A DNA stretch of 64,000 bases from the IMG/VR virus record IMGVR_UViG_3300048008_000449, positions 62,001 through 126,000 of that record; one strand, written 5' to 3'. The notes below the pieces were generated by a model. That model did no database searches and was not told where the DNA came from. It saw nothing but the letters and a program-made list of their open reading frames with translations. Shown here piece by piece: positions 1-64,000 of this stretch. Position 1 is the stretch's first letter; each line of letters starts with the position of its first letter. A program made the position numbers and the translations under genes.

Positions 1-154
1 CTGGGTTAATATGTCCACGTTCATAATGGTCTTTTTGAATTTGTGCCATTAATTTTTGTTCTTCGGGTGTACCGAATTCGTTTGCTAATGCAATACCGTT
101 TTCTGTGTGGTAATTGTTATCTTCATTATCTAAGTATTGCTCTTTGCTAAACAT
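1..154 (-). CDS. Hypothetical protein, runs off the window edge (MFSKEQYLDNEDNNYHTENG...)
   Basis: ATG at 154, 1 nt downstream of the stop of 156..1283; frame stays open to position 1. Confidence 0.7.
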   Translation of the reverse strand, partial: MFSKEQYLDNEDNNYHTENGIALANEFGTPEEQKLMAQIQKDHYERGHINP

Positions 155-155
155 A

Positions 156-1283
156 TTATTTCACCTTCTTCTTTGCTTTGCTCAATGCATTTTTGAAAAG
201 ATCTTTTGCTACAACTTGTAACTCATCTGTTCTCTTTTCATCAAATTCCATACCTTCGGTAATATCTGAATCTGCATGAGATTTATATTTGTATCTTGGA
301 TCGCCTGCTTTATATCTTTGCCAAGCTGGAGTATTTAACTCTTTATCAGCCGGAGTAACTACTAACGCATCATGTTCTTCTTTTCTTTTGCTTGATGCTT
401 TAGCAACACTTGAATCTTCTTCAACTCCATTTACGTTATCCCAAAAATCAGCTGCCGCTTCGCCGCCGCCTAATTGGTCTGCGTATTCTCTAACAAAATC
501 TTCTTTATCCATATCTTCTGCATTATCGTGTAACATATTCTTCATTTGTCCTTCATTAACATCTTTGTCTAATGCTCTGAAGTCATCATATGTTAAAAAC
601 ATATCACGGTCTGAATCGTAATAGCTACCTTCTTTTGGATCATAATAAACTACTTTTCCTGATTTTGTAGGAAATGGTCCTTCTAATCCATCACGCTCTT
701 GATATTTGTCTGTATCCATTGGAGGTAAGATTGAATACCCTTCTTCCATATGTGGAGGAACTTCTGCATGTGAATGCATATGTGGTTGTATTCCTTCTGG
801 TTCAACTTCAGCTTTCATGGCATTGTATTCAGTGTAACGACTCACTGCATCAATATCTTTACTTGCTTGTGCTATTTTACTTTGTACCCATGGTTCTAAA
901 TCGTCTCTATCGTCAATTATTCCATGTAACTTAATAGCATCACGTGCTAAGAAATATAGTTGTGAACGAGCCATAAACCCGTCATCGTCATCTGCGTCAA
1001 GCACGCCTTCTGCTACCATACCTACTGGTGTTTTTGGTGTAATTTTTTTCTTCTTACTTAATGATTCTTCTACATCTAAATGTGCAACTGCACCGTAGAT
1101 TCCTTCTTCTAATGATTCGTATACATTACTTAGATTGGCTCTAATATCATCAAGCCAAGCTATGTCTCCACCTATTTCTGCAATAGCTTGTTCTAGTCTG
1201 CTGTCTTTTTTAAAAACTTTTTCTAGTTTATTAATCTGATCCATCGCAAGACTGAAAGTATTTTCAATTTTTTGATTATTCAT
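156..1283 (-). CDS. Acidic modular phage protein, putative processed internal head protein
   Basis: 375-aa ORF; short modules separated by LEEG/VEES/VAEG/MEEG/VNEG/VEED/ITEG sites. Confidence 0.6.
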   Translation of the reverse strand: MNNQKIENTFSLAMDQINKLEKVFKKDSRLEQAIAEIGGDIAWLDDIRANLSNVYESLEEGIYGAVAHLDVEESLSKKKKITPKTPVGMVAEGVLDADDDDGFMARSQLYFLARDAIKLHGIIDDRDDLEPWVQSKIAQASKDIDAVSRYTEYNAMKAEVEPEGIQPHMHSHAEVPPHMEEGYSILPPMDTDKYQERDGLEGPFPTKSGKVVYYDPKEGSYYDSDRDMFLTYDDFRALDKDVNEGQMKNMLHDNAEDMDKEDFVREYADQLGGGEAAADFWDNVNGVEEDSSVAKASSKRKEEHDALVVTPADKELNTPAWQRYKAGDPRYKYKSHADSDITEGMEFDEKRTDELQVVAKDLFKNALSKAKKKVK

Positions 1284-1288
1284 AGTCG

Positions 1289-1591
1289 TTACCTTTTTTC
1301 AATGCCACGACTGTTCTTACCGCCGCGTTTTCTGATTGTTTCTAATTCTTTATATGTATTAGTGATTGCTGTAATAAATCCTTGTACTAAACCTTTATTA
1401 AGATTATATTCTACATTATCCCAATTTCCCATTTTAGCCATCTCTGCCATTTCAGTGAACATACGTTCTACTTTTTGCTCTAAAGACTTTAAATTCATTC
1501 TACCATATCCTTGTACCAATACTTCTGGGTTATTTGGATCTTCTGGATTTTTAGAATAAATCTCTTCTTTTGCTAGCTGAGATTCTCTCAT
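1289..1591 (-). CDS. Hypothetical phage protein
   Basis: 100-aa ORF with ATGA overlap with the upstream gene. Confidence 0.7.
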   Translation of the reverse strand: MRESQLAKEEIYSKNPEDPNNPEVLVQGYGRMNLKSLEQKVERMFTEMAEMAKMGNWDNVEYNLNKGLVQGFITAITNTYKELETIRKRGGKNSRGIEKR

Positions 1592-1794
1592 CTTTTTATT
1601 ACCTTCACTGTTTCAGTGTAACCGACACTTTGCTTTTTATGTTTACCGTCACCTAAGTATCCTTTTGGATCAACTGCTTTTCTAGCATCTTTTTTCTTAG
1701 TTCCGGGTGTCATAGGAAACGATATGCTGGCAAAATTACCAGACATTGTATCGCCGCCATCGGCATCTTCGGTTATTATATCATATATTTTCAT
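1588..1794 (-). CDS. Small protein with putative capsid-targeting N-terminus (MKIYDIITE)
   Basis: 68-aa ORF; start lies 5 nt downstream of TAAATA. Confidence 0.65.
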   Translation of the reverse strand: MKIYDIITEDADGGDTMSGNFASISFPMTPGTKKKDARKAVDPKGYLGDGKHKKQSVGYTETVKVIKR

Positions 1795-1799
1795 ACAAG

Positions 1800-1805
1800 T
1801 ATTTA
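1800..1805 (-). promoter_or_regulatory. Late promoter TAAATA, leaderless arrangement
   Basis: Minus strand GATAAATA-CTTGT-ATG; resembles the T4 late promoter TATAAATA. Confidence 0.7.
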
Positions 1806-1825
1806 TCTAATTAATATCAAAAGTC

Positions 1826-2584
1826 TTAGTAATTGAGTGTCGCACTCATTAACTTAACAACATTCTCCCATGTTTTAGGAATATTCATCACTAAATGCAT
1901 GCTGTTGTCCTTCCAACTATGTGTTCTGTGTGTTTTACGTGTGTCTATGTAGTATACACCACCAGCTTTAATAGGCCATATATGCCCATCTGTATGCCAT
2001 TCATATGCATCGTGTGTTACATTATTTGATATAAATGCACATACTCTAAATGTATCTCTTGTTAACATAGGCTGATCTTTATGTGGTGGAAACCAACCTC
2101 CTGCTCCACTATTAACAATCATTGTACGTCCTAGGGGTTTCCAGTAATCTAGTAATGGATGCAAACTAGATAAGTCTTTATACAATTGTGTTGGAACATT
2201 AAAGTCTAATTCACTTAGTTTACGTCCTGTACGTCTACGTGCTTCTGGCATACTTAAACTATCCCAAGGTTCATCACCTTCAAGTCCTACTACACATAGT
2301 CCTTCTCTGTTGTTTACTACACCTTCACGTCTAAGATAAGGTACCCATTTATCGTCGTATTCTTTAATTTGTTTTTTAAACCAACCTAAATCAATTTCCC
2401 ACTTTAACGGTTCAACTGTACTTAACGCTTGTAGTTGAAGTTCACATTTAATATCTTCTGCTGTTGGTTCCCATCTACTTGGATCTTCTAACCACTTATC
2501 ATAGTAGCCGCCTTGCGTTGCTTGATTTGCTTTAGGAACTGTATTAAGTTCTTTGCCGTTTTTGTCTACTTTTGAATAATCCAT
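1826..2584 (-). CDS. 2OG-Fe(II) oxygenase, Asp/Asn beta-hydroxylase-like
   Basis: FPPHKD (HxD) and distal DTRKTH His in a cupin-like pattern. Confidence 0.7.
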   Translation of the reverse strand: MDYSKVDKNGKELNTVPKANQATQGGYYDKWLEDPSRWEPTAEDIKCELQLQALSTVEPLKWEIDLGWFKKQIKEYDDKWVPYLRREGVVNNREGLCVVGLEGDEPWDSLSMPEARRRTGRKLSELDFNVPTQLYKDLSSLHPLLDYWKPLGRTMIVNSGAGGWFPPHKDQPMLTRDTFRVCAFISNNVTHDAYEWHTDGHIWPIKAGGVYYIDTRKTHRTHSWKDNSMHLVMNIPKTWENVVKLMSATLNY

Positions 2585-2585
2585 T

Positions 2586-2819
2586 TTAATCCTCTATATT
2601 TCTAATTATGTTCTTACTTATATTACGGTCCGCTTTTTTACTACTTCGTACTGCTTTATTCTTTTTTGCAATTACTTCACGTCTTTTATGCGGCTCTAGT
2701 TTACTTAAATGATTTACATCTGGAGCATTTGCCCATACTAGTGCGTCTTTCTTAGATACACTATTCATTGGACCGTGTGTATCTTTGATATCATCTTTGT
2801 TAAATTTTTTATTAGACAT
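2586..2819 (-). CDS. Hypothetical basic protein
   Basis: 77-aa ORF tightly packed in the operon. Confidence 0.6.
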   Translation of the reverse strand: MSNKKFNKDDIKDTHGPMNSVSKKDALVWANAPDVNHLSKLEPHKRREVIAKKNKAVRSSKKADRNISKNIIRNIED

Positions 2820-2827
2820 AATATTCT

Positions 2828-3208
2828 TTAGCTAAAGAAACTTACTCTTAAGTTTGCTTTGTTAGCTACCTTTAAACTTGCTTTGTTATTAGGGTTAATA
2901 ACACAATGTAATTGCTGATCACCAAAACGTTCTTTGCATTGAATCACAGCATTTGTAGCAATACCTAAATTTCTGTACTTCTTGCTAACAAAATATGCTG
3001 TTTCCATATCTTTTTTTATTTCTATGGCGCCAGCAAGTATTCCATTGTTAATCCATATACCCCATGTATTATAATGTGAAATGAAAGAAAATGCAACCTC
3101 TTTTGTAAAGGGCCATTCCAAATAACACTTTATTGCAGTATCTTCGTCAATAATACTTCTTAAATGAAATATATCTTTATTACTTAGTCTACGAAGACTT
3201 ACTTTCAT
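2828..3208 (-). CDS. GNAT acetyltransferase (RimJ/RimL-like)
   Basis: Acetyl-CoA loop KYRNLGIAT and motif INPNNKASLKV. Confidence 0.8.
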   Translation of the reverse strand: MKVSLRRLSNKDIFHLRSIIDEDTAIKCYLEWPFTKEVAFSFISHYNTWGIWINNGILAGAIEIKKDMETAYFVSKKYRNLGIATNAVIQCKERFGDQQLHCVINPNNKASLKVANKANLRVSFFS

Positions 3209-3209
3209 T

Positions 3210-3401
3210 TTACTTATCCATTAGTTTAACTATCCTAGGTTTGAATAGTTTTTGATCGCCTTTGGTTGTTTTAAGAACAGGCTGATTGTTATCATCTGTT
3301 GAAAATCCTGTTACTGTTGCTCTACGATTTTTAAATTTACCAACCATTATTTCATCGCCGATCTCAATGTTTGGAAGTTGTAATACATCTTTTATTTTCA
3401 T
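3210..3401 (-). CDS. Small hypothetical protein (MKIKDVL...)
   Basis: Start re-called at 3401, giving an ATGA overlap with the stop of 3398..4027. Confidence 0.6.
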   Translation of the reverse strand: MKIKDVLQLPNIEIGDEIMVGKFKNRRATVTGFSTDDNNQPVLKTTKGDQKLFKPRIVKLMDK

Positions 3402-4027
3402 AACATTTCCTTTATATTGCCATCGTGTCCTTCTGTTGGAAGCCACTTTGACGATGGCATTAATGGATCATTTTCATCCCATCTAGAACTTAGTCTTAAA
3501 ACAAGATTAATTCCATTATCATCAGCTAACTTTTTAGCATCATCAATTTGATGTTCATTAAAGCTAAAAGGTATCCATTGCCAATAAATATCTTTTCCTT
3601 GTTTTACTCCTAAACACATAGCATCGAATGATTGTTGCCAGTTTATACCAACTCTATAATTATGAGCAGTATCAGCTAGTCCATCAACACCGAACCATAT
3701 CTTATTGTATTTAGTTTCGTAGCAATCATATAATTCTTGCCACCAACTTTGTTTCTTGCCTGATCCATTTGTATGTAGATCCCAACTATAGTTTTCTTCT
3801 TCTAGCCATGTTATAAATTCTATTAATCTAGGGTGATATATTGGATCACCTAAGTTACCACACATATTAACTATACGTGGCTTAGTTTTAATTACTAATT
3901 CCTTTGCATGATCTATATTAAGATCATCAATTGTATATCTGCCTTTGTATATTGTTCTGGGACATTTTGGGCATTCAAGTAAACAACGCTTAGTCATTTC
4001 TAAATGTAATAGCATGCCACTATTCAT
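3398..4027 (-). CDS. Radical SAM protein (core domain only)
   Basis: CLLECPKC (CxxxCxxC), GNLGDP, HTNGS, FGVDG. Confidence 0.9.
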   Translation of the reverse strand: MNSGMLLHLEMTKRCLLECPKCPRTIYKGRYTIDDLNIDHAKELVIKTKPRIVNMCGNLGDPIYHPRLIEFITWLEEENYSWDLHTNGSGKKQSWWQELYDCYETKYNKIWFGVDGLADTAHNYRVGINWQQSFDAMCLGVKQGKDIYWQWIPFSFNEHQIDDAKKLADDNGINLVLRLSSRWDENDPLMPSSKWLPTEGHDGNIKEML

Positions 4028-4328
4028 TTACATATACCCAGTTTTCTGTTGGTTTGTTTGTGGAAGTGAAAGGCTTACTACATTGTTTCCAACATGCATT
4101 CTGTGCCCATGTTTTAGGATCTTTTTTTAAGTTTTCTACGTATTTCTTTAATTCGTTATTAAGAATGTTTTCAATTGAATTATTATTTAGGTTCCAGTTT
4201 GGATTTTTGTTTATTGGACCTGCTTCGCCTAGCCAACAACATGGCCTTACTTGACTGCCTGATGTAACATACAGTCGTTGTGCATTTTCGCATTTTGGAT
4301 ACAGTTTGTCCATGTTTTCATTATTCAA
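4020..4328 (-). CDS. Stand-alone SPASM/twitch-like Fe-S domain protein
   Basis: C-x13-VRPCC...CWKQC; overlaps the radical SAM gene. Confidence 0.7.
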   Translation of the reverse strand: MNNENMDKLYPKCENAQRLYVTSGSQVRPCCWLGEAGPINKNPNWNLNNNSIENILNNELKKYVENLKKDPKTWAQNACWKQCSKPFTSTNKPTENWVYVNE

Positions 4329-4489
4329 AAACGGCTCATATCAAAACCAGCATCAGTATCTAATGATTCTCTGGAAGTTCCAAAATATCTAGCCCAATAC
4401 TTTAAACGTTCATTTGTACTTAAACGTTTAGCTTCGTGTTCTTTAATCTTTTCTATATAATGAGCAAACTGCTCAGGAGTCATTAACAT
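4325..4489 (-). CDS. Small hypothetical protein, 54 aa (MLMTPEQFAHYIEK...), not in the ORF track
   Basis: TAATG overlap with the upstream stop; fills the gap exactly. Confidence 0.6.
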   Translation of the reverse strand: MLMTPEQFAHYIEKIKEHEAKRLSTNERLKYWARYFGTSRESLDTDAGFDMSRF

Positions 4490-5013
4490 TACTTAATCCT
4501 CTGTAGTAGTTCCTTAAATCCATTCACTGTGTGAATATATTCTTCAATGTCTTTTTGTTTATCTTCATCTGAATCTAGATATAGCATTATTACTTTTTTT
4601 GCTTCTAGTGGTGATACGTTTATTACTATATCATTATAAAACTTAACTGGAAAGGAAGCATTATCCTTTCTTGCTGATATATTGTATAATACTTTCATAA
4701 CTGATGATTGTTTAATTGCTGCTTCCATTAATTTGGATTGTGATTCAGTTAAACCTAAATTATACAGATTATGTGGTGTGCTATTCTTACGTGCTTTTTT
4801 GTGAAGTTCTGCTGGTTTACCTTTGCCAAAAAACTTAGCTGCTTCTATCTCAGTTTGACCCGGTTTAACATCTACAGTAGTATTAACACCTGGAACTATT
4901 ACACCGTCTTCCTTAACGCAATTGTTTACACGCTTGCCTTTGTTTTTTCCTGTGCCGGGCTTAGTTCCTTTTTTCTTATAACCATCCCAACAATCAATTT
5001 CATTTATTTTCAT
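4489..5013 (-). CDS. Modular protein with capsid-targeting-like N-terminus and a CWDGY...NCV mini-domain
   Basis: MKINEI start; SD AAGGA; TAAATA at 5032-5037. Confidence 0.65.
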   Translation of the reverse strand: MKINEIDCWDGYKKKGTKPGTGKNKGKRVNNCVKEDGVIVPGVNTTVDVKPGQTEIEAAKFFGKGKPAELHKKARKNSTPHNLYNLGLTESQSKLMEAAIKQSSVMKVLYNISARKDNASFPVKFYNDIVINVSPLEAKKVIMLYLDSDEDKQKDIEEYIHTVNGFKELLQRIK

Positions 5014-5026
5014 AATAATGTTCCTT

Positions 5027-6238
5027 TTAACTATTTATCGATTTAAACAGTTCAGTAAACGTTTTTTGCCAATTGGTTTTTCTTAAAACGTCTAATCTTT
5101 CTAAAAAATCTGCACATTCATATATATTACCTTCATATTCCATGGTCATTTTAAGGTAATTTATTAAGTGTTGTATTTTACTTCTATGCTCTGAATTTTC
5201 ATATATATTTATTAAATCTAGCTTTGATTGCTTAGATAATTGCTTGCAGTCAAGCATATGTGGTGTTGATAATATTCTTATATTAATATGGTACTTTTTA
5301 AAATGATCTAACAATTTTAAAAATGTAAATGCATTAAGTACTTGCCATGTAATGCTTATTTCTATTTGTGTATTAGGTAATAGTGTTTCAATACGTTTTA
5401 TGTTTTCATCTAATTTATACCATTTACTAGGAAACCGTATATAATCATTTTGTTCACCAAAATCATCTATACTTACTCTAAGCATTAATTTTTTAAAATG
5501 TTTCCATTGTTCAATTGCACGTTGATGTACATTTGTAATGTTTGTATCGTATTCTAGTGTAACATGTTTACTTACACCCTTGTCTATTAGCTTTTGTAAG
5601 AACACATAATGATTCTCAATAAGCATAGGTTCGCCGCCAACTAGATATACATGTTGTAATTGATCTATATTATTTTCTAATTGTTCCCAAAAATGTTCGC
5701 TTTTCCACCAATCATAATTAGTATCATTCTTATCATTGATTTCTACTTTTGTATTACTATCATAAAAATGATCAGTATTATATACACTTGCCCAATCTTT
5801 GTACCACATGCTACTACTTTGTGGCCCACACATTACACATTTTAAATTACATAGATTACCAAAACGCAAATCCCAATATATAGGCATTTGTGTTGTACTA
5901 CCATCTGCATCTGTTAGTTTAACTGCTTTATCATAATCAATTATATCCTTGTACATACTGTTTGTAAATGTACGTCTACTTTTACCTCCGTTAGCTTCTT
6001 TTGTCCAACAAGTAGAACATTCAGCAGGCTTTTCACCTGCTAAGAATTGTTTACGAATATTACGAGTAAATTCGCTATTGTGTATTTCTTCTATTGAGTG
6101 AGTTTTAAAATTATGTCCAGTTTGTCCGCCGTTGCCAGAATCATGGTTACTCATTAAACAACATACTCTGCTTGCTCCGTTTGTTTTACTGGCTGAGTGT
6201 ATCCAAGGAATGGAACAAAAACTATTCTTCTGCATCAC
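5027..6238 (-). CDS. Radical SAM protein with N-terminal SPASM/twitch domain
   Basis: CSIPW...VCC...CSTC, then CNLKCVMC, GGEP, SIDD. Confidence 0.9.
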   Translation of the reverse strand: MMQKNSFCSIPWIHSASKTNGASRVCCLMSNHDSGNGGQTGHNFKTHSIEEIHNSEFTRNIRKQFLAGEKPAECSTCWTKEANGGKSRRTFTNSMYKDIIDYDKAVKLTDADGSTTQMPIYWDLRFGNLCNLKCVMCGPQSSSMWYKDWASVYNTDHFYDSNTKVEINDKNDTNYDWWKSEHFWEQLENNIDQLQHVYLVGGEPMLIENHYVFLQKLIDKGVSKHVTLEYDTNITNVHQRAIEQWKHFKKLMLRVSIDDFGEQNDYIRFPSKWYKLDENIKRIETLLPNTQIEISITWQVLNAFTFLKLLDHFKKYHINIRILSTPHMLDCKQLSKQSKLDLINIYENSEHRSKIQHLINYLKMTMEYEGNIYECADFLERLDVLRKTNWQKTFTELFKSINS

Positions 6239-7400
6239 CGTAGATCCAATCAGCTAGTTCCGGATCAAAACTTTCCATTGTTACTTTACCGTAGCTATCG
6301 TAATATTCAACAAATTGTTTTACTGTTGCTTTACGTTTTGGATCATTGTTAAAAGGTCTTCGCATTTCATTTATAACATGATCAACGCCTTCTAGTTTTA
6401 TTTTGTTGTCTTCGAAGAATTTTAATGATTCAGCTTTGAATCTATCTGGAATGTTTTCCATAAGAACTTCAGTCTTATTAATAACTGGTCTTATTTGTAC
6501 TTTAGCATCTGGGTAATGTTCCCATAAGTACTTTATTAGTTTTGGAATATGTCTTACACTTAAACTGTTAGCTGTAATATCCCATATACGCAATTTAAAT
6601 TCTTTGTAATATTGGTCCATGACTGCAATCTTTTCTTCCCAAACATCTTCTTGTCTTGTCCAGTCATTTGCTTTACCCCAACCATCAATACTAAATCTTA
6701 AATTTACATTTTCAACAGTTTTAAATTTTTCTAAATCTTTTTGTCTTAGTAGCCTAGTACCATTTGTGTTAATAACAAAACGTGCATCAGGAGCAAGTGA
6801 TCCTAAACGTTGTACTGTTGTTGGAAAATTTTTAAGATAAAAAGGTTCACCACCAGCTAAGTATACATGTTTTAAATCTTTATCAACACTACTAATAATA
6901 TTATCCCATGCTTGTGGATCGTCACTCCAATCATAATTGCTTTTGTGATATTTTTTTGCTTCTTTTTCTAAACGTCCTTCTTTCCAATTAAAATGTTTAG
7001 CCATTGTTTTATGGTTTTGTAATATCTTGTTACTGTTACCAGCAAAACACATAACACATGCTAAGTTACATACGTTACCTAATCTCAAATCAAGTGCATG
7101 TATTTTTTCATCTTGGAAAGGTACACCTTTATTAATCATACCTAGTGCTTTTTGTCTAAAACTACGTACACCTTCACGTTCTGGATCATAACATTTAAAA
7201 CAACCCATAGGTTCACCACCGTCTGCAATTTCTGCTCTAACGCTATGCATCTCTGGACTATTCCAAATCTCACTTAGTTTATAATCTTTAATGTGATATT
7301 GATCTAGTTTGTTTTTTAAGTTTTTACAACATAATGCTACATAACCGTCATTATCAACGAACGTAAAATTATTTGTATATATACAATATTTGTCTGTCAT
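6222..7400 (-). CDS. Radical SAM protein with N-terminal SPASM/twitch domain
   Basis: C...LCC...CFKC, then CNLACVMC, GGEP, TNG, SIDG. Confidence 0.9.
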   Translation of the reverse strand: MTDKYCIYTNNFTFVDNDGYVALCCKNLKNKLDQYHIKDYKLSEIWNSPEMHSVRAEIADGGEPMGCFKCYDPEREGVRSFRQKALGMINKGVPFQDEKIHALDLRLGNVCNLACVMCFAGNSNKILQNHKTMAKHFNWKEGRLEKEAKKYHKSNYDWSDDPQAWDNIISSVDKDLKHVYLAGGEPFYLKNFPTTVQRLGSLAPDARFVINTNGTRLLRQKDLEKFKTVENVNLRFSIDGWGKANDWTRQEDVWEEKIAVMDQYYKEFKLRIWDITANSLSVRHIPKLIKYLWEHYPDAKVQIRPVINKTEVLMENIPDRFKAESLKFFEDNKIKLEGVDHVINEMRRPFNNDPKRKATVKQFVEYYDSYGKVTMESFDPELADWIYGDAEE

Positions 7401-7421
7401 GAATTCTCTTTATTTGATACT

Positions 7422-7450
7422 ATTATACAAGATTTACTTGCATATGTCAA
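7422..7450 (-). promoter_or_regulatory. Sigma70-type promoter for the radical SAM pair
   Basis: TTGACA-N17-TATAAT on the minus strand. Confidence 0.75.
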
Positions 7451-7456
7451 ATGTAT

Positions 7457-7720
7457 TTAGTCTGTGATTACAGCGTCAAAATGATCTAAGTAAAATTGCT
7501 TTAGTACATGATGATCAATATCTTTGTGAGCATTTCCAATATTCATTGTATACCATCCTAGTGCATGTCTAAACACACCGCCATTTTCTTTTTCTTTACG
7601 CAATAATATTTTATGTAATTTTTCTGCTACACGTCTGTATTTGTCTCTGCTAACAACTGGTTTAATTCTACGAACCATATTAGTCCATGGACTAGCTTCT
7701 GTTACTTCGTTAATTAACAT
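7457..7720 (-). CDS. Hypothetical protein with capsid-targeting-like N-terminus (MLINEVTE)
   Basis: 87-aa ORF overlapping the upstream stop. Confidence 0.65.
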   Translation of the reverse strand: MLINEVTEASPWTNMVRRIKPVVSRDKYRRVAEKLHKILLRKEKENGGVFRHALGWYTMNIGNAHKDIDHHVLKQFYLDHFDAVITD

Positions 7721-10700
7721 CGTCTAATTCCTCCGGTACACCAATATCTTTAACTACATTATTATCTTTAACTGCCTGTTTAACATATTGTGCTGCTTCT
7801 TTAGTCCAGTTCTTATTCATTGCTGTAAGTAGAGATTCAAAACTATTTAAATCTTTTCCACTATCTAGTTTTAATACTTTTGCAATTTCATCAGCTTGTT
7901 TCCAAGGACCGTCAATTGTTTCGTTTTTATTTTTCTTAGTATATCCTGTACCTGCTTTATTTGGAACAGGTGTACGCTTAACACGTAACAATCCTTCAGT
8001 TGGACTCCACATATAACGTAATTCTTCCATAGCACGACCGTCTTCTAGTTTAGCATCACTTTGTTGTCTATCAAGTACTGCTGCCATTGAAGCTATCATT
8101 ATATTACGGAATACACCTTTGTATTTTGATTCTTCTTCACTTGGGCTATGGTAATAAGTTTTCATCCAACCTGGATCGCCTGGCATGAAATCTACTTGTA
8201 CAAATCCTGTACGTGGTCTTCCATCTGTGTGTTCTTTATTAAAGTTTTGTATTTCAACTTTTGTCATTATAACACTTGATTTTGCAATATCTTTAATTAG
8301 TGGATTCTTTTTAAGTTTCTCAACAAATGCTGGTAATTCTTCTGGGGGTAAGTTTAATGCAACATCTATGTCGCCACTAAATTGTCTTTTTCCTACACTA
8401 CCTAATGTAAAGTTATTTAAATCTATACCTAATGATTTTTCTAACATTTCTAACGTAGGCTTTATTTCATCAATGTGTATAGCACCAACACCTGGCATTG
8501 CTCCGCCTTCGTTAAGTGTAAAGTACTTGTTAATTAAGTTTGTGTTTTCAAATGTACCATATTTTTGTGTCCATTTGTATAAGTTTGTTTTATATTTGTC
8601 ACTTACTCCAAAATCCCAAGCACGTCTTGGTCTAGTTGGTGTTTGTCCTGGTCTAGTTCTAATATTTGGTTTTGGTGCAGGAACTGGTCCTGGAGCAGGA
8701 GCAGGAGCTGGTTCTGGTGCCGGGAATGGTTCAGGAATTGGTTCTGGCGAAGGAACTGGATCTGGTGAAGGAACTGGTTCTGGTACTACGCTAGGCACTT
8801 CACTTGGAAGTGGATCTGGATCAGTTGGCTGTTCTGGTTTAGCTGGAGCCTCAGGATCTATATCTGGATCAGTAGTTGGTTCTGGTGCAACTGGGCTATC
8901 AGGCTCAGGTGTTAAATCTGGTTGTGTTGGAGATACAGGATCTATTTCCGGTGCATTGCCTGGAGCAGGATCTGTCTGTGGTTCACTTGGAAGTGGATCT
9001 GGATCAGTTGGCTGTTCTGGTTTAGCTGGAGCCTCAGGATCTATTTCTGGATCTGTAGTTGGCTCAGGTGCTTCTGGACTATCAGGATCACTTGGAGCAT
9101 CTGGTTGCTCAGGAGCATCTGGTTTTACATCAGGAGCTTCACCCGGTGCTGGATCTGTCTGTGGTTCACTTGGAAGTGGATCTGGATCAGTTGGCTGTTC
9201 TGGTTTTGCTGGAGCATCTGGATCTACTTCTGGATCAGTAGTTGGTTCCGGTGCTTCTGGATTTTCTGGTTCTTTACCTGGCTGTGGTTGTTCAGGTGAA
9301 AACGGTGTTACTTTTGGTTTCTTCTCAGGTTCTACTGGCTCTTCTTCTGGCCCTTTAGGTAATGGTTCTTGATCAGGTGCTTCTGGCTTTGCAGGTGCAT
9401 CTGGATCTATATCTGGATCTGTTGTAGGATCAGGAACTTCTGGATTCTCTGGTTCTTTACCTGGCTGTGGTTGTTCTGGAGCATCAGGTTCTATATCTGG
9501 GCCTGGCTCTAATGGTTCACTTGGAAGTGGTTCCTGTTCAGGTGCTCCTGGTCTAGCAGGCGGAAAAGGAATAACTTTAGGTCTAGTAATAGGAATTTCT
9601 ACAGGAGGTTTCTCTGGATCTATTTCTGGAGTCTTTGGTTGTTTTGGTGTATCTGGAACAATTACAGGCTTTGGAGGTAACGGATCATTAGCTGGTAATG
9701 GGTCACCATCTGGCTGTGGTACTCTCTGTGGTAATGCATCATATACTGGTGGAGCATCATTTGCTGGTAATGGAAACATTCCTATATCTTCTGGTGCTTC
9801 AGGAGATAACAATTGTTCTGGTGATGTTGTCATTACTTCTGGTGCTATTTCGTTTGCCGCACGTTGTAATGCTGGATCAACCTTACCAATTAAATCATCT
9901 AATGCTTTTTGAGTTTTTGCTTTACGCATTTTTTCAGCTAAATCATCAGCTGCTTTTTTAAGACCAGGATCAATCACTCCTTCGAGTGATTTAACAATCT
10001 CATCGTTTCTGTATCCTTGAGCAGTTTGATAATCAAAATCGTCCTTGTATCCATCTGGATCAGTTTTATATTTCTTTGTTGTTTTATACCAATCTATAAT
10101 ATCTTGCATAGCTTGGGTTGGATCTGATTTAATATAATCTTGTTGTATCTTCCATTGCAATAATTGCTCATCTTTTAGAGTACCATCACCTAATGTACTA
10201 GGAGTGATTATATTTAAAACTACACCGCCAAATATTCTAGGAAGTGCTTTCAATCCTAACTTAGATAAATTTTTCCAATCTAATTTTGGAGGCTTAACAT
10301 TGTCGTTTGCTGCAATTAACTGTTTCATCATTGCTGGATTTTTTATAAAATAGTTACTAACACTTATTCTAATTCGAGGATTATTTTTAAATTTGTCTGG
10401 AAATAGTTGTGTAACTTTACCAACTGATTGATTGGCTGATGATTTTGATACTCCATATTTTTGTTGAAAGTCTGCAGGATTCATGTTATTAAATAAGTCA
10501 ACTGCTGGCATCCCTTCCATAAGAGCCTCAATTGATTCCATGATCATTTTACTTTGTTTATTATCGCTATAAAAATTAAATGAGTTTACTTGAAATTCTT
10601 TATTTGGAGTTTTAAAGTTATTCTTACGCATAACTGTTTTTGCAATAAGATCTAATTCATTGTTGTTATTATCCCAACGTAAAACAAAAGGAATATTAAC

Positions 10701-10967
10701 ATCTGTTGCTAAATCTTTAAGAACCGCTTCAGAATCTGGACCAAGGCGAGCAATTTGCTTGCCCCAATATTTGTATTCTTGTTTAAATAAACGAGTCAGC
10801 TCACTTGCCGTAATCTGTTTTACATTACGTTCATCGTTTAATCTATCTAAAAAATGTCTTGTAAATTCAACATCAATACCAATTTTCGCAAATAATCTAT
10901 CTGCGAATACCTCAATTTGGTCCAGTTCCTGTTGCGATAATTTTCTGTCTACTTCAAATATTCTCAT
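7710..10967 (-). CDS. 1085-aa multidomain protein: N-terminal FTRHFLDR domain, Pro/Glu/Asp repeat linker, C-terminal Pol-beta-type nucleotidyltransferase
   Basis: MRIFEV start; LGSVGK...SGDIDV (GS, DxD) and a third Asp in QVDF. Confidence 0.75.
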   Translation of the reverse strand: MRIFEVDRKLSQQELDQIEVFADRLFAKIGIDVEFTRHFLDRLNDERNVKQITASELTRLFKQEYKYWGKQIARLGPDSEAVLKDLATDVNIPFVLRWDNNNNELDLIAKTVMRKNNFKTPNKEFQVNSFNFYSDNKQSKMIMESIEALMEGMPAVDLFNNMNPADFQQKYGVSKSSANQSVGKVTQLFPDKFKNNPRIRISVSNYFIKNPAMMKQLIAANDNVKPPKLDWKNLSKLGLKALPRIFGGVVLNIITPSTLGDGTLKDEQLLQWKIQQDYIKSDPTQAMQDIIDWYKTTKKYKTDPDGYKDDFDYQTAQGYRNDEIVKSLEGVIDPGLKKAADDLAEKMRKAKTQKALDDLIGKVDPALQRAANEIAPEVMTTSPEQLLSPEAPEDIGMFPLPANDAPPVYDALPQRVPQPDGDPLPANDPLPPKPVIVPDTPKQPKTPEIDPEKPPVEIPITRPKVIPFPPARPGAPEQEPLPSEPLEPGPDIEPDAPEQPQPGKEPENPEVPDPTTDPDIDPDAPAKPEAPDQEPLPKGPEEEPVEPEKKPKVTPFSPEQPQPGKEPENPEAPEPTTDPEVDPDAPAKPEQPTDPDPLPSEPQTDPAPGEAPDVKPDAPEQPDAPSDPDSPEAPEPTTDPEIDPEAPAKPEQPTDPDPLPSEPQTDPAPGNAPEIDPVSPTQPDLTPEPDSPVAPEPTTDPDIDPEAPAKPEQPTDPDPLPSEVPSVVPEPVPSPDPVPSPEPIPEPFPAPEPAPAPAPGPVPAPKPNIRTRPGQTPTRPRRAWDFGVSDKYKTNLYKWTQKYGTFENTNLINKYFTLNEGGAMPGVGAIHIDEIKPTLEMLEKSLGIDLNNFTLGSVGKRQFSGDIDVALNLPPEELPAFVEKLKKNPLIKDIAKSSVIMTKVEIQNFNKEHTDGRPRTGFVQVDFMPGDPGWMKTYYHSPSEEESKYKGVFRNIMIASMAAVLDRQQSDAKLEDGRAMEELRYMWSPTEGLLRVKRTPVPNKAGTGYTKKNKNETIDGPWKQADEIAKVLKLDSGKDLNSFESLLTAMNKNWTKEAAQYVKQAVKDNNVVKDIGVPEELDDVN
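8800..9540. repeat. Imperfect tandem repeat, 183-nt (61-aa) period, about 4 units, Pro-rich
   Basis: tcagttggctgttctgg recurs at 8821, 9004 and 9187; tctgg(t/c)tttgc at 9199 and 9382. Confidence 0.9.
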
Positions 10968-10972
10968 ACAAC

Positions 10973-10978
10973 TATTTA
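10973..10978 (-). promoter_or_regulatory. Late promoter TAAATA, leaderless arrangement
   Basis: CATAAATA-GTTGT-ATG(10967). Confidence 0.7.
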
Positions 10979-10993
10979 TGCAAAACGCATACC

Positions 10994-11353
10994 TTACATT
11001 AAAAACACTATTAGAGCATATGTAGCATAGTGGAATATCTGATCAAATGTTTGTAATCTCCAAAATCCTGGCCCTTCTCGTGATATATTAAATTTCTTTA
11101 GTATATTTGACTTAGTAAAATCAATATGCCAGTGACATATATAGTCTAAAATAGCAAATAATACTGCTGATAATGGATTAATAAAAAACAATAATGTTAT
11201 AAAAGTTAGTACACTATGATCTAACGAGTGTAAATGTAATCCTTTATTAAAATACAAATGTTTTTTTGACGGCACTCTGAATGATTGTACCGCTAGATCT
11301 GCTACTGCATGTTTACACATCAATGCAAACAATATTATTGTTTCTAATTCCAT
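10994..11353 (-). CDS. DUF3307-like membrane protein
   Basis: HxxAD-xx-Q, H..H, HWHID, DQxxH motifs with TM segments; start re-called at MELETII. Confidence 0.7.
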   Translation of the reverse strand: MELETIILFALMCKHAVADLAVQSFRVPSKKHLYFNKGLHLHSLDHSVLTFITLLFFINPLSAVLFAILDYICHWHIDFTKSNILKKFNISREGPGFWRLQTFDQIFHYATYALIVFLM

Positions 11354-11355
11354 TA

Positions 11356-11574
11356 TTATTTTCCTGTTGGTTTTTCGCCTGTTAAGTGAGGTTTTGAAAA
11401 CCACAACTTAAACCAATCGTCTGTTCCAGGCTTTATATTCTTTTCACGTTGTATACGTCCTTTTTCAGAACCTGTAACACTAATGTTACTTTCGTCTTTT
11501 CCTTTTATAGTATTACCTTCCTTGTCAATAATACCTGCAAGTCTTTTTAATTCATAAATCTCATCTATTTTCAT
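11356..11574 (-). CDS. Small protein with MKIDEI start and LKRLAGI motif, putative internal head protein
   Basis: 72-aa ORF in the late operon. Confidence 0.6.
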   Translation of the reverse strand: MKIDEIYELKRLAGIIDKEGNTIKGKDESNISVTGSEKGRIQREKNIKPGTDDWFKLWFSKPHLTGEKPTGK

Positions 11575-11575
11575 T

Positions 11576-12754
11576 TTATTTATTTCCTAAGTTTGCTGGA
11601 CGTGGTTTTGGTTTTACTGTTGTTGTTTTTTCTAAATCTGCTGGACGTGGTTTTGGTTTTACTGTTGTCGTAGTTTGATCTTTTCCTAAGTTTGCCGGGC
11701 GTGGTTTTGGTATATTAGTTTGTGCTGGTACTGTAGGTTTAACTACAGGTGGCTTTGGATGTGGATGTTGGTGTCCTTGGCTCATATCCGCACTTGGACT
11801 ATGTTGACCTTTTTTCATAATTATTGGAACATTGCCTCGAATAGGTTTATTAATATCTTTTTGCATTGGATCAGATTTGTACGTATCAATTGGGTGCATG
11901 TCATAGTGATCATTTGGAACTGTTTTTAATGGATTCCATGTTGATTGTCCACCAGTTTTTGTTCCTGGTCCATCAGTCTTATGTTTAATTTCATTATCAA
12001 ATTTTGGTCCTGTTTTTCTATCTTGTATAGTCATCATAGGTGTATCAGTATTTGTAGGAGGGTTCATTTTCAATTGCCATTCGTCATAATCTATTCTCTT
12101 TTCAGCTACCCTAGCCATCATTTCTTTATGGTAAGCTGCATATGCTTTATAATGAGTATTTAGACTAGGAACATCTGCTTGAATTTTATCTGTGATACCT
12201 CTGAATTTATTATCTTCAGGTTTTTCTACGTTTTGTATTGCATGCTGTAATTCATGAACGGCAGTAAATCTATTAAGACTATCTGGACTCATGGTTATTG
12301 TTTTTGTACCAGCATCCCATTGTCCTAATGTTTTGCCACCATCTTCTGAATCTTCTAAATCATCTACTATAATATTGTAATCTTTTAAAAATGGATATGC
12401 TTTGTAAAGTTCAGGATGATCAATTAGATCACTAAATTTATACTTTTTGCCTATCTTTGCTCCATGATCTTTTATTTTAAGATCTTTATCAGATACTTCT
12501 TGTCGCCAATCACCATTTGGAGTTCTAAACGTTCCTGTTTCCCACCAAATATCAACTCTACTCCAACCTTCCTTTTCCATTTTCCTTGCAAGTTTTTCTC
12601 TGCTTTTATCATATATTTTAGCTTTTGGTCCAATAAATGTAGCTAACTTATCGTCACCTGGTAACTCGCCTTTCTTACGCTTAGACGAATTCATTTCTTT
12701 ATCAGATGTTGGCAGTCTTTCAAATAACTTATTTGTAATTTCGGTTATCTTCAT
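11576..12754 (-). CDS. LPD23-like domain with zincin HExxH motif and C-terminal Pro/Thr repeats
   Basis: IWWETG...DWRQEVSD...HPELYKAYP...HELQHAIQ; MKITEI start. Confidence 0.65.
   Translation of the reverse strand: MKITEITNKLFERLPTSDKEMNSSKRKKGELPGDDKLATFIGPKAKIYDKSREKLARKMEKEGWSRVDIWWETGTFRTPNGDWRQEVSDKDLKIKDHGAKIGKKYKFSDLIDHPELYKAYPFLKDYNIIVDDLEDSEDGGKTLGQWDAGTKTITMSPDSLNRFTAVHELQHAIQNVEKPEDNKFRGITDKIQADVPSLNTHYKAYAAYHKEMMARVAEKRIDYDEWQLKMNPPTNTDTPMMTIQDRKTGPKFDNEIKHKTDGPGTKTGGQSTWNPLKTVPNDHYDMHPIDTYKSDPMQKDINKPIRGNVPIIMKKGQHSPSADMSQGHQHPHPKPPVVKPTVPAQTNIPKPRPANLGKDQTTTTVKPKPRPADLEKTTTVKPKPRPANLGNK
11583..11712. repeat. Three coding repeats of (TTTVK)PKPRPA(N/D)L
   Basis: gg(a/g)cgtggttttgg occurs three times. 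Confidence 0.85.
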
Positions 12755-14598
12755 TTCTTTTTTCCTGCCTTCATGTTAGCACACCAGTGATACATTTTAG
12801 CTTTCTCACCGCTGGCTTTTTTTGCTTTGGCTCTTAGTTCTGTTACGCTACCGTTACAACTAGCACCACTACGTTTTACACGCCCTGGTCTGCTTTTGCC
12901 TTTTACTTTACCGTCTGCAAAGTTTTCTTCTACTGGTTCTTTATTGTCTACTGTTTGTGCCAATTTAGAAATTGTATCTCCAACTTCTATATTCTTATGT
13001 TGTATTCCAACACCCCCTGCATTTTGCCACTTGTTAATATTTTCTCCAAAATCATCAATTAATACATTTGAAGTTCCATCAGATTGTTTAGCGTATGCGG
13101 CTTTGTTGTGGTCAATAATAATTTTTGCTGGTGGGAACATACCTAAATGCTTTTTAATCCATTCACGCTTCTGTGGCTCTGAATTTGGATCTCCTGGAAG
13201 AGGTGCACTTAATATATTATATTTTCCTTTAAACTGCTTAATTGCGTTTAATAGATTTTTTGCATTACTTGTCATTGGTAAATTAATCCAAAAGTCATCT
13301 GTATCTTTGATTTTTTGTAATGCTTTGTTAACATCTGGAATATTTTTCCAATGTTTAACTCCCATCATTTTATTCCATACTCCAAAGAAGTCTGCTAATA
13401 CTCCATCCATGTCTACGTATATTTCTGATTTAGGTCCTACATCTTCAAGTATACTTTGAATATCTTCACCTAATAAATCTTGTTTAGTTGCTTTGAAATT
13501 GCTTTGCTTCCATTGTTGCTTTAGTGTATTTAATGTTTTACCAATTTCTGGTCCTTGAGGTACACCTTTAGCAATTAAGTCAGCACCGTTTACAGGAAAT
13601 TCTGGTACTGATGTAACCATAGCATGATCAGCCATTTTCTTTTGATCTTGTAATTCTGCTAGTGCTGATATTTTTTCTTTAGCTATACCATCAGCAATCA
13701 TATCTTCCACTTTCTTTTTATCAAGTTTATTATCTTTATTTTGAGATAAAAAGTTTAATAAATCAGCTTCTGTGTTTTTCATCTTCCAACGTTTTGCAAT
13801 GTCTACACTATTATTTAATTGTGCTAATACTATAATTGGATTACTATTATCTTTTACTGTGTTTAAATTATCTACATTAAGTCCTATTACTTGTGCTGCA
13901 CCTGTGTCTTTTATTGTTGCTAATATATTTGCAACGTTTTGTCCTGAAAGTATTTTGCCCATTTCTGACCAAATTCTTTCTGCACTTATTTGTGATAGTC
14001 CTTTTACATTAGAACTAATAGCTTCTAGTGTTTCTTTGTCCCAAGTAGGAGTTGATAATCTTCCTTGGAAACGGAAGTAACGTAATATACGTAAATAATC
14101 TTCTTGAATTCTATCTGCTGGATTTCCTACAAACTTACTTACTTTATCTTGTAAGTCGTCCATACCACCAAAGTAATCATGTATTTCGCCATCTAAATCC
14201 ATACTCATAGCGTTGTATGTTAAGTCTCTGCGTTTAGCATCTTCTTCCCAACTACGTACAAATTCTACCTTAGCATGTCTACCATCAGTTTCTTCATCTG
14301 ATCTTAATGTTGTAATTTCGTAAGGTTCGTTATTAATAACGGCTGTTATAGTTCCATGTTCTATACCGGTTGGTATATGTTTGATCATTGCTCTGTCAAA
14401 CATTTTTTGCATTTCTTGTGGAGTAGCATCAGTAGCTAAGTCAATATCTTTTGGTGATTTACCAAGTGCAACATCTCTAACTGCTCCGCCAACAATTCTT
14501 ATTTCAAAATTATGTCTTGCGAAGATACTGCCTAATTCTTTAACATCAGGTGATATTATACTTGTATCCTTGACTTCAGTTACTTCAAATATTTTCAT
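12751..14598 (-). CDS. cca: Class II CCA-adding tRNA nucleotidyltransferase fused to a HAD 5'(3')-nucleotidase-like domain and a small Cys-containing C-terminal module
   Basis: GGAVRD, DIDLAT, EITTLR, EDAKRRDLTYNA, EDYLRILR; then YVDMDGVLADF...LIDD. Confidence 0.9.
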   Translation of the reverse strand: MKIFEVTEVKDTSIISPDVKELGSIFARHNFEIRIVGGAVRDVALGKSPKDIDLATDATPQEMQKMFDRAMIKHIPTGIEHGTITAVINNEPYEITTLRSDEETDGRHAKVEFVRSWEEDAKRRDLTYNAMSMDLDGEIHDYFGGMDDLQDKVSKFVGNPADRIQEDYLRILRYFRFQGRLSTPTWDKETLEAISSNVKGLSQISAERIWSEMGKILSGQNVANILATIKDTGAAQVIGLNVDNLNTVKDNSNPIIVLAQLNNSVDIAKRWKMKNTEADLLNFLSQNKDNKLDKKKVEDMIADGIAKEKISALAELQDQKKMADHAMVTSVPEFPVNGADLIAKGVPQGPEIGKTLNTLKQQWKQSNFKATKQDLLGEDIQSILEDVGPKSEIYVDMDGVLADFFGVWNKMMGVKHWKNIPDVNKALQKIKDTDDFWINLPMTSNAKNLLNAIKQFKGKYNILSAPLPGDPNSEPQKREWIKKHLGMFPPAKIIIDHNKAAYAKQSDGTSNVLIDDFGENINKWQNAGGVGIQHKNIEVGDTISKLAQTVDNKEPVEENFADGKVKGKSRPGRVKRSGASCNGSVTELRAKAKKASGEKAKMYHWCANMKAGKKK

Positions 14599-14606
14599 TG
14601 GTCATA

Positions 14607-15980
14607 CTACCAAGCTCTGCACGACCAATAACGTGCTTTTGTCTTAGGTCCTGGATTATCACAATTATGTCTTGCTCTAAAGCTCTTACGTCTTGCTGGA
14701 TTAGACTTTTTAATTTTCATAGTCTTCTCGCCTTTTGATTTAGCACTTGAACCGCCGTGTCCGAAGTTTACTTTCTTAACGTTTCCAGTCTTAGGGTCCT
14801 TGACATATACTTTAAACTTTTTAACGTCACCTCTTGTTGGTTTGTTTAGTTTAACTGTTCGTCCTTGATATTCCGCTTCAGTAAGTTCTTCTAATCCGCC
14901 TGGTACATAACTTTGAAATAGTGATTTAAAGTTTGTTTGAAATCTTGCACCATCTGAGCCAGCTCCGCCAAGTCTTGCAAGTCTGCCAGCTGTTTTGCCT
15001 TTACCTTTTTTAGGTTTTGCTGCTGGTGGCTTGTTTGGTGCTTTTGGTTTTGCCACTGGTGGTGCTTTTGGTTTTGCCACTGGTGGTGCTTTAACTGGAG
15101 TTTTGATAACTGGTTGTTTTGCCACTGGTGGTGATTTAACTGGAGTTTTTACAACCGGTTTAGCAATCTTGCCTGCTGGTGGTTGTTTAACAGCTGGTGG
15201 TGATTTTTTAACAGGTGGTTTATCTAAAATTTTAGGAGCCTTTGGTACTTTAGGCATTGCAGGCATTTTAGGTGGACCATCTATTTTACCAATAACCGGA
15301 GCCTTTGTTGCTGACGGATCTTTTGGTTTCACTACTTTACCTTTGTCTACTGCTAATTTAGGTTTAGATTTAAATGGAGTCTTTGGCGCTTTTGGTGCCA
15401 AATCAGCTATCTGTGGATTTTTTATTTTTGGAGTATCTACAACTTTTAATTCTGGTTTAACTTTTACAGGAGCATCTGCTTTAACTTTTGGAGTTAGATC
15501 TACTTTAGGTTCTTCGGCTTTTTTAGCTAATGACTTAGCGGCATCTGTTCCTGCGTCAACTACATCATCTGCGGCTGCGGCGCCTGCGGAAAATATCTTC
15601 TTGCCACCTTTCCATATAAACTTAGCACCTTTAACTGCGGATTTAGCAACTGCTCCACCTACGATAGTTAATGCTACGTCAGTTCCTACTCTAGCGGCTA
15701 ATTGTTCTTTACTAATTTTGCCATCTTTGTATTCTTTACCTGACTTCCATGTATCATAAGCAGTCCATGCCGCACCTGCGGCCCATATTCCTGCTGGTAT
15801 TAATGGTAATAGTTCTGTTAAATATTGTTGGCCTTTTTCGTCCATTTCAACAACAATACCGTCATCTAAATGTTCTACTACTCTTGACTCAACTAAGATA
15901 TCACCAAATTCAAAACCAACGATATCGCCGGCTTCTGGTTGATCTGATTGTGTTTCTGTAAATAAGTTGTGTACTCTCAT
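14607..15980 (-). CDS. Modular Pro/Lys-rich protein with a C-terminal basic Cys/Trp domain (KKVNFG...SFRARHNC...YWSCRAW)
   Basis: 457 aa; SD AGGAG; TAAATA at 16003-16008. Confidence 0.65.
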   Translation of the reverse strand: MRVHNLFTETQSDQPEAGDIVGFEFGDILVESRVVEHLDDGIVVEMDEKGQQYLTELLPLIPAGIWAAGAAWTAYDTWKSGKEYKDGKISKEQLAARVGTDVALTIVGGAVAKSAVKGAKFIWKGGKKIFSAGAAAADDVVDAGTDAAKSLAKKAEEPKVDLTPKVKADAPVKVKPELKVVDTPKIKNPQIADLAPKAPKTPFKSKPKLAVDKGKVVKPKDPSATKAPVIGKIDGPPKMPAMPKVPKAPKILDKPPVKKSPPAVKQPPAGKIAKPVVKTPVKSPPVAKQPVIKTPVKAPPVAKPKAPPVAKPKAPNKPPAAKPKKGKGKTAGRLARLGGAGSDGARFQTNFKSLFQSYVPGGLEELTEAEYQGRTVKLNKPTRGDVKKFKVYVKDPKTGNVKKVNFGHGGSSAKSKGEKTMKIKKSNPARRKSFRARHNCDNPGPKTKARYWSCRAW

Positions 15981-16027
15981 TTTGTAAATCTCCTGTTACT
16001 TATATTTATCAAATAACAGAAGTTAAA

Positions 16028-16300
16028 TTACAATATAAACAATTGTATAAAAGCCCAACCATTCATTAGTGTAAACCAACAACATAGTACTATAGCACTA
16101 CTACCACGTCTATATGTGCTAAAGACTGCTAACATACTACCAATTAAGTATAAAGGTATAAAAATTGTTGTAGCTGGGTCTAAAATAGTAAAACTAAGTA
16201 TAGCACTTGCTATAATAAGAACTGTAGTTTCAACTATTTCTGCATAAAATGCTGTTCTATCTGTTTTATAACTTTTTTTAAAAAACTCAATTATTTTCAT
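16028..16300 (-). CDS. Small membrane protein
   Basis: Three hydrophobic segments. Confidence 0.6.
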   Translation of the reverse strand: MKIIEFFKKSYKTDRTAFYAEIVETTVLIIASAILSFTILDPATTIFIPLYLIGSMLAVFSTYRRGSSAIVLCCWFTLMNGWAFIQLFIL

Positions 16301-17315
16301 GTGTTGCCTCTTCAAATGGAATACTTGCTAGATTCTTACTCTTAGCTTCTACCATAATGTCAAAATCGTTACGGAAAGTGCCTGCCCATTTGTTAACGGC
16401 TGTATTCCACATAGTATCACTATGTGCTCTCAGTTTTGCTTTTTTGTAACCTTGTTCAATAAGTTTTTCATAGTCGGGCTTAACATCTGTTGCATGCCCT
16501 TGTAATAGATCTTTACGACTAACACTATAATGCATAGCAGGACGCACACCACGCCAACTATCAATGACACGTTTAATACGGTCATCGCTTGGAGTAATAT
16601 ATTCTCCGGCGCTATGTACCCAGTGATGGTGTATGTCGACAACTAGTGCTACTTCTTTCTCAAGTTCAAGTGAGGCATCGAGACCCCATGCGTTTTCGTC
16701 GTTTTCAATAGTAATACAGTTTCTTGCCTCTGGAGACAATCGTTGAAGTGCGACTTTAATACCGGCTGGACCTTGTCTACCGGAGATGTGGACGTTACAC
16801 TTGAAGTCTTGCCACTTCTTACCGTAGCCCATCCACCTGATGATATCCGCATGATATTCAAACTCCTCTATACTTCGTTCTACAATTTCTGGTGTATCAC
16901 TTGCTAGTACAACGAACTGACCTGGATGCATACTAAGACGCACACCTAGTTGTCGTGCAAGTTCACCTGCTCTACCATAATATTTAGCCGCATACTGTCT
17001 TATCTCTGGACGTTTCCAAAAGTAACGCCAGTCTGGATGTGTTGCGGCAGGAAGTTGGTTGCTACCTAATCTAACCATACGTTGATGTTCTGGTAAATTA
17101 CCTACATATTCAACAAGGTTGTAAACTGCTTGTGTGTTATGAACCATAATATCATATAGACGCTGTTCAGCCACATCACGTGTTTGATTGTTAAGCCAAC
17201 GAATAGTTGTAGATTTCTCTGTTAATGGACGCTGAATTTCTTCTAGCAATTTCTTTTTTTGTGTCTGATCAGGATGCAAATACTTGCATGCAAAACCTAC
17301 CTTACCTAATGTCAT
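16287..17315 (-). CDS. uvsE: UV DNA damage endonuclease
   Basis: GFACK, RLSMHPGQF, NVHISG, IENDE, DIHHH, HSD, MVEAKSK. Confidence 0.95.
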   Translation of the reverse strand: MTLGKVGFACKYLHPDQTQKKKLLEEIQRPLTEKSTTIRWLNNQTRDVAEQRLYDIMVHNTQAVYNLVEYVGNLPEHQRMVRLGSNQLPAATHPDWRYFWKRPEIRQYAAKYYGRAGELARQLGVRLSMHPGQFVVLASDTPEIVERSIEEFEYHADIIRWMGYGKKWQDFKCNVHISGRQGPAGIKVALQRLSPEARNCITIENDENAWGLDASLELEKEVALVVDIHHHWVHSAGEYITPSDDRIKRVIDSWRGVRPAMHYSVSRKDLLQGHATDVKPDYEKLIEQGYKKAKLRAHSDTMWNTAVNKWAGTFRNDFDIMVEAKSKNLASIPFEEATHENN

Positions 17316-17348
17316 ACGTGCCTCTGGTTGTATTAATAATATGCTTAT

Positions 17349-17377
17349 ATTGTAGCAAGATATCTTATATTTGTCAA
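17349..17377 (-). promoter_or_regulatory. Sigma70 promoter of uvsE with palindrome AAGATATCTT in the spacer
   Basis: TTGACA-N17-TACAAT. Confidence 0.7.
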
Positions 17378-17386
17378 CCGAAATTA

Positions 17387-18301
17387 TTAAGTTTGGAATA
17401 TTCTATTTTTACTATTACCAGTTCTACGTTGTATTAAACGTTTATTTGTAACAAGACTCACATGTGGGAATGTGCTAAGAGTGTGTAAAAAGTGTGCAAA
17501 TCTTTCTTCATCAAATGTATTAAAATACTTAAATATAAGTTCGCCTTTGTTTAGTTCAGCTATTTGAACAAATTTTTCCATGTGCTTTTCGTTTATTAAT
17601 TCATGGTGTAAACTTATATTAACTTTAGCATAATCAAGTATATCATTATATTTACTTACTGATGCTGTACCATTTGACAACATTTCTACAGTTCCTTTAC
17701 TATGACACATTTTTAATATATCCATTATGTTAGGATGTATTGTAGGCTCACCACCATTTAAATTAAAATGTATTAATTTATTATCAGGTACAATTATATC
17801 ATTAAATTCTTGTTGCAATTGTTTCATTGATGGAAATTCACTATCGTAATCATGTATATCAGGTGCACAATATGTACAACTGAAGTTACATCTTCTTAGT
17901 AAGTTCCAATCTACAACAAACTTTTTATTTTTCAATAAAGAATATAATCCTAATGCTTTTATACTTCCATCTTTTTCTGGATCATAACTGCCTGCTTCTA
18001 AATGTGGATCTGAATTTACTATATCTCTAAGTGTTTGTAGTGCTTCTTTTGATTGTGCTTTTGGTAAGTCAATATCTGTAGGACATGTACAGTTTGATAT
18101 TTCGCATGTACGTGATTTATTTTTACATGCAGTAAATCCTGTTGTTTTATTTTGTGAATTTATATTTTTTGTATGATCAAATACTTCACAATACCATGTC
18201 TTAAATCCTATTAGATTTAATTTAATTAATTGATCTGTGTCTGAATGTTTTACAACATTATCGTGAGTTAACACGATAAAACTTTTATTATTAAGTATCA
18301 T
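17387..18301 (-). CDS. Radical SAM protein with a Cys-rich N-terminal extension
   Basis: CNFSCTYC, GGEPT, SNG. Confidence 0.88.
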   Translation of the reverse strand: MILNNKSFIVLTHDNVVKHSDTDQLIKLNLIGFKTWYCEVFDHTKNINSQNKTTGFTACKNKSRTCEISNCTCPTDIDLPKAQSKEALQTLRDIVNSDPHLEAGSYDPEKDGSIKALGLYSLLKNKKFVVDWNLLRRCNFSCTYCAPDIHDYDSEFPSMKQLQQEFNDIIVPDNKLIHFNLNGGEPTIHPNIMDILKMCHSKGTVEMLSNGTASVSKYNDILDYAKVNISLHHELINEKHMEKFVQIAELNKGELIFKYFNTFDEERFAHFLHTLSTFPHVSLVTNKRLIQRRTGNSKNRIFQT

Positions 18302-18852
18302 TATTTGACGCCGTTTTTACGTAGCCATTCCAATATTTCTGTTTTATTAAATATGGGACTTCTTCTATGTGTTTCTGGCAAACTATCCCAATCTCTTAAT
18401 GCTGGATGTGATTTAGTTTTTTCACTAAAGTATAATCCATAATGCCAACCTTCTTTCATCATTTCATCACGCCATCTATTGTGATGCCATTTATTCATAT
18501 CTACTGTAGCAGTTTCTGTTATTTCGTCATCTATTTCTAATTCATAATCTACCATAGTATCATATTGATTAGAAATTTCAATATTAAAATCTGGAATAAA
18601 CTTATAGTCCCAAGCGGCAACAACTATAGATGCCTCATCGGGTGTTAGATCTCTTGTTAGTGGTACTGTGTAAGCATGTGGCATTTCTTGCTCCATGCTC
18701 ACACCATATTCCATTGCTACCTCATGATCACCATGTTGATATGAAAACACAACTCCACTAGGAGCAAAACGTTTGCAAATTCCTAACCAGTCTTTTGCTG
18801 TTTCGCTATCTAATACTTCTTGTGTTTTTAATATAATATGATGTTGATACAT
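18301..18852 (-). CDS. RyR-domain protein
   Basis: HNRW...EGWHYG...HPALRDWDSLPE. Confidence 0.7.
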   Translation of the reverse strand: MYQHHIILKTQEVLDSETAKDWLGICKRFAPSGVVFSYQHGDHEVAMEYGVSMEQEMPHAYTVPLTRDLTPDEASIVVAAWDYKFIPDFNIEISNQYDTMVDYELEIDDEITETATVDMNKWHHNRWRDEMMKEGWHYGLYFSEKTKSHPALRDWDSLPETHRRSPIFNKTEILEWLRKNGVK

Positions 18853-18856
18853 TTAA

Positions 18857-19216
18857 TTAATACCTATTCTTTGGTGGCTCGTTATAATCTGCTTGATTAC
18901 TTGCTGAACCGCTGTAGCTTCCACGTGTTCCAGTAGCTGAAGTATCTGTTTGTACTACAATTTTACCACTGTTTTCGCTAGTACTATTTACATAAAGTCC
19001 AAACCATGCTGCACCTGCTCCAACTACAACACTAACTAAACCTGCTTGTGCCATATTAGGGTCCGGTAATAACATAAACCAGTTTGTTACTTCATATAAA
19101 ATGTATATGTACATTGTAATAAATGCACGAGGGAATAAACGTAATCTATCAAACCAATATGGAAATGCTTCCAATTTTGATATTTTACCGTCATTGTTTA
19201 AATCTGTATTTGGCAT
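18857..19216 (-). CDS. Two-TM membrane protein, holin-like candidate
   Basis: RLFPR followed by two hydrophobic helices; SD AGGAG; TAAATA at 19246-19251. Confidence 0.5.
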   Translation of the reverse strand: MPNTDLNNDGKISKLEAFPYWFDRLRLFPRAFITMYIYILYEVTNWFMLLPDPNMAQAGLVSVVVGAGAAWFGLYVNSTSENSGKIVVQTDTSATGTRGSYSGSASNQADYNEPPKNRY

Positions 19217-19261
19217 TAAATTAGTCTCCTTGTGTAAACTAATAGTATTTATCCAAAACAG

Positions 19262-20314
19262 TTATTGCTGGTTTATAAGTTCTTCTTTATATTCAGCTTC
19301 TAATTTAAGTGAAGAAGAAGTAAATTCAACTAGTGTTTTAAGTGCATCTTCAGTAATAAAAGTCATTAATGTATCTCTATGAGCATCGCCATCTTTACCA
19401 ATTAACCATTCATAGTTTCCAACTTTTGCTTGTATATTAGCAACTGATTCTGGATCATTAGCCATTTTAGTCATAGCAGTTATAATTTTATCTCTGTTTG
19501 GATTATCTTTACGAATCCAAATTGCTTTTTGTAAACCATCTCTAAAACTTTTTGCTAATTTATAAGCATCATAAAAGTTTCCACTAGGTTCTATACCCCA
19601 TATTTCTTTATAAAGTATTTCAAATTGTAAACCTGGATAATTTGGATCATCTGCATGTGTTCCATCTGCTTGTAGTATACCATGTGTAAACCATACTTCT
19701 GCTTGTCCATTATCAACATAAGGCTGAATGTGTTTAATAAAAGCGGCTGGATTTTCACGTGTTACATTTAATTCACCACGTTTAAAAGCAAGTCTGCCTT
19801 CGCCTTGACTAAATCCTGGAATCCATTGAATATTGTTATTAAAGCATTCAACTGGGTTTGCTTCCGGTCCACACACTAACATAGCCATTGCCATAACTTC
19901 TGGTTGACGTCCGCCGTAGCTGTGAAACTTTATTGCATTCATATCTGCATTAATTAATCGACCTGTAATAATATTTAAATTCATAAGGCCAATACTATCA
20001 TATTCTGAATAGTTATAATCAACTGGCTCAGTTAAAAAACTAACTGCGTTAGATCCATTTGATACCATTAGTACGTCATCGTCATTTTGTAGTTCGTTGT
20101 GGAATTTATTAAATCCTGGTAATCCTTTTGCACCTGGAATATGTCTAACTGTAACACGATCGTTTGGCAAGAACTTTTCCAGCTCAATTGCTACAATCTG
20201 TGCCCATACACTAGTACCAGCTCCAACTTTTTGAGGCACTACTAAAGTTACATCAGCATATGTCGCTGATGATACTATTGTTAATATTAATGCCATCATA
20301 TATTTCTTAATCAT
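19262..20314 (-). CDS. Periplasmic substrate-binding protein, TctC/Bug-like
   Basis: Signal peptide; VVPQKVGAGT, HIPGAKG, LAFKRGEL. Confidence 0.7.
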   Translation of the reverse strand: MIKKYMMALILTIVSSATYADVTLVVPQKVGAGTSVWAQIVAIELEKFLPNDRVTVRHIPGAKGLPGFNKFHNELQNDDDVLMVSNGSNAVSFLTEPVDYNYSEYDSIGLMNLNIITGRLINADMNAIKFHSYGGRQPEVMAMAMLVCGPEANPVECFNNNIQWIPGFSQGEGRLAFKRGELNVTRENPAAFIKHIQPYVDNGQAEVWFTHGILQADGTHADDPNYPGLQFEILYKEIWGIEPSGNFYDAYKLAKSFRDGLQKAIWIRKDNPNRDKIITAMTKMANDPESVANIQAKVGNYEWLIGKDGDAHRDTLMTFITEDALKTLVEFTSSSLKLEAEYKEELINQQ

Positions 20315-20447
20315 TTTCTTTTCCCTTATTTTTATTTTTTAAAGATTTTTCTCTAGCATCATCCCATAAAGCTCCGTATTCGCAAGTCTCTTCGCAAAAT
20401 TTAACATACCAATTCCAAAATTGTTTAATTTGTTTTTTAATTTGCAT
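20307..20447 (-). CDS. Small hypothetical protein, 46 aa (MQIKKQIKQFWNWY...), not in the ORF track
   Basis: Overlaps both neighbours and fills the gap. Confidence 0.5.
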   Translation of the reverse strand: MQIKKQIKQFWNWYVKFCEETCEYGALWDDAREKSLKNKNKGKEND

Positions 20448-20994
20448 TTAAAAGTCTTTCTAATTCGTTTGGTAAAATAGCTTTTTGCATACGTTCTGGA
20501 TGCCACACAATACCCCATATTGGTTTTGTTTTGTGTTTAAATGCTTCTACATCTCCGTCTACTGTTGTAGCAATTACATCAAAGTCTTTACCAACTTTTG
20601 TTATTTTGTTAGTATGGAAACTATTTACCTTGCATGTTTTATCGTACATTATAATATCATGTTCAGTATTATGATGTCCTTCACATTCAATATTAGTTCC
20701 TTCTTCTAATTCGTTAATAAAAAAAGCTCCGTGGCAAACTCCTAGTATAGGTTTATTTTGTTTGTAACATTCTGTTAACAAGCGTATTTCAGTAACAAGT
20801 CTTTTTGGACTTGCATCACCTCCTGTAAAAATAACAATGTCTAGATTTTTAACCAATTCTGTTAAATCTTGGTCAGGATTATTTGCTATAGGTAAAAGCG
20901 TATGACCGCCTAGTAGTTGTTGCCAACCGTGTTCTAGACAGTCATACTCAAATTTGTTATGAACGAATATGCGTTGTGTTAACCCAATATTCAT
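20437..20994 (-). CDS. Class I glutamine amidotransferase / gamma-glutamyl hydrolase (peptidase C26; Cj1417-like)
   Basis: IGLTQR start, TGG, LGVCHG nucleophile elbow, NSFH, WHPE. Confidence 0.85.
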   Translation of the reverse strand: MNIGLTQRIFVHNKFEYDCLEHGWQQLLGGHTLLPIANNPDQDLTELVKNLDIVIFTGGDASPKRLVTEIRLLTECYKQNKPILGVCHGAFFINELEEGTNIECEGHHNTEHDIIMYDKTCKVNSFHTNKITKVGKDFDVIATTVDGDVEAFKHKTKPIWGIVWHPERMQKAILPNELERLLNAN

Positions 20995-21006
20995 AACTGA
21001 TTGGAC

Positions 21007-21708
21007 TTACCAACCGTAAGCTGCGTTAACTAGATCACGTGATCCAGCTGCTTCAACTGTGTTTGCACAAGATACGTCAAACAAATCTTTACGCATTCCG
21101 TCAACGATGTTAAGCACGTGTGCTTGAACTTCTGGAGTTGTAGCGATTGCTTCTAGTTTCATTGCACCGATTGTGCTGTGGAAACCTTCGTCTTTTGCAA
21201 TTTTAGCATATGATTTAGAGATGAAAGAATCTTCGATTGTTTCAGCCATTTGTGACCATACTGCTGCCGCACGACCTTCAGCTACGATTTGGTATACTGC
21301 AAGTGCTGCTGCGTCATCTGATGCTTCATAAGCTTCTAGTAAGTCTGCACCTTTTGCTGTTGGCTTAGCTGCTTCAGCTGCCATAGCTTCAGCTACATTT
21401 AGTTCTTCACCAGTGATTTTTTCGATGCATTCTTTTACCATACGGAAGTGGATTGCTTCGTCCATCGCTTGCTTAGATAGGTTTTGTAATTCAACAGGAT
21501 CTGCATCAGCAGGCATGTTAGCTACTTGACGTGAGATTTCAACCATGTTCATTCTCTCGTTAACCATTCTACCTGTGAAGTGCTCTACTAGAGCTTCCAT
21601 TGAATTGTCTTTGCTTTCGAAATACGCTTTCACGTTCATTTTAGAAGCTTCGAAAAGTGCTTCGTTGTCTTTTTGTAGTTGCTCTACAAATTGTGTTGAT
21701 GTAGTCAT
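21007..21708 (-). CDS. Ferritin-like diiron-carboxylate protein
   Basis: E...DEAIH...E...DEGFH; SD GGAG supports a start at MTTST. Confidence 0.75.
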   Translation of the reverse strand: MTTSTQFVEQLQKDNEALFEASKMNVKAYFESKDNSMEALVEHFTGRMVNERMNMVEISRQVANMPADADPVELQNLSKQAMDEAIHFRMVKECIEKITGEELNVAEAMAAEAAKPTAKGADLLEAYEASDDAAALAVYQIVAEGRAAAVWSQMAETIEDSFISKSYAKIAKDEGFHSTIGAMKLEAIATTPEVQAHVLNIVDGMRKDLFDVSCANTVEAAGSRDLVNAAYGW

Positions 21709-21709
21709 T

Positions 21710-21870
21710 GTAATATTCTCCATTAATTACTTGAATAGGATTCACTTTGTGAATCACGAATAAAACATTTTTCTCTTTTGTAAAGGGAATAATGAGTTGC
21801 ACGTGTTAAATATAACTGCTCAGTTATAATGTGCAATCATCTTCGATGAAGTAACAAAACTCTTTGTTAC
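21710..21870 (-). ncRNA. Candidate structured 5' leader of the ferritin-like operon
   Basis: Several perfect hairpins between TAAATA (21876-21881) and the SD. Confidence 0.4.
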
Positions 21871-21939
21871 ACATATATTTATCATCTTAAATAAAATTAT
21901 TAACAATAGCGTTTTAAATATTAACTTTTAGTTGGTCGT

Positions 21940-21978
21940 AAAAAAACCCAGTTCTATTTCTAAAACTGGGTTTCTTTT
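21940..21978. terminator. Intrinsic terminator
   Basis: aaaaaacccagtt...aactgggtttctttt inverted repeat with A/T tails. Confidence 0.75.
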
Positions 21979-21999
21979 AAATTATTGTAACTGGGTAAC

Positions 22000-22302
22000 T
22001 TACGCTACTGTCATTGCGCCGGCTGTGCCTAGTGCTAATGCTTGTAGTGCTGCTTCTAGATCTGCTTGTGTCCAAGAGCTGTTTTCAACTGCTACTGTGA
22101 ATACTGTTCCGCCTGTTGCGTGATCTGAAAGACCGATTACTGTACCTTTTTGAGATACACACTCTAAAATTGCTTCCATGTCTTCACCTGGAGCTGTTTC
22201 GCCTGAAACATCTGCTGCTGCTGTGATAGTCCAAGAAGTAATTGGAGCACCGTAGTTAAACTTACCGAATTCGATAACGTTTGCTGGATTTCTTGTTGCC
22301 AT
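22000..22302 (-). CDS. Small Ala/Thr-rich protein, probable abundant virion protein
   Basis: Strong SD AGGAG, own late promoter (22358-22363) and terminator. Confidence 0.55.
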   Translation of the reverse strand: MATRNPANVIEFGKFNYGAPITSWTITAAADVSGETAPGEDMEAILECVSQKGTVIGLSDHATGGTVFTVAVENSSWTQADLEAALQALALGTAGAMTVA

Positions 22303-22371
22303 TTTAATTTCTCCTAAAAATGTATTTTTAATTGTCTGTAGCTTTTGCTACTATACTTATTTATCAAAAAG

Positions 22372-24612
22372 TTATCTTTTGACTGAGTTTTGTTCAACAA
22401 ATATAGTCCATTGTACAGTTTTTGCAGTATCTCCAGTAACAATTATCTTTAAACTGCTATTTGTAATGTCTGCTTCTACTGATCCTGTCCATATTTGCGT
22501 TGTATCTTCTAACGTTTCTTTGCTTGGACTACCTACTAATGCTAATGTACCACTAGTTTTATTAATAATTCCTTGCAATTTAAATCCGCAATGATCTGTT
22601 CCATCACTGCCTACAATATGTACTTTGTACATCACAGTACTATTATCATCAATAACAATTCTGCTTCCTGTAGTTAAAAGAGCTTCTGTTGGTGTAGCAT
22701 CTGTTGTAATAATTGACATAACATAATTTTCTGCTGTTGCCGCTACTACATTTGATACTTTTGCTACTTGAGTAACATTATGTGTAAAGAACCTATCACC
22801 AGTAATTTCTGGCTCTGCCCATTTATCATTTACATAAGTTTCTGTAGCTAAACCTGCTATACTTGGTATATAAGGTTTGTTAGCTAAGTCAGGATAACTA
22901 CCTGAGAATAAATTTGGTCTATTAACTAGGTCGTTATAATCACCGCTAAACAAGTTAGGTAAATTTTGTAAGTCTGCGTAATCTATGTTTGACGCAATTG
23001 CATCACCTAACGAAGATAAACTTACTGTGCTAATAACCGTATCTGGGTCTGGTTCAACATTTAAAAGCTGTAAGTCTTGTCCTATAAGTTGTAAACTTAA
23101 ATCTGCATTTGATGCAGGTTTATTAATTAAGTCTGTATAATCACCTGAGAATAATATTGGTGTATTTACTAAATCGTTATAATTACCACTGAAGTGATCT
23201 CCACGTTCTACTAGTTTTTGTGTAACCCATGACTCTGAAGCATATCCTGCTAAGTCTACAGTACCGTTTGATACTGCTTGTACTAGTTCATCTGTTACAT
23301 ATTGTTTTGTTGCAAATGTTTCATCTAAGTCAACATTCTCCCATAAACTATTAACTGCGTTATACATTAATACGTGGTTAGTTGTTTCTGTTCCATCTAT
23401 AGCAACATCTGTTAATGCGCCTATTGTAGTTACACCGCCGCCTAATGTAGCATTACTAATTGCTGTAGCAAGTTCTGTATCTGTAACGTAGTTACTTAAA
23501 TCAATTGTTCCACCTGATATTGCACTTGCAATTTTACTATCAATTGCTGTTTCGCTTATAAACGTTGATGTATCAGGTATAGTTGGTTTGTTTGTTAAGT
23601 CAGCATAGTCACCACTAAACGCTGTTGGTATAGTTGGCTTGTTTGTTAAATCGTTATAGTCTCCACTAAACGCTGTTGGAATTAATCCATCTACTTGTGT
23701 TTTAGTATAATAATTTGATAAGTCTATTGATGGTTGATAATTTGCTAATTCAGTTTGTAATTCTGTTTCAGTTACATAACTACTTAGGTCAACACTTCCA
23801 CCACTTGAAACGTTAGCAATTTGTTGATCAACATATGATGTTGATGCTTTATCATTAATCTGTGTTTGTAAAGATGCTTCTGCTGTTAATGCACGAGTTT
23901 CTTCAACAGCAATGGCTGCATTTAATTGTGCAGTACTAATACCACCACCTGATCCACTATTTAATAAATTAGTAGTATCTGTTAAGTCACTTACATCAGT
24001 TGGTATACTTAAATTTGATAATGCTGTGTTTAATGCTGTAGTAGTTACATAATTTGATAAGTCAACATTTCCACTATTATCTATTGCATTAATTTGTTGC
24101 TGTACCCATAACTGAGTTGCATAACCTGTTAACGTTGGAATAGTAGGTGTATTATGTAAGTTATTATAATCACCATCAAAGAACGTAGCGTTAGCAATAG
24201 CTGTATTAATTTCGCCTGTAGTTTGTGTACTAGTGTTATAATTAAGCAATGCACTACTTAATGCACCGGTGGTTACATAGTTGCTTAAATCTACATTACC
24301 GTTGCTTATACCCGCTATTTGAGCGTCTACGTAGGTCTTATCTGCTTTAAGTGCTATGGCTGCATCAAGAGCTGCTTTAGCTGTATTAAAATTTTCAATA
24401 GTGTGATATGCACTTAAATCAACACTTCCACCACCATTAATATTAGCAATTAATTGGTTAACTTCTGCTAATGTTGCAAAGCTACCGTTACTGTTAATAA
24501 ATGATTTAGTGGCTGTATTATAAATTAATATATCGCCATCAACAATATTATTTAGGTTAAAATCTGGTAATGGTTGAGTTGATACCGCTCCACTAAATGC
24601 TTTAATCGCCAA
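22372..24612 (-). CDS. Fibre-like structural protein with FSGDYNDLxNKP and VDLSNYVT repeats
   Basis: 746 aa, TTG start, repeated motifs typical of phage fibres. Confidence 0.7.
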   Translation of the reverse strand: MAIKAFSGAVSTQPLPDFNLNNIVDGDILIYNTATKSFINSNGSFATLAEVNQLIANINGGGSVDLSAYHTIENFNTAKAALDAAIALKADKTYVDAQIAGISNGNVDLSNYVTTGALSSALLNYNTSTQTTGEINTAIANATFFDGDYNNLHNTPTIPTLTGYATQLWVQQQINAIDNSGNVDLSNYVTTTALNTALSNLSIPTDVSDLTDTTNLLNSGSGGGISTAQLNAAIAVEETRALTAEASLQTQINDKASTSYVDQQIANVSSGGSVDLSSYVTETELQTELANYQPSIDLSNYYTKTQVDGLIPTAFSGDYNDLTNKPTIPTAFSGDYADLTNKPTIPDTSTFISETAIDSKIASAISGGTIDLSNYVTDTELATAISNATLGGGVTTIGALTDVAIDGTETTNHVLMYNAVNSLWENVDLDETFATKQYVTDELVQAVSNGTVDLAGYASESWVTQKLVERGDHFSGNYNDLVNTPILFSGDYTDLINKPASNADLSLQLIGQDLQLLNVEPDPDTVISTVSLSSLGDAIASNIDYADLQNLPNLFSGDYNDLVNRPNLFSGSYPDLANKPYIPSIAGLATETYVNDKWAEPEITGDRFFTHNVTQVAKVSNVVAATAENYVMSIITTDATPTEALLTTGSRIVIDDNSTVMYKVHIVGSDGTDHCGFKLQGIINKTSGTLALVGSPSKETLEDTTQIWTGSVEADITNSSLKIIVTGDTAKTVQWTIFVEQNSVKR

Positions 24613-24624
24613 GTTAATTTCCCC

Positions 24625-24996
24625 TTAAATTAGAATTACTATCTTATCAACTACACCATGTAATGCAGGGTCATATGCGTTTGCCCCTAAGTATGATCTA
24701 TCAACTTTTGCACGTAGATAGACAAAGTTACCTTCAAAGCTAGTGCCTCTAGTAGCTGTTTGTGCTGTAAACTGTAAGTATGGAGTAATTGTATCTAGTT
24801 CAATTGGAAACCAATCGTTAGCACCTGGGTTTTCAACAATTGTTGCCTCTAGGTGTATTCTTCCAGTAAAGTTTACCACATGAAAACTCATAGTATGCAA
24901 GCCATCGGCAAAACCGTAGTAGCCGTCACCTTTAACCATTTCACTTGTATAATCAAGTTCGTTTTTGTTTGTTAGAACTATAATAGATCCAGACAT
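24625..24996 (-). CDS. Hypothetical, likely structural, protein
   Basis: SD AGGAG; TAAATA at 25022-25027. Confidence 0.65.
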   Translation of the reverse strand: MSGSIIVLTNKNELDYTSEMVKGDGYYGFADGLHTMSFHVVNFTGRIHLEATIVENPGANDWFPIELDTITPYLQFTAQTATRGTSFEGNFVYLRAKVDRSYLGANAYDPALHGVVDKIVILI

Positions 24997-25027
24997 AGAT
25001 AATCTCCTTTAATCTTACAAGTATTTA

Positions 25028-25633
25028 TCAATTTCGCAATTCTTTATACTGGATAACTGTTTCAATTCTAATATTAAGATCATCGCTATGTGATAGTTTA
25101 AACAACATCATTGTTTCTTCACTGTTGCAAAACACAATTGGAACACTTTCTCTATTTCTATGCATAAAGTATCTAATGTGTACTATACGTCTATCATGGA
25201 AATCAAAGTTATCATATATCCATTTTATAGTAGCATTGTCTTTTTCTAGTGTACCAACACCATACTTTGGCCAACTTATTAGTTTATGTTTGTAGTTGTT
25301 ATACCATAACTTATCACGTATAACAACACTTCTATCTTTTTCGTATAATAGTTTTTTATGTGTATCACTTATTGGTTCGTGTATTTTATCTATTTTTCTA
25401 TATAAGAAATCATCAGATTTTATCTGATCAACCATATCAACGTCAGATGTATAAACTGCTAAATTATATGTTGTTTCTGATTTTTTTGTTTTAACACCAC
25501 GCCATATTGTTTGACCATCTAATCCTATTTTAGGATAATTGAAAACGTAGTTAAACGGCAGGTCTAGAAATTTAATACATGTATCAAAGTATCTGTAATA
25601 TAATGACTGCGATGGAAATACATTATTTTCCAT
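25028..25633 (-). CDS. Hypothetical protein
   Basis: Start re-called at MENNVF, overlapping the clpA stop. Confidence 0.6.
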   Translation of the reverse strand: MENNVFPSQSLYYRYFDTCIKFLDLPFNYVFNYPKIGLDGQTIWRGVKTKKSETTYNLAVYTSDVDMVDQIKSDDFLYRKIDKIHEPISDTHKKLLYEKDRSVVIRDKLWYNNYKHKLISWPKYGVGTLEKDNATIKWIYDNFDFHDRRIVHIRYFMHRNRESVPIVFCNSEETMMLFKLSHSDDLNIRIETVIQYKELRN

Positions 25634-27887
25634 TAATAAGTAACTTGTCTTTTTGCCAATCAAGCTCCAATGTAAACTCGCCTTCATTATTAAGTAGATA
25701 TTTTGCTAATGGTAATTTTACTGATTCGTTGATTACTCGTTGTAGTGGTCTTGCACCCATTGTAGGATCGTACCCTTTATCTTCTAGCATGGCTAATAAT
25801 CCTGGTCCCCACTGTAATACAATATTTCTACCTTCAACATATGATTCTAATTCTCCTAAGAACTTAATAACAATACGTTTCATATCATTTTGCTCTAGTG
25901 CGTTAAATTTAACAATTCCATCTAATCTATTTCTAAACTCTGGAGCAAAGTAATTGTTTACTGCATCATCAACTGCTTTTGCATTAAATGTTTCTTCGTT
26001 GAATCCAATTGTAGCAATTGCCGCATCTTTTGCACCTAGGTTACTAGTCATAATAATAATTGCATTTTTAGCACTTACTACTTTACCTGTACTGCTCGTA
26101 AGTGTACCTTCATCAAGTAAACTTAACAATACACTCATTAAGTCAGGGTGTGCTTTTTCTACTTCATCTAATAACAATAAGCAATTTGGATTATCTTCTA
26201 GATGACTTATTAGTAAGCCATCTCCTGCTTTACCATCACCATGTCCTACATAGCCTGGAGGTGATCCAATTAGTTTTGATACTGTATGACGTTCTTGATA
26301 TTCTGCCATATCATAACGTACAAGTTTCATACTCATTGCTTGTGCTAGACGTTTAGCAAGTTCTGTTTTACCAACACCTGTTGGACCCGTAAACAAATAA
26401 CTAGCAACAGGTTTAGTAGGATCTTTTAATCCAGCCATGCTAACTGTAATACTATCTACTACACGATCAACTGCTGGTTGTTGTCCAAATACTGTACTTT
26501 CTAAAAATGTTTTAACTTCTGTATGTTTTGTTACAGTCTGTTTATCTTCTACGTTACCTAAATGTTCTTTTGGTATTCCTGTAAGTCTTGCTACCTCTGC
26601 TCTAATTTCTTCTTCGCCTATAATAGTTAAGCGATCTGCTTCTGGTAAAATTCTATTAAATGCACATGCTCTATCAAGTATATCAAATGCTTTGTCTGGT
26701 AATTTCTTGTTAAAGATATATTGGTCACTTAGTTCAACTGCTAATTCTGCGGCATCTTCAGTAATACTAACATTGTGATAATGTTCATAAGATATCATTG
26801 TACCTCTAACTACTTCTTTTGCCTCAATTATATTAGGCTCATCACATACAACTTTTGTAAACCTACGTGCCAATGCACTTTCTTTTTCAAATACTTTTCT
26901 ATATTCTTCGTCTGTTGTAGCACCAATAACTTTTAGTTTTCCACTACTCAATGCAGGCTTTAACATATTACCAGCATCCATAGTACCATTTGTACTACCT
27001 GCTCCAATAATTTGATGTATCTCATCAATGAATAAAATAATGTTAGGCTCTTTAATTAATGCTTCGCCTAATTGTTTCATACGTTCTTCAAAGTCACCTC
27101 TATATTTGGTACCAGCAACTAACTTAGTCATATCTAATTCCCATACAACCTTGTCTTTAATAATGTCTGGAACGTTACCTTCTACAATAAGTTTTGCTAA
27201 TCCTTGTACAACTGCTGTTTTACCAACACCACTTCCACCTGTTAAAATAGCATTAGATTTTTTCTTACGTGCTACTGTTTGTACTAGGTCTTTTAATTCT
27301 TTTCTACGGCCAATTAAATCATCATAATCTTGGCTTTCTTCATTTAAATTATTACAAAATTGTTTTAATACTTCACGTGGAGTTACTGCTCTCTGACCGC
27401 CTGGTCCTGGCATACCTGCAGCCATACCATCTACTGGTCCAAAGATTTGTTCATCTTTCATTGCGGCTGTATCTTGCATCCAACTCATTACTTTGTTTTT
27501 GTTTAGGCCCAATTGTTCTGCATATTTAGATGACACACTATGTTCTTCACCTAGTATACTCAATACTAAGTCAAGTTGGTTAATTACTTTTTTGCCTTGA
27601 AACAATGCTTGTGTTAACGCACGATTAAATACACGTTCTAACATTTGTGTCTTAGCAGGATTTGGTTCTTCTTTAGTATTTTTTACTAATTCTTTACATT
27701 CTTTTTCTAAGTATTCAATTAATGCAATTTGCAAACTTTCTGCATCTGCATTAATTTCGTAACACATTGCTATTACATGTGGGTCGTCTAGAATCACTGC
27801 GGCTAAGTGTTCTATTGTAACATATTCGTGTTTGAACTTCTTAGCTAAGTTAATTGCTGTTATTACTATTTTTTCAATGTCTGTCAT
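25623..27887 (-). CDS. clpA: ATP-dependent Clp protease ATP-binding subunit ClpA
   Basis: Clp-N (HEYVTIEHL), two AAA+ modules (GVGKT/FIDEIH; GPTGVGKT/LLDEVEKAHP), IGF loop, no ClpB M-domain. Confidence 0.93.
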   Translation of the reverse strand: MTDIEKIVITAINLAKKFKHEYVTIEHLAAVILDDPHVIAMCYEINADAESLQIALIEYLEKECKELVKNTKEEPNPAKTQMLERVFNRALTQALFQGKKVINQLDLVLSILGEEHSVSSKYAEQLGLNKNKVMSWMQDTAAMKDEQIFGPVDGMAAGMPGPGGQRAVTPREVLKQFCNNLNEESQDYDDLIGRRKELKDLVQTVARKKKSNAILTGGSGVGKTAVVQGLAKLIVEGNVPDIIKDKVVWELDMTKLVAGTKYRGDFEERMKQLGEALIKEPNIILFIDEIHQIIGAGSTNGTMDAGNMLKPALSSGKLKVIGATTDEEYRKVFEKESALARRFTKVVCDEPNIIEAKEVVRGTMISYEHYHNVSITEDAAELAVELSDQYIFNKKLPDKAFDILDRACAFNRILPEADRLTIIGEEEIRAEVARLTGIPKEHLGNVEDKQTVTKHTEVKTFLESTVFGQQPAVDRVVDSITVSMAGLKDPTKPVASYLFTGPTGVGKTELAKRLAQAMSMKLVRYDMAEYQERHTVSKLIGSPPGYVGHGDGKAGDGLLISHLEDNPNCLLLLDEVEKAHPDLMSVLLSLLDEGTLTSSTGKVVSAKNAIIIMTSNLGAKDAAIATIGFNEETFNAKAVDDAVNNYFAPEFRNRLDGIVKFNALEQNDMKRIVIKFLGELESYVEGRNIVLQWGPGLLAMLEDKGYDPTMGARPLQRVINESVKLPLAKYLLNNEGEFTLELDWQKDKLLINGK

Positions 27888-28557
27888 CTTTTAGCCTTTT
27901 TATAAAATCGTTAATATTAGATTCAGTTATGTGAGGTATCTTTACACTAATGTTTACTCTTAAACTTCCTCTCTTCTTTGTCTTTCTGTTATACAATCCC
28001 TGACCCTTAACACTAATAATAGTTCCTGTTTCTGTTTCAGGGGGAATATTTAATTCGCAGTAATCACCTAATGGTGTTAATATAACAAATGAATTCCTTT
28101 TCATTACATCTATTATATCTAATGTTTTATACATTATAATATTATTTCCTTGTCTTGTAAAGACTTTATCTGCCAATTCTTTAACATTTATTATGTATTT
28201 TTTGCCTTTATTAACAACATTAAACTTATCGCCTGCTACTGCTCCTGGGGGAATATTTACTTTTATGAATAATTCTTCTTCGTCTTCTACTTCTATATAA
28301 TTATTTATACCTAAAATTTGTTGTTCAATTGATAATCCAATATTAAACATCTTAGTATCAGACACTTTTACAATAGGTACATGTTTCTGCTCAGAAATAG
28401 TATCATATGCTTGACTAATTTCTAACCATTCAGCGATTGTACCGCCTTTGTCTGGATGATTTTTTAATGCTAATTTCTTATAGGCTTGCTTTACTTCTCT
28501 TAGTGAGGCGTTGGGTTCTACTCCTAAAATAAACCAAGGGTTATTGTAAGTCTTCAT
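27874..28557 (-). CDS. DnaJ-class co-chaperone (CbpA-like, no zinc finger)
   Basis: J-domain with HPD and a DnaJ C-terminal domain (KGQGL). Confidence 0.85.
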   Translation of the reverse strand: MKTYNNPWFILGVEPNASLREVKQAYKKLALKNHPDKGGTIAEWLEISQAYDTISEQKHVPIVKVSDTKMFNIGLSIEQQILGINNYIEVEDEEELFIKVNIPPGAVAGDKFNVVNKGKKYIINVKELADKVFTRQGNNIIMYKTLDIIDVMKRNSFVILTPLGDYCELNIPPETETGTIISVKGQGLYNRKTKKRGSLRVNISVKIPHITESNINDFIKRLKDDRH

Positions 28558-28894
28558 TGTTGTACTTTTTATATGCCGCGATAATAGATTGTTGTTGTTT
28601 TAACAATTTAAGAATATCTGCCATGTTTAATGTTAGGTTCTGATAACCATCATCAACAACTGCATAAAGTACAAGATCAGTTTTATTATCTTTAAGTTTG
28701 TTGAATACTTCATCAACATTCTCTGGAGTAATAACTATCCATTCAATCGGTCTTGCTACATACTTGTCAACTTTAGGTACTATTAATTCTGGCTTCTTTA
28801 CAGGAGCAGTGTCAATTTTAAGTACTTGCGGTATACTACTGCATGCTGTCAGCATCATTGTTGCCATTAATGCAATCAATAAACTCTTTGTCAT
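28541..28894 (-). CDS. o-spanin (Rz1-like lipoprotein)
   Basis: Lipobox LTAC; overlaps the 3' end of the i-spanin. Confidence 0.7.
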   Translation of the reverse strand: MTKSLLIALMATMMLTACSSIPQVLKIDTAPVKKPELIVPKVDKYVARPIEWIVITPENVDEVFNKLKDNKTDLVLYAVVDDGYQNLTLNMADILKLLKQQQSIIAAYKKYNNEDLQ

Positions 28895-29312
28895 CTGCTT
28901 CTCCTTCTTTGGCCTCTTGTCCACTTAATAATTCAACACATCTAAACACTTCATTTGATCCTTTGTTAATTTGACCTTCAATATACTCTGGTGCTTCTAT
29001 TGTAAGTTCTCCAAAGTCACGTTTGTTTCCTTGTTTATCTTGATTGAACATTGTTTCTAATTCTTTTGTTTTTTGTCTACTCTCTGCAAAATCTTCATTT
29101 AATTGTGTAAGTGTTTCGCTCATAACTTTTAAACTGTTTTGTAAACTTTCTGTTGCTGACTTTTGTATAGTTAGGCTGGTTTCAAGTTTGGCTTGATTTT
29201 CAGCATATTGTTTTATAGCTTTTTGTGTATCTTGATAATACCAATAAGCTAGTCCTGCAAACATTGCGAAAGCTGCAAACATTATAATATAGACTTTTAG
29301 TTTTGTAAACAT
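28836..29312 (-). CDS. i-spanin (Rz-like)
   Basis: N-terminal TM, long coiled coil, C-terminal Cys. Confidence 0.7.
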   Translation of the reverse strand: MFTKLKVYIIMFAAFAMFAGLAYWYYQDTQKAIKQYAENQAKLETSLTIQKSATESLQNSLKVMSETLTQLNEDFAESRQKTKELETMFNQDKQGNKRDFGELTIEAPEYIEGQINKGSNEVFRCVELLSGQEAKEGEADDKEFIDCINGNNDADSMQ

Positions 29313-29335
29313 AATATTACTTATACCTTTGACAA

Positions 29336-29803
29336 TTAGTACTTGTTGAGAAACTTCATTCTTTCAGCAATCTTATGTGCTTCAGGATTAGTTGCTACTG
29401 TATAATCATAGCTACTAGAATAAACTGATTTCTCAAAATTTTCTTTATTCCAATCCATTGGTGTGTCTTGCTTGTATGCAAGAAATCTAAAACTACTGGC
29501 AGTATTGTCTACTCTAGAAATATCTTTTAAAATTTTATCAACTGCGTCAAACAGTTTACTATTTCTTTCTAGTTCAACATACACTTTATAGTTACCATCT
29601 TTGTCCGGTCCTACAGAAGCATCAACATCAATTGTATCATGTCCTGTTTCAATGAACTGGCTTAAATCTTTTGCTGGGTCTGCATCTTTAACATCAAATG
29701 CGACAACTACAACGTTTTCATCTTTTCCAACTTTGCTTTTAAATTGGTCTATGCTAAATGTAGTTATTAATAAATCTTCAAGATCGTTGTGTTGTATACT
29801 CAT
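29336..29803 (-). CDS. Hypothetical phage protein
   Basis: 155 aa, coupled to the upstream gene. Confidence 0.7.
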   Translation of the reverse strand: MSIQHNDLEDLLITTFSIDQFKSKVGKDENVVVVAFDVKDADPAKDLSQFIETGHDTIDVDASVGPDKDGNYKVYVELERNSKLFDAVDKILKDISRVDNTASSFRFLAYKQDTPMDWNKENFEKSVYSSSYDYTVATNPEAHKIAERMKFLNKY

Positions 29804-30327
29804 TACATTTCCTCCGGTTGGATGTCATCATTTTCATCAACAGCGGCTTGTTCTACTTTGTCACTATTAATGTTTTGATCATCAACACGTAATTTATTTG
29901 CTTCAATATCTTCCATATGTTTTCTAGGAACAACAATTGTTACTAACCAAATTGGTGTAATAACTTTTTTAGCACGTGTTTGTCCTGGTCTTTTACCATC
30001 TGCGCCATCTGTTTGTTCAATATCATCCGGTGATTTAATCTTTGCCGCTGAAACCAATTCTTCTTCTGCATAATATACTTTGCATCCGTTTTTAATTAGT
30101 CGTTCAGCACCTACTGGATCTGGCATTAGTTTACGTGGATACATAAGTGTCATTGTTGCCCAATATCTATCAATATGTGGACCTTCTACAATCTCACCTT
30201 CAATCCAATTTGCATAAGCATAGATATTTGACGTATCTATAACACGTTCCATATCCATTAGAGTTTCTAATGCAGAATCTCTACTTGTATTTGCTTTTAG
30301 TGTATCTAATATATAATTTTGATCCAT
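29803..30327 (-). CDS. Hypothetical phage protein
   Basis: 174 aa; TAAATA at 30354-30359. Confidence 0.7.
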   Translation of the reverse strand: MDQNYILDTLKANTSRDSALETLMDMERVIDTSNIYAYANWIEGEIVEGPHIDRYWATMTLMYPRKLMPDPVGAERLIKNGCKVYYAEEELVSAAKIKSPDDIEQTDGADGKRPGQTRAKKVITPIWLVTIVVPRKHMEDIEANKLRVDDQNINSDKVEQAAVDENDDIQPEEM

Positions 30328-30472
30328 AATAAATTATTCCTTTGTCTTATACTTATTTATGACAGTTATATCTTAAAGGTCAACCTTGTTATCTACTTAC
30401 ATAATAGCCACACACAATTGTTAAATACATATGAGCAGGCAACATGGGCCTCTTACCCAAATAGGAGTTATA

Positions 30473-31216
30473 ATGGCTAAACGAGCTCGAAAAACAAAAA
30501 AACAACAACATCAACAACATTACAACGATCACAGTAATGTAATTTCAGTAAACGAACATAGACAACGCAAAAAGCACGTAACAATTGTACCACGCAATAT
30601 AGCACAAGAAGATTACTGCGAAATGTTAGATAATAACAAAAAAAATATTGTGTTTGCAATGGGACCAGCAGGTACCGGTAAAACATTACTAGGTGTACTT
30701 GCGGCTATTGATGCTTACAACACAGGCTTATGCGAAAAAATCGTTATTACAAGACCAGCTGTATCAGTTGATGAACAACATGGTTTCCTACCAGGTACAT
30801 TGGTAGAGAAAATGGCACCATGGACAAGACCTATATTCGATGTAATGGAAGAATATTGGTCACCAAAAACCATTGAAAGTATGATTGCAGACAATGTAAT
30901 CGAAATTGCACCACTAGCATACATGCGTGGTAGAACTTTTAAGAATTCTTGGATTATAGCAGACGAAATGCAAAATGCGACACCATCTCAAATGAAGATG
31001 TTATTAACACGTATTGGCGAGAATTCTAAAATTATTGTAACAGGAGACTTAGCACAACACGACCGTGGTTTTGAAGACAACGGTCTTAAAAATTTCGTAA
31101 AACTATTAGAACAAAAAGGTAGTAATATTATCGGCGTAGTTAGTTTTTCTAGACAAGACGTTGAACGACATATTGCTGTTACTGAGGTTCTATCAATTTA
31201 CGGTGACGAAGACTAA
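30473..31216 (+). CDS. phoH: PhoH-family ATPase
   Basis: GPAGTGKT, GFLPG, YMRGRT, DEMQN, TGD; SD AGGAG before MAKR. Confidence 0.95.
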   Translation: MAKRARKTKKQQHQQHYNDHSNVISVNEHRQRKKHVTIVPRNIAQEDYCEMLDNNKKNIVFAMGPAGTGKTLLGVLAAIDAYNTGLCEKIVITRPAVSVDEQHGFLPGTLVEKMAPWTRPIFDVMEEYWSPKTIESMIADNVIEIAPLAYMRGRTFKNSWIIADEMQNATPSQMKMLLTRIGENSKIIVTGDLAQHDRGFEDNGLKNFVKLLEQKGSNIIGVVSFSRQDVERHIAVTEVLSIYGDED

Positions 31217-31798
31217 TTAAACGTTGACAACAATGTCAACTATCTGTGCCCAGTTGCCTACTCGCACAACACCGTCTACCGTATCTTGCTTCTCATTATG
31301 AGTATGATTAATGAGCAAACTTTTTAGACCTAACTTAGCTCCTAAGTTAGCATTTGCTGTTTTGTCCTCAATCCAATACAATCCACTATCTTTGTAAGGT
31401 TCTAGTGCATCATCTTTATCTGCACCTGTATCTAAACAAATAACTTCTTCAAATACATTTTTACCAAAAATAGCTTCTAAATTTGTTTTTCTTAGTTTAC
31501 CAGCTTTTTCATCTAAGCTAAGAGAAGTAATACAATGAAATTTGTATCCTGCTTCTACCAAATGTGCAACACCGCTTCTAGCATCTCTAAAAGCTGGCAA
31601 GTACTTTACCCATGCACAATTATTAAATTCTTTTACAAGTTTTTTACATTTAAACTTACTTAATCCGTATGCTACTTCCATTTCGTATACGTCATTTACT
31701 TTTTTAGTATAACCTTTTTTAGCCATCCACTTATTAAAGTCGACTTCCCAATCAAGCAATACTCCGTCTGCGTCAGTCAAAACTATCTTATTATTCAT
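31217..31798 (-). CDS. HAD-family phosphatase (T4 gp30.2-like)
   Basis: LTDADGVLLDW, WIEDK. Confidence 0.75.
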   Translation of the reverse strand: MNNKIVLTDADGVLLDWEVDFNKWMAKKGYTKKVNDVYEMEVAYGLSKFKCKKLVKEFNNCAWVKYLPAFRDARSGVAHLVEAGYKFHCITSLSLDEKAGKLRKTNLEAIFGKNVFEEVICLDTGADKDDALEPYKDSGLYWIEDKTANANLGAKLGLKSLLINHTHNEKQDTVDGVVRVGNWAQIVDIVVNV

Positions 31799-31830
31799 AA
31801 CTTCTCTACTTTGTTTCTGATTATGTTTAT

Positions 31831-31859
31831 ATTATAAGACATCTTGGCTGAGAAGTCAA
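31831..31859 (-). promoter_or_regulatory. Sigma70 promoter with AAGATGTCTT box
   Basis: TTGACT-N17-TATAAT. Confidence 0.7.
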
Positions 31860-31894
31860 CCACTAATTGTATTTTTATGTGAATTATTTTATAG

Positions 31895-32203
31895 CTACAT
31901 TGCCATTAGATCGTCAAAATTCCATACCATTTTTGCGGCTCCGCCATACTGTCCAGGACCAACGCCTTTTTGATATGGTGGCTGAGGAAGTGGACCTGTC
32001 CATATCCAATTATCATGCTCTTGTGGATAATACTGCATACGTTCTTCTTTGTGTAAAAACTCAGGTTTTAGTCCATGCTTTTCTGTCATATTGAACATTT
32101 CAATATCAGGCATAAACTTCATCTTTACTTGCATTGCTTCAAAGTCAGTTAACACAACACAATCATTTTTACCATTGATTGTTACACTCCATACTTGATC
32201 CAT
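31895..32203 (-). CDS. Hypothetical protein
   Basis: 102 aa, coupled to the upstream gene. Confidence 0.6.
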   Translation of the reverse strand: MDQVWSVTINGKNDCVVLTDFEAMQVKMKFMPDIEMFNMTEKHGLKPEFLHKEERMQYYPQEHDNWIWTGPLPQPPYQKGVGPGQYGGAAKMVWNFDDLMAM

Positions 32204-32658
32204 TAACGTCTCATTCTAGCAATTTCAATTGCTTCTTCTTTGTTATCTTCAAATATGGGAACCATGTTACTTTTGTGCATAGTTGCAATACCAACAAGTT
32301 TACGTTCGCCTGTGTATTTCATAGATTCTTTACGTGCAGTTGAACCACCGATGTTATTACTAAGACTAGGATAGTCTGGTGTTTCTCTATTAAGTTTTGG
32401 AGGAACATACGGTTCTGCTTTTACATTTTTACGTGTTGGTGCTTTGTATGTACCATTACAATATGCAACGTAATCATCAAACTTCTCAAACTGTGCATAT
32501 AGAATATTACGTTTGCGACAATCTTTATTGTGCTTACGCCATTGTACTATCAATTTTTGTTCTTGATTTGCAGACATTTTTTTCTGCTTCTTTTTACGAT
32601 TATAATTTGTTGTGGTCATATAAGGACCAACTAGATGCATACTCATTTTACGCTCCAA
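32203..32658 (-). CDS. Conserved T4-like hypothetical protein
   Basis: KYTG..LVGIATMHKSNMVPI motif; upstream TTGACA-N17-TATACT. Confidence 0.65.
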   Translation of the reverse strand: MERKMSMHLVGPYMTTTNYNRKKKQKKMSANQEQKLIVQWRKHNKDCRKRNILYAQFEKFDDYVAYCNGTYKAPTRKNVKAEPYVPPKLNRETPDYPSLSNNIGGSTARKESMKYTGERKLVGIATMHKSNMVPIFEDNKEEAIEIARMRR

Positions 32659-32703
32659 AGTAAATTTATTGTTCTTACAGTATAGCGTAAATTTGTCTAT
32701 TTG

Positions 32704-33441
32704 TCAATCGGGAATTTTAATGCCATCAAACAGTATATCAGAATAGGTTGTTACTAGTTCTCTCCAGTTTGGCAATGGCGGGGAATTTATAATATCGCAT
32801 AATCTATAATATTCCATAGGTTTGTGCCTAAAGATTTCTCCAATATCAATTTTGTGTATTGCAATACCTTTGGCTTCAAATTCCATTTTATAATGGATAT
32901 ATTCTTCGTAATGATCTTTAAACTTTAATGGCTGTGCAAGATGAAATGTATCTGGAGCAATTGTTCTTTCATATGGTAAATTATGATCAGTTCCTACACA
33001 TATGGCAAACATATCTGCTAGTTCTTCTTGATCACAATCAAGTACAATATGTGTTGTTACATTAGTATCTTTATTATGTATAATATCAAATCTAGACAAT
33101 GCATAATTTAAGTAATGATATGGATTAAGTCTAAACACAAGTTTTGTAAAATCACCTACTCCTTGTCTTAGTGCCGCTTCAATTTGGTCATCAAATGGAT
33201 GTACTTCATTTATCCACTTATCACCAAATTTATTTTCACAATGAAATGTTTCAGGTCTCCAACTTCTACCTTGATGTCCTATCATATCTGTACCAGTAGG
33301 ATTTTCTTTTCTCATATCCATGTCAGGTACTTGTGCAAATCCTTCATGTCTTTGAATTAACCAAGAGATAAATTCACCTGGTAATCCTGAAGGATGTATT
33401 ATTGAAAATGCTTCTGGTTTTGGTCTTTCTAAAATAGGCAT
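32704..33441 (-). CDS. Hypothetical protein
   Basis: 245 aa, overlaps the radical SAM stop. Confidence 0.65.
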   Translation of the reverse strand: MPILERPKPEAFSIIHPSGLPGEFISWLIQRHEGFAQVPDMDMRKENPTGTDMIGHQGRSWRPETFHCENKFGDKWINEVHPFDDQIEAALRQGVGDFTKLVFRLNPYHYLNYALSRFDIIHNKDTNVTTHIVLDCDQEELADMFAICVGTDHNLPYERTIAPDTFHLAQPLKFKDHYEEYIHYKMEFEAKGIAIHKIDIGEIFRHKPMEYYRLCDIINSPPLPNWRELVTTYSDILFDGIKIPD

Positions 33442-34721
33442 GGTTGTTTTGGTCCGTAAATTATTTCTGCTAAATCTGGATTATAATCATACAAGTATAC
33501 ATCTCTAAATTTATCCTGTTCACGTACAAGTTCTTGGAATACAGATAAATGATGTTCTTTTGTATCTAATGCTTTTCTCATATCATTAAGTGTTCTAATA
33601 TTATGTGTGTCTTTATTATGATATCTTAGTTCTGCTTTGTTAATTATATTGTGTGCATGTTTTTTATAAGAATCTGGTAAGTTTCCAGATCTTAAATGTG
33701 CTGGAAATACTACTAGTCTTAAATTACTATCAGCTTTATGATCATATACAAAATCTAAAAAGTCTAGTGTATTATCATAATTAAATATTTGGTAACTAGC
33801 ATTAATTTGAACACCAAACCATTTGTTTTCTTGTGCAAACTTAGATAGCTTACCACATTGTTCTTCCATTTGGCTCCAAGTAAATACACCGTTACTACGC
33901 ATGTATTCAAACATTGGACCAGCGGCATCAATACTAATATCTAATGTAAGTTTTTTTAGTTTATGAAATAGTCCTAATTTTTCTACATTTACTTTTGATC
34001 CATTTGTAGTAATAACCATTTTAATTTTTTCTGGGTATCCGTGTTCTTCAATAAGTTCCATTAACCTATATGGACTATCATCCATAAATGGTTCTCCACC
34101 TGTCATCCAAATACTTCTGATACCTTTTAGTACTGTAGGATTCTTTTCTAAATATGGAATAATACTGTTAAAGTTTTTTGGGTTAGACCATTGAAACTTT
34201 TTATATTCTCTAGGAAACTTACTGTTCATGTGTTTAGCTTCAGGTATTAAACTGTTGCTGTAATTTGGACTACACATTCTACATTTAAAGTTACACACAT
34301 TACTAAAGTTTACAAATAAATGGCTTATGTCATTTCCTACTAACTTTGGAGTACGATATGGTTCAGGGTTGCCTAACTGATCCATCATCTTCTTTCCAAG
34401 CCAATTCATACGTTGACTTTTTTGTCCGTTCTTTTCTCTATTCAAACAGTTGGTACATCCATAAGTATCCCATTTACCGTCAAGCATGTTTTGACGTAAT
34501 GTTTGCATTTCTTTACTGTCGTGGCTCTCGCCCATGTCGTCATCACTCATCATGCAACGACTTACAACGCCTGAAGGATGCCAACTAATAGTATTAAATG
34601 GAACTGGACACCAACTTTTACTGTGTAGGTTTTTCCAGTTATCATCTTCAACTACTTTTGTTACAATATCCTTGGCAGGTATAATAAATTTATCTTTGTT
34701 TATGTCTGTTGGATTATTCAT
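33429..34721 (-). CDS. Radical SAM protein with N-terminal SPASM/twitch domain
   Basis: WCPVPF...RC...CTNC, CNFKCRMC, GGEP, TTNG. Confidence 0.9.
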   Translation of the reverse strand: MNNPTDINKDKFIIPAKDIVTKVVEDDNWKNLHSKSWCPVPFNTISWHPSGVVSRCMMSDDDMGESHDSKEMQTLRQNMLDGKWDTYGCTNCLNREKNGQKSQRMNWLGKKMMDQLGNPEPYRTPKLVGNDISHLFVNFSNVCNFKCRMCSPNYSNSLIPEAKHMNSKFPREYKKFQWSNPKNFNSIIPYLEKNPTVLKGIRSIWMTGGEPFMDDSPYRLMELIEEHGYPEKIKMVITTNGSKVNVEKLGLFHKLKKLTLDISIDAAGPMFEYMRSNGVFTWSQMEEQCGKLSKFAQENKWFGVQINASYQIFNYDNTLDFLDFVYDHKADSNLRLVVFPAHLRSGNLPDSYKKHAHNIINKAELRYHNKDTHNIRTLNDMRKALDTKEHHLSVFQELVREQDKFRDVYLYDYNPDLAEIIYGPKQPCLF

Positions 34722-35949
34722 TGTATATAAAGTTACCTAAAATGCTATGATAATCATGCATTGTTTTATTCCTATATTTATCTTGTGCTTTTGTGAAGGC
34801 TTTAAACTTGTCTATCATATCTTGATTTGCTTGTGGTGCTTGTAAGTTTTTAAGTACGTCATCAAAAGTTCTTTGAAATCTTGGATCATTAACTATCTTA
34901 TAGTCTTTAATTTTTTCATATTCCTTCATACGTATATCTGTTGGTAATACATTTAGTCTAAGGTGTTCAGGAAAAATTAACATCCTAGTATTATTTAGTG
35001 CACCTGCATCTACACACAATTCATTAAATTCTGTTACTGTATCAAAGTTGTATGCTTGTATGCTTGCATTGAAACACATGTTAAACCAACCATCATTTTG
35101 CTTCTTAAAATGTTTAAGGTCATCTATTAATGAACGCATTTGTTGCCATGTATATAATCCATCGCTACGCATATATTCAAACATGTTACTAGCCGCATCA
35201 ATACTTAAATCTAATTCAAACCATTTTAAGTTTTCAAACTTTTGTAACTTATCTAAATCTACTTTAGATCCATTTGTAGTAATAACAACATCCATATCCC
35301 AAGATTTATCATATTCGTTTAATATATCCATTAAATCAAAACAGTTGTCGTCCATAAATGGTTCGCCGCCTGTTATCCATATACTTGATAGACTATCTAA
35401 TTTCTCTGGATGTTCTCTTAGGTATGTATTAATAAAATTTCTATTTTTAATAATCTCTGGTTTTACTTTTCTTGCTAAACCAAGTGTATTTAAATGTTTA
35501 TGTTCAGGTATGAGACTATTACTATAACCTGGGCTACACATTCTACATTTAAAATTACAAATATTACTGTAATTTATAAACATATGATTAACAGGGTTTC
35601 CTGTTACTTTTGGATTCATATATCCATCTGTGTTTCTAAAATCGTCTGGATTACGTTGTAACCATTTTTGTCTTTGACTAATGTTGCCTTGTTCTTCTTT
35701 TTTAAGGCAGTTAATACAACCTTCTTTATCCCATACACCATTAAGCATATCAGTTCGAAGTTTTTGCATTTCTTTACTGTCGTAGTCTTCCCCCATCGGT
35801 ACATCGCTCATCATACAACGAGTTAATACACCGGTGGGGTGAAAACTTATAGCGTTGAAAGGTATTGGACACCACGCATTACCGTGGTCGACTTTAGTAT
35901 ACTCTTTGTATATACCTTGTCTTCTTTGTAAATCATTATCATTACTCAC
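34714..35949 (-). CDS. Radical SAM protein with N-terminal SPASM/twitch domain (tandem paralog)
   Basis: WCPIPF...CINC, CNFKCRMC, GGEP; closely similar to its neighbour. Confidence 0.9.
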   Translation of the reverse strand: MSNDNDLQRRQGIYKEYTKVDHGNAWCPIPFNAISFHPTGVLTRCMMSDVPMGEDYDSKEMQKLRTDMLNGVWDKEGCINCLKKEEQGNISQRQKWLQRNPDDFRNTDGYMNPKVTGNPVNHMFINYSNICNFKCRMCSPGYSNSLIPEHKHLNTLGLARKVKPEIIKNRNFINTYLREHPEKLDSLSSIWITGGEPFMDDNCFDLMDILNEYDKSWDMDVVITTNGSKVDLDKLQKFENLKWFELDLSIDAASNMFEYMRSDGLYTWQQMRSLIDDLKHFKKQNDGWFNMCFNASIQAYNFDTVTEFNELCVDAGALNNTRMLIFPEHLRLNVLPTDIRMKEYEKIKDYKIVNDPRFQRTFDDVLKNLQAPQANQDMIDKFKAFTKAQDKYRNKTMHDYHSILGNFIYNE

Positions 35950-35973
35950 TTTCCAATAAACCTTTAGTTGATA

Positions 35974-36801
35974 TTATGAGCCAAGAAGTTTTGCTAAAGT
36001 ATTTGGACCAGCAATACCATCTGCTACCAGACCGTTTGCTCGTTGCCAATCTTTTAGTTTTACTTCTGTTCCAGACCCAAATATTCCGTCTGCTCCAGTG
36101 CCAAGGGCTTCCTGTAATTTTTTAACAGTATTTCCTCTGCTACCTTTGCGAACGGTTTCATATGTTTCTCTTGGTTCATAATGTCCACCAAGAACTTCTA
36201 ATGCATGTGCATAATGTTTCTTGCGATCTTCTAATCCTATAGTACCACCATTAATACGTTTAGTCATTCCAAGAATATCTTGGTTATCACAATAACGATT
36301 AATGTTGTTTGAATCCCAAAACCAACAAGCACTTGCTAACGCTCCAATTGGAGTACGAACAAATTCTGTTGCTTCATATGGATTCATACCTTCTACTTCA
36401 GCAAATTGTGTATAATTAAATCTACCAGTAAGTTGTAATATGCCGCCACCTCTAAAGGTCCAGCCATCACCGCTTTCTGTATCTCCATTATCCATACGAT
36501 TTGCATAAATTACATTGGCAATCTTTTCAGGTTGCCTATGATAGTCTTGTGCATTTCTTCCTGCACGTTTAAAGTACTTTGGGAAAATCTTATCAAGTGC
36601 ATCTGCACTATAATTTAGATTCTCTGTTAGAACGGAATACCCAGCCGACTCATGTGATGTCTGTGCTATAAACCCAGCCACCCGATCAACTGTATTAATA
36701 TCCCACTTGGGCAAAACTCTACTCATTGCATCAAACCATGTTTGAGCACTTATACGTGGTAGTAGTTCTGCAACTTGCTCTACTTTAAAATCAAATTGCA
36801 T
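35974..36801 (-). CDS. Endolysin: GH19 catalytic domain plus C-terminal peptidoglycan-binding domain
   Basis: AQTSHES, ENLNYS, FRGGGILQLTGRFNY, TKRINGG; LQ..DGIFG..T, DGIAGPNT. Confidence 0.92.
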   Translation of the reverse strand: MQFDFKVEQVAELLPRISAQTWFDAMSRVLPKWDINTVDRVAGFIAQTSHESAGYSVLTENLNYSADALDKIFPKYFKRAGRNAQDYHRQPEKIANVIYANRMDNGDTESGDGWTFRGGGILQLTGRFNYTQFAEVEGMNPYEATEFVRTPIGALASACWFWDSNNINRYCDNQDILGMTKRINGGTIGLEDRKKHYAHALEVLGGHYEPRETYETVRKGSRGNTVKKLQEALGTGADGIFGSGTEVKLKDWQRANGLVADGIAGPNTLAKLLGS

Positions 36802-36808
36802 AGTTTAC

Positions 36809-36964
36809 TTACTCACCTTTTAGTAGTGTGAAAGCACCGTACACGATTGCCGCGTATGCTACTAAATCAACTGGTGCTAGAAGCATTACTACGCCTACTG
36901 CGATTAGAGCGCCACCATCCCATGATGTACGTTCTGCTAGTCTATTTTTAATCCATTCAATCAT
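36809..36964 (-). CDS. Small two-TM protein, holin candidate (MIEWIKNRLAERTSWDG...), not in the ORF track
   Basis: 51 aa, SD AGGAG, directly upstream of the endolysin. Confidence 0.65.
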   Translation of the reverse strand: MIEWIKNRLAERTSWDGGALIAVGVVMLLAPVDLVAYAAIVYGAFTLLKGE

Positions 36965-36988
36965 AATGATCTCCTTTTTTTGTTTTAG

Positions 36989-37174
36989 CTAACTGTTATT
37001 TTCTGAATCGTTAGCTATCTCCCTTGCCAATGCTCTAATATCATCTACTAGGTACGTCATTGTTGCTGTATCGGTTACAGGCAATGATTCAGCATTCTCA
37101 AGAAGTTCTAGTTTGTCAAGAATAACCTTGACTTTATTTTTTATGTCTTTTGCTGAGTGTCTAAATGACATCAT
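36989..37174 (-). CDS. Hypothetical protein
   Basis: 61 aa with SD GGAG. Confidence 0.55.
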   Translation of the reverse strand: MMSFRHSAKDIKNKVKVILDKLELLENAESLPVTDTATMTYLVDDIRALAREIANDSENNS

Positions 37175-37312
37175 ATTTCTCCATAAAATTTTAACTAATA
37201 GTATTTAGTTTAATATAAAAAAGTGCAAAAGTCAACCGATTATAGGTTAAAAGTATAGTTAATTGCTAAAAAAACGCATTAAATACAGAGAGTTAGTTAA
37301 GGAGACAACACA

Positions 37313-37792
37313 ATTATAGATCCGATTACCGCATTTTCTGCCGCTACTATGGCATTTAAGGCTGTTAAGTCGGCAGTCAGCGTCGGTCAAGACTTAGAAA
37401 AAGTAGTTGGAAGTATGTCTAAATGGTATGGAGCAGTAAGCGACATACGTAAATGTCAACAAAATAATAAAAAGCCCCCTATATTTAAAAAATTATTTGC
37501 CGCAGGTAGCATCGAAGAAGAAGCATTACAATTGTTAATGCACGATAAAGCTATTAGAGAGCAAGAGAAAGAACTTGAAACTCTATTAAATTGGAGATAC
37601 GGGTTCGGAACTTGGAAGGAACTCATCGAGCTTAGAAGAAAGATAAAAGCCGAAAGAGAAGCTACGCTTTATAAACAAGAAGAAAGAAGAAGAGTAATAT
37701 TGGATGGGGTTGCAATTTTTACATTACTCACAGTGATATCATTAGTTACCGTAGGAATAGTCTACGGACTACATGCATCTGGTAAAATATAG
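37313..37792 (+). CDS. Membrane-anchored hypothetical protein with probable ATT start (IDPITAFSAA...)
   Basis: AAGGAG lies 8 nt before an in-frame ATT; the first ATG (37349) has no SD; C-terminal TM. Confidence 0.6.
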   Translation: MIDPITAFSAATMAFKAVKSAVSVGQDLEKVVGSMSKWYGAVSDIRKCQQNNKKPPIFKKLFAAGSIEEEALQLLMHDKAIREQEKELETLLNWRYGFGTWKELIELRRKIKAEREATLYKQEERRRVILDGVAIFTLLTVISLVTVGIVYGLHASGKI

Positions 37793-37814
37793 TTGCTGAT
37801 CAGCAACATATCTT

Positions 37815-38027
37815 TTATTTACTAGCAATAGCAATAGAAGTATGTTTAATAGAAGCAAAAGGTATAGGTTGATTGTTTTCGTCCATTACTAGTTCGCCGT
37901 TTACTGACCCACATAGCATTTTACCTTTGGCACTATAGAACATTGATGGTTTAATTTCGTATTCACCTATGTAACGTTTCCAGTTATTAGACTTTGGCGT
38001 TGTAGTTTGAGCTTTATATCCAGCCAT
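37815..38027 (-). CDS. Hypothetical protein
   Basis: 70 aa, coupled to the upstream gene. Confidence 0.6.
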   Translation of the reverse strand: MAGYKAQTTTPKSNNWKRYIGEYEIKPSMFYSAKGKMLCGSVNGELVMDENNQPIPFASIKHTSIAIASK

Positions 38028-38170
38028 TACTTACCTTGTCCTTTATACTTCTTATATGAACGTTTTTTGCTTTTATTCATAGAACTGAATTTTGTTCTTG
38101 AGTGATTATTTCCTATGCTTGTCTTTTTTGGTTGTGTTTCGTGGCCTATAAAATTCTTGTATAATTTCAT
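38027..38170 (-). CDS. Small basic protein (KKTSIG...KKYKGQGK), not in the ORF track
   Basis: 47 aa, SD GGAGG, TAATG coupling. Confidence 0.65.
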   Translation of the reverse strand: MKLYKNFIGHETQPKKTSIGNNHSRTKFSSMNKSKKRSYKKYKGQGK

Positions 38171-38215
38171 AACCCTCCATAGTTATAGATGCTTCATGCA
38201 ACTTTTAGCATTTAT

Positions 38216-38398
38216 TTATGACTGATTCATGTTTATACAGACGGCTTGCTGTCCTGCTTTGAAATAACCATCACCTTTGCCTACTTCATCAGCTAGTGCT
38301 TCTCTAGCAAAGAAACAGTCTGTCATACTATTATGAGTTGTTACTGCTTCAACATAAGGCACTGCATCATAAAAATATATAAAAACTAGTACCCACAT
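38216..38398 (-). CDS. Small hypothetical protein (MWVLVFI...C...C)
   Basis: 60-aa ORF. Confidence 0.6.
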   Translation of the reverse strand: MWVLVFIYFYDAVPYVEAVTTHNSMTDCFFAREALADEVGKGDGYFKAGQQAVCINMNQS

Positions 38399-38399
38399 A

Positions 38400-38540
38400 T
38401 TACAATCCTAGAATACCAAATAGATTAAACCAACCCATTGTGGTTCCAATAATGATTGGTGTGCCAATCATCATAAATGCAATAATAAAAAATGCTAAGA
38501 TAGCACCTTTATTATTGCCTGCTTCGTTTGGGTTACTCAT
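38400..38540 (-). CDS. Small membrane protein (MSNPNEAGNKG...), not in the ORF track
   Basis: 46 aa, hydrophobic, fills the gap. Confidence 0.55.
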   Translation of the reverse strand: MSNPNEAGNNKGAILAFFIIAFMMIGTPIIIGTTMGWFNLFGILGL

Positions 38541-38961
38541 GCTCTCCACCTTTTCCACGGCCAAAGCCTCCAAAGTATTGTGGCTTATGTTTTGCTGTTT
38601 CGAATGTTGCTACTGTTATTGCAACTGCGGCTAATAGTAGTGCGTGTAGAATCATACTAAACACTCCTGCCCACATGCTACCTACGATAATGGCAAACAC
38701 AATACACCACATCCATGCTAATACCTGCATAATCATATGTCGTGTACTGAAATCTGGAATGTTGCTAAGTGGATTCTTCTTATGATCCATTACTACATTC
38801 CAACTGTTGTAAATAAATTCTCTCATTGATATTACCTTTCTAAATATTACTTTTGTTGGATAATGTGCGTCCACATCATCTCTATATTCAATAGCATCAA
38901 GTACGTTATGAAACTCTTTAGATATTTTTTTATCTTTAAACCATGCTGTTACTTTATACAT
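38533..38961 (-). CDS. Membrane protein
   Basis: Two TM helices; NPL...QVLAWMW motif. Confidence 0.6.
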   Translation of the reverse strand: MYKVTAWFKDKKISKEFHNVLDAIEYRDDVDAHYPTKVIFRKVISMREFIYNSWNVVMDHKKNPLSNIPDFSTRHMIMQVLAWMWCIVFAIIVGSMWAGVFSMILHALLLAAVAITVATFETAKHKPQYFGGFGRGKGGEHE

Positions 38962-38977
38962 TGACTATCCTTTGTTT

Positions 38978-39054
38978 TGGTACTCCCGGTAGGATTCGAA
39001 CCTACGATCGACCCGTTATGAGCGGGTGGCATTAGACCGCTATGCTACAAGAGT
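38978..39054 (-). tRNA. tRNA with CAT anticodon, probably tRNA-Ile2 (lysidine type); Met not excluded
   Basis: Cloverleaf; anticodon arm ACCCG-CTCATAA-CGGGT; GGTTCGAATCC; encoded CCA. Confidence 0.85.
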
Positions 39055-39058
39055 ATTC

Positions 39059-39144
39059 TGGTGCCTCCTCCCGGACTCGAACCGGGACGCCATTATGGCC
39101 ACAGATTTTAAGTCTGTTATGTCTACCTATTCCATCAAGGAGGC
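39059..39144 (-). tRNA. tRNA-Leu(TAA)
   Basis: Long variable arm; ACAGA-CTTAAAA-TCTGT; encoded CCA. Confidence 0.95.
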
Positions 39145-39149
39145 TAAAT

Positions 39150-39226
39150 TGGCCTGCTCTACAGGATTCGAACCTGTGACCTACTGCTTAGAAGGCAGTT
39201 GCTCTATCCAGCTGAGCTAAGAGCAG
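39150..39226 (-). tRNA. tRNA-Arg(TCT)
   Basis: ACTGC-CTTCTAA-GCAGT; encoded CCA. Confidence 0.95.
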
Positions 39227-39234
39227 ATAAGTGT

Positions 39235-39522
39235 TTATAGTTGTGTGGGTTCTCTCTTTGTAAGGTCTGTCATGGACTTGATAATGCTATCCACGTTTTC
39301 TTCGGTGAGGTATCCTTTGACAGTATCGCCTTGTTCGGTAATACTTGGTAGTGCTATCATTTTGTTATCTAAAAAGACACCAATTTCATATAGTCCACTT
39401 TTACCGCCATAGGATATGTCGCTTCGAACAATGCTTAGTTCGTAATGAGGGCCAAACTTTACAAGTGCTTGCACACCATTCGGAAATTTGGTTTCCTCCA
39501 TTTTGAGGTCTTTAAGTTTCAT
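39235..39522 (-). CDS. Hypothetical phage protein
   Basis: SYGGKSGLYEIGV...VKGYLT motif. Confidence 0.65.
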   Translation of the reverse strand: MKLKDLKMEETKFPNGVQALVKFGPHYELSIVRSDISYGGKSGLYEIGVFLDNKMIALPSITEQGDTVKGYLTEENVDSIIKSMTDLTKREPTQL

Positions 39523-39525
39523 GTT

Positions 39526-39705
39526 CTACTCTGTTGTTTCGAGGATTTTTAATTGCGAGTTTAGTTCTTCTATGTATTCTTCTAATGTACTTATTGTTGT
39601 GTATAAGTGTCCGGTGTCGTGTTCTTGTATACGACTCCGGATCACTTTCACTGTTTCCGTAAGTACTTCAATTTTGTTTAGAACCTCGCTATAGTCTACT
39701 ATCAT
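39526..39705 (-). CDS. Small coiled-coil protein (..DTGHLYTTIS..), not in the ORF track
   Basis: 59 aa, ATGA coupling. Confidence 0.6.
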   Translation of the reverse strand: MIVDYSEVLNKIEVLTETVKVIRSRIQEHDTGHLYTTISTLEEYIEELNSQLKILETTE

Positions 39706-39923
39706 TTAAAAAACTTTTCAAATTCTTCTGCAGCCTTTTGCTTTGTTTTACTTTTTGATTCAGTTTCATCGTATACGGGCTGTTTGTACATGTTAACGTA
39801 TTCAATTTCTTCTAGAATCTCAATTCTGTCCTTAACCTTCTGTAGTGCTGTACGGATAGACTCGTTGTCTACTTTGTTGATTTCATCATTTAAAATCTCT
39901 ACTATTTGTCTACTATTAATCAT
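39702..39923 (-). CDS. Hypothetical protein
   Basis: SD AGGAG; upstream TTGACA promoter. Confidence 0.6.
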   Translation of the reverse strand: MINSRQIVEILNDEINKVDNESIRTALQKVKDRIEILEEIEYVNMYKQPVYDETESKSKTKQKAAEEFEKFFK

Positions 39924-40093
39924 ATCCGCTCTCCTTAATTATGTTACTAATATAACATCTAATGTTCATAATGTCAACTTCTTTTTTATCTTATTTACTA
40001 GTTTATTACAGATGGTAAATAGTAATATACTTTGTTAATGATATTTATTATAAAACAAAATACCCACAAAGTCAACACCATAAAAGGAAAACA

Positions 40094-41452
40094 ATGAAAA
40101 ATTTTATATTACCACACGGGCCCGATAAACTTCCACAGGACTGTGGAATAGGGTGGTTACTCAACGACAAAATAAGTGATAAAATTGTAGAAGCAACTAC
40201 TGCTAATTTATTAGATTTTTATTCTATCAAATATAGAAAAATAAAACAAGTATCATCATATGACTTTGTAGACTTATGTCAGCAAGGGTTGGATAATGGA
40301 TTCACAAATATTATGATTATGAAACAAGGAATTATTTTACAAGACTTTATAGAAGCAACAAAACCTTATTGGGGTAAAGAATTTAAAGACTGTGTTATTG
40401 TAGGACATATATTAGATAGAGAAGAAGCATGGTGGCAACTACATCCACAATGTATGTGGATAGATCTTGAATGGTGGGCTGAATCAGGGAAACCTTTCTT
40501 TGGTGAGAGATTAGATGATATTGAATGGACAGCTACTAAGGTAGAACGTTCTAAAGAAACGTTAAGTGATCATCAAACATATAATCCAGTATCAATTAGT
40601 GCTACAGATGAAACAGTTGATGTAGTAGGACAACGTACAGGTTGGAACTTATTAAACACTGCATTATCGCAAGGCAAAAAAGTAGCTATGTGGGATAAAC
40701 ATCTACGCAATCAGAAAGAATACGTATATGGTGAAATGGATGATCATTATGAAAAGTTTCATATGGTTGGTGCAGAGTGTTGGGTAACAAGATGGTATTC
40801 TGCAAATACAGAAGACTTAGATACTGTTAGAAAAGATCAAGTGTGTTCAGCTGTGTTTAGTACATGTGGCGGACTAAGTCCTATTATAAATGCATACATA
40901 CAAGGTTTAAAACCAAATGGTAAATTAGTTTGTTACGATCAAGATGTTTTAGCATTACATATGCAAAGTCATATATTTAAAAATTGGGATGGAACTAATT
41001 GGGAACAATTTGTTACACAATATACATTAGATCATTTCATACAATCAATGTTTTTTACAAGACCTGAGAATTTAAAAATAGTAGATGAATATTTAAAAGA
41101 CCTTGGACAAGACTTTGTTGATTGGTGGAGAAAAGAAGCACAATCATTTAACGTTGATTTTAAAAGGTTAGATGTTATGAACATTAATAGATTACAAATG
41201 TTCTTAGATCAAGAAGTTAACAAATTAAAAGAAAACGAAAAAGTTTTTATTGACAGTAGTAATGCATACAATTACGAAGTTAATTCAGTATTGTATTCTC
41301 AGAACATAAGACTTAAATGTGAAAGAGATATGATAAAATACCTTAAAGGGTGTAATGGAAGAGTTATATGGAAAGGGTTTGATACTTTATTAATTAAAGA
41401 TCAACTGGCATATGAATATTTAAGAAAACTATTTCCTTGGCAAGAATTCTAA
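40094..41452 (+). CDS. Hypothetical protein, paralog of 60997..62097
   Basis: 452 aa; shared IGWL, GGLxPI, SN..Y and FPWQ motifs. Confidence 0.7.
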   Translation: MKNFILPHGPDKLPQDCGIGWLLNDKISDKIVEATTANLLDFYSIKYRKIKQVSSYDFVDLCQQGLDNGFTNIMIMKQGIILQDFIEATKPYWGKEFKDCVIVGHILDREEAWWQLHPQCMWIDLEWWAESGKPFFGERLDDIEWTATKVERSKETLSDHQTYNPVSISATDETVDVVGQRTGWNLLNTALSQGKKVAMWDKHLRNQKEYVYGEMDDHYEKFHMVGAECWVTRWYSANTEDLDTVRKDQVCSAVFSTCGGLSPIINAYIQGLKPNGKLVCYDQDVLALHMQSHIFKNWDGTNWEQFVTQYTLDHFIQSMFFTRPENLKIVDEYLKDLGQDFVDWWRKEAQSFNVDFKRLDVMNINRLQMFLDQEVNKLKENEKVFIDSSNAYNYEVNSVLYSQNIRLKCERDMIKYLKGCNGRVIWKGFDTLLIKDQLAYEYLRKLFPWQEF

Positions 41453-41806
41453 ACCAAATTCCCTATCAATATATTTGTGATCTATTTTTATTGGGTTGTA
41501 TTGTTCAAGCCATTTAAATACTATTTCAGGATCAAATGGTCCACAAGTATAAACGTCTAATTGCATTAATGCAGGATCACATTCGTCCCATGTGTGCAAT
41601 ACTATATGTGAAGTTTCTATAATTGTTGCAACTGTAAGTCCTCTGTTGCCAACCATATCTACATATTTTGCAAATGGCCCCATAAGTATTTTCATACCTA
41701 TATCTTCGATCAGAGTTTTTACTTGGTTGCTAGTATGAGTTTCATCACTTGGCGGATTAAGCACTTCCGCTCTAATTATAATGTGCTTATGAACGATATG
41801 GGTCAC
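41429..41806 (-). CDS. speD: S-adenosylmethionine decarboxylase proenzyme
   Basis: IETSHIVLHTW (pyruvoyl-forming Ser) and DVYTC; GTG start 5 nt after TAAATA. Confidence 0.85.
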   Translation of the reverse strand: MTHIVHKHIIIRAEVLNPPSDETHTSNQVKTLIEDIGMKILMGPFAKYVDMVGNRGLTVATIIETSHIVLHTWDECDPALMQLDVYTCGPFDPEIVFKWLEQYNPIKIDHKYIDREFGLEFLPRK

Positions 41807-41823
41807 AAGTATATTTATGAATT

Positions 41824-41900
41824 TGGCGGACCCGAGAGGATTCGAACCTCTGACCTCCTGTTTCGTAGACAGGCATTCTATCCAGCTGAACTACGGGTCC
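41824..41900 (-). tRNA. tRNA-Arg(ACG)
   Basis: CCTGT-CTACGAA-ACAGG; encoded CCA; upstream sigma70-like promoter. Confidence 0.95.
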
Positions 41901-41957
41901 ATTAATTATAATAACATAATGAGACTAGAAGTCAACCTTAAAAATGTATTGGAAATA

Positions 41958-41986
41958 TGCGGGCTTTTGTTCGAAGGTGCCCGCAA
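41958..41986. terminator. Intrinsic terminator candidate
   Basis: tgcgggc...gcccgca hairpin downstream of the OMP gene. Confidence 0.55.
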
Positions 41987-41997
41987 ACCTTATAAAT

Positions 41998-42594
41998 TTA
42001 GAACGATACAGTTAGTTTAACACCAACTTCACGATCAGTTTTGTCCCAATCGTTATTCATTGATTGCTTGATACCTGCTTTTAATGAAGTAGCATCAGTT
42101 AATCTCAAAGATGTACCAATTTCTGCAAATGGTGTATCTCTGTTGATGTCTGTATAATCACCTTCGATTGATTTTAGACCGTAGCCTAATTCACCGTATG
42201 GTGTAAAGTTAGCGATACTTGTTTTAACTCCAACTTTTGGTGTTAAATGTAATTCGCTTTTAGTAAAACTATCGCCCCAATTGTACTCAGCTTCACCTGT
42301 TACATATGCTGTTGCAAGTGTAGATTCTGCTGAACCCAACGGCATGGAAATAGTTTTACCAACAGATACATTATAGTCTCTGTTTGTACCGTTATCTGAT
42401 AACTGTACGCCTAGATCTAAAGAACCGTTAGTGTTATACACACTTACTGATCTTGTAGTATCGTTTGTTGATAATTCAACACCATAAACAGAGCCTTCAG
42501 CAGCCATTGTTAATGATGTATTATCATAATCGTCTGCGATAGCCGTAGACGAGATAAAGGCAGCCATGGCTGCTGTAATGATTAAATTTCTCAT
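41998..42594 (-). CDS. Outer-membrane beta-barrel protein
   Basis: Signal peptide (AIA-D), amphipathic strands, C-terminal Phe (VKLTVSF). Confidence 0.75.
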   Translation of the reverse strand: MRNLIITAAMAAFISSTAIADDYDNTSLTMAAEGSVYGVELSTNDTTRSVSVYNTNGSLDLGVQLSDNGTNRDYNVSVGKTISMPLGSAESTLATAYVTGEAEYNWGDSFTKSELHLTPKVGVKTSIANFTPYGELGYGLKSIEGDYTDINRDTPFAEIGTSLRLTDATSLKAGIKQSMNNDWDKTDREVGVKLTVSF

Positions 42595-42614
42595 AAATGT
42601 TCCTTAATTTATAA

Positions 42615-42928
42615 AATGGTCCCATCTTCGTTAATGGAGGCACTTCTGTTGCCAGGTAGTACCCACCCCTACGTGCTTAGTTAAACTAAGCCGCTAATGC
42701 CATTTCTGGCGAATAATTGTCATTTGCAATTATAGTTTTTGTTCGCGGTAACGGCGCTTACATCCCGGTAACTCCACTCATCTATCCTAACAGTCGATCC
42801 TAGTTCAGCCCCATCAAAAACACACTTACAAGCAGTGATTCAATATCTCATCTATAAATGTGTTTATGGTGGAGCTGCTCGGTACTGCCCCGAGGTCCTG
42901 TCTAGTCGTCAAATCGCTTCAACGTTAC
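42615..42928 (-). ncRNA. ssrA: Two-piece (circularly permuted) tmRNA, alphaproteobacterial type; tag (A)ANDNYSPEMALAA
   Basis: Acceptor piece ...GGGGCAGTACCGAGCAGCTCCACCA (CCA at 42867), hairpin spacer, GGGGCTGAACTAGGATCGAC starting 42812 (G3:U70), tag ORF 42727-42686; TATAAATA at 42935-42942; outer ends approximate. Confidence 0.93.
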
Positions 42929-42951
42929 AAGTTATATTTATACACTCTTGT

Positions 42952-43458
42952 TTATGTTTTGTCAACCTTTTTAAAGACATATTCAAAATTTTGTGTATTT
43001 GGATTATGTTGTACTAATTTTGCACCATTGCTAATATGAAAATGTGTAGCCATTGGTGTAAGTGGAGAAAGTGTAACCAAACGTTCAATATCATTTTTAT
43101 CTTTATAATAATCTTTTAGTTTAGCTACAATTTCTCTGCCAGCTCCTTTTTTACGTGACCATACTGTGTATGCAACTGCTATACTAGCATCATCAAGTAA
43201 ATTAGCATTCTGGCTTATAATGTTTAGTTCTCTTTCACTTTGTGGAATATCGTTACAATATGCAATGCATATAATACCTTGTATCTCATCATTGGCTTTT
43301 AGACCAAATATTTTTCTACCAAATGATGTTCTAAATTCCATATCTAAATTAGGCCTTACTGGATCTTCAGAACAATCTATGTCAGTTAGTTCAACTAGCT
43401 CACTAGATGATACCCACTTAAAGAAGTTATCAATTGAATCTTTAATTACTTTCAACAA
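42952..43458 (-). CDS. Hypothetical protein, GNAT-like
   Basis: YTVWS.KKGAGR, VTLSP...FHISNGA. Confidence 0.55.
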   Translation of the reverse strand: MLKVIKDSIDNFFKWVSSSELVELTDIDCSEDPVRPNLDMEFRTSFGRKIFGLKANDEIQGIICIAYCNDIPQSERELNIISQNANLLDDASIAVAYTVWSRKKGAGREIVAKLKDYYKDKNDIERLVTLSPLTPMATHFHISNGAKLVQHNPNTQNFEYVFKKVDKT

Positions 43459-43464
43459 TTACTC

Positions 43465-43998
43465 CTATAGAGACGCAAACACATTATCAGGGGATGTTTC
43501 TCCATATGGATCTGGATCTGAATCGTTTACGTATCCTGGTTCAATAAACATTTTTGTAATTGTTCCGTTATCAACAATCATTGCATAACGCCAACTACGC
43601 ATACCAAAGCCACGATTGTTAAATGTAACATCCATTCCCATACCTTTAGTAAAGTCGCCGTTTCCATCTGGAATAACTTTGACATTTTTTAAGTTTTGTG
43701 AATCACGCCATGCATTCATAACAAAAGCGTCATTAACACTAATGCAATAAATATCATCTACACCTTTGTCATAAAACTTCTGTGCATCCAATTCAAAGCC
43801 TGGAAGTTGAAATGTAGAGCAAGTAGGTGTAAATGCTCCAGGTAAACTAAACACAATAACTTTCTTGTTATTAAAAATTTCATCAGTAGATAAATCTGCC
43901 CACGTTGATGGCACAATTTCACAATTGTTAGATTCAGCATTTGGATCTGCTACTCTAACTCTAAATGACACTGATGGTACGGTCGTATTTTCTGTCAT
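43465..43998 (-). CDS. Peroxiredoxin (Prx5 type)
   Basis: PGAFTPTCS, SVNDAFVM, RSWRY. Confidence 0.92.
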   Translation of the reverse strand: MTENTTVPSVSFRVRVADPNAESNNCEIVPSTWADLSTDEIFNNKKVIVFSLPGAFTPTCSTFQLPGFELDAQKFYDKGVDDIYCISVNDAFVMNAWRDSQNLKNVKVIPDGNGDFTKGMGMDVTFNNRGFGMRSWRYAMIVDNGTITKMFIEPGYVNDSDPDPYGETSPDNVFASL

Positions 43999-44093
43999 TG
44001 ATGTTCTCCTATAGTTAATCAATTGTCATAATTATAAGGTGTTTTTTACATAAAGTCAAGCATTTTTATAGTTTTTTAATAAATAGTTATAAT

Positions 44094-44405
44094 ATGTTAG
44101 AATCAGAAGTATTACATTTTCAACAATTTATATCACCAATTCTAGGATTAGTGTTTACTGGAATAGTAGCACTATGGATTAAAGATCTGGTAGGCGATTT
44201 AGTAGCAAGCATACGTTGGAAAATGAAGCCAGGATTTGAACCAGGTGATGTTGTATATTTAGATGGTGAAAGAGCTACTATTATTAGTATAGGATATAGA
44301 GAAACTATATTTGAAGTTGATAATGGAAGAGGCAAAGTATGGAGATATATTTACAATACTCGTATTCCTACACACAGATTGGAGAAGTTGATTCATGAAA
44401 AATAA
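44094..44405 (+). CDS. Small membrane protein with MscS-like beta domain
   Basis: TM helix, then FEPGDVVYLDG...IISIG..T. Confidence 0.55.
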   Translation: MLESEVLHFQQFISPILGLVFTGIVALWIKDLVGDLVASIRWKMKPGFEPGDVVYLDGERATIISIGYRETIFEVDNGRGKVWRYIYNTRIPTHRLEKLIHEK

Positions 44406-45150
44406 AACTATAAATTGGAGCCTTGCAGAATTATGTGCATGGATATGTGAATATGCATATGAAGATAAGCAAGCAATGAAAACATACCTATCTGCTAACA
44501 AAATAAAACATACAAATTTAAAATTCTTTGAACAAGATAACGCACAAGCATATGGAATTACAATGCATGATTATATTGTTATTGCATTTAGAGGAACAGA
44601 GCCACATCAATTTAAAGATATCTTAGCTGATATCAAAGCATGGCCTGCTGATGCAGAAACAAAAGGACATGTACATTCAGGATTCAAAGGCGAATTAGAT
44701 AAACTATATCCTAATATTATAAAGTGGTTAGGTAAAAAAGTAACTACTAAAAAAATTGTAATTACTGGACATAGTTTAGGAGCTGCAATGGCAACTATAT
44801 GTGCAAGTAGATTTCATCAGTTAGGTGCTGATCAAGTATTATATACTTACGGATGTCCTAGAACAGGAAATAAAGAATGGGGTAAACAATTTGATGACAT
44901 AGAAGCATATCGTTTTGTTAATAACAATGATATTGTATGCCAAGTTCCACCATTTGGATATTATTCACACATAGGTGAATTATACTATATGTCTTATACT
45001 AATCGTATTAGTAACAAAATGAATTGGTGGCAACGTTTTGGAGATAAAGTAAGAGGAAGATGCAAAGCATGGAGTAAGTTTGAATTCTTCGATAGTTTAT
45101 ATGATCACCTAGGTGCTCATTACATTAAAAAAATTACTTCTCGTAAATAA
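44395..45150 (+). CDS. Class 3 lipase
   Basis: AFRGT, VHSGF, GHSLG, DIV..VP, C-terminal His. Confidence 0.9.
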   Translation: MKNKTINWSLAELCAWICEYAYEDKQAMKTYLSANKIKHTNLKFFEQDNAQAYGITMHDYIVIAFRGTEPHQFKDILADIKAWPADAETKGHVHSGFKGELDKLYPNIIKWLGKKVTTKKIVITGHSLGAAMATICASRFHQLGADQVLYTYGCPRTGNKEWGKQFDDIEAYRFVNNNDIVCQVPPFGYYSHIGELYYMSYTNRISNKMNWWQRFGDKVRGRCKAWSKFEFFDSLYDHLGAHYIKKITSRK

Positions 45151-46108
45151 GTTGTGTTTCATCAATACCGTGTTTCCACGTACCTTCTAAACTTTTAACA
45201 ACACAAGATCCCATTTTATTAATTGTAAGTTCTAATTGTTCTTGACTACCTACGAGTTCTGCTTTTAATACAGAATAACATGGTTGTGGATTCTTTTCTA
45301 TGGCAAGTATACACATATGTTCTAATCCATTATAACGCCAATTGTAACCAATACGTGTATCTTTGCCTTCAATAAATCCATCGTAACGTATTACATCCCA
45401 TAATATAAACTTAACTTTATCTGGCTCTGCTTCTAATACTTTTTCATTGCTAGTTTCTGCAATTTTAGGACCATCTGCAACAACTGCATGTCCGTCATAA
45501 ACAGTACTTTGTCCTTGTGCTAGATTTTTAAATTGTTCGTCATACATATCCCAACCAAGTATTGCATTACCATCTTTATCATTATAGGTAACTGTATCAT
45601 TGTGTATAATAATATTAATACGCAAACCTCTAGAACATTGCTGTACTGAAGCTGGAAATAATTCAAATGATTTGTAATCTTGTGTGGAAGGTGTGCTTAT
45701 AGGATAGCCCATTATTAATCCGGGCCATACTTTGTTAATTGTATCTATTTCTAAACCTAAGTCTAAATCTTGTCTGATTACAGATACAAATATTGGAGCA
45801 TCATATTGATTCATATGTTGCATAGCCATATTACATGAAAAGTACTTTTCTTTTTCAGTGTACTTCTCTTGAATAATATCATCTATTATGTGAGTGAATT
45901 TTGCAATACCCATACCAAACTTTTTACCCATTCGCTTTGGAGTAAAATCTGGCATGTTGAGATTGATCCACGGATTATAAGAAATACTTATAATCCGCTT
46001 CAATATAACTTCTTTGCTGTATTGCTCTAAGATATCTAGTTTATCTTCTTGCGAAGGAGCTACAGTTAAATTTTGTATAATTTCTGATAATAGATGTATT
46101 TTGCTCAT
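45134..46108 (-). CDS. T4 gp30-like DNA ligase paralog lacking KxDG and the OB domain, likely inactive
   Basis: YNP, DLDLG..TINKVWPGLI, YDG, LWDVI, VVKS..G.W; motif I reads QQCSRG. Confidence 0.6.
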   Translation of the reverse strand: MSKIHLLSEIIQNLTVAPSQEDKLDILEQYSKEVILKRIISISYNPWINLNMPDFTPKRMGKKFGMGIAKFTHIIDDIIQEKYTEKEKYFSCNMAMQHMNQYDAPIFVSVIRQDLDLGLEIDTINKVWPGLIMGYPISTPSTQDYKSFELFPASVQQCSRGLRINIIIHNDTVTYNDKDGNAILGWDMYDEQFKNLAQGQSTVYDGHAVVADGPKIAETSNEKVLEAEPDKVKFILWDVIRYDGFIEGKDTRIGYNWRYNGLEHMCILAIEKNPQPCYSVLKAELVGSQEQLELTINKMGSCVVKSLEGTWKHGIDETQLIYEK

Positions 46109-46187
46109 ACAACTATTTATGCGATTAAAACTATACTTTATTTTGGTTTATTAATAAACTCAAGTTCGTCATCAGTGTAAGGCCACA

Positions 46188-46442
46188 TTATGATGATTCC
46201 TTGTTTTTATCTGTTGTATAACCAAATCTTCCTCTGTAAACTTTACCACCATTTGCGATATACGTGATATCACCTCTACAAATACCAATGTCATTTAATT
46301 CGTATTCAGTTAATTGTGAAAGAGCTTTATAAGTTGCATTACGACTTGAACGTCTTGCTCTTGCTTCTAGAAATGCATCAAATGCATTTCTAACTTTGTC
46401 GCAAATTGCACAATAAGTTTTTGTTAGTGTTAGTGTTGTCAT
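46188..46442 (-). CDS. DUF1127 (YjiS-like) protein
   Basis: RR..T.KALSQLTEYELNDIGICRGDI. Confidence 0.85.
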   Translation of the reverse strand: MTTLTLTKTYCAICDKVRNAFDAFLEARARRSSRNATYKALSQLTEYELNDIGICRGDITYIANGGKVYRGRFGYTTDKNKESS

Positions 46443-46660
46443 TTTGCTTTTCTCGCTTCAATTTCTTCACGTACTTCTGCAAGTTCTAACATTAACGCTT
46501 TTGCTTCTGCATAGTACCCTTGTCTTGCAAGTTCACTAGCGGCTTTTGATCTGCCTGCTTGTTCACCCATCTCAATTAATCGTGCAAATACTGCACTAAT
46601 TTTTTCGCCAATTACTTCACATAATCTGCATGTTGTTCTGTATACTGTTGCTGTAGTCAT
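46439..46660 (-). CDS. Small protein with N-terminal CxxC similar to its DUF1127 neighbour
   Basis: MTTATVYRTTCRLC vs MTTLTLTKTYCAIC. Confidence 0.6.
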   Translation of the reverse strand: MTTATVYRTTCRLCEVIGEKISAVFARLIEMGEQAGRSKAASELARQGYYAEAKALMLELAEVREEIEARKAK

Positions 46661-46662
46661 TG

Positions 46663-46866
46663 TTAGATCCATCCTGTAAGGTTTTTATTAATTAAGTCAG
46701 CTCTATATTTAGGTCCCTGACCTCCGTTTGCTCGCATGTATTCATATGCATACGACCAGTCTTTACCGTATTCTGTTTTTGCGTAAGTCATTAGATTCTG
46801 GTCGATAGCCACACGAGTCTTACCGCCAAATATCAATGACCAAGCACTAAAAAAGTGTTTTATCAT
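46663..46866 (-). CDS. Small hypothetical protein
   Basis: YAKTEYGKDWSYAY motif; SD GGAG. Confidence 0.65.
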   Translation of the reverse strand: MIKHFFSAWSLIFGGKTRVAIDQNLMTYAKTEYGKDWSYAYEYMRANGGQGPKYRADLINKNLTGWI

Positions 46867-46884
46867 TTGTATTCTCCGTTATGT

Positions 46885-47090
46885 ATGTGGATGTTTTTGG
46901 GAAAGCATCCAATTGTTTTGCCAGTCTCTCCTGGCCGCTACCACTGCGCCTATGTTGCCACTGCGCCACTTGTAAGGCATGGGTTATGCCCTGGTCTTTC
47001 CCGAGTGCCACTCATTTTTTCTAAGCTGAGGTCGCTTTGTGCTACTTTGCACATGTAAATTACTGTACAACGTTGTACGGTTTTATTACA
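46885..47090 (-). ncRNA. Candidate structured RNA leader with hairpins and repeated AGTGG
   Basis: GC-rich non-coding island with at least 5 hairpins, downstream of TAAATA (47095-47100). Confidence 0.6.
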
Positions 47091-47179
47091 CATCTATTTA
47101 TCATTTAGACCGATAAAAAGTAAGTAAGTATTGTTGCACTATACGCATTTACGAATTGCGTGTAGAGCATGACTCAATA

Positions 47180-48304
47180 TCATTTAGTTGTTGTACTCTC
47201 ATAGGTACGATTAAACTGATTATGTACTGTTACAAATGTTGTACATTTACTGAGTTGTTTTAATTTTAATGCACCTGCATATGTGCAAGTACTGCGTAAT
47301 CCGCCTAGTAGATCTTGAATAGTACTTTCAACATGTCCACGATATGGAACAAGTACTTCTCTACCTTCACTACTACGATAATCTTTTAGGCCACCAAAGT
47401 GTTTTGTGTTTGCGGCATCACTGCTCATACCGTAAAACTGTACGAACTTCTTTTCTTGTACTTTATGTTTACGATTATTTAGATGCTCGCCAATTTCATA
47501 TTCTAATTCATTTGTTTCATAGAACTTTGTAATTACTTCGCCGCCGCCTTGATCATGCCCAGCAAGCATACCACCAAGCATAACAAAATCTGCTCCACCT
47601 GCAAAGGCCTTAGCGACATCGCCAGGGCAAGTACACCCACCGTCAGCAATAATGTGACCCCCAAGTCCATGGGCGGCATCTGCACACTCGATAACCGCAG
47701 ATAACTGCGGGTATCCAACACCAGTTTGTATCCTAGTAGTGCAAACAGAGCCGGGACCAATACCCACTTTAACAATATCAGCTCCACTTAAAATTAACTC
47801 CTCTGTCATTTCTCCGGTAACTACGTTACCTGCTATAATTACTAAGTCTGGAAATTGATCACGTACTTTACGAACACGTGCCGCAAAATGATCACTATAA
47901 CCATTAGCAATATCCATACATATATATTTTAATTGATTAGTATCTGCTTGTACACTAACTAACTTTAAAAAGTCAGCATCACTTGTACCAATACTCATAG
48001 CGACATTTTGTGCTCGTCTACTATCTGGGTAATCGTTATTAAAAAATTCTACAAGTTGTTCTGCTGAATAAGTCTTAACTAGGCAAGTAAAGATACCTTG
48101 TTGTGCAAGAGTGTCTGCCATTTCAAACGTACCAACACCATCCATGTTAGCGGCCATAATAGGAACACCTTCATATTCTGCTTTACTGTTTCTAAATTTA
48201 AACTTGCGTTCTAGCCTTACTTGTTTACGTGATACAAGTGTTGAACGTTTGGGACGAATCAATACATCACTATAATCTAGTTTTACTTCGTTTTCAATTC
48301 TCAT
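47180..48304 (-). CDS. guaC: GMP reductase
   Basis: [37 protein letters not shown]. Confidence 0.95.
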
Positions 48305-48710
48305 TATTACATACCCTTTTTCTTAAATCTGTTGTGCTAAATCTGTGATCTCTTTTATTAAAGTGTAACTCAATGCCACGCTTACGACATACATCTTTTC
48401 CAGTAAATTCTTTTTCTTTATATTCGTCGCCTAAGAATCTAACATCTAACTGAAACAGCTCTAATATATCAATTAAATCTTGTTCAGTTTGATATGGTAC
48501 AATCTCATCTACAAACTTTAATGCATTTAGTTGTGCATAACGTTCTACCATTGTTTGTATAGGCTTATTTTTTGTATCTGGACGATCAATAGTTGGATCA
48601 CTTTGCAATCCTACAATTAAAATATCACAGTTTGCTTTTGCTTCTCTGAGCATGCCTATATGACCTGCGTGTAACAAATCAAATGTACTACATGTAAATC
48701 CTATTCTCAT
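48294..48710 (-). CDS. Cytidylyltransferase (TagD-like, HIGH fold)
   Basis: [13 protein letters not shown]. Confidence 0.88.
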
Positions 48711-49276
48711 AATCCTAATACTCCATATGCTTCGTATGGCAACCAATGTGTATTCATTCTTTCAGGGTGCCAAAGTACTGTTATAATGTTATCTAGTTTC
48801 CAGCTCTCACAATTTCCATCTTCGTCTGTTGCTAATGTTGTTGCTCCATACGGTATACTACTTAATATTTCTTCGTGACGACTGTGAACTTTAATCTCAC
48901 TACCATTGTAGTATACATTATGATCTTGCTTGTGTCTACCATTTAGTGCGATTTTACCACCAAAACTCACGTTGAGGAATTGGCATCCTCTGCTGATTCC
49001 TAGTATAGGTTTATTATAGAGCTTTGCTAAATCTAACGTGTGCTTTTCTACTCTTAAACGGTTTTCATCATATTGCCAATTACCGGGTACCATACTGTTA
49101 CCACCTGTAAACACTACTAGATCGCTTTTAACCACAATGTCTGTTTGGTAGTGTTCTAAGTTATTTGGAATTGGTCTTAATGTGTGTCCAGAGAACATGT
49201 CATAGAATCCGTGATCTAAGCTGTCGTATGGACCGTTTCGAAAGTCAATCACACGTTGCGTGATTGCTATTTTCAT
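48707..49276 (-). CDS. Class I glutamine amidotransferase-like protein (Cj1417-like) with Ser at the nucleophile position
   Basis: IAITQR, TGGN, LGISRG, WHPE. Confidence 0.8.
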   Translation of the reverse strand: MKIAITQRVIDFRNGPYDSLDHGFYDMFSGHTLRPIPNNLEHYQTDIVVKSDLVVFTGGNSMVPGNWQYDENRLRVEKHTLDLAKLYNKPILGISRGCQFLNVSFGGKIALNGRHKQDHNVYYNGSEIKVHSRHEEILSSIPYGATTLATDEDGNCESWKLDNIITVLWHPERMNTHWLPYEAYGVLGL

Positions 49277-49281
49277 TTATT

Positions 49282-49584
49282 TTATTCTGTTTTTTCTAAT
49301 GTGACTTCTAATGGAAAACCATTTCGTCTAGATTCTGTAATAGCTTCAACACATTTCTGTTCAGCTACTTCATAACTATATGTGCCTGCAATACCTCGGC
49401 CTTTTTCGTGGACCTCAAGCATCACTGACTTTGCTTCGTCTAATGTTTTATTAAAAGTTTGTTGTAAAACAATAACTACAAAGTCTTGCGGAGTGCTTTC
49501 GTCATTAAGTATGATCACATTAAACTTAGGTGGACTACTTAATTTAGTGATTTCTGCTACTTCGTCTTGTGATGCTTGTGCCAT
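49282..49584 (-). CDS. clpS: Clp protease adaptor ClpS
   Basis: VIILNDESTPQDFV, MLEVHEKG, EVAEQK, FPL. Confidence 0.92.
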   Translation of the reverse strand: MAQASQDEVAEITKLSSPPKFNVIILNDESTPQDFVVIVLQQTFNKTLDEAKSVMLEVHEKGRGIAGTYSYEVAEQKCVEAITESRRNGFPLEVTLEKTE

Positions 49585-49594
49585 GTTTTACCTT

Positions 49595-50020
49595 TTAATC
49601 TATGTTAATTGTTCTTGGTTTCTTTTCGTCTGGAATATTCTGTTCCAATGTAACTACTAAGATTCCGTTATCTAGTTTAGAAGATGTTACTTCTACATAA
49701 TCAGCTAAACTAAATTCTCTATTAAAGTTTCTAGTTCCAATGCCTTTGTGTAAGTATTCAACTTCATTATCGCTTTCTTTTTTTTCTGCTGAAATTGACA
49801 ATGTGTTTCCATCTTGTTTAATTGTTAGTTCGTCTTTATCAAACCCTGCAACTGCTAAACTAATCGTATAGCTATTATCGCTTTCCTTTACAATATTGTA
49901 TGGGGGATAACCACCTGTTACGTTAGCTGAAAATGCATGTTGCATATCATCAAACATCTTATCAAAGCCTATAGTAGCTTTATAAAAGTCTGGTAGGTTT
50001 AATGTTGTTAATCTAGTCAT
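49595..50020 (-). CDS. Small heat-shock protein Hsp20 (IbpA-like)
   Basis: IGFD, YPPYNI, LAVAGF, YLHKGI, PRTINI. Confidence 0.95.
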   Translation of the reverse strand: MTRLTTLNLPDFYKATIGFDKMFDDMQHAFSANVTGGYPPYNIVKESDNSYTISLAVAGFDKDELTIKQDGNTLSISAEKKESDNEVEYLHKGIGTRNFNREFSLADYVEVTSSKLDNGILVVTLEQNIPDEKKPRTINID

Positions 50021-50100
50021 AATTGTTCTCCTTTGTTAAGCAAGATTATTTAGAACCCTTTCGGCGTTCTATGTATATAGAAATCAGTTCTATTATACAT
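50021..50100 (-). promoter_or_regulatory. ROSE-like RNA thermometer
   Basis: TCTTGCTT-AACA-AAGGAGA hairpin with a bulged G over the SD, plus two upstream hairpins. Confidence 0.7.
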
Positions 50101-50131
50101 TGTTATTTATGCACATCTGTGCAAAAATTCT

Positions 50132-50380
50132 TTAATTATTTGTATACTTGTCTTTAGCAATACGTCTACGATGTCTAGCACGTCCTGCCGCTTCTGCTTT
50201 AAGTCTTTTTTCCGTATTACTTATAAAGTGTTTACGGTCACGAACTTCTTGCATAATACCATCTTTAGCAATCATCTTTTTTAATCTTCTCATTGCTTGT
50301 TCAACGTTATTATTTCTAACTTCAACTGTTAATCCGTTTCCGCCTTTTCTGTCTCTGTCTCTGTGATTATTATTTGCCAT
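50132..50380 (-). CDS. rpsU: 30S ribosomal protein bS21
   Basis: VEVRNNNVEQAMRRLKK...G...EVRDRKHF. Confidence 0.9.
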   Translation of the reverse strand: MANNNHRDRDRKGGNGLTVEVRNNNVEQAMRRLKKMIAKDGIMQEVRDRKHFISNTEKRLKAEAAGRARHRRRIAKDKYTNN

Positions 50381-50383
50381 AAT

Positions 50384-50905
50384 TTATATTTTCCCGGTTA
50401 CCCTGTTATTTTGTGATGATATCTGCTCGTACTCTACTTCTAATAAGTATGCAAACGTATTTAGCAACTCTTTTGCCATGTCTTGTTTACCACGTTCTCT
50501 ACCTCTTAATAAAACAGTAACCATTAGTTTATTATTTTTTTCCAAAAACTTACGAGCCATTCTGGCCTTTGTTTCTAAATCATGTGTATCAATATTTAGA
50601 CCCATGCGTATTTCTTTGGTCTCAACAACGCTCTCTCGTTGCTTTTTCTTTGCCAGTTTTTCTTTTTGTTTTAACGAGTACAAGTGCTTATTAAGATCAG
50701 TTATTTTGCATACAGGTGGTGTTGCTTTATCTGCAACTAGTATCAAATCTAACCCTAATGACCTGGCCTCTTTTAAAGCATCTGTTGTTGACATGATCTG
50801 GCTTTCCATATCATCACCTGATACCCTAATTTGTTTATGTCTTATCTTCTCGTTGGAAATAACAAAAGGTTTTTCCTCACGTCTTTTATAATTTCTATTC
50901 TGCAT
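50384..50905 (-). CDS. infC: Translation initiation factor IF-3
   Basis: NEKIR, LDLILV...PPVCKI, KEIRM...IDTHDL..K, RGRE; ATG start at MQNR with SD. Confidence 0.9.
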   Translation of the reverse strand: MQNRNYKRREEKPFVISNEKIRHKQIRVSGDDMESQIMSTTDALKEARSLGLDLILVADKATPPVCKITDLNKHLYSLKQKEKLAKKKQRESVVETKEIRMGLNIDTHDLETKARMARKFLEKNNKLMVTVLLRGRERGKQDMAKELLNTFAYLLEVEYEQISSQNNRVTGKI

Positions 50906-52109
50906 TGTCACCTTTAATATATTGTGGCTGTGCGTTTCTAGAAATAACTTGTTCATTTATAATAATTTTTCGTATTCCTTGCTCGTATAATTCAGGTAAG
51001 TTATATTGTGTTTCTAATAATGAAGCATCTAATATCTTACGTAAACCTCTAGCTCCTATTTCTTCTTTAATTGCAATGTCTGCAACTTCTTCTAATGCTT
51101 TTATTGTAAACTCTATTTGTATTTTGTCAAGTAGAAAAAGCTCTTTTATTTGATCTACAATACTATCTGTGGGTTCAGTTAGTATTTTTACAAGATCGTT
51201 CTTATTTAAGGGGCTAAGGACGTTTACAGACGGTAATCTACCCACAAATTCGGGTATAAGTCCATATTTCACTAAATCACGTGTTTGTAAGTGCTTTTCC
51301 CACTGTTCTATATCGGTGTCTAAATCGTCGTTAAATCCTATCTTCGACTTACCTAGGCGATTAACCACAACATCTTGTAGACCTACAAAGGCTCCACCTA
51401 CTACAAATAGTATCTCACTGGTGTCAATATCTACTTTCTCCGGGTTATGTTGCGGTTTGTTCGGAACCGTTACTACTATACCTTCCATGAGCTTTAAAAG
51501 GCTCTGTTGGACACCTTCTCCAGATACGTCTCTACTCAAACTAACATAGTCATTACGTTTAGCTTTCTTATCAATTTCGTCAACATATATAATTCCATGT
51601 TGTGCTGATTCTATATCATAGTTAGCGGCTTGAAACAATTTGTGTATTAGTACTTCTGAGTCATCACCTGCATAACCGCTTTCAGTTATTGTTGTTGCAT
51701 CAGTTACTACCATTGGAACATTAAGCAATTTAGCAAGTGTTTGTGCCATTAGTGTTTTACCAGTTCCTGTAGGACCAGCAATTAATACATTACTTTTTTG
51801 TAGCTTGGTTTTTGTTTTAGAAGTTATTCTTTTATAGTGATTATATACTGCTACACTTAAAGTCTTTTTTGCATGATCTTGACTGATAACATTCTCATCT
51901 AAAAATTTATGAATTGCTCTTGGCGTTGGAAGAACTGTTTTCTTTTGCAATGCGTCAGATACTTTAACTTTGTCATTCTTAACTATACTATAACAAAATT
52001 CAACACACCCACTACAAATATGGATATTGTTTTCTCCTGCTAATAGTTTAGTTATTTGTGTAGTGTCTTTACCACAAAAATTACAATGAGGTAAATTACT
52101 TTTCATCAA
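50895..52109 (-). CDS. clpX: ATP-dependent Clp protease ATP-binding subunit ClpX
   Basis: C4 zinc domain, GPTGTGKT, YVDEIDK, RDVSGEGVQQ, IGF, GARGLR. Confidence 0.95.
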   Translation of the reverse strand: MMKSNLPHCNFCGKDTTQITKLLAGENNIHICSGCVEFCYSIVKNDKVKVSDALQKKTVLPTPRAIHKFLDENVISQDHAKKTLSVAVYNHYKRITSKTKTKLQKSNVLIAGPTGTGKTLMAQTLAKLLNVPMVVTDATTITESGYAGDDSEVLIHKLFQAANYDIESAQHGIIYVDEIDKKAKRNDYVSLSRDVSGEGVQQSLLKLMEGIVVTVPNKPQHNPEKVDIDTSEILFVVGGAFVGLQDVVVNRLGKSKIGFNDDLDTDIEQWEKHLQTRDLVKYGLIPEFVGRLPSVNVLSPLNKNDLVKILTEPTDSIVDQIKELFLLDKIQIEFTIKALEEVADIAIKEEIGARGLRKILDASLLETQYNLPELYEQGIRKIIINEQVISRNAQPQYIKGDNAE

Positions 52110-52545
52110 AATACTCTGGATTCATTTGCAACCTTACAAAATTATTAATATCATCTATAGAACGTACAACTAGGTTAGTTCCTGTAGCATTTATTAATTT
52201 TACAGTTTCCCTTCTCTTGTACTTATCACTATAAAATAGCACCGTATTCTCAGTTTTTTGTGATTTTAAAAGTGCCGCCATAATGTCTTCCCATGCACAA
52301 GTATCTACATCAACTATCATAAAGTCACATGTATTAGATACATTCCATACCCACGGTAATGTAGCTGACGTTGTTTTTTTATTTTGTACAAAAAATACTA
52401 CACTTGTAGCAATGTATTTTTCAAACAATTCTTTTATATCTGTTATTAATATTTCATTAGTGCTAGAAATACATATTCCTATTCCATGTTCCGTTAACAT
52501 CAAATCTGGAGCTGTTACAGTGTAACTATCATTATCAATTGTCAT
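52096..52545 (-). CDS. Hypothetical protein
   Basis: 149 aa, overlaps both neighbours. Confidence 0.65.
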   Translation of the reverse strand: MTIDNDSYTVTAPDLMLTEHGIGICISSTNEILITDIKELFEKYIATSVVFFVQNKKTTSATLPWVWNVSNTCDFMIVDVDTCAWEDIMAALLKSQKTENTVLFYSDKYKRRETVKLINATGTNLVVRSIDDINNFVRLQMNPEYFDEK

Positions 52546-54232
52546 TATTAGTATCTTTGATCATTTCTTTGTATACTTGTGTAAGAACTGTCTGGTCAGC
52601 TCTTGATATTAATTCTTTTAATTCTAGTGATGCATCGTCAGCAAAAATATCTTCAATTTTCTTTTTAATAACACCTTCAGTTTGTAAATGTCCACTTCCT
52701 GGCCAACTTCCTGTGCTACGCATTTCTGCTACTATCTTAGTCACTAGTTCTTGTTTGTCTTTTTTTAATGTCTTTTTTGACTTATTATTTAGATCGTATT
52801 GTTGTGCATCTAGTAGATATTCTCTGCGACCTTTTTCGTTAATAGTATATTCCTTACCTTCTTTGTCTATGAAAACTTCTACTTCTTTTGCAGGAACTTC
52901 ATCTTGTACAACAGGCTCGGGGCTAATCGTTTCGTCTTCTTTATCACTAGTATCATCTTCTTCAATGCTGGGTCGATCTTCGTTGTCTCCCATTTCATCT
53001 TCTTGTGTTTCTTCATATATTGTATTTATTTCGGTCTTGCTAGGCCTGGGAAACCTTTCTACTAACGTTATACCTGATATAACAAGTACAATAGCTAGTG
53101 GGTCAAAAACCAAAACAAGTAATAATATGACAAATCTAACTGCATCTTCTAACATGCTTCTAGTAGGATCTGATCCATATATTAGTTCAGCAATATATTT
53201 AACAGGACCAACTTCTGCTTCTAATGCTCTGCTTTGTCCTTCTAGTTCAAATTTTTGTTCATATAAACCATCTAGTGTTGCAGTGGCATCAGTAATAATA
53301 CTACGTTGTGTTAGTATCTGGTCTGTGCTATCGTCTTGCTGTCCTTGTCCAAGTTGGGCTCTAAGTCTAGTAATTAATTCATTCGAATCAGCAATTTGTT
53401 GTTCTGCTAATGCTCGTAATCTTTTAATTTCTGTTCTAGCATCTTTGATAACTTGATCATCATTGTTGTCTCTAATTTTATTTAACTGAAAAATAGCTAC
53501 CTGTCTATCTTTAGTTTTAGTTTCTCTAAAATCTTTAACTGCTTTTGCAGTTTTAGAACCATATCTTCCGTCTTGAGATGCTCCTATTAATCCTTGTAGC
53601 TTTTTAATTTCTTCATTAGCAATATACTGCTCAATAAGTTTTAATTGATTATCAATACTTTCAATTTGATTTTTAAAAGGTAATTCTGCTACTTTTGATT
53701 CTTCTTTTAATTCTTTAATAATTTCATTTTGTTCATCAATAGATGGTTGCACACCTTTATATGCATTTTCAATTCTAGTTGTTTCTTCACGTATTTTTTG
53801 CTGTAGTTCATCATCAATAGATGTATCTAACGTTTCAAGTTTAATAATTTTATCATCAGCTTTTTGTATTACTGTTTTCTCTCTAGCAATACTTGTATCA
53901 ATACGTTCTATAAGAGCGACATTCTCAGTGGCAAGGCTTGTTTGTTCTATGTGTGCTTTTGAAAGAAACCCAAATATACCCATGCTTGTAATAAACATAA
54001 GTAACACCACTGCCACTGAGAGATATGTCTTAATAAGTATGGGTGCCTGTCGCCAATGTAAATGTAACCACACTGCAGACGTTAGTTTACCAATTTCTAG
54101 TACGGTACCCATAATAATAATTGGTACTATGGCACTGGCAAAAATTGCAACAAGACCAACAATGCTGTAGTAGGCCGCCACTGCACTGATTGATAATGCT
54201 ACTAGAATTGTCCAATAACCAAAATACCTCAT
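52535..54232 (-). CDS. Membrane protein: 3 N-terminal TMs, long coiled coil with an embedded PG-binding-like motif, C-terminal TM and acidic tail
   Basis: TSMGIFGFLSKAH, EVGPVKY, VFDPLA; LQGLIG..DGRYGSKT..AV. Confidence 0.7.
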   Translation of the reverse strand: MRYFGYWTILVALSISAVAAYYSIVGLVAIFASAIVPIIIMGTVLEIGKLTSAVWLHLHWRQAPILIKTYLSVAVVLLMFITSMGIFGFLSKAHIEQTSLATENVALIERIDTSIAREKTVIQKADDKIIKLETLDTSIDDELQQKIREETTRIENAYKGVQPSIDEQNEIIKELKEESKVAELPFKNQIESIDNQLKLIEQYIANEEIKKLQGLIGASQDGRYGSKTAKAVKDFRETKTKDRQVAIFQLNKIRDNNDDQVIKDARTEIKRLRALAEQQIADSNELITRLRAQLGQGQQDDSTDQILTQRSIITDATATLDGLYEQKFELEGQSRALEAEVGPVKYIAELIYGSDPTRSMLEDAVRFVILLLVLVFDPLAIVLVISGITLVERFPRPSKTEINTIYEETQEDEMGDNEDRPSIEEDDTSDKEDETISPEPVVQDEVPAKEVEVFIDKEGKEYTINEKGRREYLLDAQQYDLNNKSKKTLKKDKQELVTKIVAEMRSTGSWPGSGHLQTEGVIKKKIEDIFADDASLELKELISRADQTVLTQVYKEMIKDTNNDN

Positions 54233-54234
54233 TA

Positions 54235-54588
54235 TTATTTTCCTATGTTGTAACGAATAGCATGGCCTTCTGTGACCAATAATTCGTTAATGTTAATTTC
54301 ATTATTTTTTTCATCTCGGATTTTGATTGTTCCAAGGATACGACCATACTTTCCTCTTTTGTTAAGGATAGTGGTAACTTCAAACTGTTTAGGTAAAAGA
54401 TCCATAAGTCGTTGTTTAGCATCTAAGCCTTTTTGTTTTACAACAATGTCACTTGATCTGCTATCTGGAGTATCCACTCCGTAAAGTTTTAAACGTTGTT
54501 TAATACATAAATCAAAACCTAGATCAATTTCTAAGTCTAATGTATCACCGTTAATAACTCTAATTAATTTTGCGTTGTATGTATACAT
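54235..54588 (-). CDS. Thermonuclease (SNase)-family protein
   Basis: VINGDT, RL.GVDTP, KYGRILG, LVTEGHA. Confidence 0.8.
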   Translation of the reverse strand: MYTYNAKLIRVINGDTLDLEIDLGFDLCIKQRLKLYGVDTPDSRSSDIVVKQKGLDAKQRLMDLLPKQFEVTTILNKRGKYGRILGTIKIRDEKNNEININELLVTEGHAIRYNIGK

Positions 54589-54663
54589 AAAAATCTTTCA
54601 CATTCTTTAAACAGCTATACTTAAACTGTATAGTATTTATTGTTATATTGTTTAGTTAATATA

Positions 54664-55353
54664 CTATGTTTTGCTATAATTAGCAAGCCATAATTTTGCC
54701 GCTCTACCGGTTGGTGGTTTTGATAGAAATTTACGGATTTCTCTGTATACTTGATCAAAATTTTCTTTTCGATCTGGATCTTCCAAACCTCCACTATTGT
54801 CTACTACGTGGAAATTAGCCGCTCCAAAAACCTGTTGAAACTTCATGATATTTTCTTGTACTTTTTGCCACATCATTGAAACAATGTCATTGCTTAATCT
54901 ACGTTGTCTTGATTGATTACGTTCTTGTGCAACGGATTCACTTGTGTTAACAAATAGCATCATAGTTGTATATCCTAATTTTTGTAACTGTTTAGTAGTC
55001 TCAGAAACCTTTTGTACATTCTTTCCTGTACCGTCAATAATTAATCCAAGACGTCCATCTAAATACAATCCTTCTTTTGTCTTTGTAATCTCTTTAGCAC
55101 GATTGCGAAGTTCTTGTCCTTGATCACTACTAATTGCATCAGGATCAGACAAATCAAAGTTATGTTTGTTTGCCAAGTATTCGTATGCATCATCACTGTT
55201 AATAGATTTTAATCCTGTTCCTGACAATAACTTGCCTGCCACATAGCTTTTGCCCGAGCCAGGACCACCTGCTAGGAACACCGCTTTAAATATGTGAGGA
55301 TCATTTGGACCTTCTAGTACTTGCTCACGTTCTAATATATCATGTATTTTCAT
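54664..55353 (-). CDS. P-loop kinase (zeta-toxin/PNK-like) with capsid-targeting-like N-terminus
   Basis: GGPGSGKS, INSD, IIDGTG, RNQSR.R; MKIHDILE; start 5 nt after TAAATA (55359-55364). Confidence 0.8.
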   Translation of the reverse strand: MKIHDILEREQVLEGPNDPHIFKAVFLAGGPGSGKSYVAGKLLSGTGLKSINSDDAYEYLANKHNFDLSDPDAISSDQGQELRNRAKEITKTKEGLYLDGRLGLIIDGTGKNVQKVSETTKQLQKLGYTTMMLFVNTSESVAQERNQSRQRRLSNDIVSMMWQKVQENIMKFQQVFGAANFHVVDNSGGLEDPDRKENFDQVYREIRKFLSKPPTGRAAKLWLANYSKT

Positions 55354-55401
55354 ACTTGTATTTATTAAAATAATACAATATATATTATATAGTGATAAAG
55401 A

Positions 55402-55989
55402 TTATACTTTTCTTGTAACAACTTTGTCAGCCAAACCAAAATCTACTGCTTCTTGAGCAGACATAAAATTATCACGTTCCATTGCATCTTCTAGTTGAGC
55501 AAATGTTTTGCCAGCTGAATTATGATGCACATAAGCCTGTGTTAGTTGTTGCTTCATCTTAAGAATTTCTTTAACTTGAATTTCCATATCAGTTGCCTGT
55601 CCACCTGCACCACCGCTTGGTTGGTGAATCATTGTACGACTGTTAGGCAACACAAAACGTTTACCCGGTTCTCCTGCCATTGCAAGGAAACTGCCCATGC
55701 TACATGCTTGACCCATAACAATTGTACTTACTGGAGATTTAATAAATTGCATTGTATCATAGATTCCTAAGCCTGCTGTAACTACTCCGCCTGGGCTGTT
55801 AATATAAAAATTAATAGTTTCGCTACTATTTTGTGATTCTAAAAATAGCATTTGTGCAACAATTAAGTTTGCACTGTGATCATTAACATCACTTGTAAGC
55901 ATTACGATACGATCTTTTAGCAAACGACTATAAATGTCATATGCACGTTCGCCTCTGCCTGTACTTTCGATTACTGTTGGTATTATCAT
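55402..55989 (-). CDS. clpP: ATP-dependent Clp protease proteolytic subunit
   Basis: DIYSRLL, YINSPGG, ACSMG, MIHQP, RDNFM. Confidence 0.97.
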
Positions 55990-55997
55990 GATATCTC

Positions 55998-56813
55998 CTA
56001 TTTGTTGTATCTTGCTTGTAAATCAAAAATTATACTATATCTTTCTTCTAAATCTTGTTGTGGGTTATGTATCATTCCATGTGTAGTAGGAATCCATCCA
56101 CTTAGTTGTGAGTGTTCTCCGAACATCCACATCTGTTTATTTTTAGTAAGTTCTTTTATAATTTCCCATTTGTTTGTCTTTGTATTTAACGCTCTAAATT
56201 CTGAGTAGTTTTCACCCAAGTGTAATCCACCTAAAGTTTCATCAAAATGTTCATCACCAAATCGTTCTGTGTTCCATTTACGATGTTCAACTATATTTTC
56301 CTTTGTAGCATTATTAGTATTATACTGTATAATCATTAATTTGTAAAGATTTTCTTTCCACAAATCTTGTTGATCTGAATAGCACTCATTTAAGTAATGA
56401 TCTAATACAGGTTTAAAATCATTGTGCATATCTACGAAATAATCAAAATCTTCATCGTCTAATTTTGTTGACCAATCGTATACATACAGTTTTTGTCTTT
56501 GTACGAATTCTGTAGGATTTTCTAGTTCCCAATGTTCTGGGCTTGCCATGAAATCACTATCATAACTAAAAACATTTCCAGAATGTATTTTAGAAAAACT
56601 CTTGTTTGGTATATTTGGATCTTCCCAACTACTTATATCTTGTTGGGTATTATGTCTAGTAAAATAACTTTTATCAAGTTTATCAAATAAACGTTTTGCT
56701 ACTTCAAATCTATTATTATACTTACCAGACAATAGTGAATTATCAGCAATAGGCCAAATACCTTGTTGCTGATAATCATCTAATATTTCATATGAATGAT
56801 CACTAAAGTTCAT
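55998..56813 (-). CDS. Putative 2OG-Fe(II) oxygenase
   Basis: [10 protein letters not shown] (HxD)...PTTHG...RYS. Confidence 0.55.
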
Positions 56814-57015
56814 TTTTGATTTCTGGCACTTTTCTAATTTCTGTTTCGCCAGTTGCATCTTCAACCACTTTAATATAACCGGTTGCTTCAAGCATTTTTA
56901 ATGTTTCTTCCATACCCTTGAATACACCTTCTTTGTACCCACTTTTATAATTAAAATAAGCACATGCGATTACAAAGGCGCACATTATTAATGTTAATTC
57001 GATGTCCATAAACAT
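56803..57015 (-). CDS. Small membrane protein
   Basis: N-terminal TM followed by GYKEG. Confidence 0.6.
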   Translation of the reverse strand: MFMDIELTLIMCAFVIACAYFNYKSGYKEGVFKGMEETLKMLEATGYIKVVEDATGETEIRKVPEIKNEL

Positions 57016-57017
57016 AT

Positions 57018-57530
57018 TTATCCTTCCATTGTTATTGCACCTAATGCAATTGCATAAAGTGAATGTGAGTGAATCTTAGTCATTATATCCAAAAGATTTG
57101 CTTTTTCTTGTAAGAAAACTTTAGCGAACTTTGGATCGTTTGCTACGATATCTGCACTGTTGTCAATTAAGTCAGCTAGCTTGATAATTTGTGCTTGCTC
57201 ACTTGCTAATCCAAGACGTTTAGCATCTATGCCTTTACGTACTGCCCTGTTACCATCTTCGGGTTTACTAGTATCAGTTAATTCAAGAACCAACTTAAAT
57301 ACAACCCAACCAAATTCTTCAGCAATCATTGCAGGCGATACATGTGTGTCTTCGATGACATCATGTAGCAATGCCGCGGCGATCATCTCATCAGTTCCGC
57401 CATGCTCTTTTACAAGTCTAGCAACCCTGATTGGATGTACGATATAATCGTCTCCGCTATATTTTCGTTTCTGACCAACTGCGGCATGAGCCACAGTTGC
57501 GAAAAGTTTTGCTTTTTGAATGATGTCCAT
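57018..57530 (-). CDS. HD-domain protein, small alarmone hydrolase-like (SpoT/Mesh1 family)
   Basis: AH..QKRK, YIVHP, AALLHDVIEDT, LTD, IKLAD..DN. Confidence 0.85.
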   Translation of the reverse strand: MDIIQKAKLFATVAHAAVGQKRKYSGDDYIVHPIRVARLVKEHGGTDEMIAAALLHDVIEDTHVSPAMIAEEFGWVVFKLVLELTDTSKPEDGNRAVRKGIDAKRLGLASEQAQIIKLADLIDNSADIVANDPKFAKVFLQEKANLLDIMTKIHSHSLYAIALGAITMEG

Positions 57531-57539
57531 TTTTATTTC

Positions 57540-57875
57540 CTATTTTAAGTAATGAGGACCAGTCCATGCTACACTGTATTCTTCAAATACGTTACCACGT
57601 GCGGCATTCCTAGCTGGTGCATTCCAACCTGCGGCTTTAAGGATATCACCTTTTTTGAATAGTTTATCATCATCTGTATTAACAATAAAACCCCAAACGC
57701 CATTATCACGTATAATCTTAATATACTTTTTACCAGTCTTAACAGTAATACTATCATCAAAATTATCAACAGTTTCTTTAAAGTAACCTGACAATTCTTT
57801 TGTACCACCAGCAGTAGTCCAATTGATGTAGTCTGCTTTGATCTTACCTTTTAGTGTTTCAATTTGTGTTTGCAT
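57540..57875 (-). CDS. Conserved early phage protein
   Basis: GKKYIKI...GDILKAAGWNAPARN.ARGN. Confidence 0.7.
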   Translation of the reverse strand: MQTQIETLKGKIKADYINWTTAGGTKELSGYFKETVDNFDDSITVKTGKKYIKIIRDNGVWGFIVNTDDDKLFKKGDILKAAGWNAPARNAARGNVFEEYSVAWTGPHYLK

Positions 57876-57892
57876 TTTGTAACTCCTTTTGT

Positions 57893-57937
57893 TTAACTAT
57901 ACTTACAGTATATGATAAGATGTCTTGGTTGTCAACC
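57893..57937 (-). promoter_or_regulatory. Early promoter repeat, copy 1
   Basis: GGTTGACA-N17-TATACTGTAAGTATAGTTAA. Confidence 0.85.
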
Positions 57938-57949
57938 ATAATCGTAAAG

Positions 57950-57977
57950 AAAAAACCCTTATAAAACAAGGGTTTCT
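57950..57977. terminator. Terminator hairpin, repeated at about 60948-60977
   Basis: aaaaaacccttataaaacaagggttt. Confidence 0.7.
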
Positions 57978-58057
57978 AAATTAATTTAAAAAAAGATTAA
58001 TAAAACCTACTGTATAATTGGCTATAATCACGCCTATAAACACGTCAAATACCGTCA

Positions 58058-59170
58058 CTAGTCGCTTCTTTCGCCATATCCGTAGTCTACTATAACCGGA
58101 AAACGTGGAACACCATCTGGCGTTAATTCGAAGTATCTACACGTAGCCCAATTTGGTGCATTTTTGGATTCCCACAATTTTGATAACTGTGCTTGTTGTC
58201 CTCTAATTCCACTACCAAATTCTTTACCATCTTTATCCCTAAGAATAAAACGTTTAGCATGTCCAGCCCAATTACCTTGACCTTCAAGCATTTGAATAAC
58301 AGTAAATTCTTCTGTGATAAACTCTTTACGTTTTAGCAAGTTTTTACTTCGCTTGCTTTCGTATGGAGTATCATTACGTACCATTTGACCTTCATATCCG
58401 GCTTGCATATACCCACTATACATTTCATCCAATTGTGCTTGATTCTCACAATATTCTGTAGGTACAATTTTAACATATTCATTGTTAGCCCAATATGCTT
58501 GTTTAATACGATTTGTAAATTTCATATTAGGTACTATACTATCATACATATCATACACATGATATTGTACAAGGCTCTTTGCTTCTTCAATATCTTCAGA
58601 TGTACTTTTTAGTTTTCTAACTAGACTTGTAATTTTATTGAAGTCTGCTTTTAGTTCATGATTATAAAGTTCACCATCTAAAATAAAATGAGGATTCTGT
58701 TCCATGTAACCTTTAAGTGATTCCCAAATGTGTGGGCAACTTGTAATAGGTTTACCAGCACGTGTCCACATGCCATTTTTATCAACTACACAACGAATAC
58801 CATCTAGCTTAGGTTGACTCCAACCTGATTCTTGTGGACGCTTTGTATAATCGTGTGCAAGCATTGGCTTAAATTTTTCGTAAGAGTCAATGCTGTCTAC
58901 ATTTTCAAAGTACTCTTTATCCGAACGTTTTACCCATAATGCTTGGGCTTCTGCCATTGCTTGACTTAAACTTGTTGTTTCATTTACTTTACCAACGTTC
59001 TTTGGAGAACTCATATTCCATTCGCTAGTAACTTTTTGTCCGTCAACTAATCCACTAATAGTACGTGTACCAGCTAAGTTATCTGATTCACCGTATTCAA
59101 CTTGCCACATACGGACTTTGCCTGTTGTATCTCTTTTATAAAGAGTTTTTAATGTTACAATATTTTTCAT
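58058..59170 (-). CDS. lig: ATP-dependent DNA ligase
   Basis: QPKLDGIR, LDGELY, YEGQMVR, LLKRK, PRFP. Confidence 0.93.
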   Translation of the reverse strand: MKNIVTLKTLYKRDTTGKVRMWQVEYGESDNLAGTRTISGLVDGQKVTSEWNMSSPKNVGKVNETTSLSQAMAEAQALWVKRSDKEYFENVDSIDSYEKFKPMLAHDYTKRPQESGWSQPKLDGIRCVVDKNGMWTRAGKPITSCPHIWESLKGYMEQNPHFILDGELYNHELKADFNKITSLVRKLKSTSEDIEEAKSLVQYHVYDMYDSIVPNMKFTNRIKQAYWANNEYVKIVPTEYCENQAQLDEMYSGYMQAGYEGQMVRNDTPYESKRSKNLLKRKEFITEEFTVIQMLEGQGNWAGHAKRFILRDKDGKEFGSGIRGQQAQLSKLWESKNAPNWATCRYFELTPDGVPRFPVIVDYGYGERSD

Positions 59171-59325
59171 AAAGAATTCCTGCGTAGTTTTTTAAGAATT
59201 GTGTTTGCAGTTTGCATCCAAAATTTTTCTGCCCAACTGCCTTTTTCAGCTTGTTTAGCAGTACGAACGCAAGCATCTATTCTGCGTTCGTACAACTTAA
59301 TTGTAGCTTCGTCCATTTTTTCCAT
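59167..59325 (-). CDS. Small hypothetical protein, 52 aa, not in the ORF track
   Basis: Coupled to neighbours at both ends. Confidence 0.6.
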   Translation of the reverse strand: MEKMDEATIKLYERRIDACVRTAKQAEKGSWAEKFWMQTANTILKKLRRNSL

Positions 59326-59669
59326 TAGTCTAACCTTGAATTAGCATAGGCTTTAAATCCAAAAGATTCAAATACATCTGCCGCCGCTTCTGCACCTGCT
59401 TCTTTGATATCAACGTTTTGAACAAACATTTCACCTGGATTCCAAATTTTATAAGCACCACTATAGTCTTTTTCAATACCAGCGGCTTTCATAGCCCTAC
59501 CTAATTTAGTATTACCTTTAATACCATAAATGTTAACCCAAGCAAATCCACATGGATAATTATCTTCACTATTCATCTTTTCAGTAAAGTATTCTTGAGA
59601 AGCATTTGCCGCCGCAGTTTTAGCTTTAGCAAGTATTGATTTAATTTCATTTACATCATATTCTAGCAT
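59325..59669 (-). CDS. Conserved early phage protein (CGFAWV motif)
   Basis: SD AGGAG and own promoter. Confidence 0.7.
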   Translation of the reverse strand: MLEYDVNEIKSILAKAKTAAANASQEYFTEKMNSEDNYPCGFAWVNIYGIKGNTKLGRAMKAAGIEKDYSGAYKIWNPGEMFVQNVDIKEAGAEAAADVFESFGFKAYANSRLD

Positions 59670-59689
59670 TTATTTCTCCTTGTTTTTTA

Positions 59690-59734
59690 TTAACTATACT
59701 TACAGTATACAGTAAGACATCTTACTTGTCAACC
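59690..59734 (-). promoter_or_regulatory. Early promoter repeat, copy 2
   Basis: TTGACA-AGTAAGATGTCTTACTG-TATACT. Confidence 0.85.
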
Positions 59735-59737
59735 TTT

Positions 59738-59917
59738 TTAATCGAAAAAATTACCCAACACCCAAACAAATTTTGTGTCACTTACTTGTTTCCACATTCC
59801 GTCTTTCCAATTAGACCACAATATAGCTTTGTTGGCATCTTCCATAACATCAAGTCCATTTTCTGCTTTTGCAGTAAATGTTTCACCCAAATGATTTTCA
59901 AATGTAAATGTTTTCAT
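59738..59917 (-). CDS. Small early protein, 59 aa (MKTFTFENHLG...), not in the ORF track
   Basis: Lies between two promoter repeats; SD AAGGA. Confidence 0.65.
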   Translation of the reverse strand: MKTFTFENHLGETFTAKAENGLDVMEDANKAILWSNWKDGMWKQVSDTKFVWVLGNFFD

Positions 59918-59936
59918 AAATTATGTCCTTTTTTTA

Positions 59937-59981
59937 TTAACTATACTTACAGTATACAGTAAGACGTCTTACTTGTCAACC
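59937..59981 (-). promoter_or_regulatory. Early promoter repeat, copy 3, with a perfect 16-bp palindrome
   Basis: AGTAAGACGTCTTACT at 59958-59973, between -35 and -10. Confidence 0.88.
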
Positions 59982-60096
59982 TTTTAATCTGGTAAAATTT
60001 GTGATCTTTTATATTCATATGCATCATAAGAATTTTTACGATCTATAACAAAAAGACCTACTGTTAACATCAATAATATAATCATAAACTTATTCA

Positions 60097-60444
60097 TTAT
60101 TTTTTCCATCTATATTCATCTGAAGTCCAATCTGGATCTTCGTAATTTAACATTTCTTCACCAGTGTCAATATCTGTATCTTCATATGGTACACATTCTT
60201 CTACTTTTACTATATCACCATGTTCTACAAAATTGTGGTCACATGCATAAACTTCTGCATCACCTAAGCAACCATCATGCCAATCTATTTTCTCAATTCC
60301 ACCATGTTCAATTATTTTATCCATGGCTTCGTCTTTAGAATCAGCAATAACATCATATTCAACCCACGCCGTATAACAGGTTTTAACTCTAAACTTTTGT
60401 TTACCTATTTCCTTGTGTGGGTTGTCTTTTTTATATTCTATCAT
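60097..60444 (-). CDS. Acidic hypothetical protein
   Basis: 115 aa with SD. Confidence 0.65.
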   Translation of the reverse strand: MIEYKKDNPHKEIGKQKFRVKTCYTAWVEYDVIADSKDEAMDKIIEHGGIEKIDWHDGCLGDAEVYACDHNFVEHGDIVKVEECVPYEDTDIDTGEEMLNYEDPDWTSDEYRWKK

Positions 60445-60455
60445 TGTTTCCTTTC

Positions 60456-60869
60456 CTAAGAAGTTTTTACGTAAGGTTTATTCCACTCACCAACATTAAT
60501 ATGTACATAGTAAGCCCTGTCAAAATAATCACTTGAAGTGTCATCATTACAGTAATATTTTTTACCGCCATCCATACCTGGTGCAGTATGTGCAATTTCT
60601 GAGATCCTATCAAAGAATCCTTGGAACTCACCATAAAAATGTGTATGATAATGATTTACTTGGAAGTGACCATTACAAGCGATTTTATCGCCTCTGGCAT
60701 TTTCTGTTTCCCAAGTATCAAGAGGTGCAATACCACTTTTAACTGTAATATCAACACTTGAACCGTGCTGTCTACGAACGCCGAATTTAAAGTTTTTACC
60801 AAACTCTGCTTTAAGAGCTTGTCTAATTGATTTAACTTCTTGTGCTGTAATATAAGCCATGTTTTTCAA
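60456..60869 (-). CDS. LPD29-like early protein
   Basis: YIT..EVK.IRQALK..F...FGVR...S; D.SSDYFD..YY. Confidence 0.55.
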   Translation of the reverse strand: MKNMAYITAQEVKSIRQALKAEFGKNFKFGVRRQHGSSVDITVKSGIAPLDTWETENARGDKIACNGHFQVNHYHTHFYGEFQGFFDRISEIAHTAPGMDGGKKYYCNDDTSSDYFDRAYYVHINVGEWNKPYVKTS

Positions 60870-60881
60870 CTCCTGTTTTAA

Positions 60882-60926
60882 TTAACTATACTTACAGTAT
60901 ATAGTAAGACATCTTACTTGTCAACC
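60882..60926 (-). promoter_or_regulatory. Early promoter repeat, copy 4
   Basis: Same 45-nt element as copies 1-3. Confidence 0.85.
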
Positions 60927-60996
60927 AGATAAGTTAAAAAAAGCCATAAAAAAACCCTTATAAAACAAGGGTTTTTAAATTAATTTAATTTTTTTG

Positions 60997-62097
60997 TTAT
61001 TTTTGCCAAGGAAATACACGATATTTTTGTTGTAGTTCTGCTGTAGGTATGTTTTTTACCCATCTTGGTTGTGGCACTAATAGCATCTGTGGGTCCATAA
61101 AAGTCATCATTACTCTATCACCTAGTCCTGAATTATTGATACGTGTAATTAAGTCATTCAAGCATGCTATTCTATCTTCTAAATTATAGTAAAATGCAGT
61201 AGCTTGATAATGAAATATATTACTTAAATGTATGTAAATATTTCCTTCTGTATTTTCTAAGTCACCTACTAAATCTCTGGTTTCTAATCCATTAAAGAAA
61301 TCGTGATGTATGTATTTGTAATTTATTGTTGGAAATACATTTTTAAACCATTCACTAAAACCTTCTTGTTGGTCTAATAAATCTTGCATAGTTTGTTTAT
61401 GTTTTCCTCCACGTACTATCCATGTTGTACCATCTACACTAGTACTGTCTATAAGTTTTTTAACAAATGAAGAACAGTCTGTTCCATCCCATTCAGTAAT
61501 CCAACGTTTTGCATTTAACAATCCAATATTGCTAATATCTCTTAATTCAACTGTAGCGCCTTCGCTCATATTGAGTGCATATGGATATAGTATTGGATTT
61601 AATCCGCCCGATGAAGTTATTATTTTACTAAATGTTTTATGAATTTTTGGCATATACTGTTTTGCTATTTCAGCATTATCAGTATTTGCTACAAATGAAA
61701 CTTCAGTGTTAAGAATTTTAATTAATTCTGACATGTTTGCAGTATTTGTTTTATTAAAGTCTAAAACATACTCTCTATAATTTTCTGCAAGAACTATATC
61801 ATAATCTTCAAAATCTTGTTCATTAATAAATTCCATAAAGTTATCAATGTTTGGAAATACTATTCCTTGTCTAATAATTAATACAGTTTCAAATCCTTCA
61901 CCATCACTTTGTATTTGTAAGTCTTCTTCAGAGACTCCAACAAATTGTTGAAACTTTGAATTTTGTAATAGAACATAATAATACTCAAATAAGTTTCTGG
62001 AAAACCCATTTACGAAAGGATTATTATTATCGTGTACTAACCATCCTATTGAAATTTTTTTGTTTTCTTTTAATAATTGATCTAACTGTTTACGCAT
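60997..62097 (-). CDS. Hypothetical protein, paralog of 40094..41452
   Basis: 366 aa; shared motifs. Confidence 0.7.
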   Translation of the reverse strand: MRKQLDQLLKENKKISIGWLVHDNNNPFVNGFSRNLFEYYYVLLQNSKFQQFVGVSEEDLQIQSDGEGFETVLIIRQGIVFPNIDNFMEFINEQDFEDYDIVLAENYREYVLDFNKTNTANMSELIKILNTEVSFVANTDNAEIAKQYMPKIHKTFSKIITSSGGLNPILYPYALNMSEGATVELRDISNIGLLNAKRWITEWDGTDCSSFVKKLIDSTSVDGTTWIVRGGKHKQTMQDLLDQQEGFSEWFKNVFPTINYKYIHHDFFNGLETRDLVGDLENTEGNIYIHLSNIFHYQATAFYYNLEDRIACLNDLITRINNSGLGDRVMMTFMDPQMLLVPQPRWVKNIPTAELQQKYRVFPWQK

Positions 62098-62100
62098 AAA

Positions 62101-62481
62101 TTAATCCCAATGCATCACGTTATGCTTTTGATGCTCGTATGTTTCTTTTAATTGTGTCATTACAGGAATAGAAAATCTAAAACTAAATCTATTAAAATTT
62201 ACGGCTGCAAAGCTAGCAGGCTCACATTCAGGTCTTGGTCCTGATTTACTGTGATACCACCAAATCTTTCCATCGCCCTTCATTTCTAAACCTTGTATTC
62301 CTTCACCTTTATCCCAATTTTCTAAAATATATTCAAAATCTTTTTGAAGTATTTCTCTCGCAATAACAACATAGTCTGTTACTTTAAAAGAGATCTTAAC
62401 TCTACCTAAATCTTTAAATAAGTAAATTTTAATTGGATCTGAAAATAAAACTACTTCGTCTCTATCCTTTATTGTAGGCAT
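62101..62481 (-). CDS. Hypothetical protein
   Basis: 126-aa ORF. Confidence 0.65.
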   Translation of the reverse strand: MPTIKDRDEVVLFSDPIKIYLFKDLGRVKISFKVTDYVVIAREILQKDFEYILENWDKGEGIQGLEMKGDGKIWWYHSKSGPRPECEPASFAAVNFNRFSFRFSIPVMTQLKETYEHQKHNVMHWD

Positions 62482-63211
62482 CAGTTATCTCCTTTGCTAG
62501 TTCTTTATTTATTTCTTGATGATTTTGAAAATCTTCATAGTATTGATGTATCCAATTTTGATCTGGACTATCAATTCCCACTGTATCCCATAATGTATTA
62601 AGTCCATCTAATGTAGACCATTGACTTTGATTTAATGTAATATCACCTTCATCATCGTTAATTTCATTATTAAATTGTTTTTTAGCATTAAAATTAGAAA
62701 CAATAGTTTCTGTTGATTGCCAAGCATGATCGTCTTTGCTGTAGTTTGCATTACGTTCATCTTCCATTAAGTAATTATACTCACGTGCTGCCCAACTAAC
62801 AATGTTACCATCCCATTCGTCAATTCTTGTTCTAATCATTATTACTGGTATTCCTCTACTCCATTTCCAAATATCTTTATAATTTTGTGCATGTAGTAAT
62901 ACGGCAATACTTTTTGTTTCAATTAAGTTTAATAATCCGTCTAATTGATCATTTGAAATATTCATAGTATTTCTAACGTTATAATTATACCATTGATTAT
63001 CAACATCTGATATATTCCAATAGTCATCATGTACACGTATTTTACCTAGCTCGCCTGGTTCATGGTCAATTTCTTTTCCATCTAGTTCGTAACTTGCCCA
63101 GTGTTCTCCTGCTTGGCTTTCTCCGTGTAACATAGGACTATTATTAAGCAAATATGGAACTTCCATTTGACTTATGCAACTATGACTGCATACTAAGTAT
63201 AGTGTATTCAT
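62462..63211 (-). CDS. Hypothetical protein
   Basis: 249-aa ORF. Confidence 0.65.
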   Translation of the reverse strand: MNTLYLVCSHSCISQMEVPYLLNNSPMLHGESQAGEHWASYELDGKEIDHEPGELGKIRVHDDYWNISDVDNQWYNYNVRNTMNISNDQLDGLLNLIETKSIAVLLHAQNYKDIWKWSRGIPVIMIRTRIDEWDGNIVSWAAREYNYLMEDERNANYSKDDHAWQSTETIVSNFNAKKQFNNEINDDEGDITLNQSQWSTLDGLNTLWDTVGIDSPDQNWIHQYYEDFQNHQEINKELAKEITDAYNKG

Positions 63212-63466
63212 TTAATCCTCTAAGTTTTTTCTTTTTTCTCGAATTGCTTCTTGCAAATCAAGTATTTGTTCATTTTCTATTAATCTAATAATTGTTTCAT
63301 TAACGCCTATTTCATGTTGTATCATTCCTAATTTAACCATTAACTTATCAATTTCCTTTGTGTAATAATCAAGTTCTTTTTGTTTACGAGCTCTTCTGTC
63401 GTAAATGTCTGATATATCAATTATTAACTTTGGTTTCTTATTACTGTTATGTCCTATTAAGCTCAT
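63212..63466 (-). CDS. Small coiled-coil protein (IGHN motif)
   Basis: SD GAGGTG. Confidence 0.65.
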   Translation of the reverse strand: MSLIGHNSNKKPKLIIDISDIYDRRARKQKELDYYTKEIDKLMVKLGMIQHEIGVNETIIRLIENEQILDLQEAIREKRKNLED

Positions 63467-63489
63467 CTGTCACCTCTTCTAATAAAACA

Positions 63490-63570
63490 CAGGGTTAGCT
63501 GTCCGCTGGCACTGTCCTACGGTGTTGACATGCAAGCAATGAATCTCTGCCGGGCCATGTTTGCTACCTG
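63490..63570 (-). ncRNA. Candidate structured RNA leader
   Basis: GC-rich non-coding island with paired ends, downstream of TAAATA (63578-63583). Confidence 0.45.
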
Positions 63571-63576
63571 CTAGTA

Positions 63577-64000
63577 CTATTTACCAGTAAAAATACTGTA
63601 CCCAATTTTGTATTCAATACCTTGAGCATTAAAGTTTACTGCACTATGTAATTTACCCATATCAAATGTAATTGCATCGCCAGGTTGCCAACGTACAATT
63701 GATTCTACTGTAAGTCCGTGTAGAGCTTCGTATGGTACATGTGTTAGATATTCATCGTATATTTGTTTATTAAATGGAATATCTGTGAATCCTTCTATCT
63801 TAGAATAATCAGTTAAACTTTTATTATAAAAACTTTCAGGTACTTTTGGATATCCTCTAAAACACTTAATAGGGCCATCTAAATAATATTGATCAAATAC
63901 AACAAAATTAGTTGGCTTTGATATTTCTAAAGGAATAACTACTGTCTTAAAGATATCATATATCTTTTCGTGATAATCATCGTTATGAACTATGTGAGGT
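63577..64000 (-). CDS. Putative 2OG-Fe(II) oxygenase, 5'-truncated by the window
   Basis: PHIVHND...WQPGDAITFD...LHS...K. Confidence 0.6.
   Translation of the reverse strand, partial: PHIVHNDDYHEKIYDIFKTVVIPLEISKPTNFVVFDQYYLDGPIKCFRGYPKVPESFYNKSLTDYSKIEGFTDIPFNKQIYDEYLTHVPYEALHGLTVESIVRWQPGDAITFDMGKLHSAVNFNAQGIEYKIGYSIFTGK

What the first reader, a model, noticed from the sequence alone, without database searches (positions are those of the whole stretch)
50132..50905. Phage-encoded IF3 next to bS21: reprogramming translation initiation
Seen: infC and rpsU are adjacent and co-transcribed with clpX. The phage infC appears to start with ATG plus SD. Established: many bacterial infC genes use an ATT start for autoregulation, IF3 levels govern leaderless and non-AUG initiation, and bS21 sits by the anti-SD. 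bS21 is well known in phages; IF3 is less commonly reported. Inference: the pair tunes ribosomes for this phage's leaderless, ATT-, TTG- and GTG-initiated genes.
Basis: partly seen in the sequence, partly recalled or inferred. Interest (0 to 1): 0.66.

Follow-up and report, generated by a model that had tools for sequence, protein, structure and literature searches.

The report
Jumbo-phage IF3 and bS21 gene pair
A large marine phage carries its own copies of two bacterial translation-start proteins, IF3 and ribosomal protein bS21, as a tightly coupled gene pair; the pair is real, conserved and probably expressed, but it belongs to a kind already reported in jumbo phages and shows no sign of serving unusual start codons.

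Summary
On the minus strand, clpX (50895-52106), infC (50384-50905, ATG plus AAAGGTGA) and rpsU (50132-50380) lie head to tail, with an 11-nt overlap and a 3-nt gap. Pfam, PDB sequence matches and an AlphaFold model confirm a full two-domain IF3 and a bS21.

The window is part of a 205-kb fragment of a marine huge phage. The order orf149-ClpX-IF3-bS21-(Hsp20)-ClpS recurs in all 14 related metagenomic loci I examined. It also occurs, loosened, in the cultured Agrobacterium phage Atu_ph07, whose S21 is unannotated.

All 20 jumbo-phage IF3s, including RaK2-like phages, form one clade apart from 72 bacterial-type IF3s. All start on ATG, GTG or TTG, whereas 60 of 70 bacterial infC genes need an AUU, AUA or AUC start.

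A promoter-like site inside clpX is conserved at the nucleotide level. RNA-library contigs span infC-rpsU.

The phage's genes are mostly ATG-started and SD-led, and I found no enrichment of ATT starts. Published work shows 30S-bound IF3 disfavours non-canonical and leaderless starts.

My best reading is a feedback-free supply of IF3 and bS21 that sustains canonical initiation. IF3 and S21 in jumbo phages are already published, so this is a new member of a known kind.

The parts
50384..50905 (-). infC: phage translation initiation factor IF3, 173 aa. ATG start at 50905 with the SD AAAGGTGA inside the clpX 3' end.
   Evidence: Pfam IF3_N E 1.7e-20 and IF3_C E 2.1e-19. PDB IF3 chains match at E 7e-26 and 2e-36 with a profile. 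AlphaFold2 pLDDT is 85.4 with N domain, linker helix and a beta-alpha-beta-alpha-beta-beta C domain. Foldseek top hits are 30S-bound IF3, TM 0.73-0.80. dN/dS is 0.13 against the nearest relative.
50132..50380 (-). rpsU: phage ribosomal protein bS21, 82 aa. It has a 15-aa basic, Asn-rich N-terminal extension and a short C-terminus (KDKYTNN) without the RLY motif. Its ATG lies 3 nt after the infC stop, and it has no SD of its own.
   Evidence: Pfam Ribosomal_S21 E 1.2e-13. Residues 19-78 align to residues 4-64 of solved bS21 chains. Tail comparison. dN/dS 0.11.
50895..52109 (-). clpX: AAA+ unfoldase with an N-terminal zinc finger. The likely start is the ATG at 52106 (a TTG sits at 52109). Its last 11 nt overlap infC.
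   Evidence: Pfam zf-C4_ClpX, AAA_2 and ClpB_D2-small. It lies directly upstream of infC in every related locus.
51103..51130 (-). Promoter-like site TTGACA-16 nt-TACAAT inside clpX. The -35 hexamer starts 225 nt before the infC ATG. It is a candidate internal promoter for infC-rpsU.
   Evidence: 11 of 12 consensus matches. Present at the same place in 13 of 15 loci. It is always encoded as CTT GAC AAx, although CTT is 18% of Leu codons and GAC 34% of Asp codons in these clpX genes. The -10 element keeps TAnnAT through T/N/K amino-acid changes. L015, one of the loci lacking the site, uses TTA GAT. RNA-library contig depth is 32-41 downstream of about 51160-51460 and 2-4 upstream.
50021..50131 (-). 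Structured rpsU-hsp20 spacer with three conserved hairpins. The last part resembles a ROSE RNA thermometer that masks the hsp20 SD (UCUUGCU...AGGAG).
   Evidence: Folds of 14 loci. ROSE_3 is the best Rfam match but is below threshold: 19.4 bits against 43, E 0.048, at 50015-50073. 5 of 11 predicted pairs show compensatory changes.
49595..50020 (-). hsp20 (IbpA-type small heat-shock protein), the next gene of the module.
   Evidence: Pfam HSP20 E 1.3e-20. Conserved position in relatives.
49282..49584 (-). clpS (Clp protease adaptor), a module member. ClpS is also the direct neighbour of IF3 in RaK2-like phages.
   Evidence: Pfam ClpS E 6.7e-27. IF3-ClpS adjacency in CBB, XbC2, RaK2 and Munch.
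52096..52545 (-). orf149, a conserved protein of unknown function directly upstream of clpX and overlapping it.
   Evidence: No Pfam family passes the cut-off. Conserved at 41-79% identity in all close relatives.
55402..55989 (-). clpP (Clp protease subunit), in the same gene string upstream.
   Evidence: Pfam CLP_protease E 7.8e-79. Same position in L002 and L004.
57018..57530 (-). RelA/SpoT-type HD-domain protein (HD_4), possibly a (p)ppGpp hydrolase, in the same gene string upstream.
   Evidence: Pfam HD_4 E 1e-14. Also present in L002. The function is inferred from the family only.

Best explanation
**What it is (shown).** The stretch encodes a genuine phage IF3 and a genuine phage bS21 as a translationally coupled pair, under purifying selection.
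- The pair sits in an old, vertically inherited module of Clp protease parts and Hsp20. This module belongs to a lineage of jumbo myoviruses that includes the RaK2-like phages, Agrobacterium phage Atu_ph07 and a widespread marine clade.

**How it most likely works (inferred).** The phage makes its own IF3 free of the host's feedback control.
- Bacterial infC is held in check because IF3 rejects its own AUU/AUA/AUC start codon. The phage gene starts on ATG with an SD, is coupled to clpX, and probably also has its own promoter inside clpX.
- bS21 has no SD of its own and starts 3 nt after the infC stop. It is therefore probably made by re-initiation, in step with IF3.
- IF3 keeps 30S subunits free, recycles them and enforces canonical start codons.
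- bS21 is a loosely bound, exchangeable 30S protein needed for SD-led mRNA binding.
- Together they would raise or preserve the pool of initiation-competent 30S subunits and favour canonical, SD-led, ATG-started messages, which is what this phage's own genes look like.
- The likely setting is a slow-growing marine host, probably an alphaproteobacterium.

**What is not shown.** Whether the divergent phage IF3 has the same stringency as the host factor is unknown.
For: **Gene identity**
- Pfam, PDB sequence matches and the predicted fold agree.
- Residues important in E. coli IF3 are kept: Y75, D106, K110, R131, G132-R133-E134 correspond to phage Y76, D109, K113, R134, G135-R136-E137, which are invariant or nearly so in 45 clade members.

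**Conservation**
- The ClpX-IF3-bS21 order occurs in all 14 distinct related metagenomic loci, down to 37% IF3 identity.
- The infC stop to rpsU ATG distance is 0-20 nt in nearly all of them, with an ATGA overlap in L012.
- dN/dS is 0.10-0.13 against the nearest relative.

**Ancestry**
- All 20 jumbo-phage IF3s form one clade (SH-aLRT 99) on a long stem, apart from 72 bacterial-type sequences.
- IF3 sits next to ClpS in RaK2, CBB, XbC2 and Munch.
- Atu_ph07 has ClpX-IF3 ... S21 ... Hsp20 ... ClpS.

**Loss of the autoregulatory start**
- 60 of 70 bacterial infC genes need AUU/AUA/AUC.
- All 15 marine-clade genes, 4 RaK2-like genes and Atu_ph07 start on ATG, GTG or TTG.

**The phage's own genes are canonical**
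- 82% ATG first starts, with SD enrichment of 51% against 13%.

**Expression**
- Contigs with no differences, 2.1 and 2.5 kb long, from metatranscriptome libraries cover the clpX 3' end, infC, rpsU, hsp20 and clpS. Coverage is patchy, as expected of RNA.
- The promoter-like site inside clpX is conserved at synonymous positions.

**Published background**
- IF3 debars non-canonical starts (PMC9723500) and disfavours leaderless mRNA on the 30S subunit; its overproduction shifts ribosomes to free subunits (PMC8138138).
- Phage bS21 enters ribosomes (PMC6375957).
Against: - There is no functional test of any kind here.
- The phage IF3 lies on a long branch. R99 of E. coli is G102 in the whole clade, and the linker is 2 residues longer, so its specificity could differ from host IF3.
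- Ribosomes carrying pelagiphage bS21 were nearly inactive in an E. coli in vitro system (about 5% of control, PMC6375957). A phage bS21 could therefore be inhibitory or strictly host-specific.
- Excess IF3 can itself depress 70S formation (PMC8138138), so 'more IF3' is not self-evidently beneficial.
- The RNA evidence is from assembled contigs only. It shows no strand, 5' end or expression level, and I could not lay a silent control stretch because the single reads call was used.
- The host is not identified. No IF1, RRF or SmpB was found, but the record is only about 56% complete.
Confidence: 0.5

Rival explanations
1. One reading: the phage IF3-bS21 pair relaxes or retunes start-site selection so that leaderless, ATT-, TTG- and GTG-initiated phage genes are translated well.
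For: - IF3 and bS21 do act at start-site selection and next to the anti-SD (PMC9723500, PMC7550191).
- The phage IF3 is strongly diverged from bacterial IF3, so altered stringency is possible.
- 50S-bound IF3 has been reported to favour leaderless mRNA (PMC8138138).
- About 18% of first canonical starts are TTG or GTG.
Against: - ATG starts and SD motifs dominate.
- There is no enrichment of SD-led ATT/ATA/ATC starts beyond those that sit next to an ATG.
- Most genes at the head of a gap have an SD.
- GTG and TTG are canonical for IF3.
- The fidelity-linked residues Y75, D106, R131 and E134 are conserved.
- 30S-bound IF3 disfavours leaderless and non-canonical starts (PMC8138138, PMC9723500).
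Confidence: 0.07
2. Phage-specialised ribosomes and host shut-off: phage bS21 displaces host bS21 and phage IF3 competes with host IF3, so that modified 30S subunits prefer phage leaders and translate host mRNAs poorly.
For: - bS21 is exchangeable, and phage bS21 enters E. coli ribosomes and nearly abolishes their activity in vitro (PMC6375957).
- The phage bS21 has a 15-aa basic N-terminal extension, of the kind proposed to aid competitive binding (PMC7162821).
- Its C-terminal tail, which lies by the SD helix (PMC7550191), varies between RLY and short forms within the clade.
- The IF3 branch is long.
Against: - I identified no phage-specific leader motif other than an ordinary SD.
- Watson et al. 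found no link between phage S21 type and ribosome-binding-site consensus (PMC7550191).
- The inactivity in E. coli may be simple incompatibility.
Confidence: 0.2
3. Stress and dormancy rescue: the pair belongs to a module that wakes hibernating or starved ribosomes. IF3 would split and recycle idle 70S or 100S particles, and bS21 would refill sub-stoichiometric 30S subunits. The partners would be Clp protease, Hsp20, an HD-domain (p)ppGpp-hydrolase-like protein and a tmRNA.
For: - The conserved neighbours are ClpP, ClpX, ClpS, ClpA-like, Hsp20 and HD_4.
- An alpha-type tmRNA lies 8 kb away.
- hsp20 carries a ROSE-like element.
- Phage bS21 is strongly enriched in aquatic viruses (PMC6375957).
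- IF3 levels rise under stress (cited in PMC8138138).
- The phage is found in many seawater runs.
Against: - This rests on guilt by association only.
- No hibernation factor, RRF or HflX was found in the record (for RRF; the others were not searched).
- The enterobacterial RaK2-like phages keep IF3 without bS21, so the pair is not obligatory.
Confidence: 0.18
4. Replacement after damage: host IF3 or bS21 is destroyed or blocked during infection, either by the phage's own Clp system or by a host defence, and the phage copies are resistant substitutes.
For: - infC is physically coupled to clpX, and clpS, clpP and a clpA-like gene lie close by, across the whole lineage.
- The phage proteins are strongly diverged.
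Against: There is no evidence that host IF3 or bS21 is a Clp target, and no defence system aimed at them is known to me. This is inference only.
Confidence: 0.05

Closest known systems
IF3 genes of cultured RaK2-like jumbo phages (Klebsiella RaK2, Cronobacter GAP32, Pectobacterium CBB, Xanthomonas XbC2, Salmonella Munch and others)
   Same: - They fall in the same monophyletic phage IF3 clade (SH-aLRT 99).
- They have a canonical ATG start with an SD.
- ClpS lies next to or near IF3.
- Genome size is about 350 kb, as estimated here.
- They are already annotated as IF3, and Iyer et al. suggested a role in supporting phage translation or ribosome rescue (PMC7824862).
   Different: - Only 35-40% identical.
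- No bS21 anywhere in those genomes at Pfam sensitivity.
- clpX is not adjacent.
- Their hosts are Gammaproteobacteria.
Agrobacterium phage Atu_ph07 and Sinorhizobium phage AP-J-162
   Same: - Atu_ph07 has ClpX directly upstream of IF3. Further down the same strand it has an S21 homologue, then Hsp20 and ClpS.
- For AP-J-162 the published account lists S21 (gp532), IF-3 (gp547) with clpX adjacent, Hsp20 and a tmRNA (PMC11242549).
- Both hosts are Alphaproteobacteria, which fits the alpha-type tmRNA here.
   Different: - IF3 and S21 are not adjacent: about 1.4 kb apart with an opposite-strand ORF between them in Atu_ph07, and 15 gene numbers apart in AP-J-162. They are therefore not translationally coupled.
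- IF3 is 36% and S21 32% identical to the window's proteins.
- The Atu_ph07 S21 (AUZ95452.1) is annotated as hypothetical.
- They are soil phages with 470-490 kb genomes.
Translation genes of huge phages (Al-Shayeb et al. 2020, PMC7162821)
   Same: They report IF1, IF3 and ribosomal proteins S21, S1, S4 and L7/L12 in huge phages, S21 N-terminal extensions, tmRNAs, and the idea of redirecting host translation.
   Different: In the text I read, that paper does not describe a conserved, coupled infC-rpsU pair, the loss of the AUU-type start, or the Clp/Hsp20 context.
bS21 of Pelagibacter phage HTVC008M and other aquatic phages (Mizuno et al. 2019, PMC6375957)
   Same: A phage bS21 in marine viruses, under purifying selection and shown to enter ribosomes. 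It is among the only tblastn matches to the window's bS21 in the phage collection (41-50% identity over 56% of the length).
   Different: HTVC008M is a 147-kb T4-like phage. In HTVC008M, bS21 looks like a recent capture from the host (54% identical, PMC6375957). Here the best bacterial match is 51% or less over part of the protein, and the gene is fixed in an old module.
Bacterial infC (infC-rpmI-rplT operon, autoregulated through an AUU-class start codon)
   Same: The same two-domain protein family, fold and key residues.
   Different: - ATG start instead of AUU/AUA/AUC.
- The neighbours are clpX and rpsU, not rpmI and rplT.
- Long separate branch.
- Clade-specific residues G102, N104 and R138, and a linker 2 residues longer.

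Membership tests
Bacterial-type translation initiation factor IF3 (InfC) | IF3_N and IF3_C domains both present above the curated thresholds | tested here: met
   PF05198 scores 73.4 bits (cut-off 26.9) and PF00707 scores 69.7 bits (cut-off 34.8). The six-frame search gives 72.8 bits over positions 1-81 of 86.
Bacterial-type translation initiation factor IF3 (InfC) | Two globular domains joined by a long Lys-rich helical linker, with a beta-alpha-beta-alpha-beta-beta C domain | tested here: met
   The AlphaFold2 model has pLDDT 85.4, a helix at 71-92, and C-domain elements E96-102, H107-122, E126-132, H135-155, E161-165 and E168-172. Foldseek top hits are full-length IF3 on 30S subunits, TM 0.73-0.80.
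Bacterial-type translation initiation factor IF3 (InfC) | Residues linked to 30S binding and fidelity in E. coli (Y75, D106, K110, R131, G132-R133-E134) | tested here: met
   Aligned to E. coli chain 8jsg_A, these are Y76, D109, K113, R134, G135, R136 and E137. All are invariant or nearly so in 45 clade sequences. The position of R99 is G102. The position of R129 is L132, and Thermus has M there. The functional importance of these residues is from my own knowledge of the IF3 mutagenesis literature.
Bacterial-type translation initiation factor IF3 (InfC) | Non-canonical AUU/AUA/AUC start codon (the basis of autoregulation) | tested here: not met
   ATG at 50905 with an SD. 60 of 70 bacterial infC genes need AUU/AUA/AUC. 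This is a regulatory habit of the gene, not a property of the protein.
Bacterial-type translation initiation factor IF3 (InfC) | Operon context infC-rpmI-rplT | tested here: not met
   The neighbours are clpX upstream and rpsU downstream.
Bacterial-type translation initiation factor IF3 (InfC) | Binds 30S subunits, prevents subunit joining and proofreads the start codon | not testable with these tools
   Needs biochemistry.
Ribosomal protein bS21 | Ribosomal_S21 domain above threshold in a small, very basic protein | tested here: met
   PF01165 scores 51 bits against a cut-off of 27. Residues 19-78 align to residues 4-64 of bS21 chains from solved ribosomes, best E 1.6e-7.
Ribosomal protein bS21 | C-terminal RLY or KLY motif (Gamma- and Betaproteobacteria type only, PMC7550191) | tested here: not met
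   The window copy ends KDKYTNN and its nearest relative ends KDKFTNN. 7 of 13 clade members end in RLY or RLF. The motif is absent from most bacterial phyla, so this does not argue against membership.
Ribosomal protein bS21 | Incorporation into the 30S platform | not testable with these tools
   Shown for another phage bS21 in E. coli (PMC6375957), not for this one.
Jumbo-phage IF3 lineage (RaK2-like, Atu_ph07-like and the marine clade) | Falls in one clade with the other jumbo-phage IF3s, apart from bacterial IF3 | tested here: met
   20 phage rows form one side of a branch with SH-aLRT 99, against 72 bacterial-type rows. These are quick searches without bootstraps, and long-branch attraction is not excluded.
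Jumbo-phage IF3 lineage (RaK2-like, Atu_ph07-like and the marine clade) | Linked to Clp genes (ClpS and/or ClpX next to IF3) | tested here: met
   ClpX overlaps infC, and ClpS lies two genes downstream. Compare.
Jumbo-phage IF3 lineage (RaK2-like, Atu_ph07-like and the marine clade) | Canonical start codon | tested here: met
   ATG here. ATG, GTG or TTG in all 20 members examined.

The most novel reading that the evidence does not exclude
The infC-rpsU pair builds a phage-adapted 30S subunit.

- A feedback-free, diverged IF3 and a bS21 with a basic N-terminal extension would together change which mRNAs the host ribosome accepts.
- The bS21 tail would be matched to the host class (RLY present or absent).
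- The pair would also reactivate idle ribosomes in starved marine Alphaproteobacteria.
- This would make it a two-protein translation-takeover device, inherited for a very long time across jumbo phages.
- It could be tested directly in Atu_ph07 on Agrobacterium.
Probability: 0.15. Interest if true: 0.7.

Novelty: new member of a known kind. Interest (0 to 1): 0.4.

Why it matters
Phage-encoded IF3 and bS21 are known, but nobody has shown what they do.

This locus adds four concrete points:
- In a widespread marine huge-phage clade the two genes are one coupled unit.
- All jumbo-phage IF3s examined share one origin and have dropped the AUU-class start that lets bacteria throttle IF3.
- The unit seems to have its own promoter hidden inside clpX.
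- The same module, with an overlooked S21, sits in cultured Atu_ph07.

The last point gives a laboratory system in which to test the function of a module otherwise known only from ocean metagenomes. If the pair proves to bias or revive host ribosomes, it would explain why aquatic phages so often carry bS21.

As it stands, the finding is a solid annotation with a corrected interpretation, not a new kind of system.

Tried and rejected
- **Megablast against the phage collection.** Searching 3.5 kb around the locus gave no match, so there is no close cultured relative.
- **Standard tmRNA (RF00023) in five related viral contigs.** Only tRNA-sized sub-threshold hits appeared, so host type could not be compared across relatives.
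- **Class-level sampling around a MAG titled 'Pseudomonadales'.** It returned the same genome set as the alphaproteobacterial MAG. That label is not a gammaproteobacterium in the tool's taxonomy and the search added nothing. I have no labelled gammaproteobacterial set, only a Pseudomonadota-wide sample.
- **bS21 against 185,579 species genomes.** The best matches were 51% identity or less, mostly Alphaproteobacteria MAGs. There is no recent donor, and I built no bS21 tree because the protein is too short.
- **Sigma-70 promoter scan.** It found no more sites than shuffled sequence (49 against 49.2). I take the clpX-internal site seriously only because of its cross-locus conservation.
- **ClpX tblastn.** It is uninformative for phage kinship: about 45% identity to many unrelated records.
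- **IF1, SmpB and RRF.** None was found in the 205-kb record. The record is about 56% complete, so absence is not shown.
- **The upstream ATG at 50956 as the infC start.** Rejected because it is not conserved.
- **The short bS21 tail as an assembly error.** Rejected because the nearest relative has the same tail.
- **L018, L019 and the 'Bacteriophage sp.' fecal record L152.** L019 and L152 group with Bacillota IF3, and L152 has an ATT start with a strong SD. L018 grouped with them in the first tree and was then dropped as a very long branch. None of the three belongs to the jumbo-phage clade.
- **No complex prediction was run.** I do not claim that IF3 and bS21 bind each other.
Full report
**1. 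The observation**

All genes in the region are on the minus strand.
- rpsU runs 50380 to 50132 (82 aa).
- infC runs 50905 to 50384 (173 aa).
- clpX runs 52106/52109 to 50895.
- The infC ATG at 50905-50903 is preceded by AAAGGTGAca. The clpX stop (TAG, 50897-50895) lies 11 nt inside infC, so the infC SD is part of the clpX coding end.
- The infC stop TAA is followed by att and then the rpsU ATG. rpsU has no SD of its own.

Pfam gives IF3_N plus IF3_C, Ribosomal_S21 and zf-C4_ClpX/AAA_2 well above the curated cut-offs.

**2. What the window is**

The window is bases 62001-126000 of a 204,772-bp IMG/VR virus record that CheckV rates 56% complete. That implies a phage of roughly 350 kb.
- GC content is 34%.
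- The window holds four tRNAs and a permuted tmRNA that Rfam assigns to the alphaproteobacterial type at 123 bits.
- The stretch occurs in at least 14 seawater or viral metagenome runs.

The gene string around the pair, all on the minus strand, is:
- HD_4 (RelA/SpoT-type HD domain)
- an unknown protein
- ClpP
- a Zeta/AAA_33 P-loop kinase
- SNase
- a 565-aa membrane/coiled-coil protein
- orf149
- ClpX, IF3, bS21, Hsp20, ClpS
- a class-I glutamine amidotransferase
- a cytidylyltransferase
- GMP reductase

A ClpA-like double AAA+ protein and a CCA-adding enzyme lie further away.

**3. The proteins**

*IF3*
- It matches solved IF3 chains at E 7e-26, and 2e-36 with a clade profile.
- An AlphaFold2 model built on 45 clade sequences has pLDDT 85.4. 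It shows the N domain, a long linker helix (71-92) and the beta-alpha-beta-alpha-beta-beta C domain.
- Foldseek's best matches are full-length IF3 bound to 30S subunits, TM 0.73-0.80.
- Against E. coli IF3 (chain 8jsg_A), the residues Y75, D106, K110, R131 and G132-R133-E134 are kept as Y76, D109, K113, R134 and G135-R136-E137. They are invariant or nearly so across the clade. I know these residues as important from the mutagenesis literature.
- Clade-specific traits are G102 (R99 in E. coli), N104, R138 and a linker 2 residues longer.

*bS21*
- Residues 19-78 align to residues 4-64 of solved bS21 chains. It therefore has a 15-residue basic, Asn-rich N-terminal extension, of the kind noted for huge-phage S21 (PMC7162821).
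- It ends in KDKYTNN. Seven of 13 clade members end in RLY or RLF. The nearest relative has the same short tail (KDKFTNN), so the short tail is real.
- In E. coli the RLY tail packs against 16S helix h37 beside the SD helix. It is typical of Gammaproteobacteria, with KLY in Betaproteobacteria, and is absent from other phyla (PMC7550191).

*Selection.* Both genes are under purifying selection: dN/dS is 0.13 and 0.11 against the nearest relative.

**4. Relatives**

- The word-index search found 253 IF3 homologues at 49-89% identity, on contigs up to 322 kb, from marine and sediment samples.
- All 14 distinct related loci that I fetched have orf149-ClpX-IF3-bS21, mostly followed by Hsp20 and ClpS, down to 44% IF3 identity. 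L017, at 37%, keeps only ClpX-IF3-bS21.
- The infC stop to rpsU start distance is 0-20 nt in nearly all. L012 has an ATGA overlap. L002 has a 97-nt spacer with a promoter-like TTGACA-17-TATACT.
- In the phage collection, 102 records hold an IF3 homologue. Most are the RaK2-like enterobacterial jumbo phages, at 35-40% identity. There IF3 is directly followed by a ClpS-domain protein.
- A Pfam search of whole records finds no S21 in CBB, XbC2, RaK2 or Munch.

*Agrobacterium phage Atu_ph07.* It has ClpX directly upstream of IF3. Across the record origin on the same strand lies an 83-aa 'hypothetical protein' (AUZ95452.1) that Pfam calls Ribosomal_S21 at 47 bits, followed by Hsp20 and ClpS.

*Sinorhizobium phage AP-J-162.* The published description of this relative already lists S21, IF-3 with clpX adjacent, Hsp20 and a tmRNA (PMC11242549).

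**5. Origin**

I built a maximum-likelihood tree of 92 IF3 sequences:
- 15 from the marine clade
- 4 RaK2-like
- Atu_ph07
- 25 Alphaproteobacteria
- 29 Pseudomonadota-wide
- 15 Bacillota
- 1 from the bdellovibrio-like MAG
- 2 other viral

The 20 jumbo-phage sequences fall on one side of a branch with SH-aLRT 99, with a long stem. Together with the shared Clp linkage, this points to one old acquisition and vertical descent, not a recent capture from the host.

These were quick searches without bootstraps. One very long row (L018) was left out of the second tree, and long-branch attraction is not excluded.

The best bacterial bS21 matches among 185,579 species genomes are 51% identity or less over part of the protein. 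They are mostly Alphaproteobacteria MAGs.

**6. Start codons**

I checked the 'established' part of the finding on data. Of 70 bacterial infC genes:
- 40 have no ATG, GTG or TTG at all between the frame opening and the N domain.
- 20 more have an SD-led AUU/AUA/AUC while the canonical candidates lack an SD.
- Only 2 have a canonical start with an SD and nothing else.

By contrast, all 15 marine-clade genes, the 4 RaK2-like genes and Atu_ph07 start on ATG, GTG or TTG with an SD. The phage lineage therefore lacks the feature on which IF3 autoregulation rests.

**7. Transcription**

- No terminator-like site separates clpX, infC and rpsU. The generic promoter scan is no better than chance overall.
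- One hit, TTGACA-16-TACAAT at 51130-51103 inside clpX, recurs at the same distance from infC in 13 of 15 loci.
- It is encoded as CTT GAC AAx in every case, although CTT is 18% of Leu codons and GAC 34% of Asp codons in these clpX genes.
- The -10 element keeps TAnnAT while the encoded residue changes (T, N or K).
- L015, one of the two loci that lack the site, uses TTA GAT.
- Synonymous sites between the deeper lineages are saturated, so this is nucleotide-level constraint.

*RNA-library evidence.*
- In two metatranscriptome runs of one sample, contigs identical to the window cover 49044-51160 and 48948-51462 at word depth 32 and 41. Contigs over the rest of clpX have depth 2-4, and other nearby stretches have none.
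- Two further studies hold variant pieces.
- The patchiness argues for RNA rather than DNA carry-over.
- Contigs cannot show strand, ends or level, and the single reads call left no room for a silent control.
- I read this as likely expression of infC-rpsU-hsp20-clpS, with a probable promoter of its own inside clpX in addition to read-through.

**8. The interpretation**

Across 271 ORFs of the record:
- The first canonical start is ATG in 221, TTG in 33 and GTG in 16.
- An SD of 4 nt or more precedes 51% of these starts, against 13% for internal in-frame codons. The spacing peaks at 6-7 nt.
- ATT/ATA/ATC codons with a strong SD upstream of the first canonical start are nearly all 1-2 codons before an ATG and share its SD. 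One candidate remains.
- Of 77 genes with more than 100 nt of upstream gap, 61 have an SD.

The phage therefore initiates in the ordinary way.

Published work says IF3 debars non-canonical starts (PMC9723500), discriminates against leaderless mRNA on the 30S subunit, and shifts ribosomes to free subunits when overproduced (PMC8138138). The same paper also reports that 50S-bound IF3 may favour leaderless mRNA.

**9. Best explanation and rivals**

*Shown:* a genuine, conserved, coupled, probably expressed infC-rpsU unit of an old jumbo-phage module, without the AUU-class start.

*Inferred:* it gives the infected cell IF3 that escapes host feedback, and bS21 made in step with it.
- This would keep 30S subunits free, complete and strict.
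- That suits SD-led, ATG-started phage messages in a probably slow-growing marine alphaproteobacterial host.

*Rivals I cannot exclude:*
- phage-specialised ribosomes with host shut-off
- a role in waking dormant ribosomes together with the Clp, Hsp20 and HD_4 neighbours
- replacement of damaged host factors

The near-inactivity of E. coli ribosomes carrying pelagiphage bS21 (PMC6375957) warns that phage bS21 need not be a simple spare part.

**10. Novelty**

- IF3 has been annotated in RaK2-like phages for years and was discussed by Iyer et al. (PMC7824862).
- IF1, IF3 and S21 in huge phages were reported by Al-Shayeb et al. (PMC7162821).
- S21 plus IF3 plus clpX in one cultured jumbo phage was described in 2024 (PMC11242549).

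As far as my searches of the held library show, the new points are:
- the tight infC-rpsU coupling across a marine clade
- the single origin of jumbo-phage IF3
- the systematic loss of the AUU-class start
- the clpX-internal promoter
- the unannotated S21 of Atu_ph07

This is a new member of a known kind, with a corrected interpretation.

Noticed in passing
window 50015-50095 (-), the 5' leader of hsp20 (49595-50020): The rpsU-hsp20 spacer folds into three hairpins that are conserved with compensatory changes in relatives. An invariant UCUUGCU can pair with the hsp20 SD AGGAG. The best Rfam match is the ROSE_3 RNA thermometer, but it is below threshold (19.4 bits against 43, E 0.048). This may be a phage-borne heat-shock RNA thermometer.
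   Followed up: partly
window 51103-51130 (-), inside clpX: A promoter-like TTGACA-16-TACAAT is conserved in 13 of 15 related loci at synonymous codon positions. It coincides with a step in metatranscriptome contig depth. It is a candidate internal promoter for infC-rpsU.
   Followed up: partly
L155 4597-4848 (-), which is MF403008.1 489096-489347, Agrobacterium phage Atu_ph07: The 83-aa 'hypothetical protein' AUZ95452.1 of this cultured jumbo phage is a bS21 homologue (Pfam Ribosomal_S21, 47 bits against a cut-off of 27). It lies downstream of ClpX-IF3 across the record origin, and before Hsp20 and ClpS.
   Followed up: yes
window 42633-42979 (-): A permuted, two-piece tmRNA of the alphaproteobacterial type (RF01849, 123 bits) with tag peptide ANDNYSPEMALAA. 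No SmpB was found in the 205-kb record. This points to an alphaproteobacterial host.
   Followed up: partly
window 38978-39226 and 41824-41900 (-): Four tRNA genes: Met(CAT), Leu(TAA), Arg(TCT) and Arg(ACG).
   Followed up: no
window 25623-27887 (-), 49282-49584 (-), 50895-52109 (-), 55402-55989 (-): The phage encodes what looks like a whole Clp system: a ClpA-like double AAA+ protein, ClpS, ClpX and ClpP.
   Followed up: no
window 57018-57530 (-): A 170-aa RelA/SpoT-type HD domain protein (HD_4, E 1e-14), possibly a (p)ppGpp hydrolase, in the same gene string and also present in relative L002.
   Followed up: no
window 12751-14598 (-): A 615-aa fusion of a CCA-adding / poly(A) polymerase head domain with an NT5C 5'-nucleotidase domain.
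   Followed up: no
window 5027-6238, 33429-34721, 34714-35949 (-): Three radical-SAM proteins of about 400-430 aa, two of them adjacent and overlapping.
   Followed up: no
bS21 C-termini in L002, L008-L011, L014, L015, L159 versus the window, L004, L012, L013, L016, L156: Within one phage clade the bS21 tail is either RLY/RLF (the gammaproteobacterial type) or short without it, and the two forms are mixed across the IF3 tree. Whether this tracks the host class is untested.
   Followed up: partly
L033 and L036 (MAGs titled 'uncultured Pseudomonadales'): Class-level sampling around the L033 genome returned the same genome set as around an alphaproteobacterial MAG. Its NCBI title therefore disagrees with the taxonomy used by the genome tool.
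   Followed up: no
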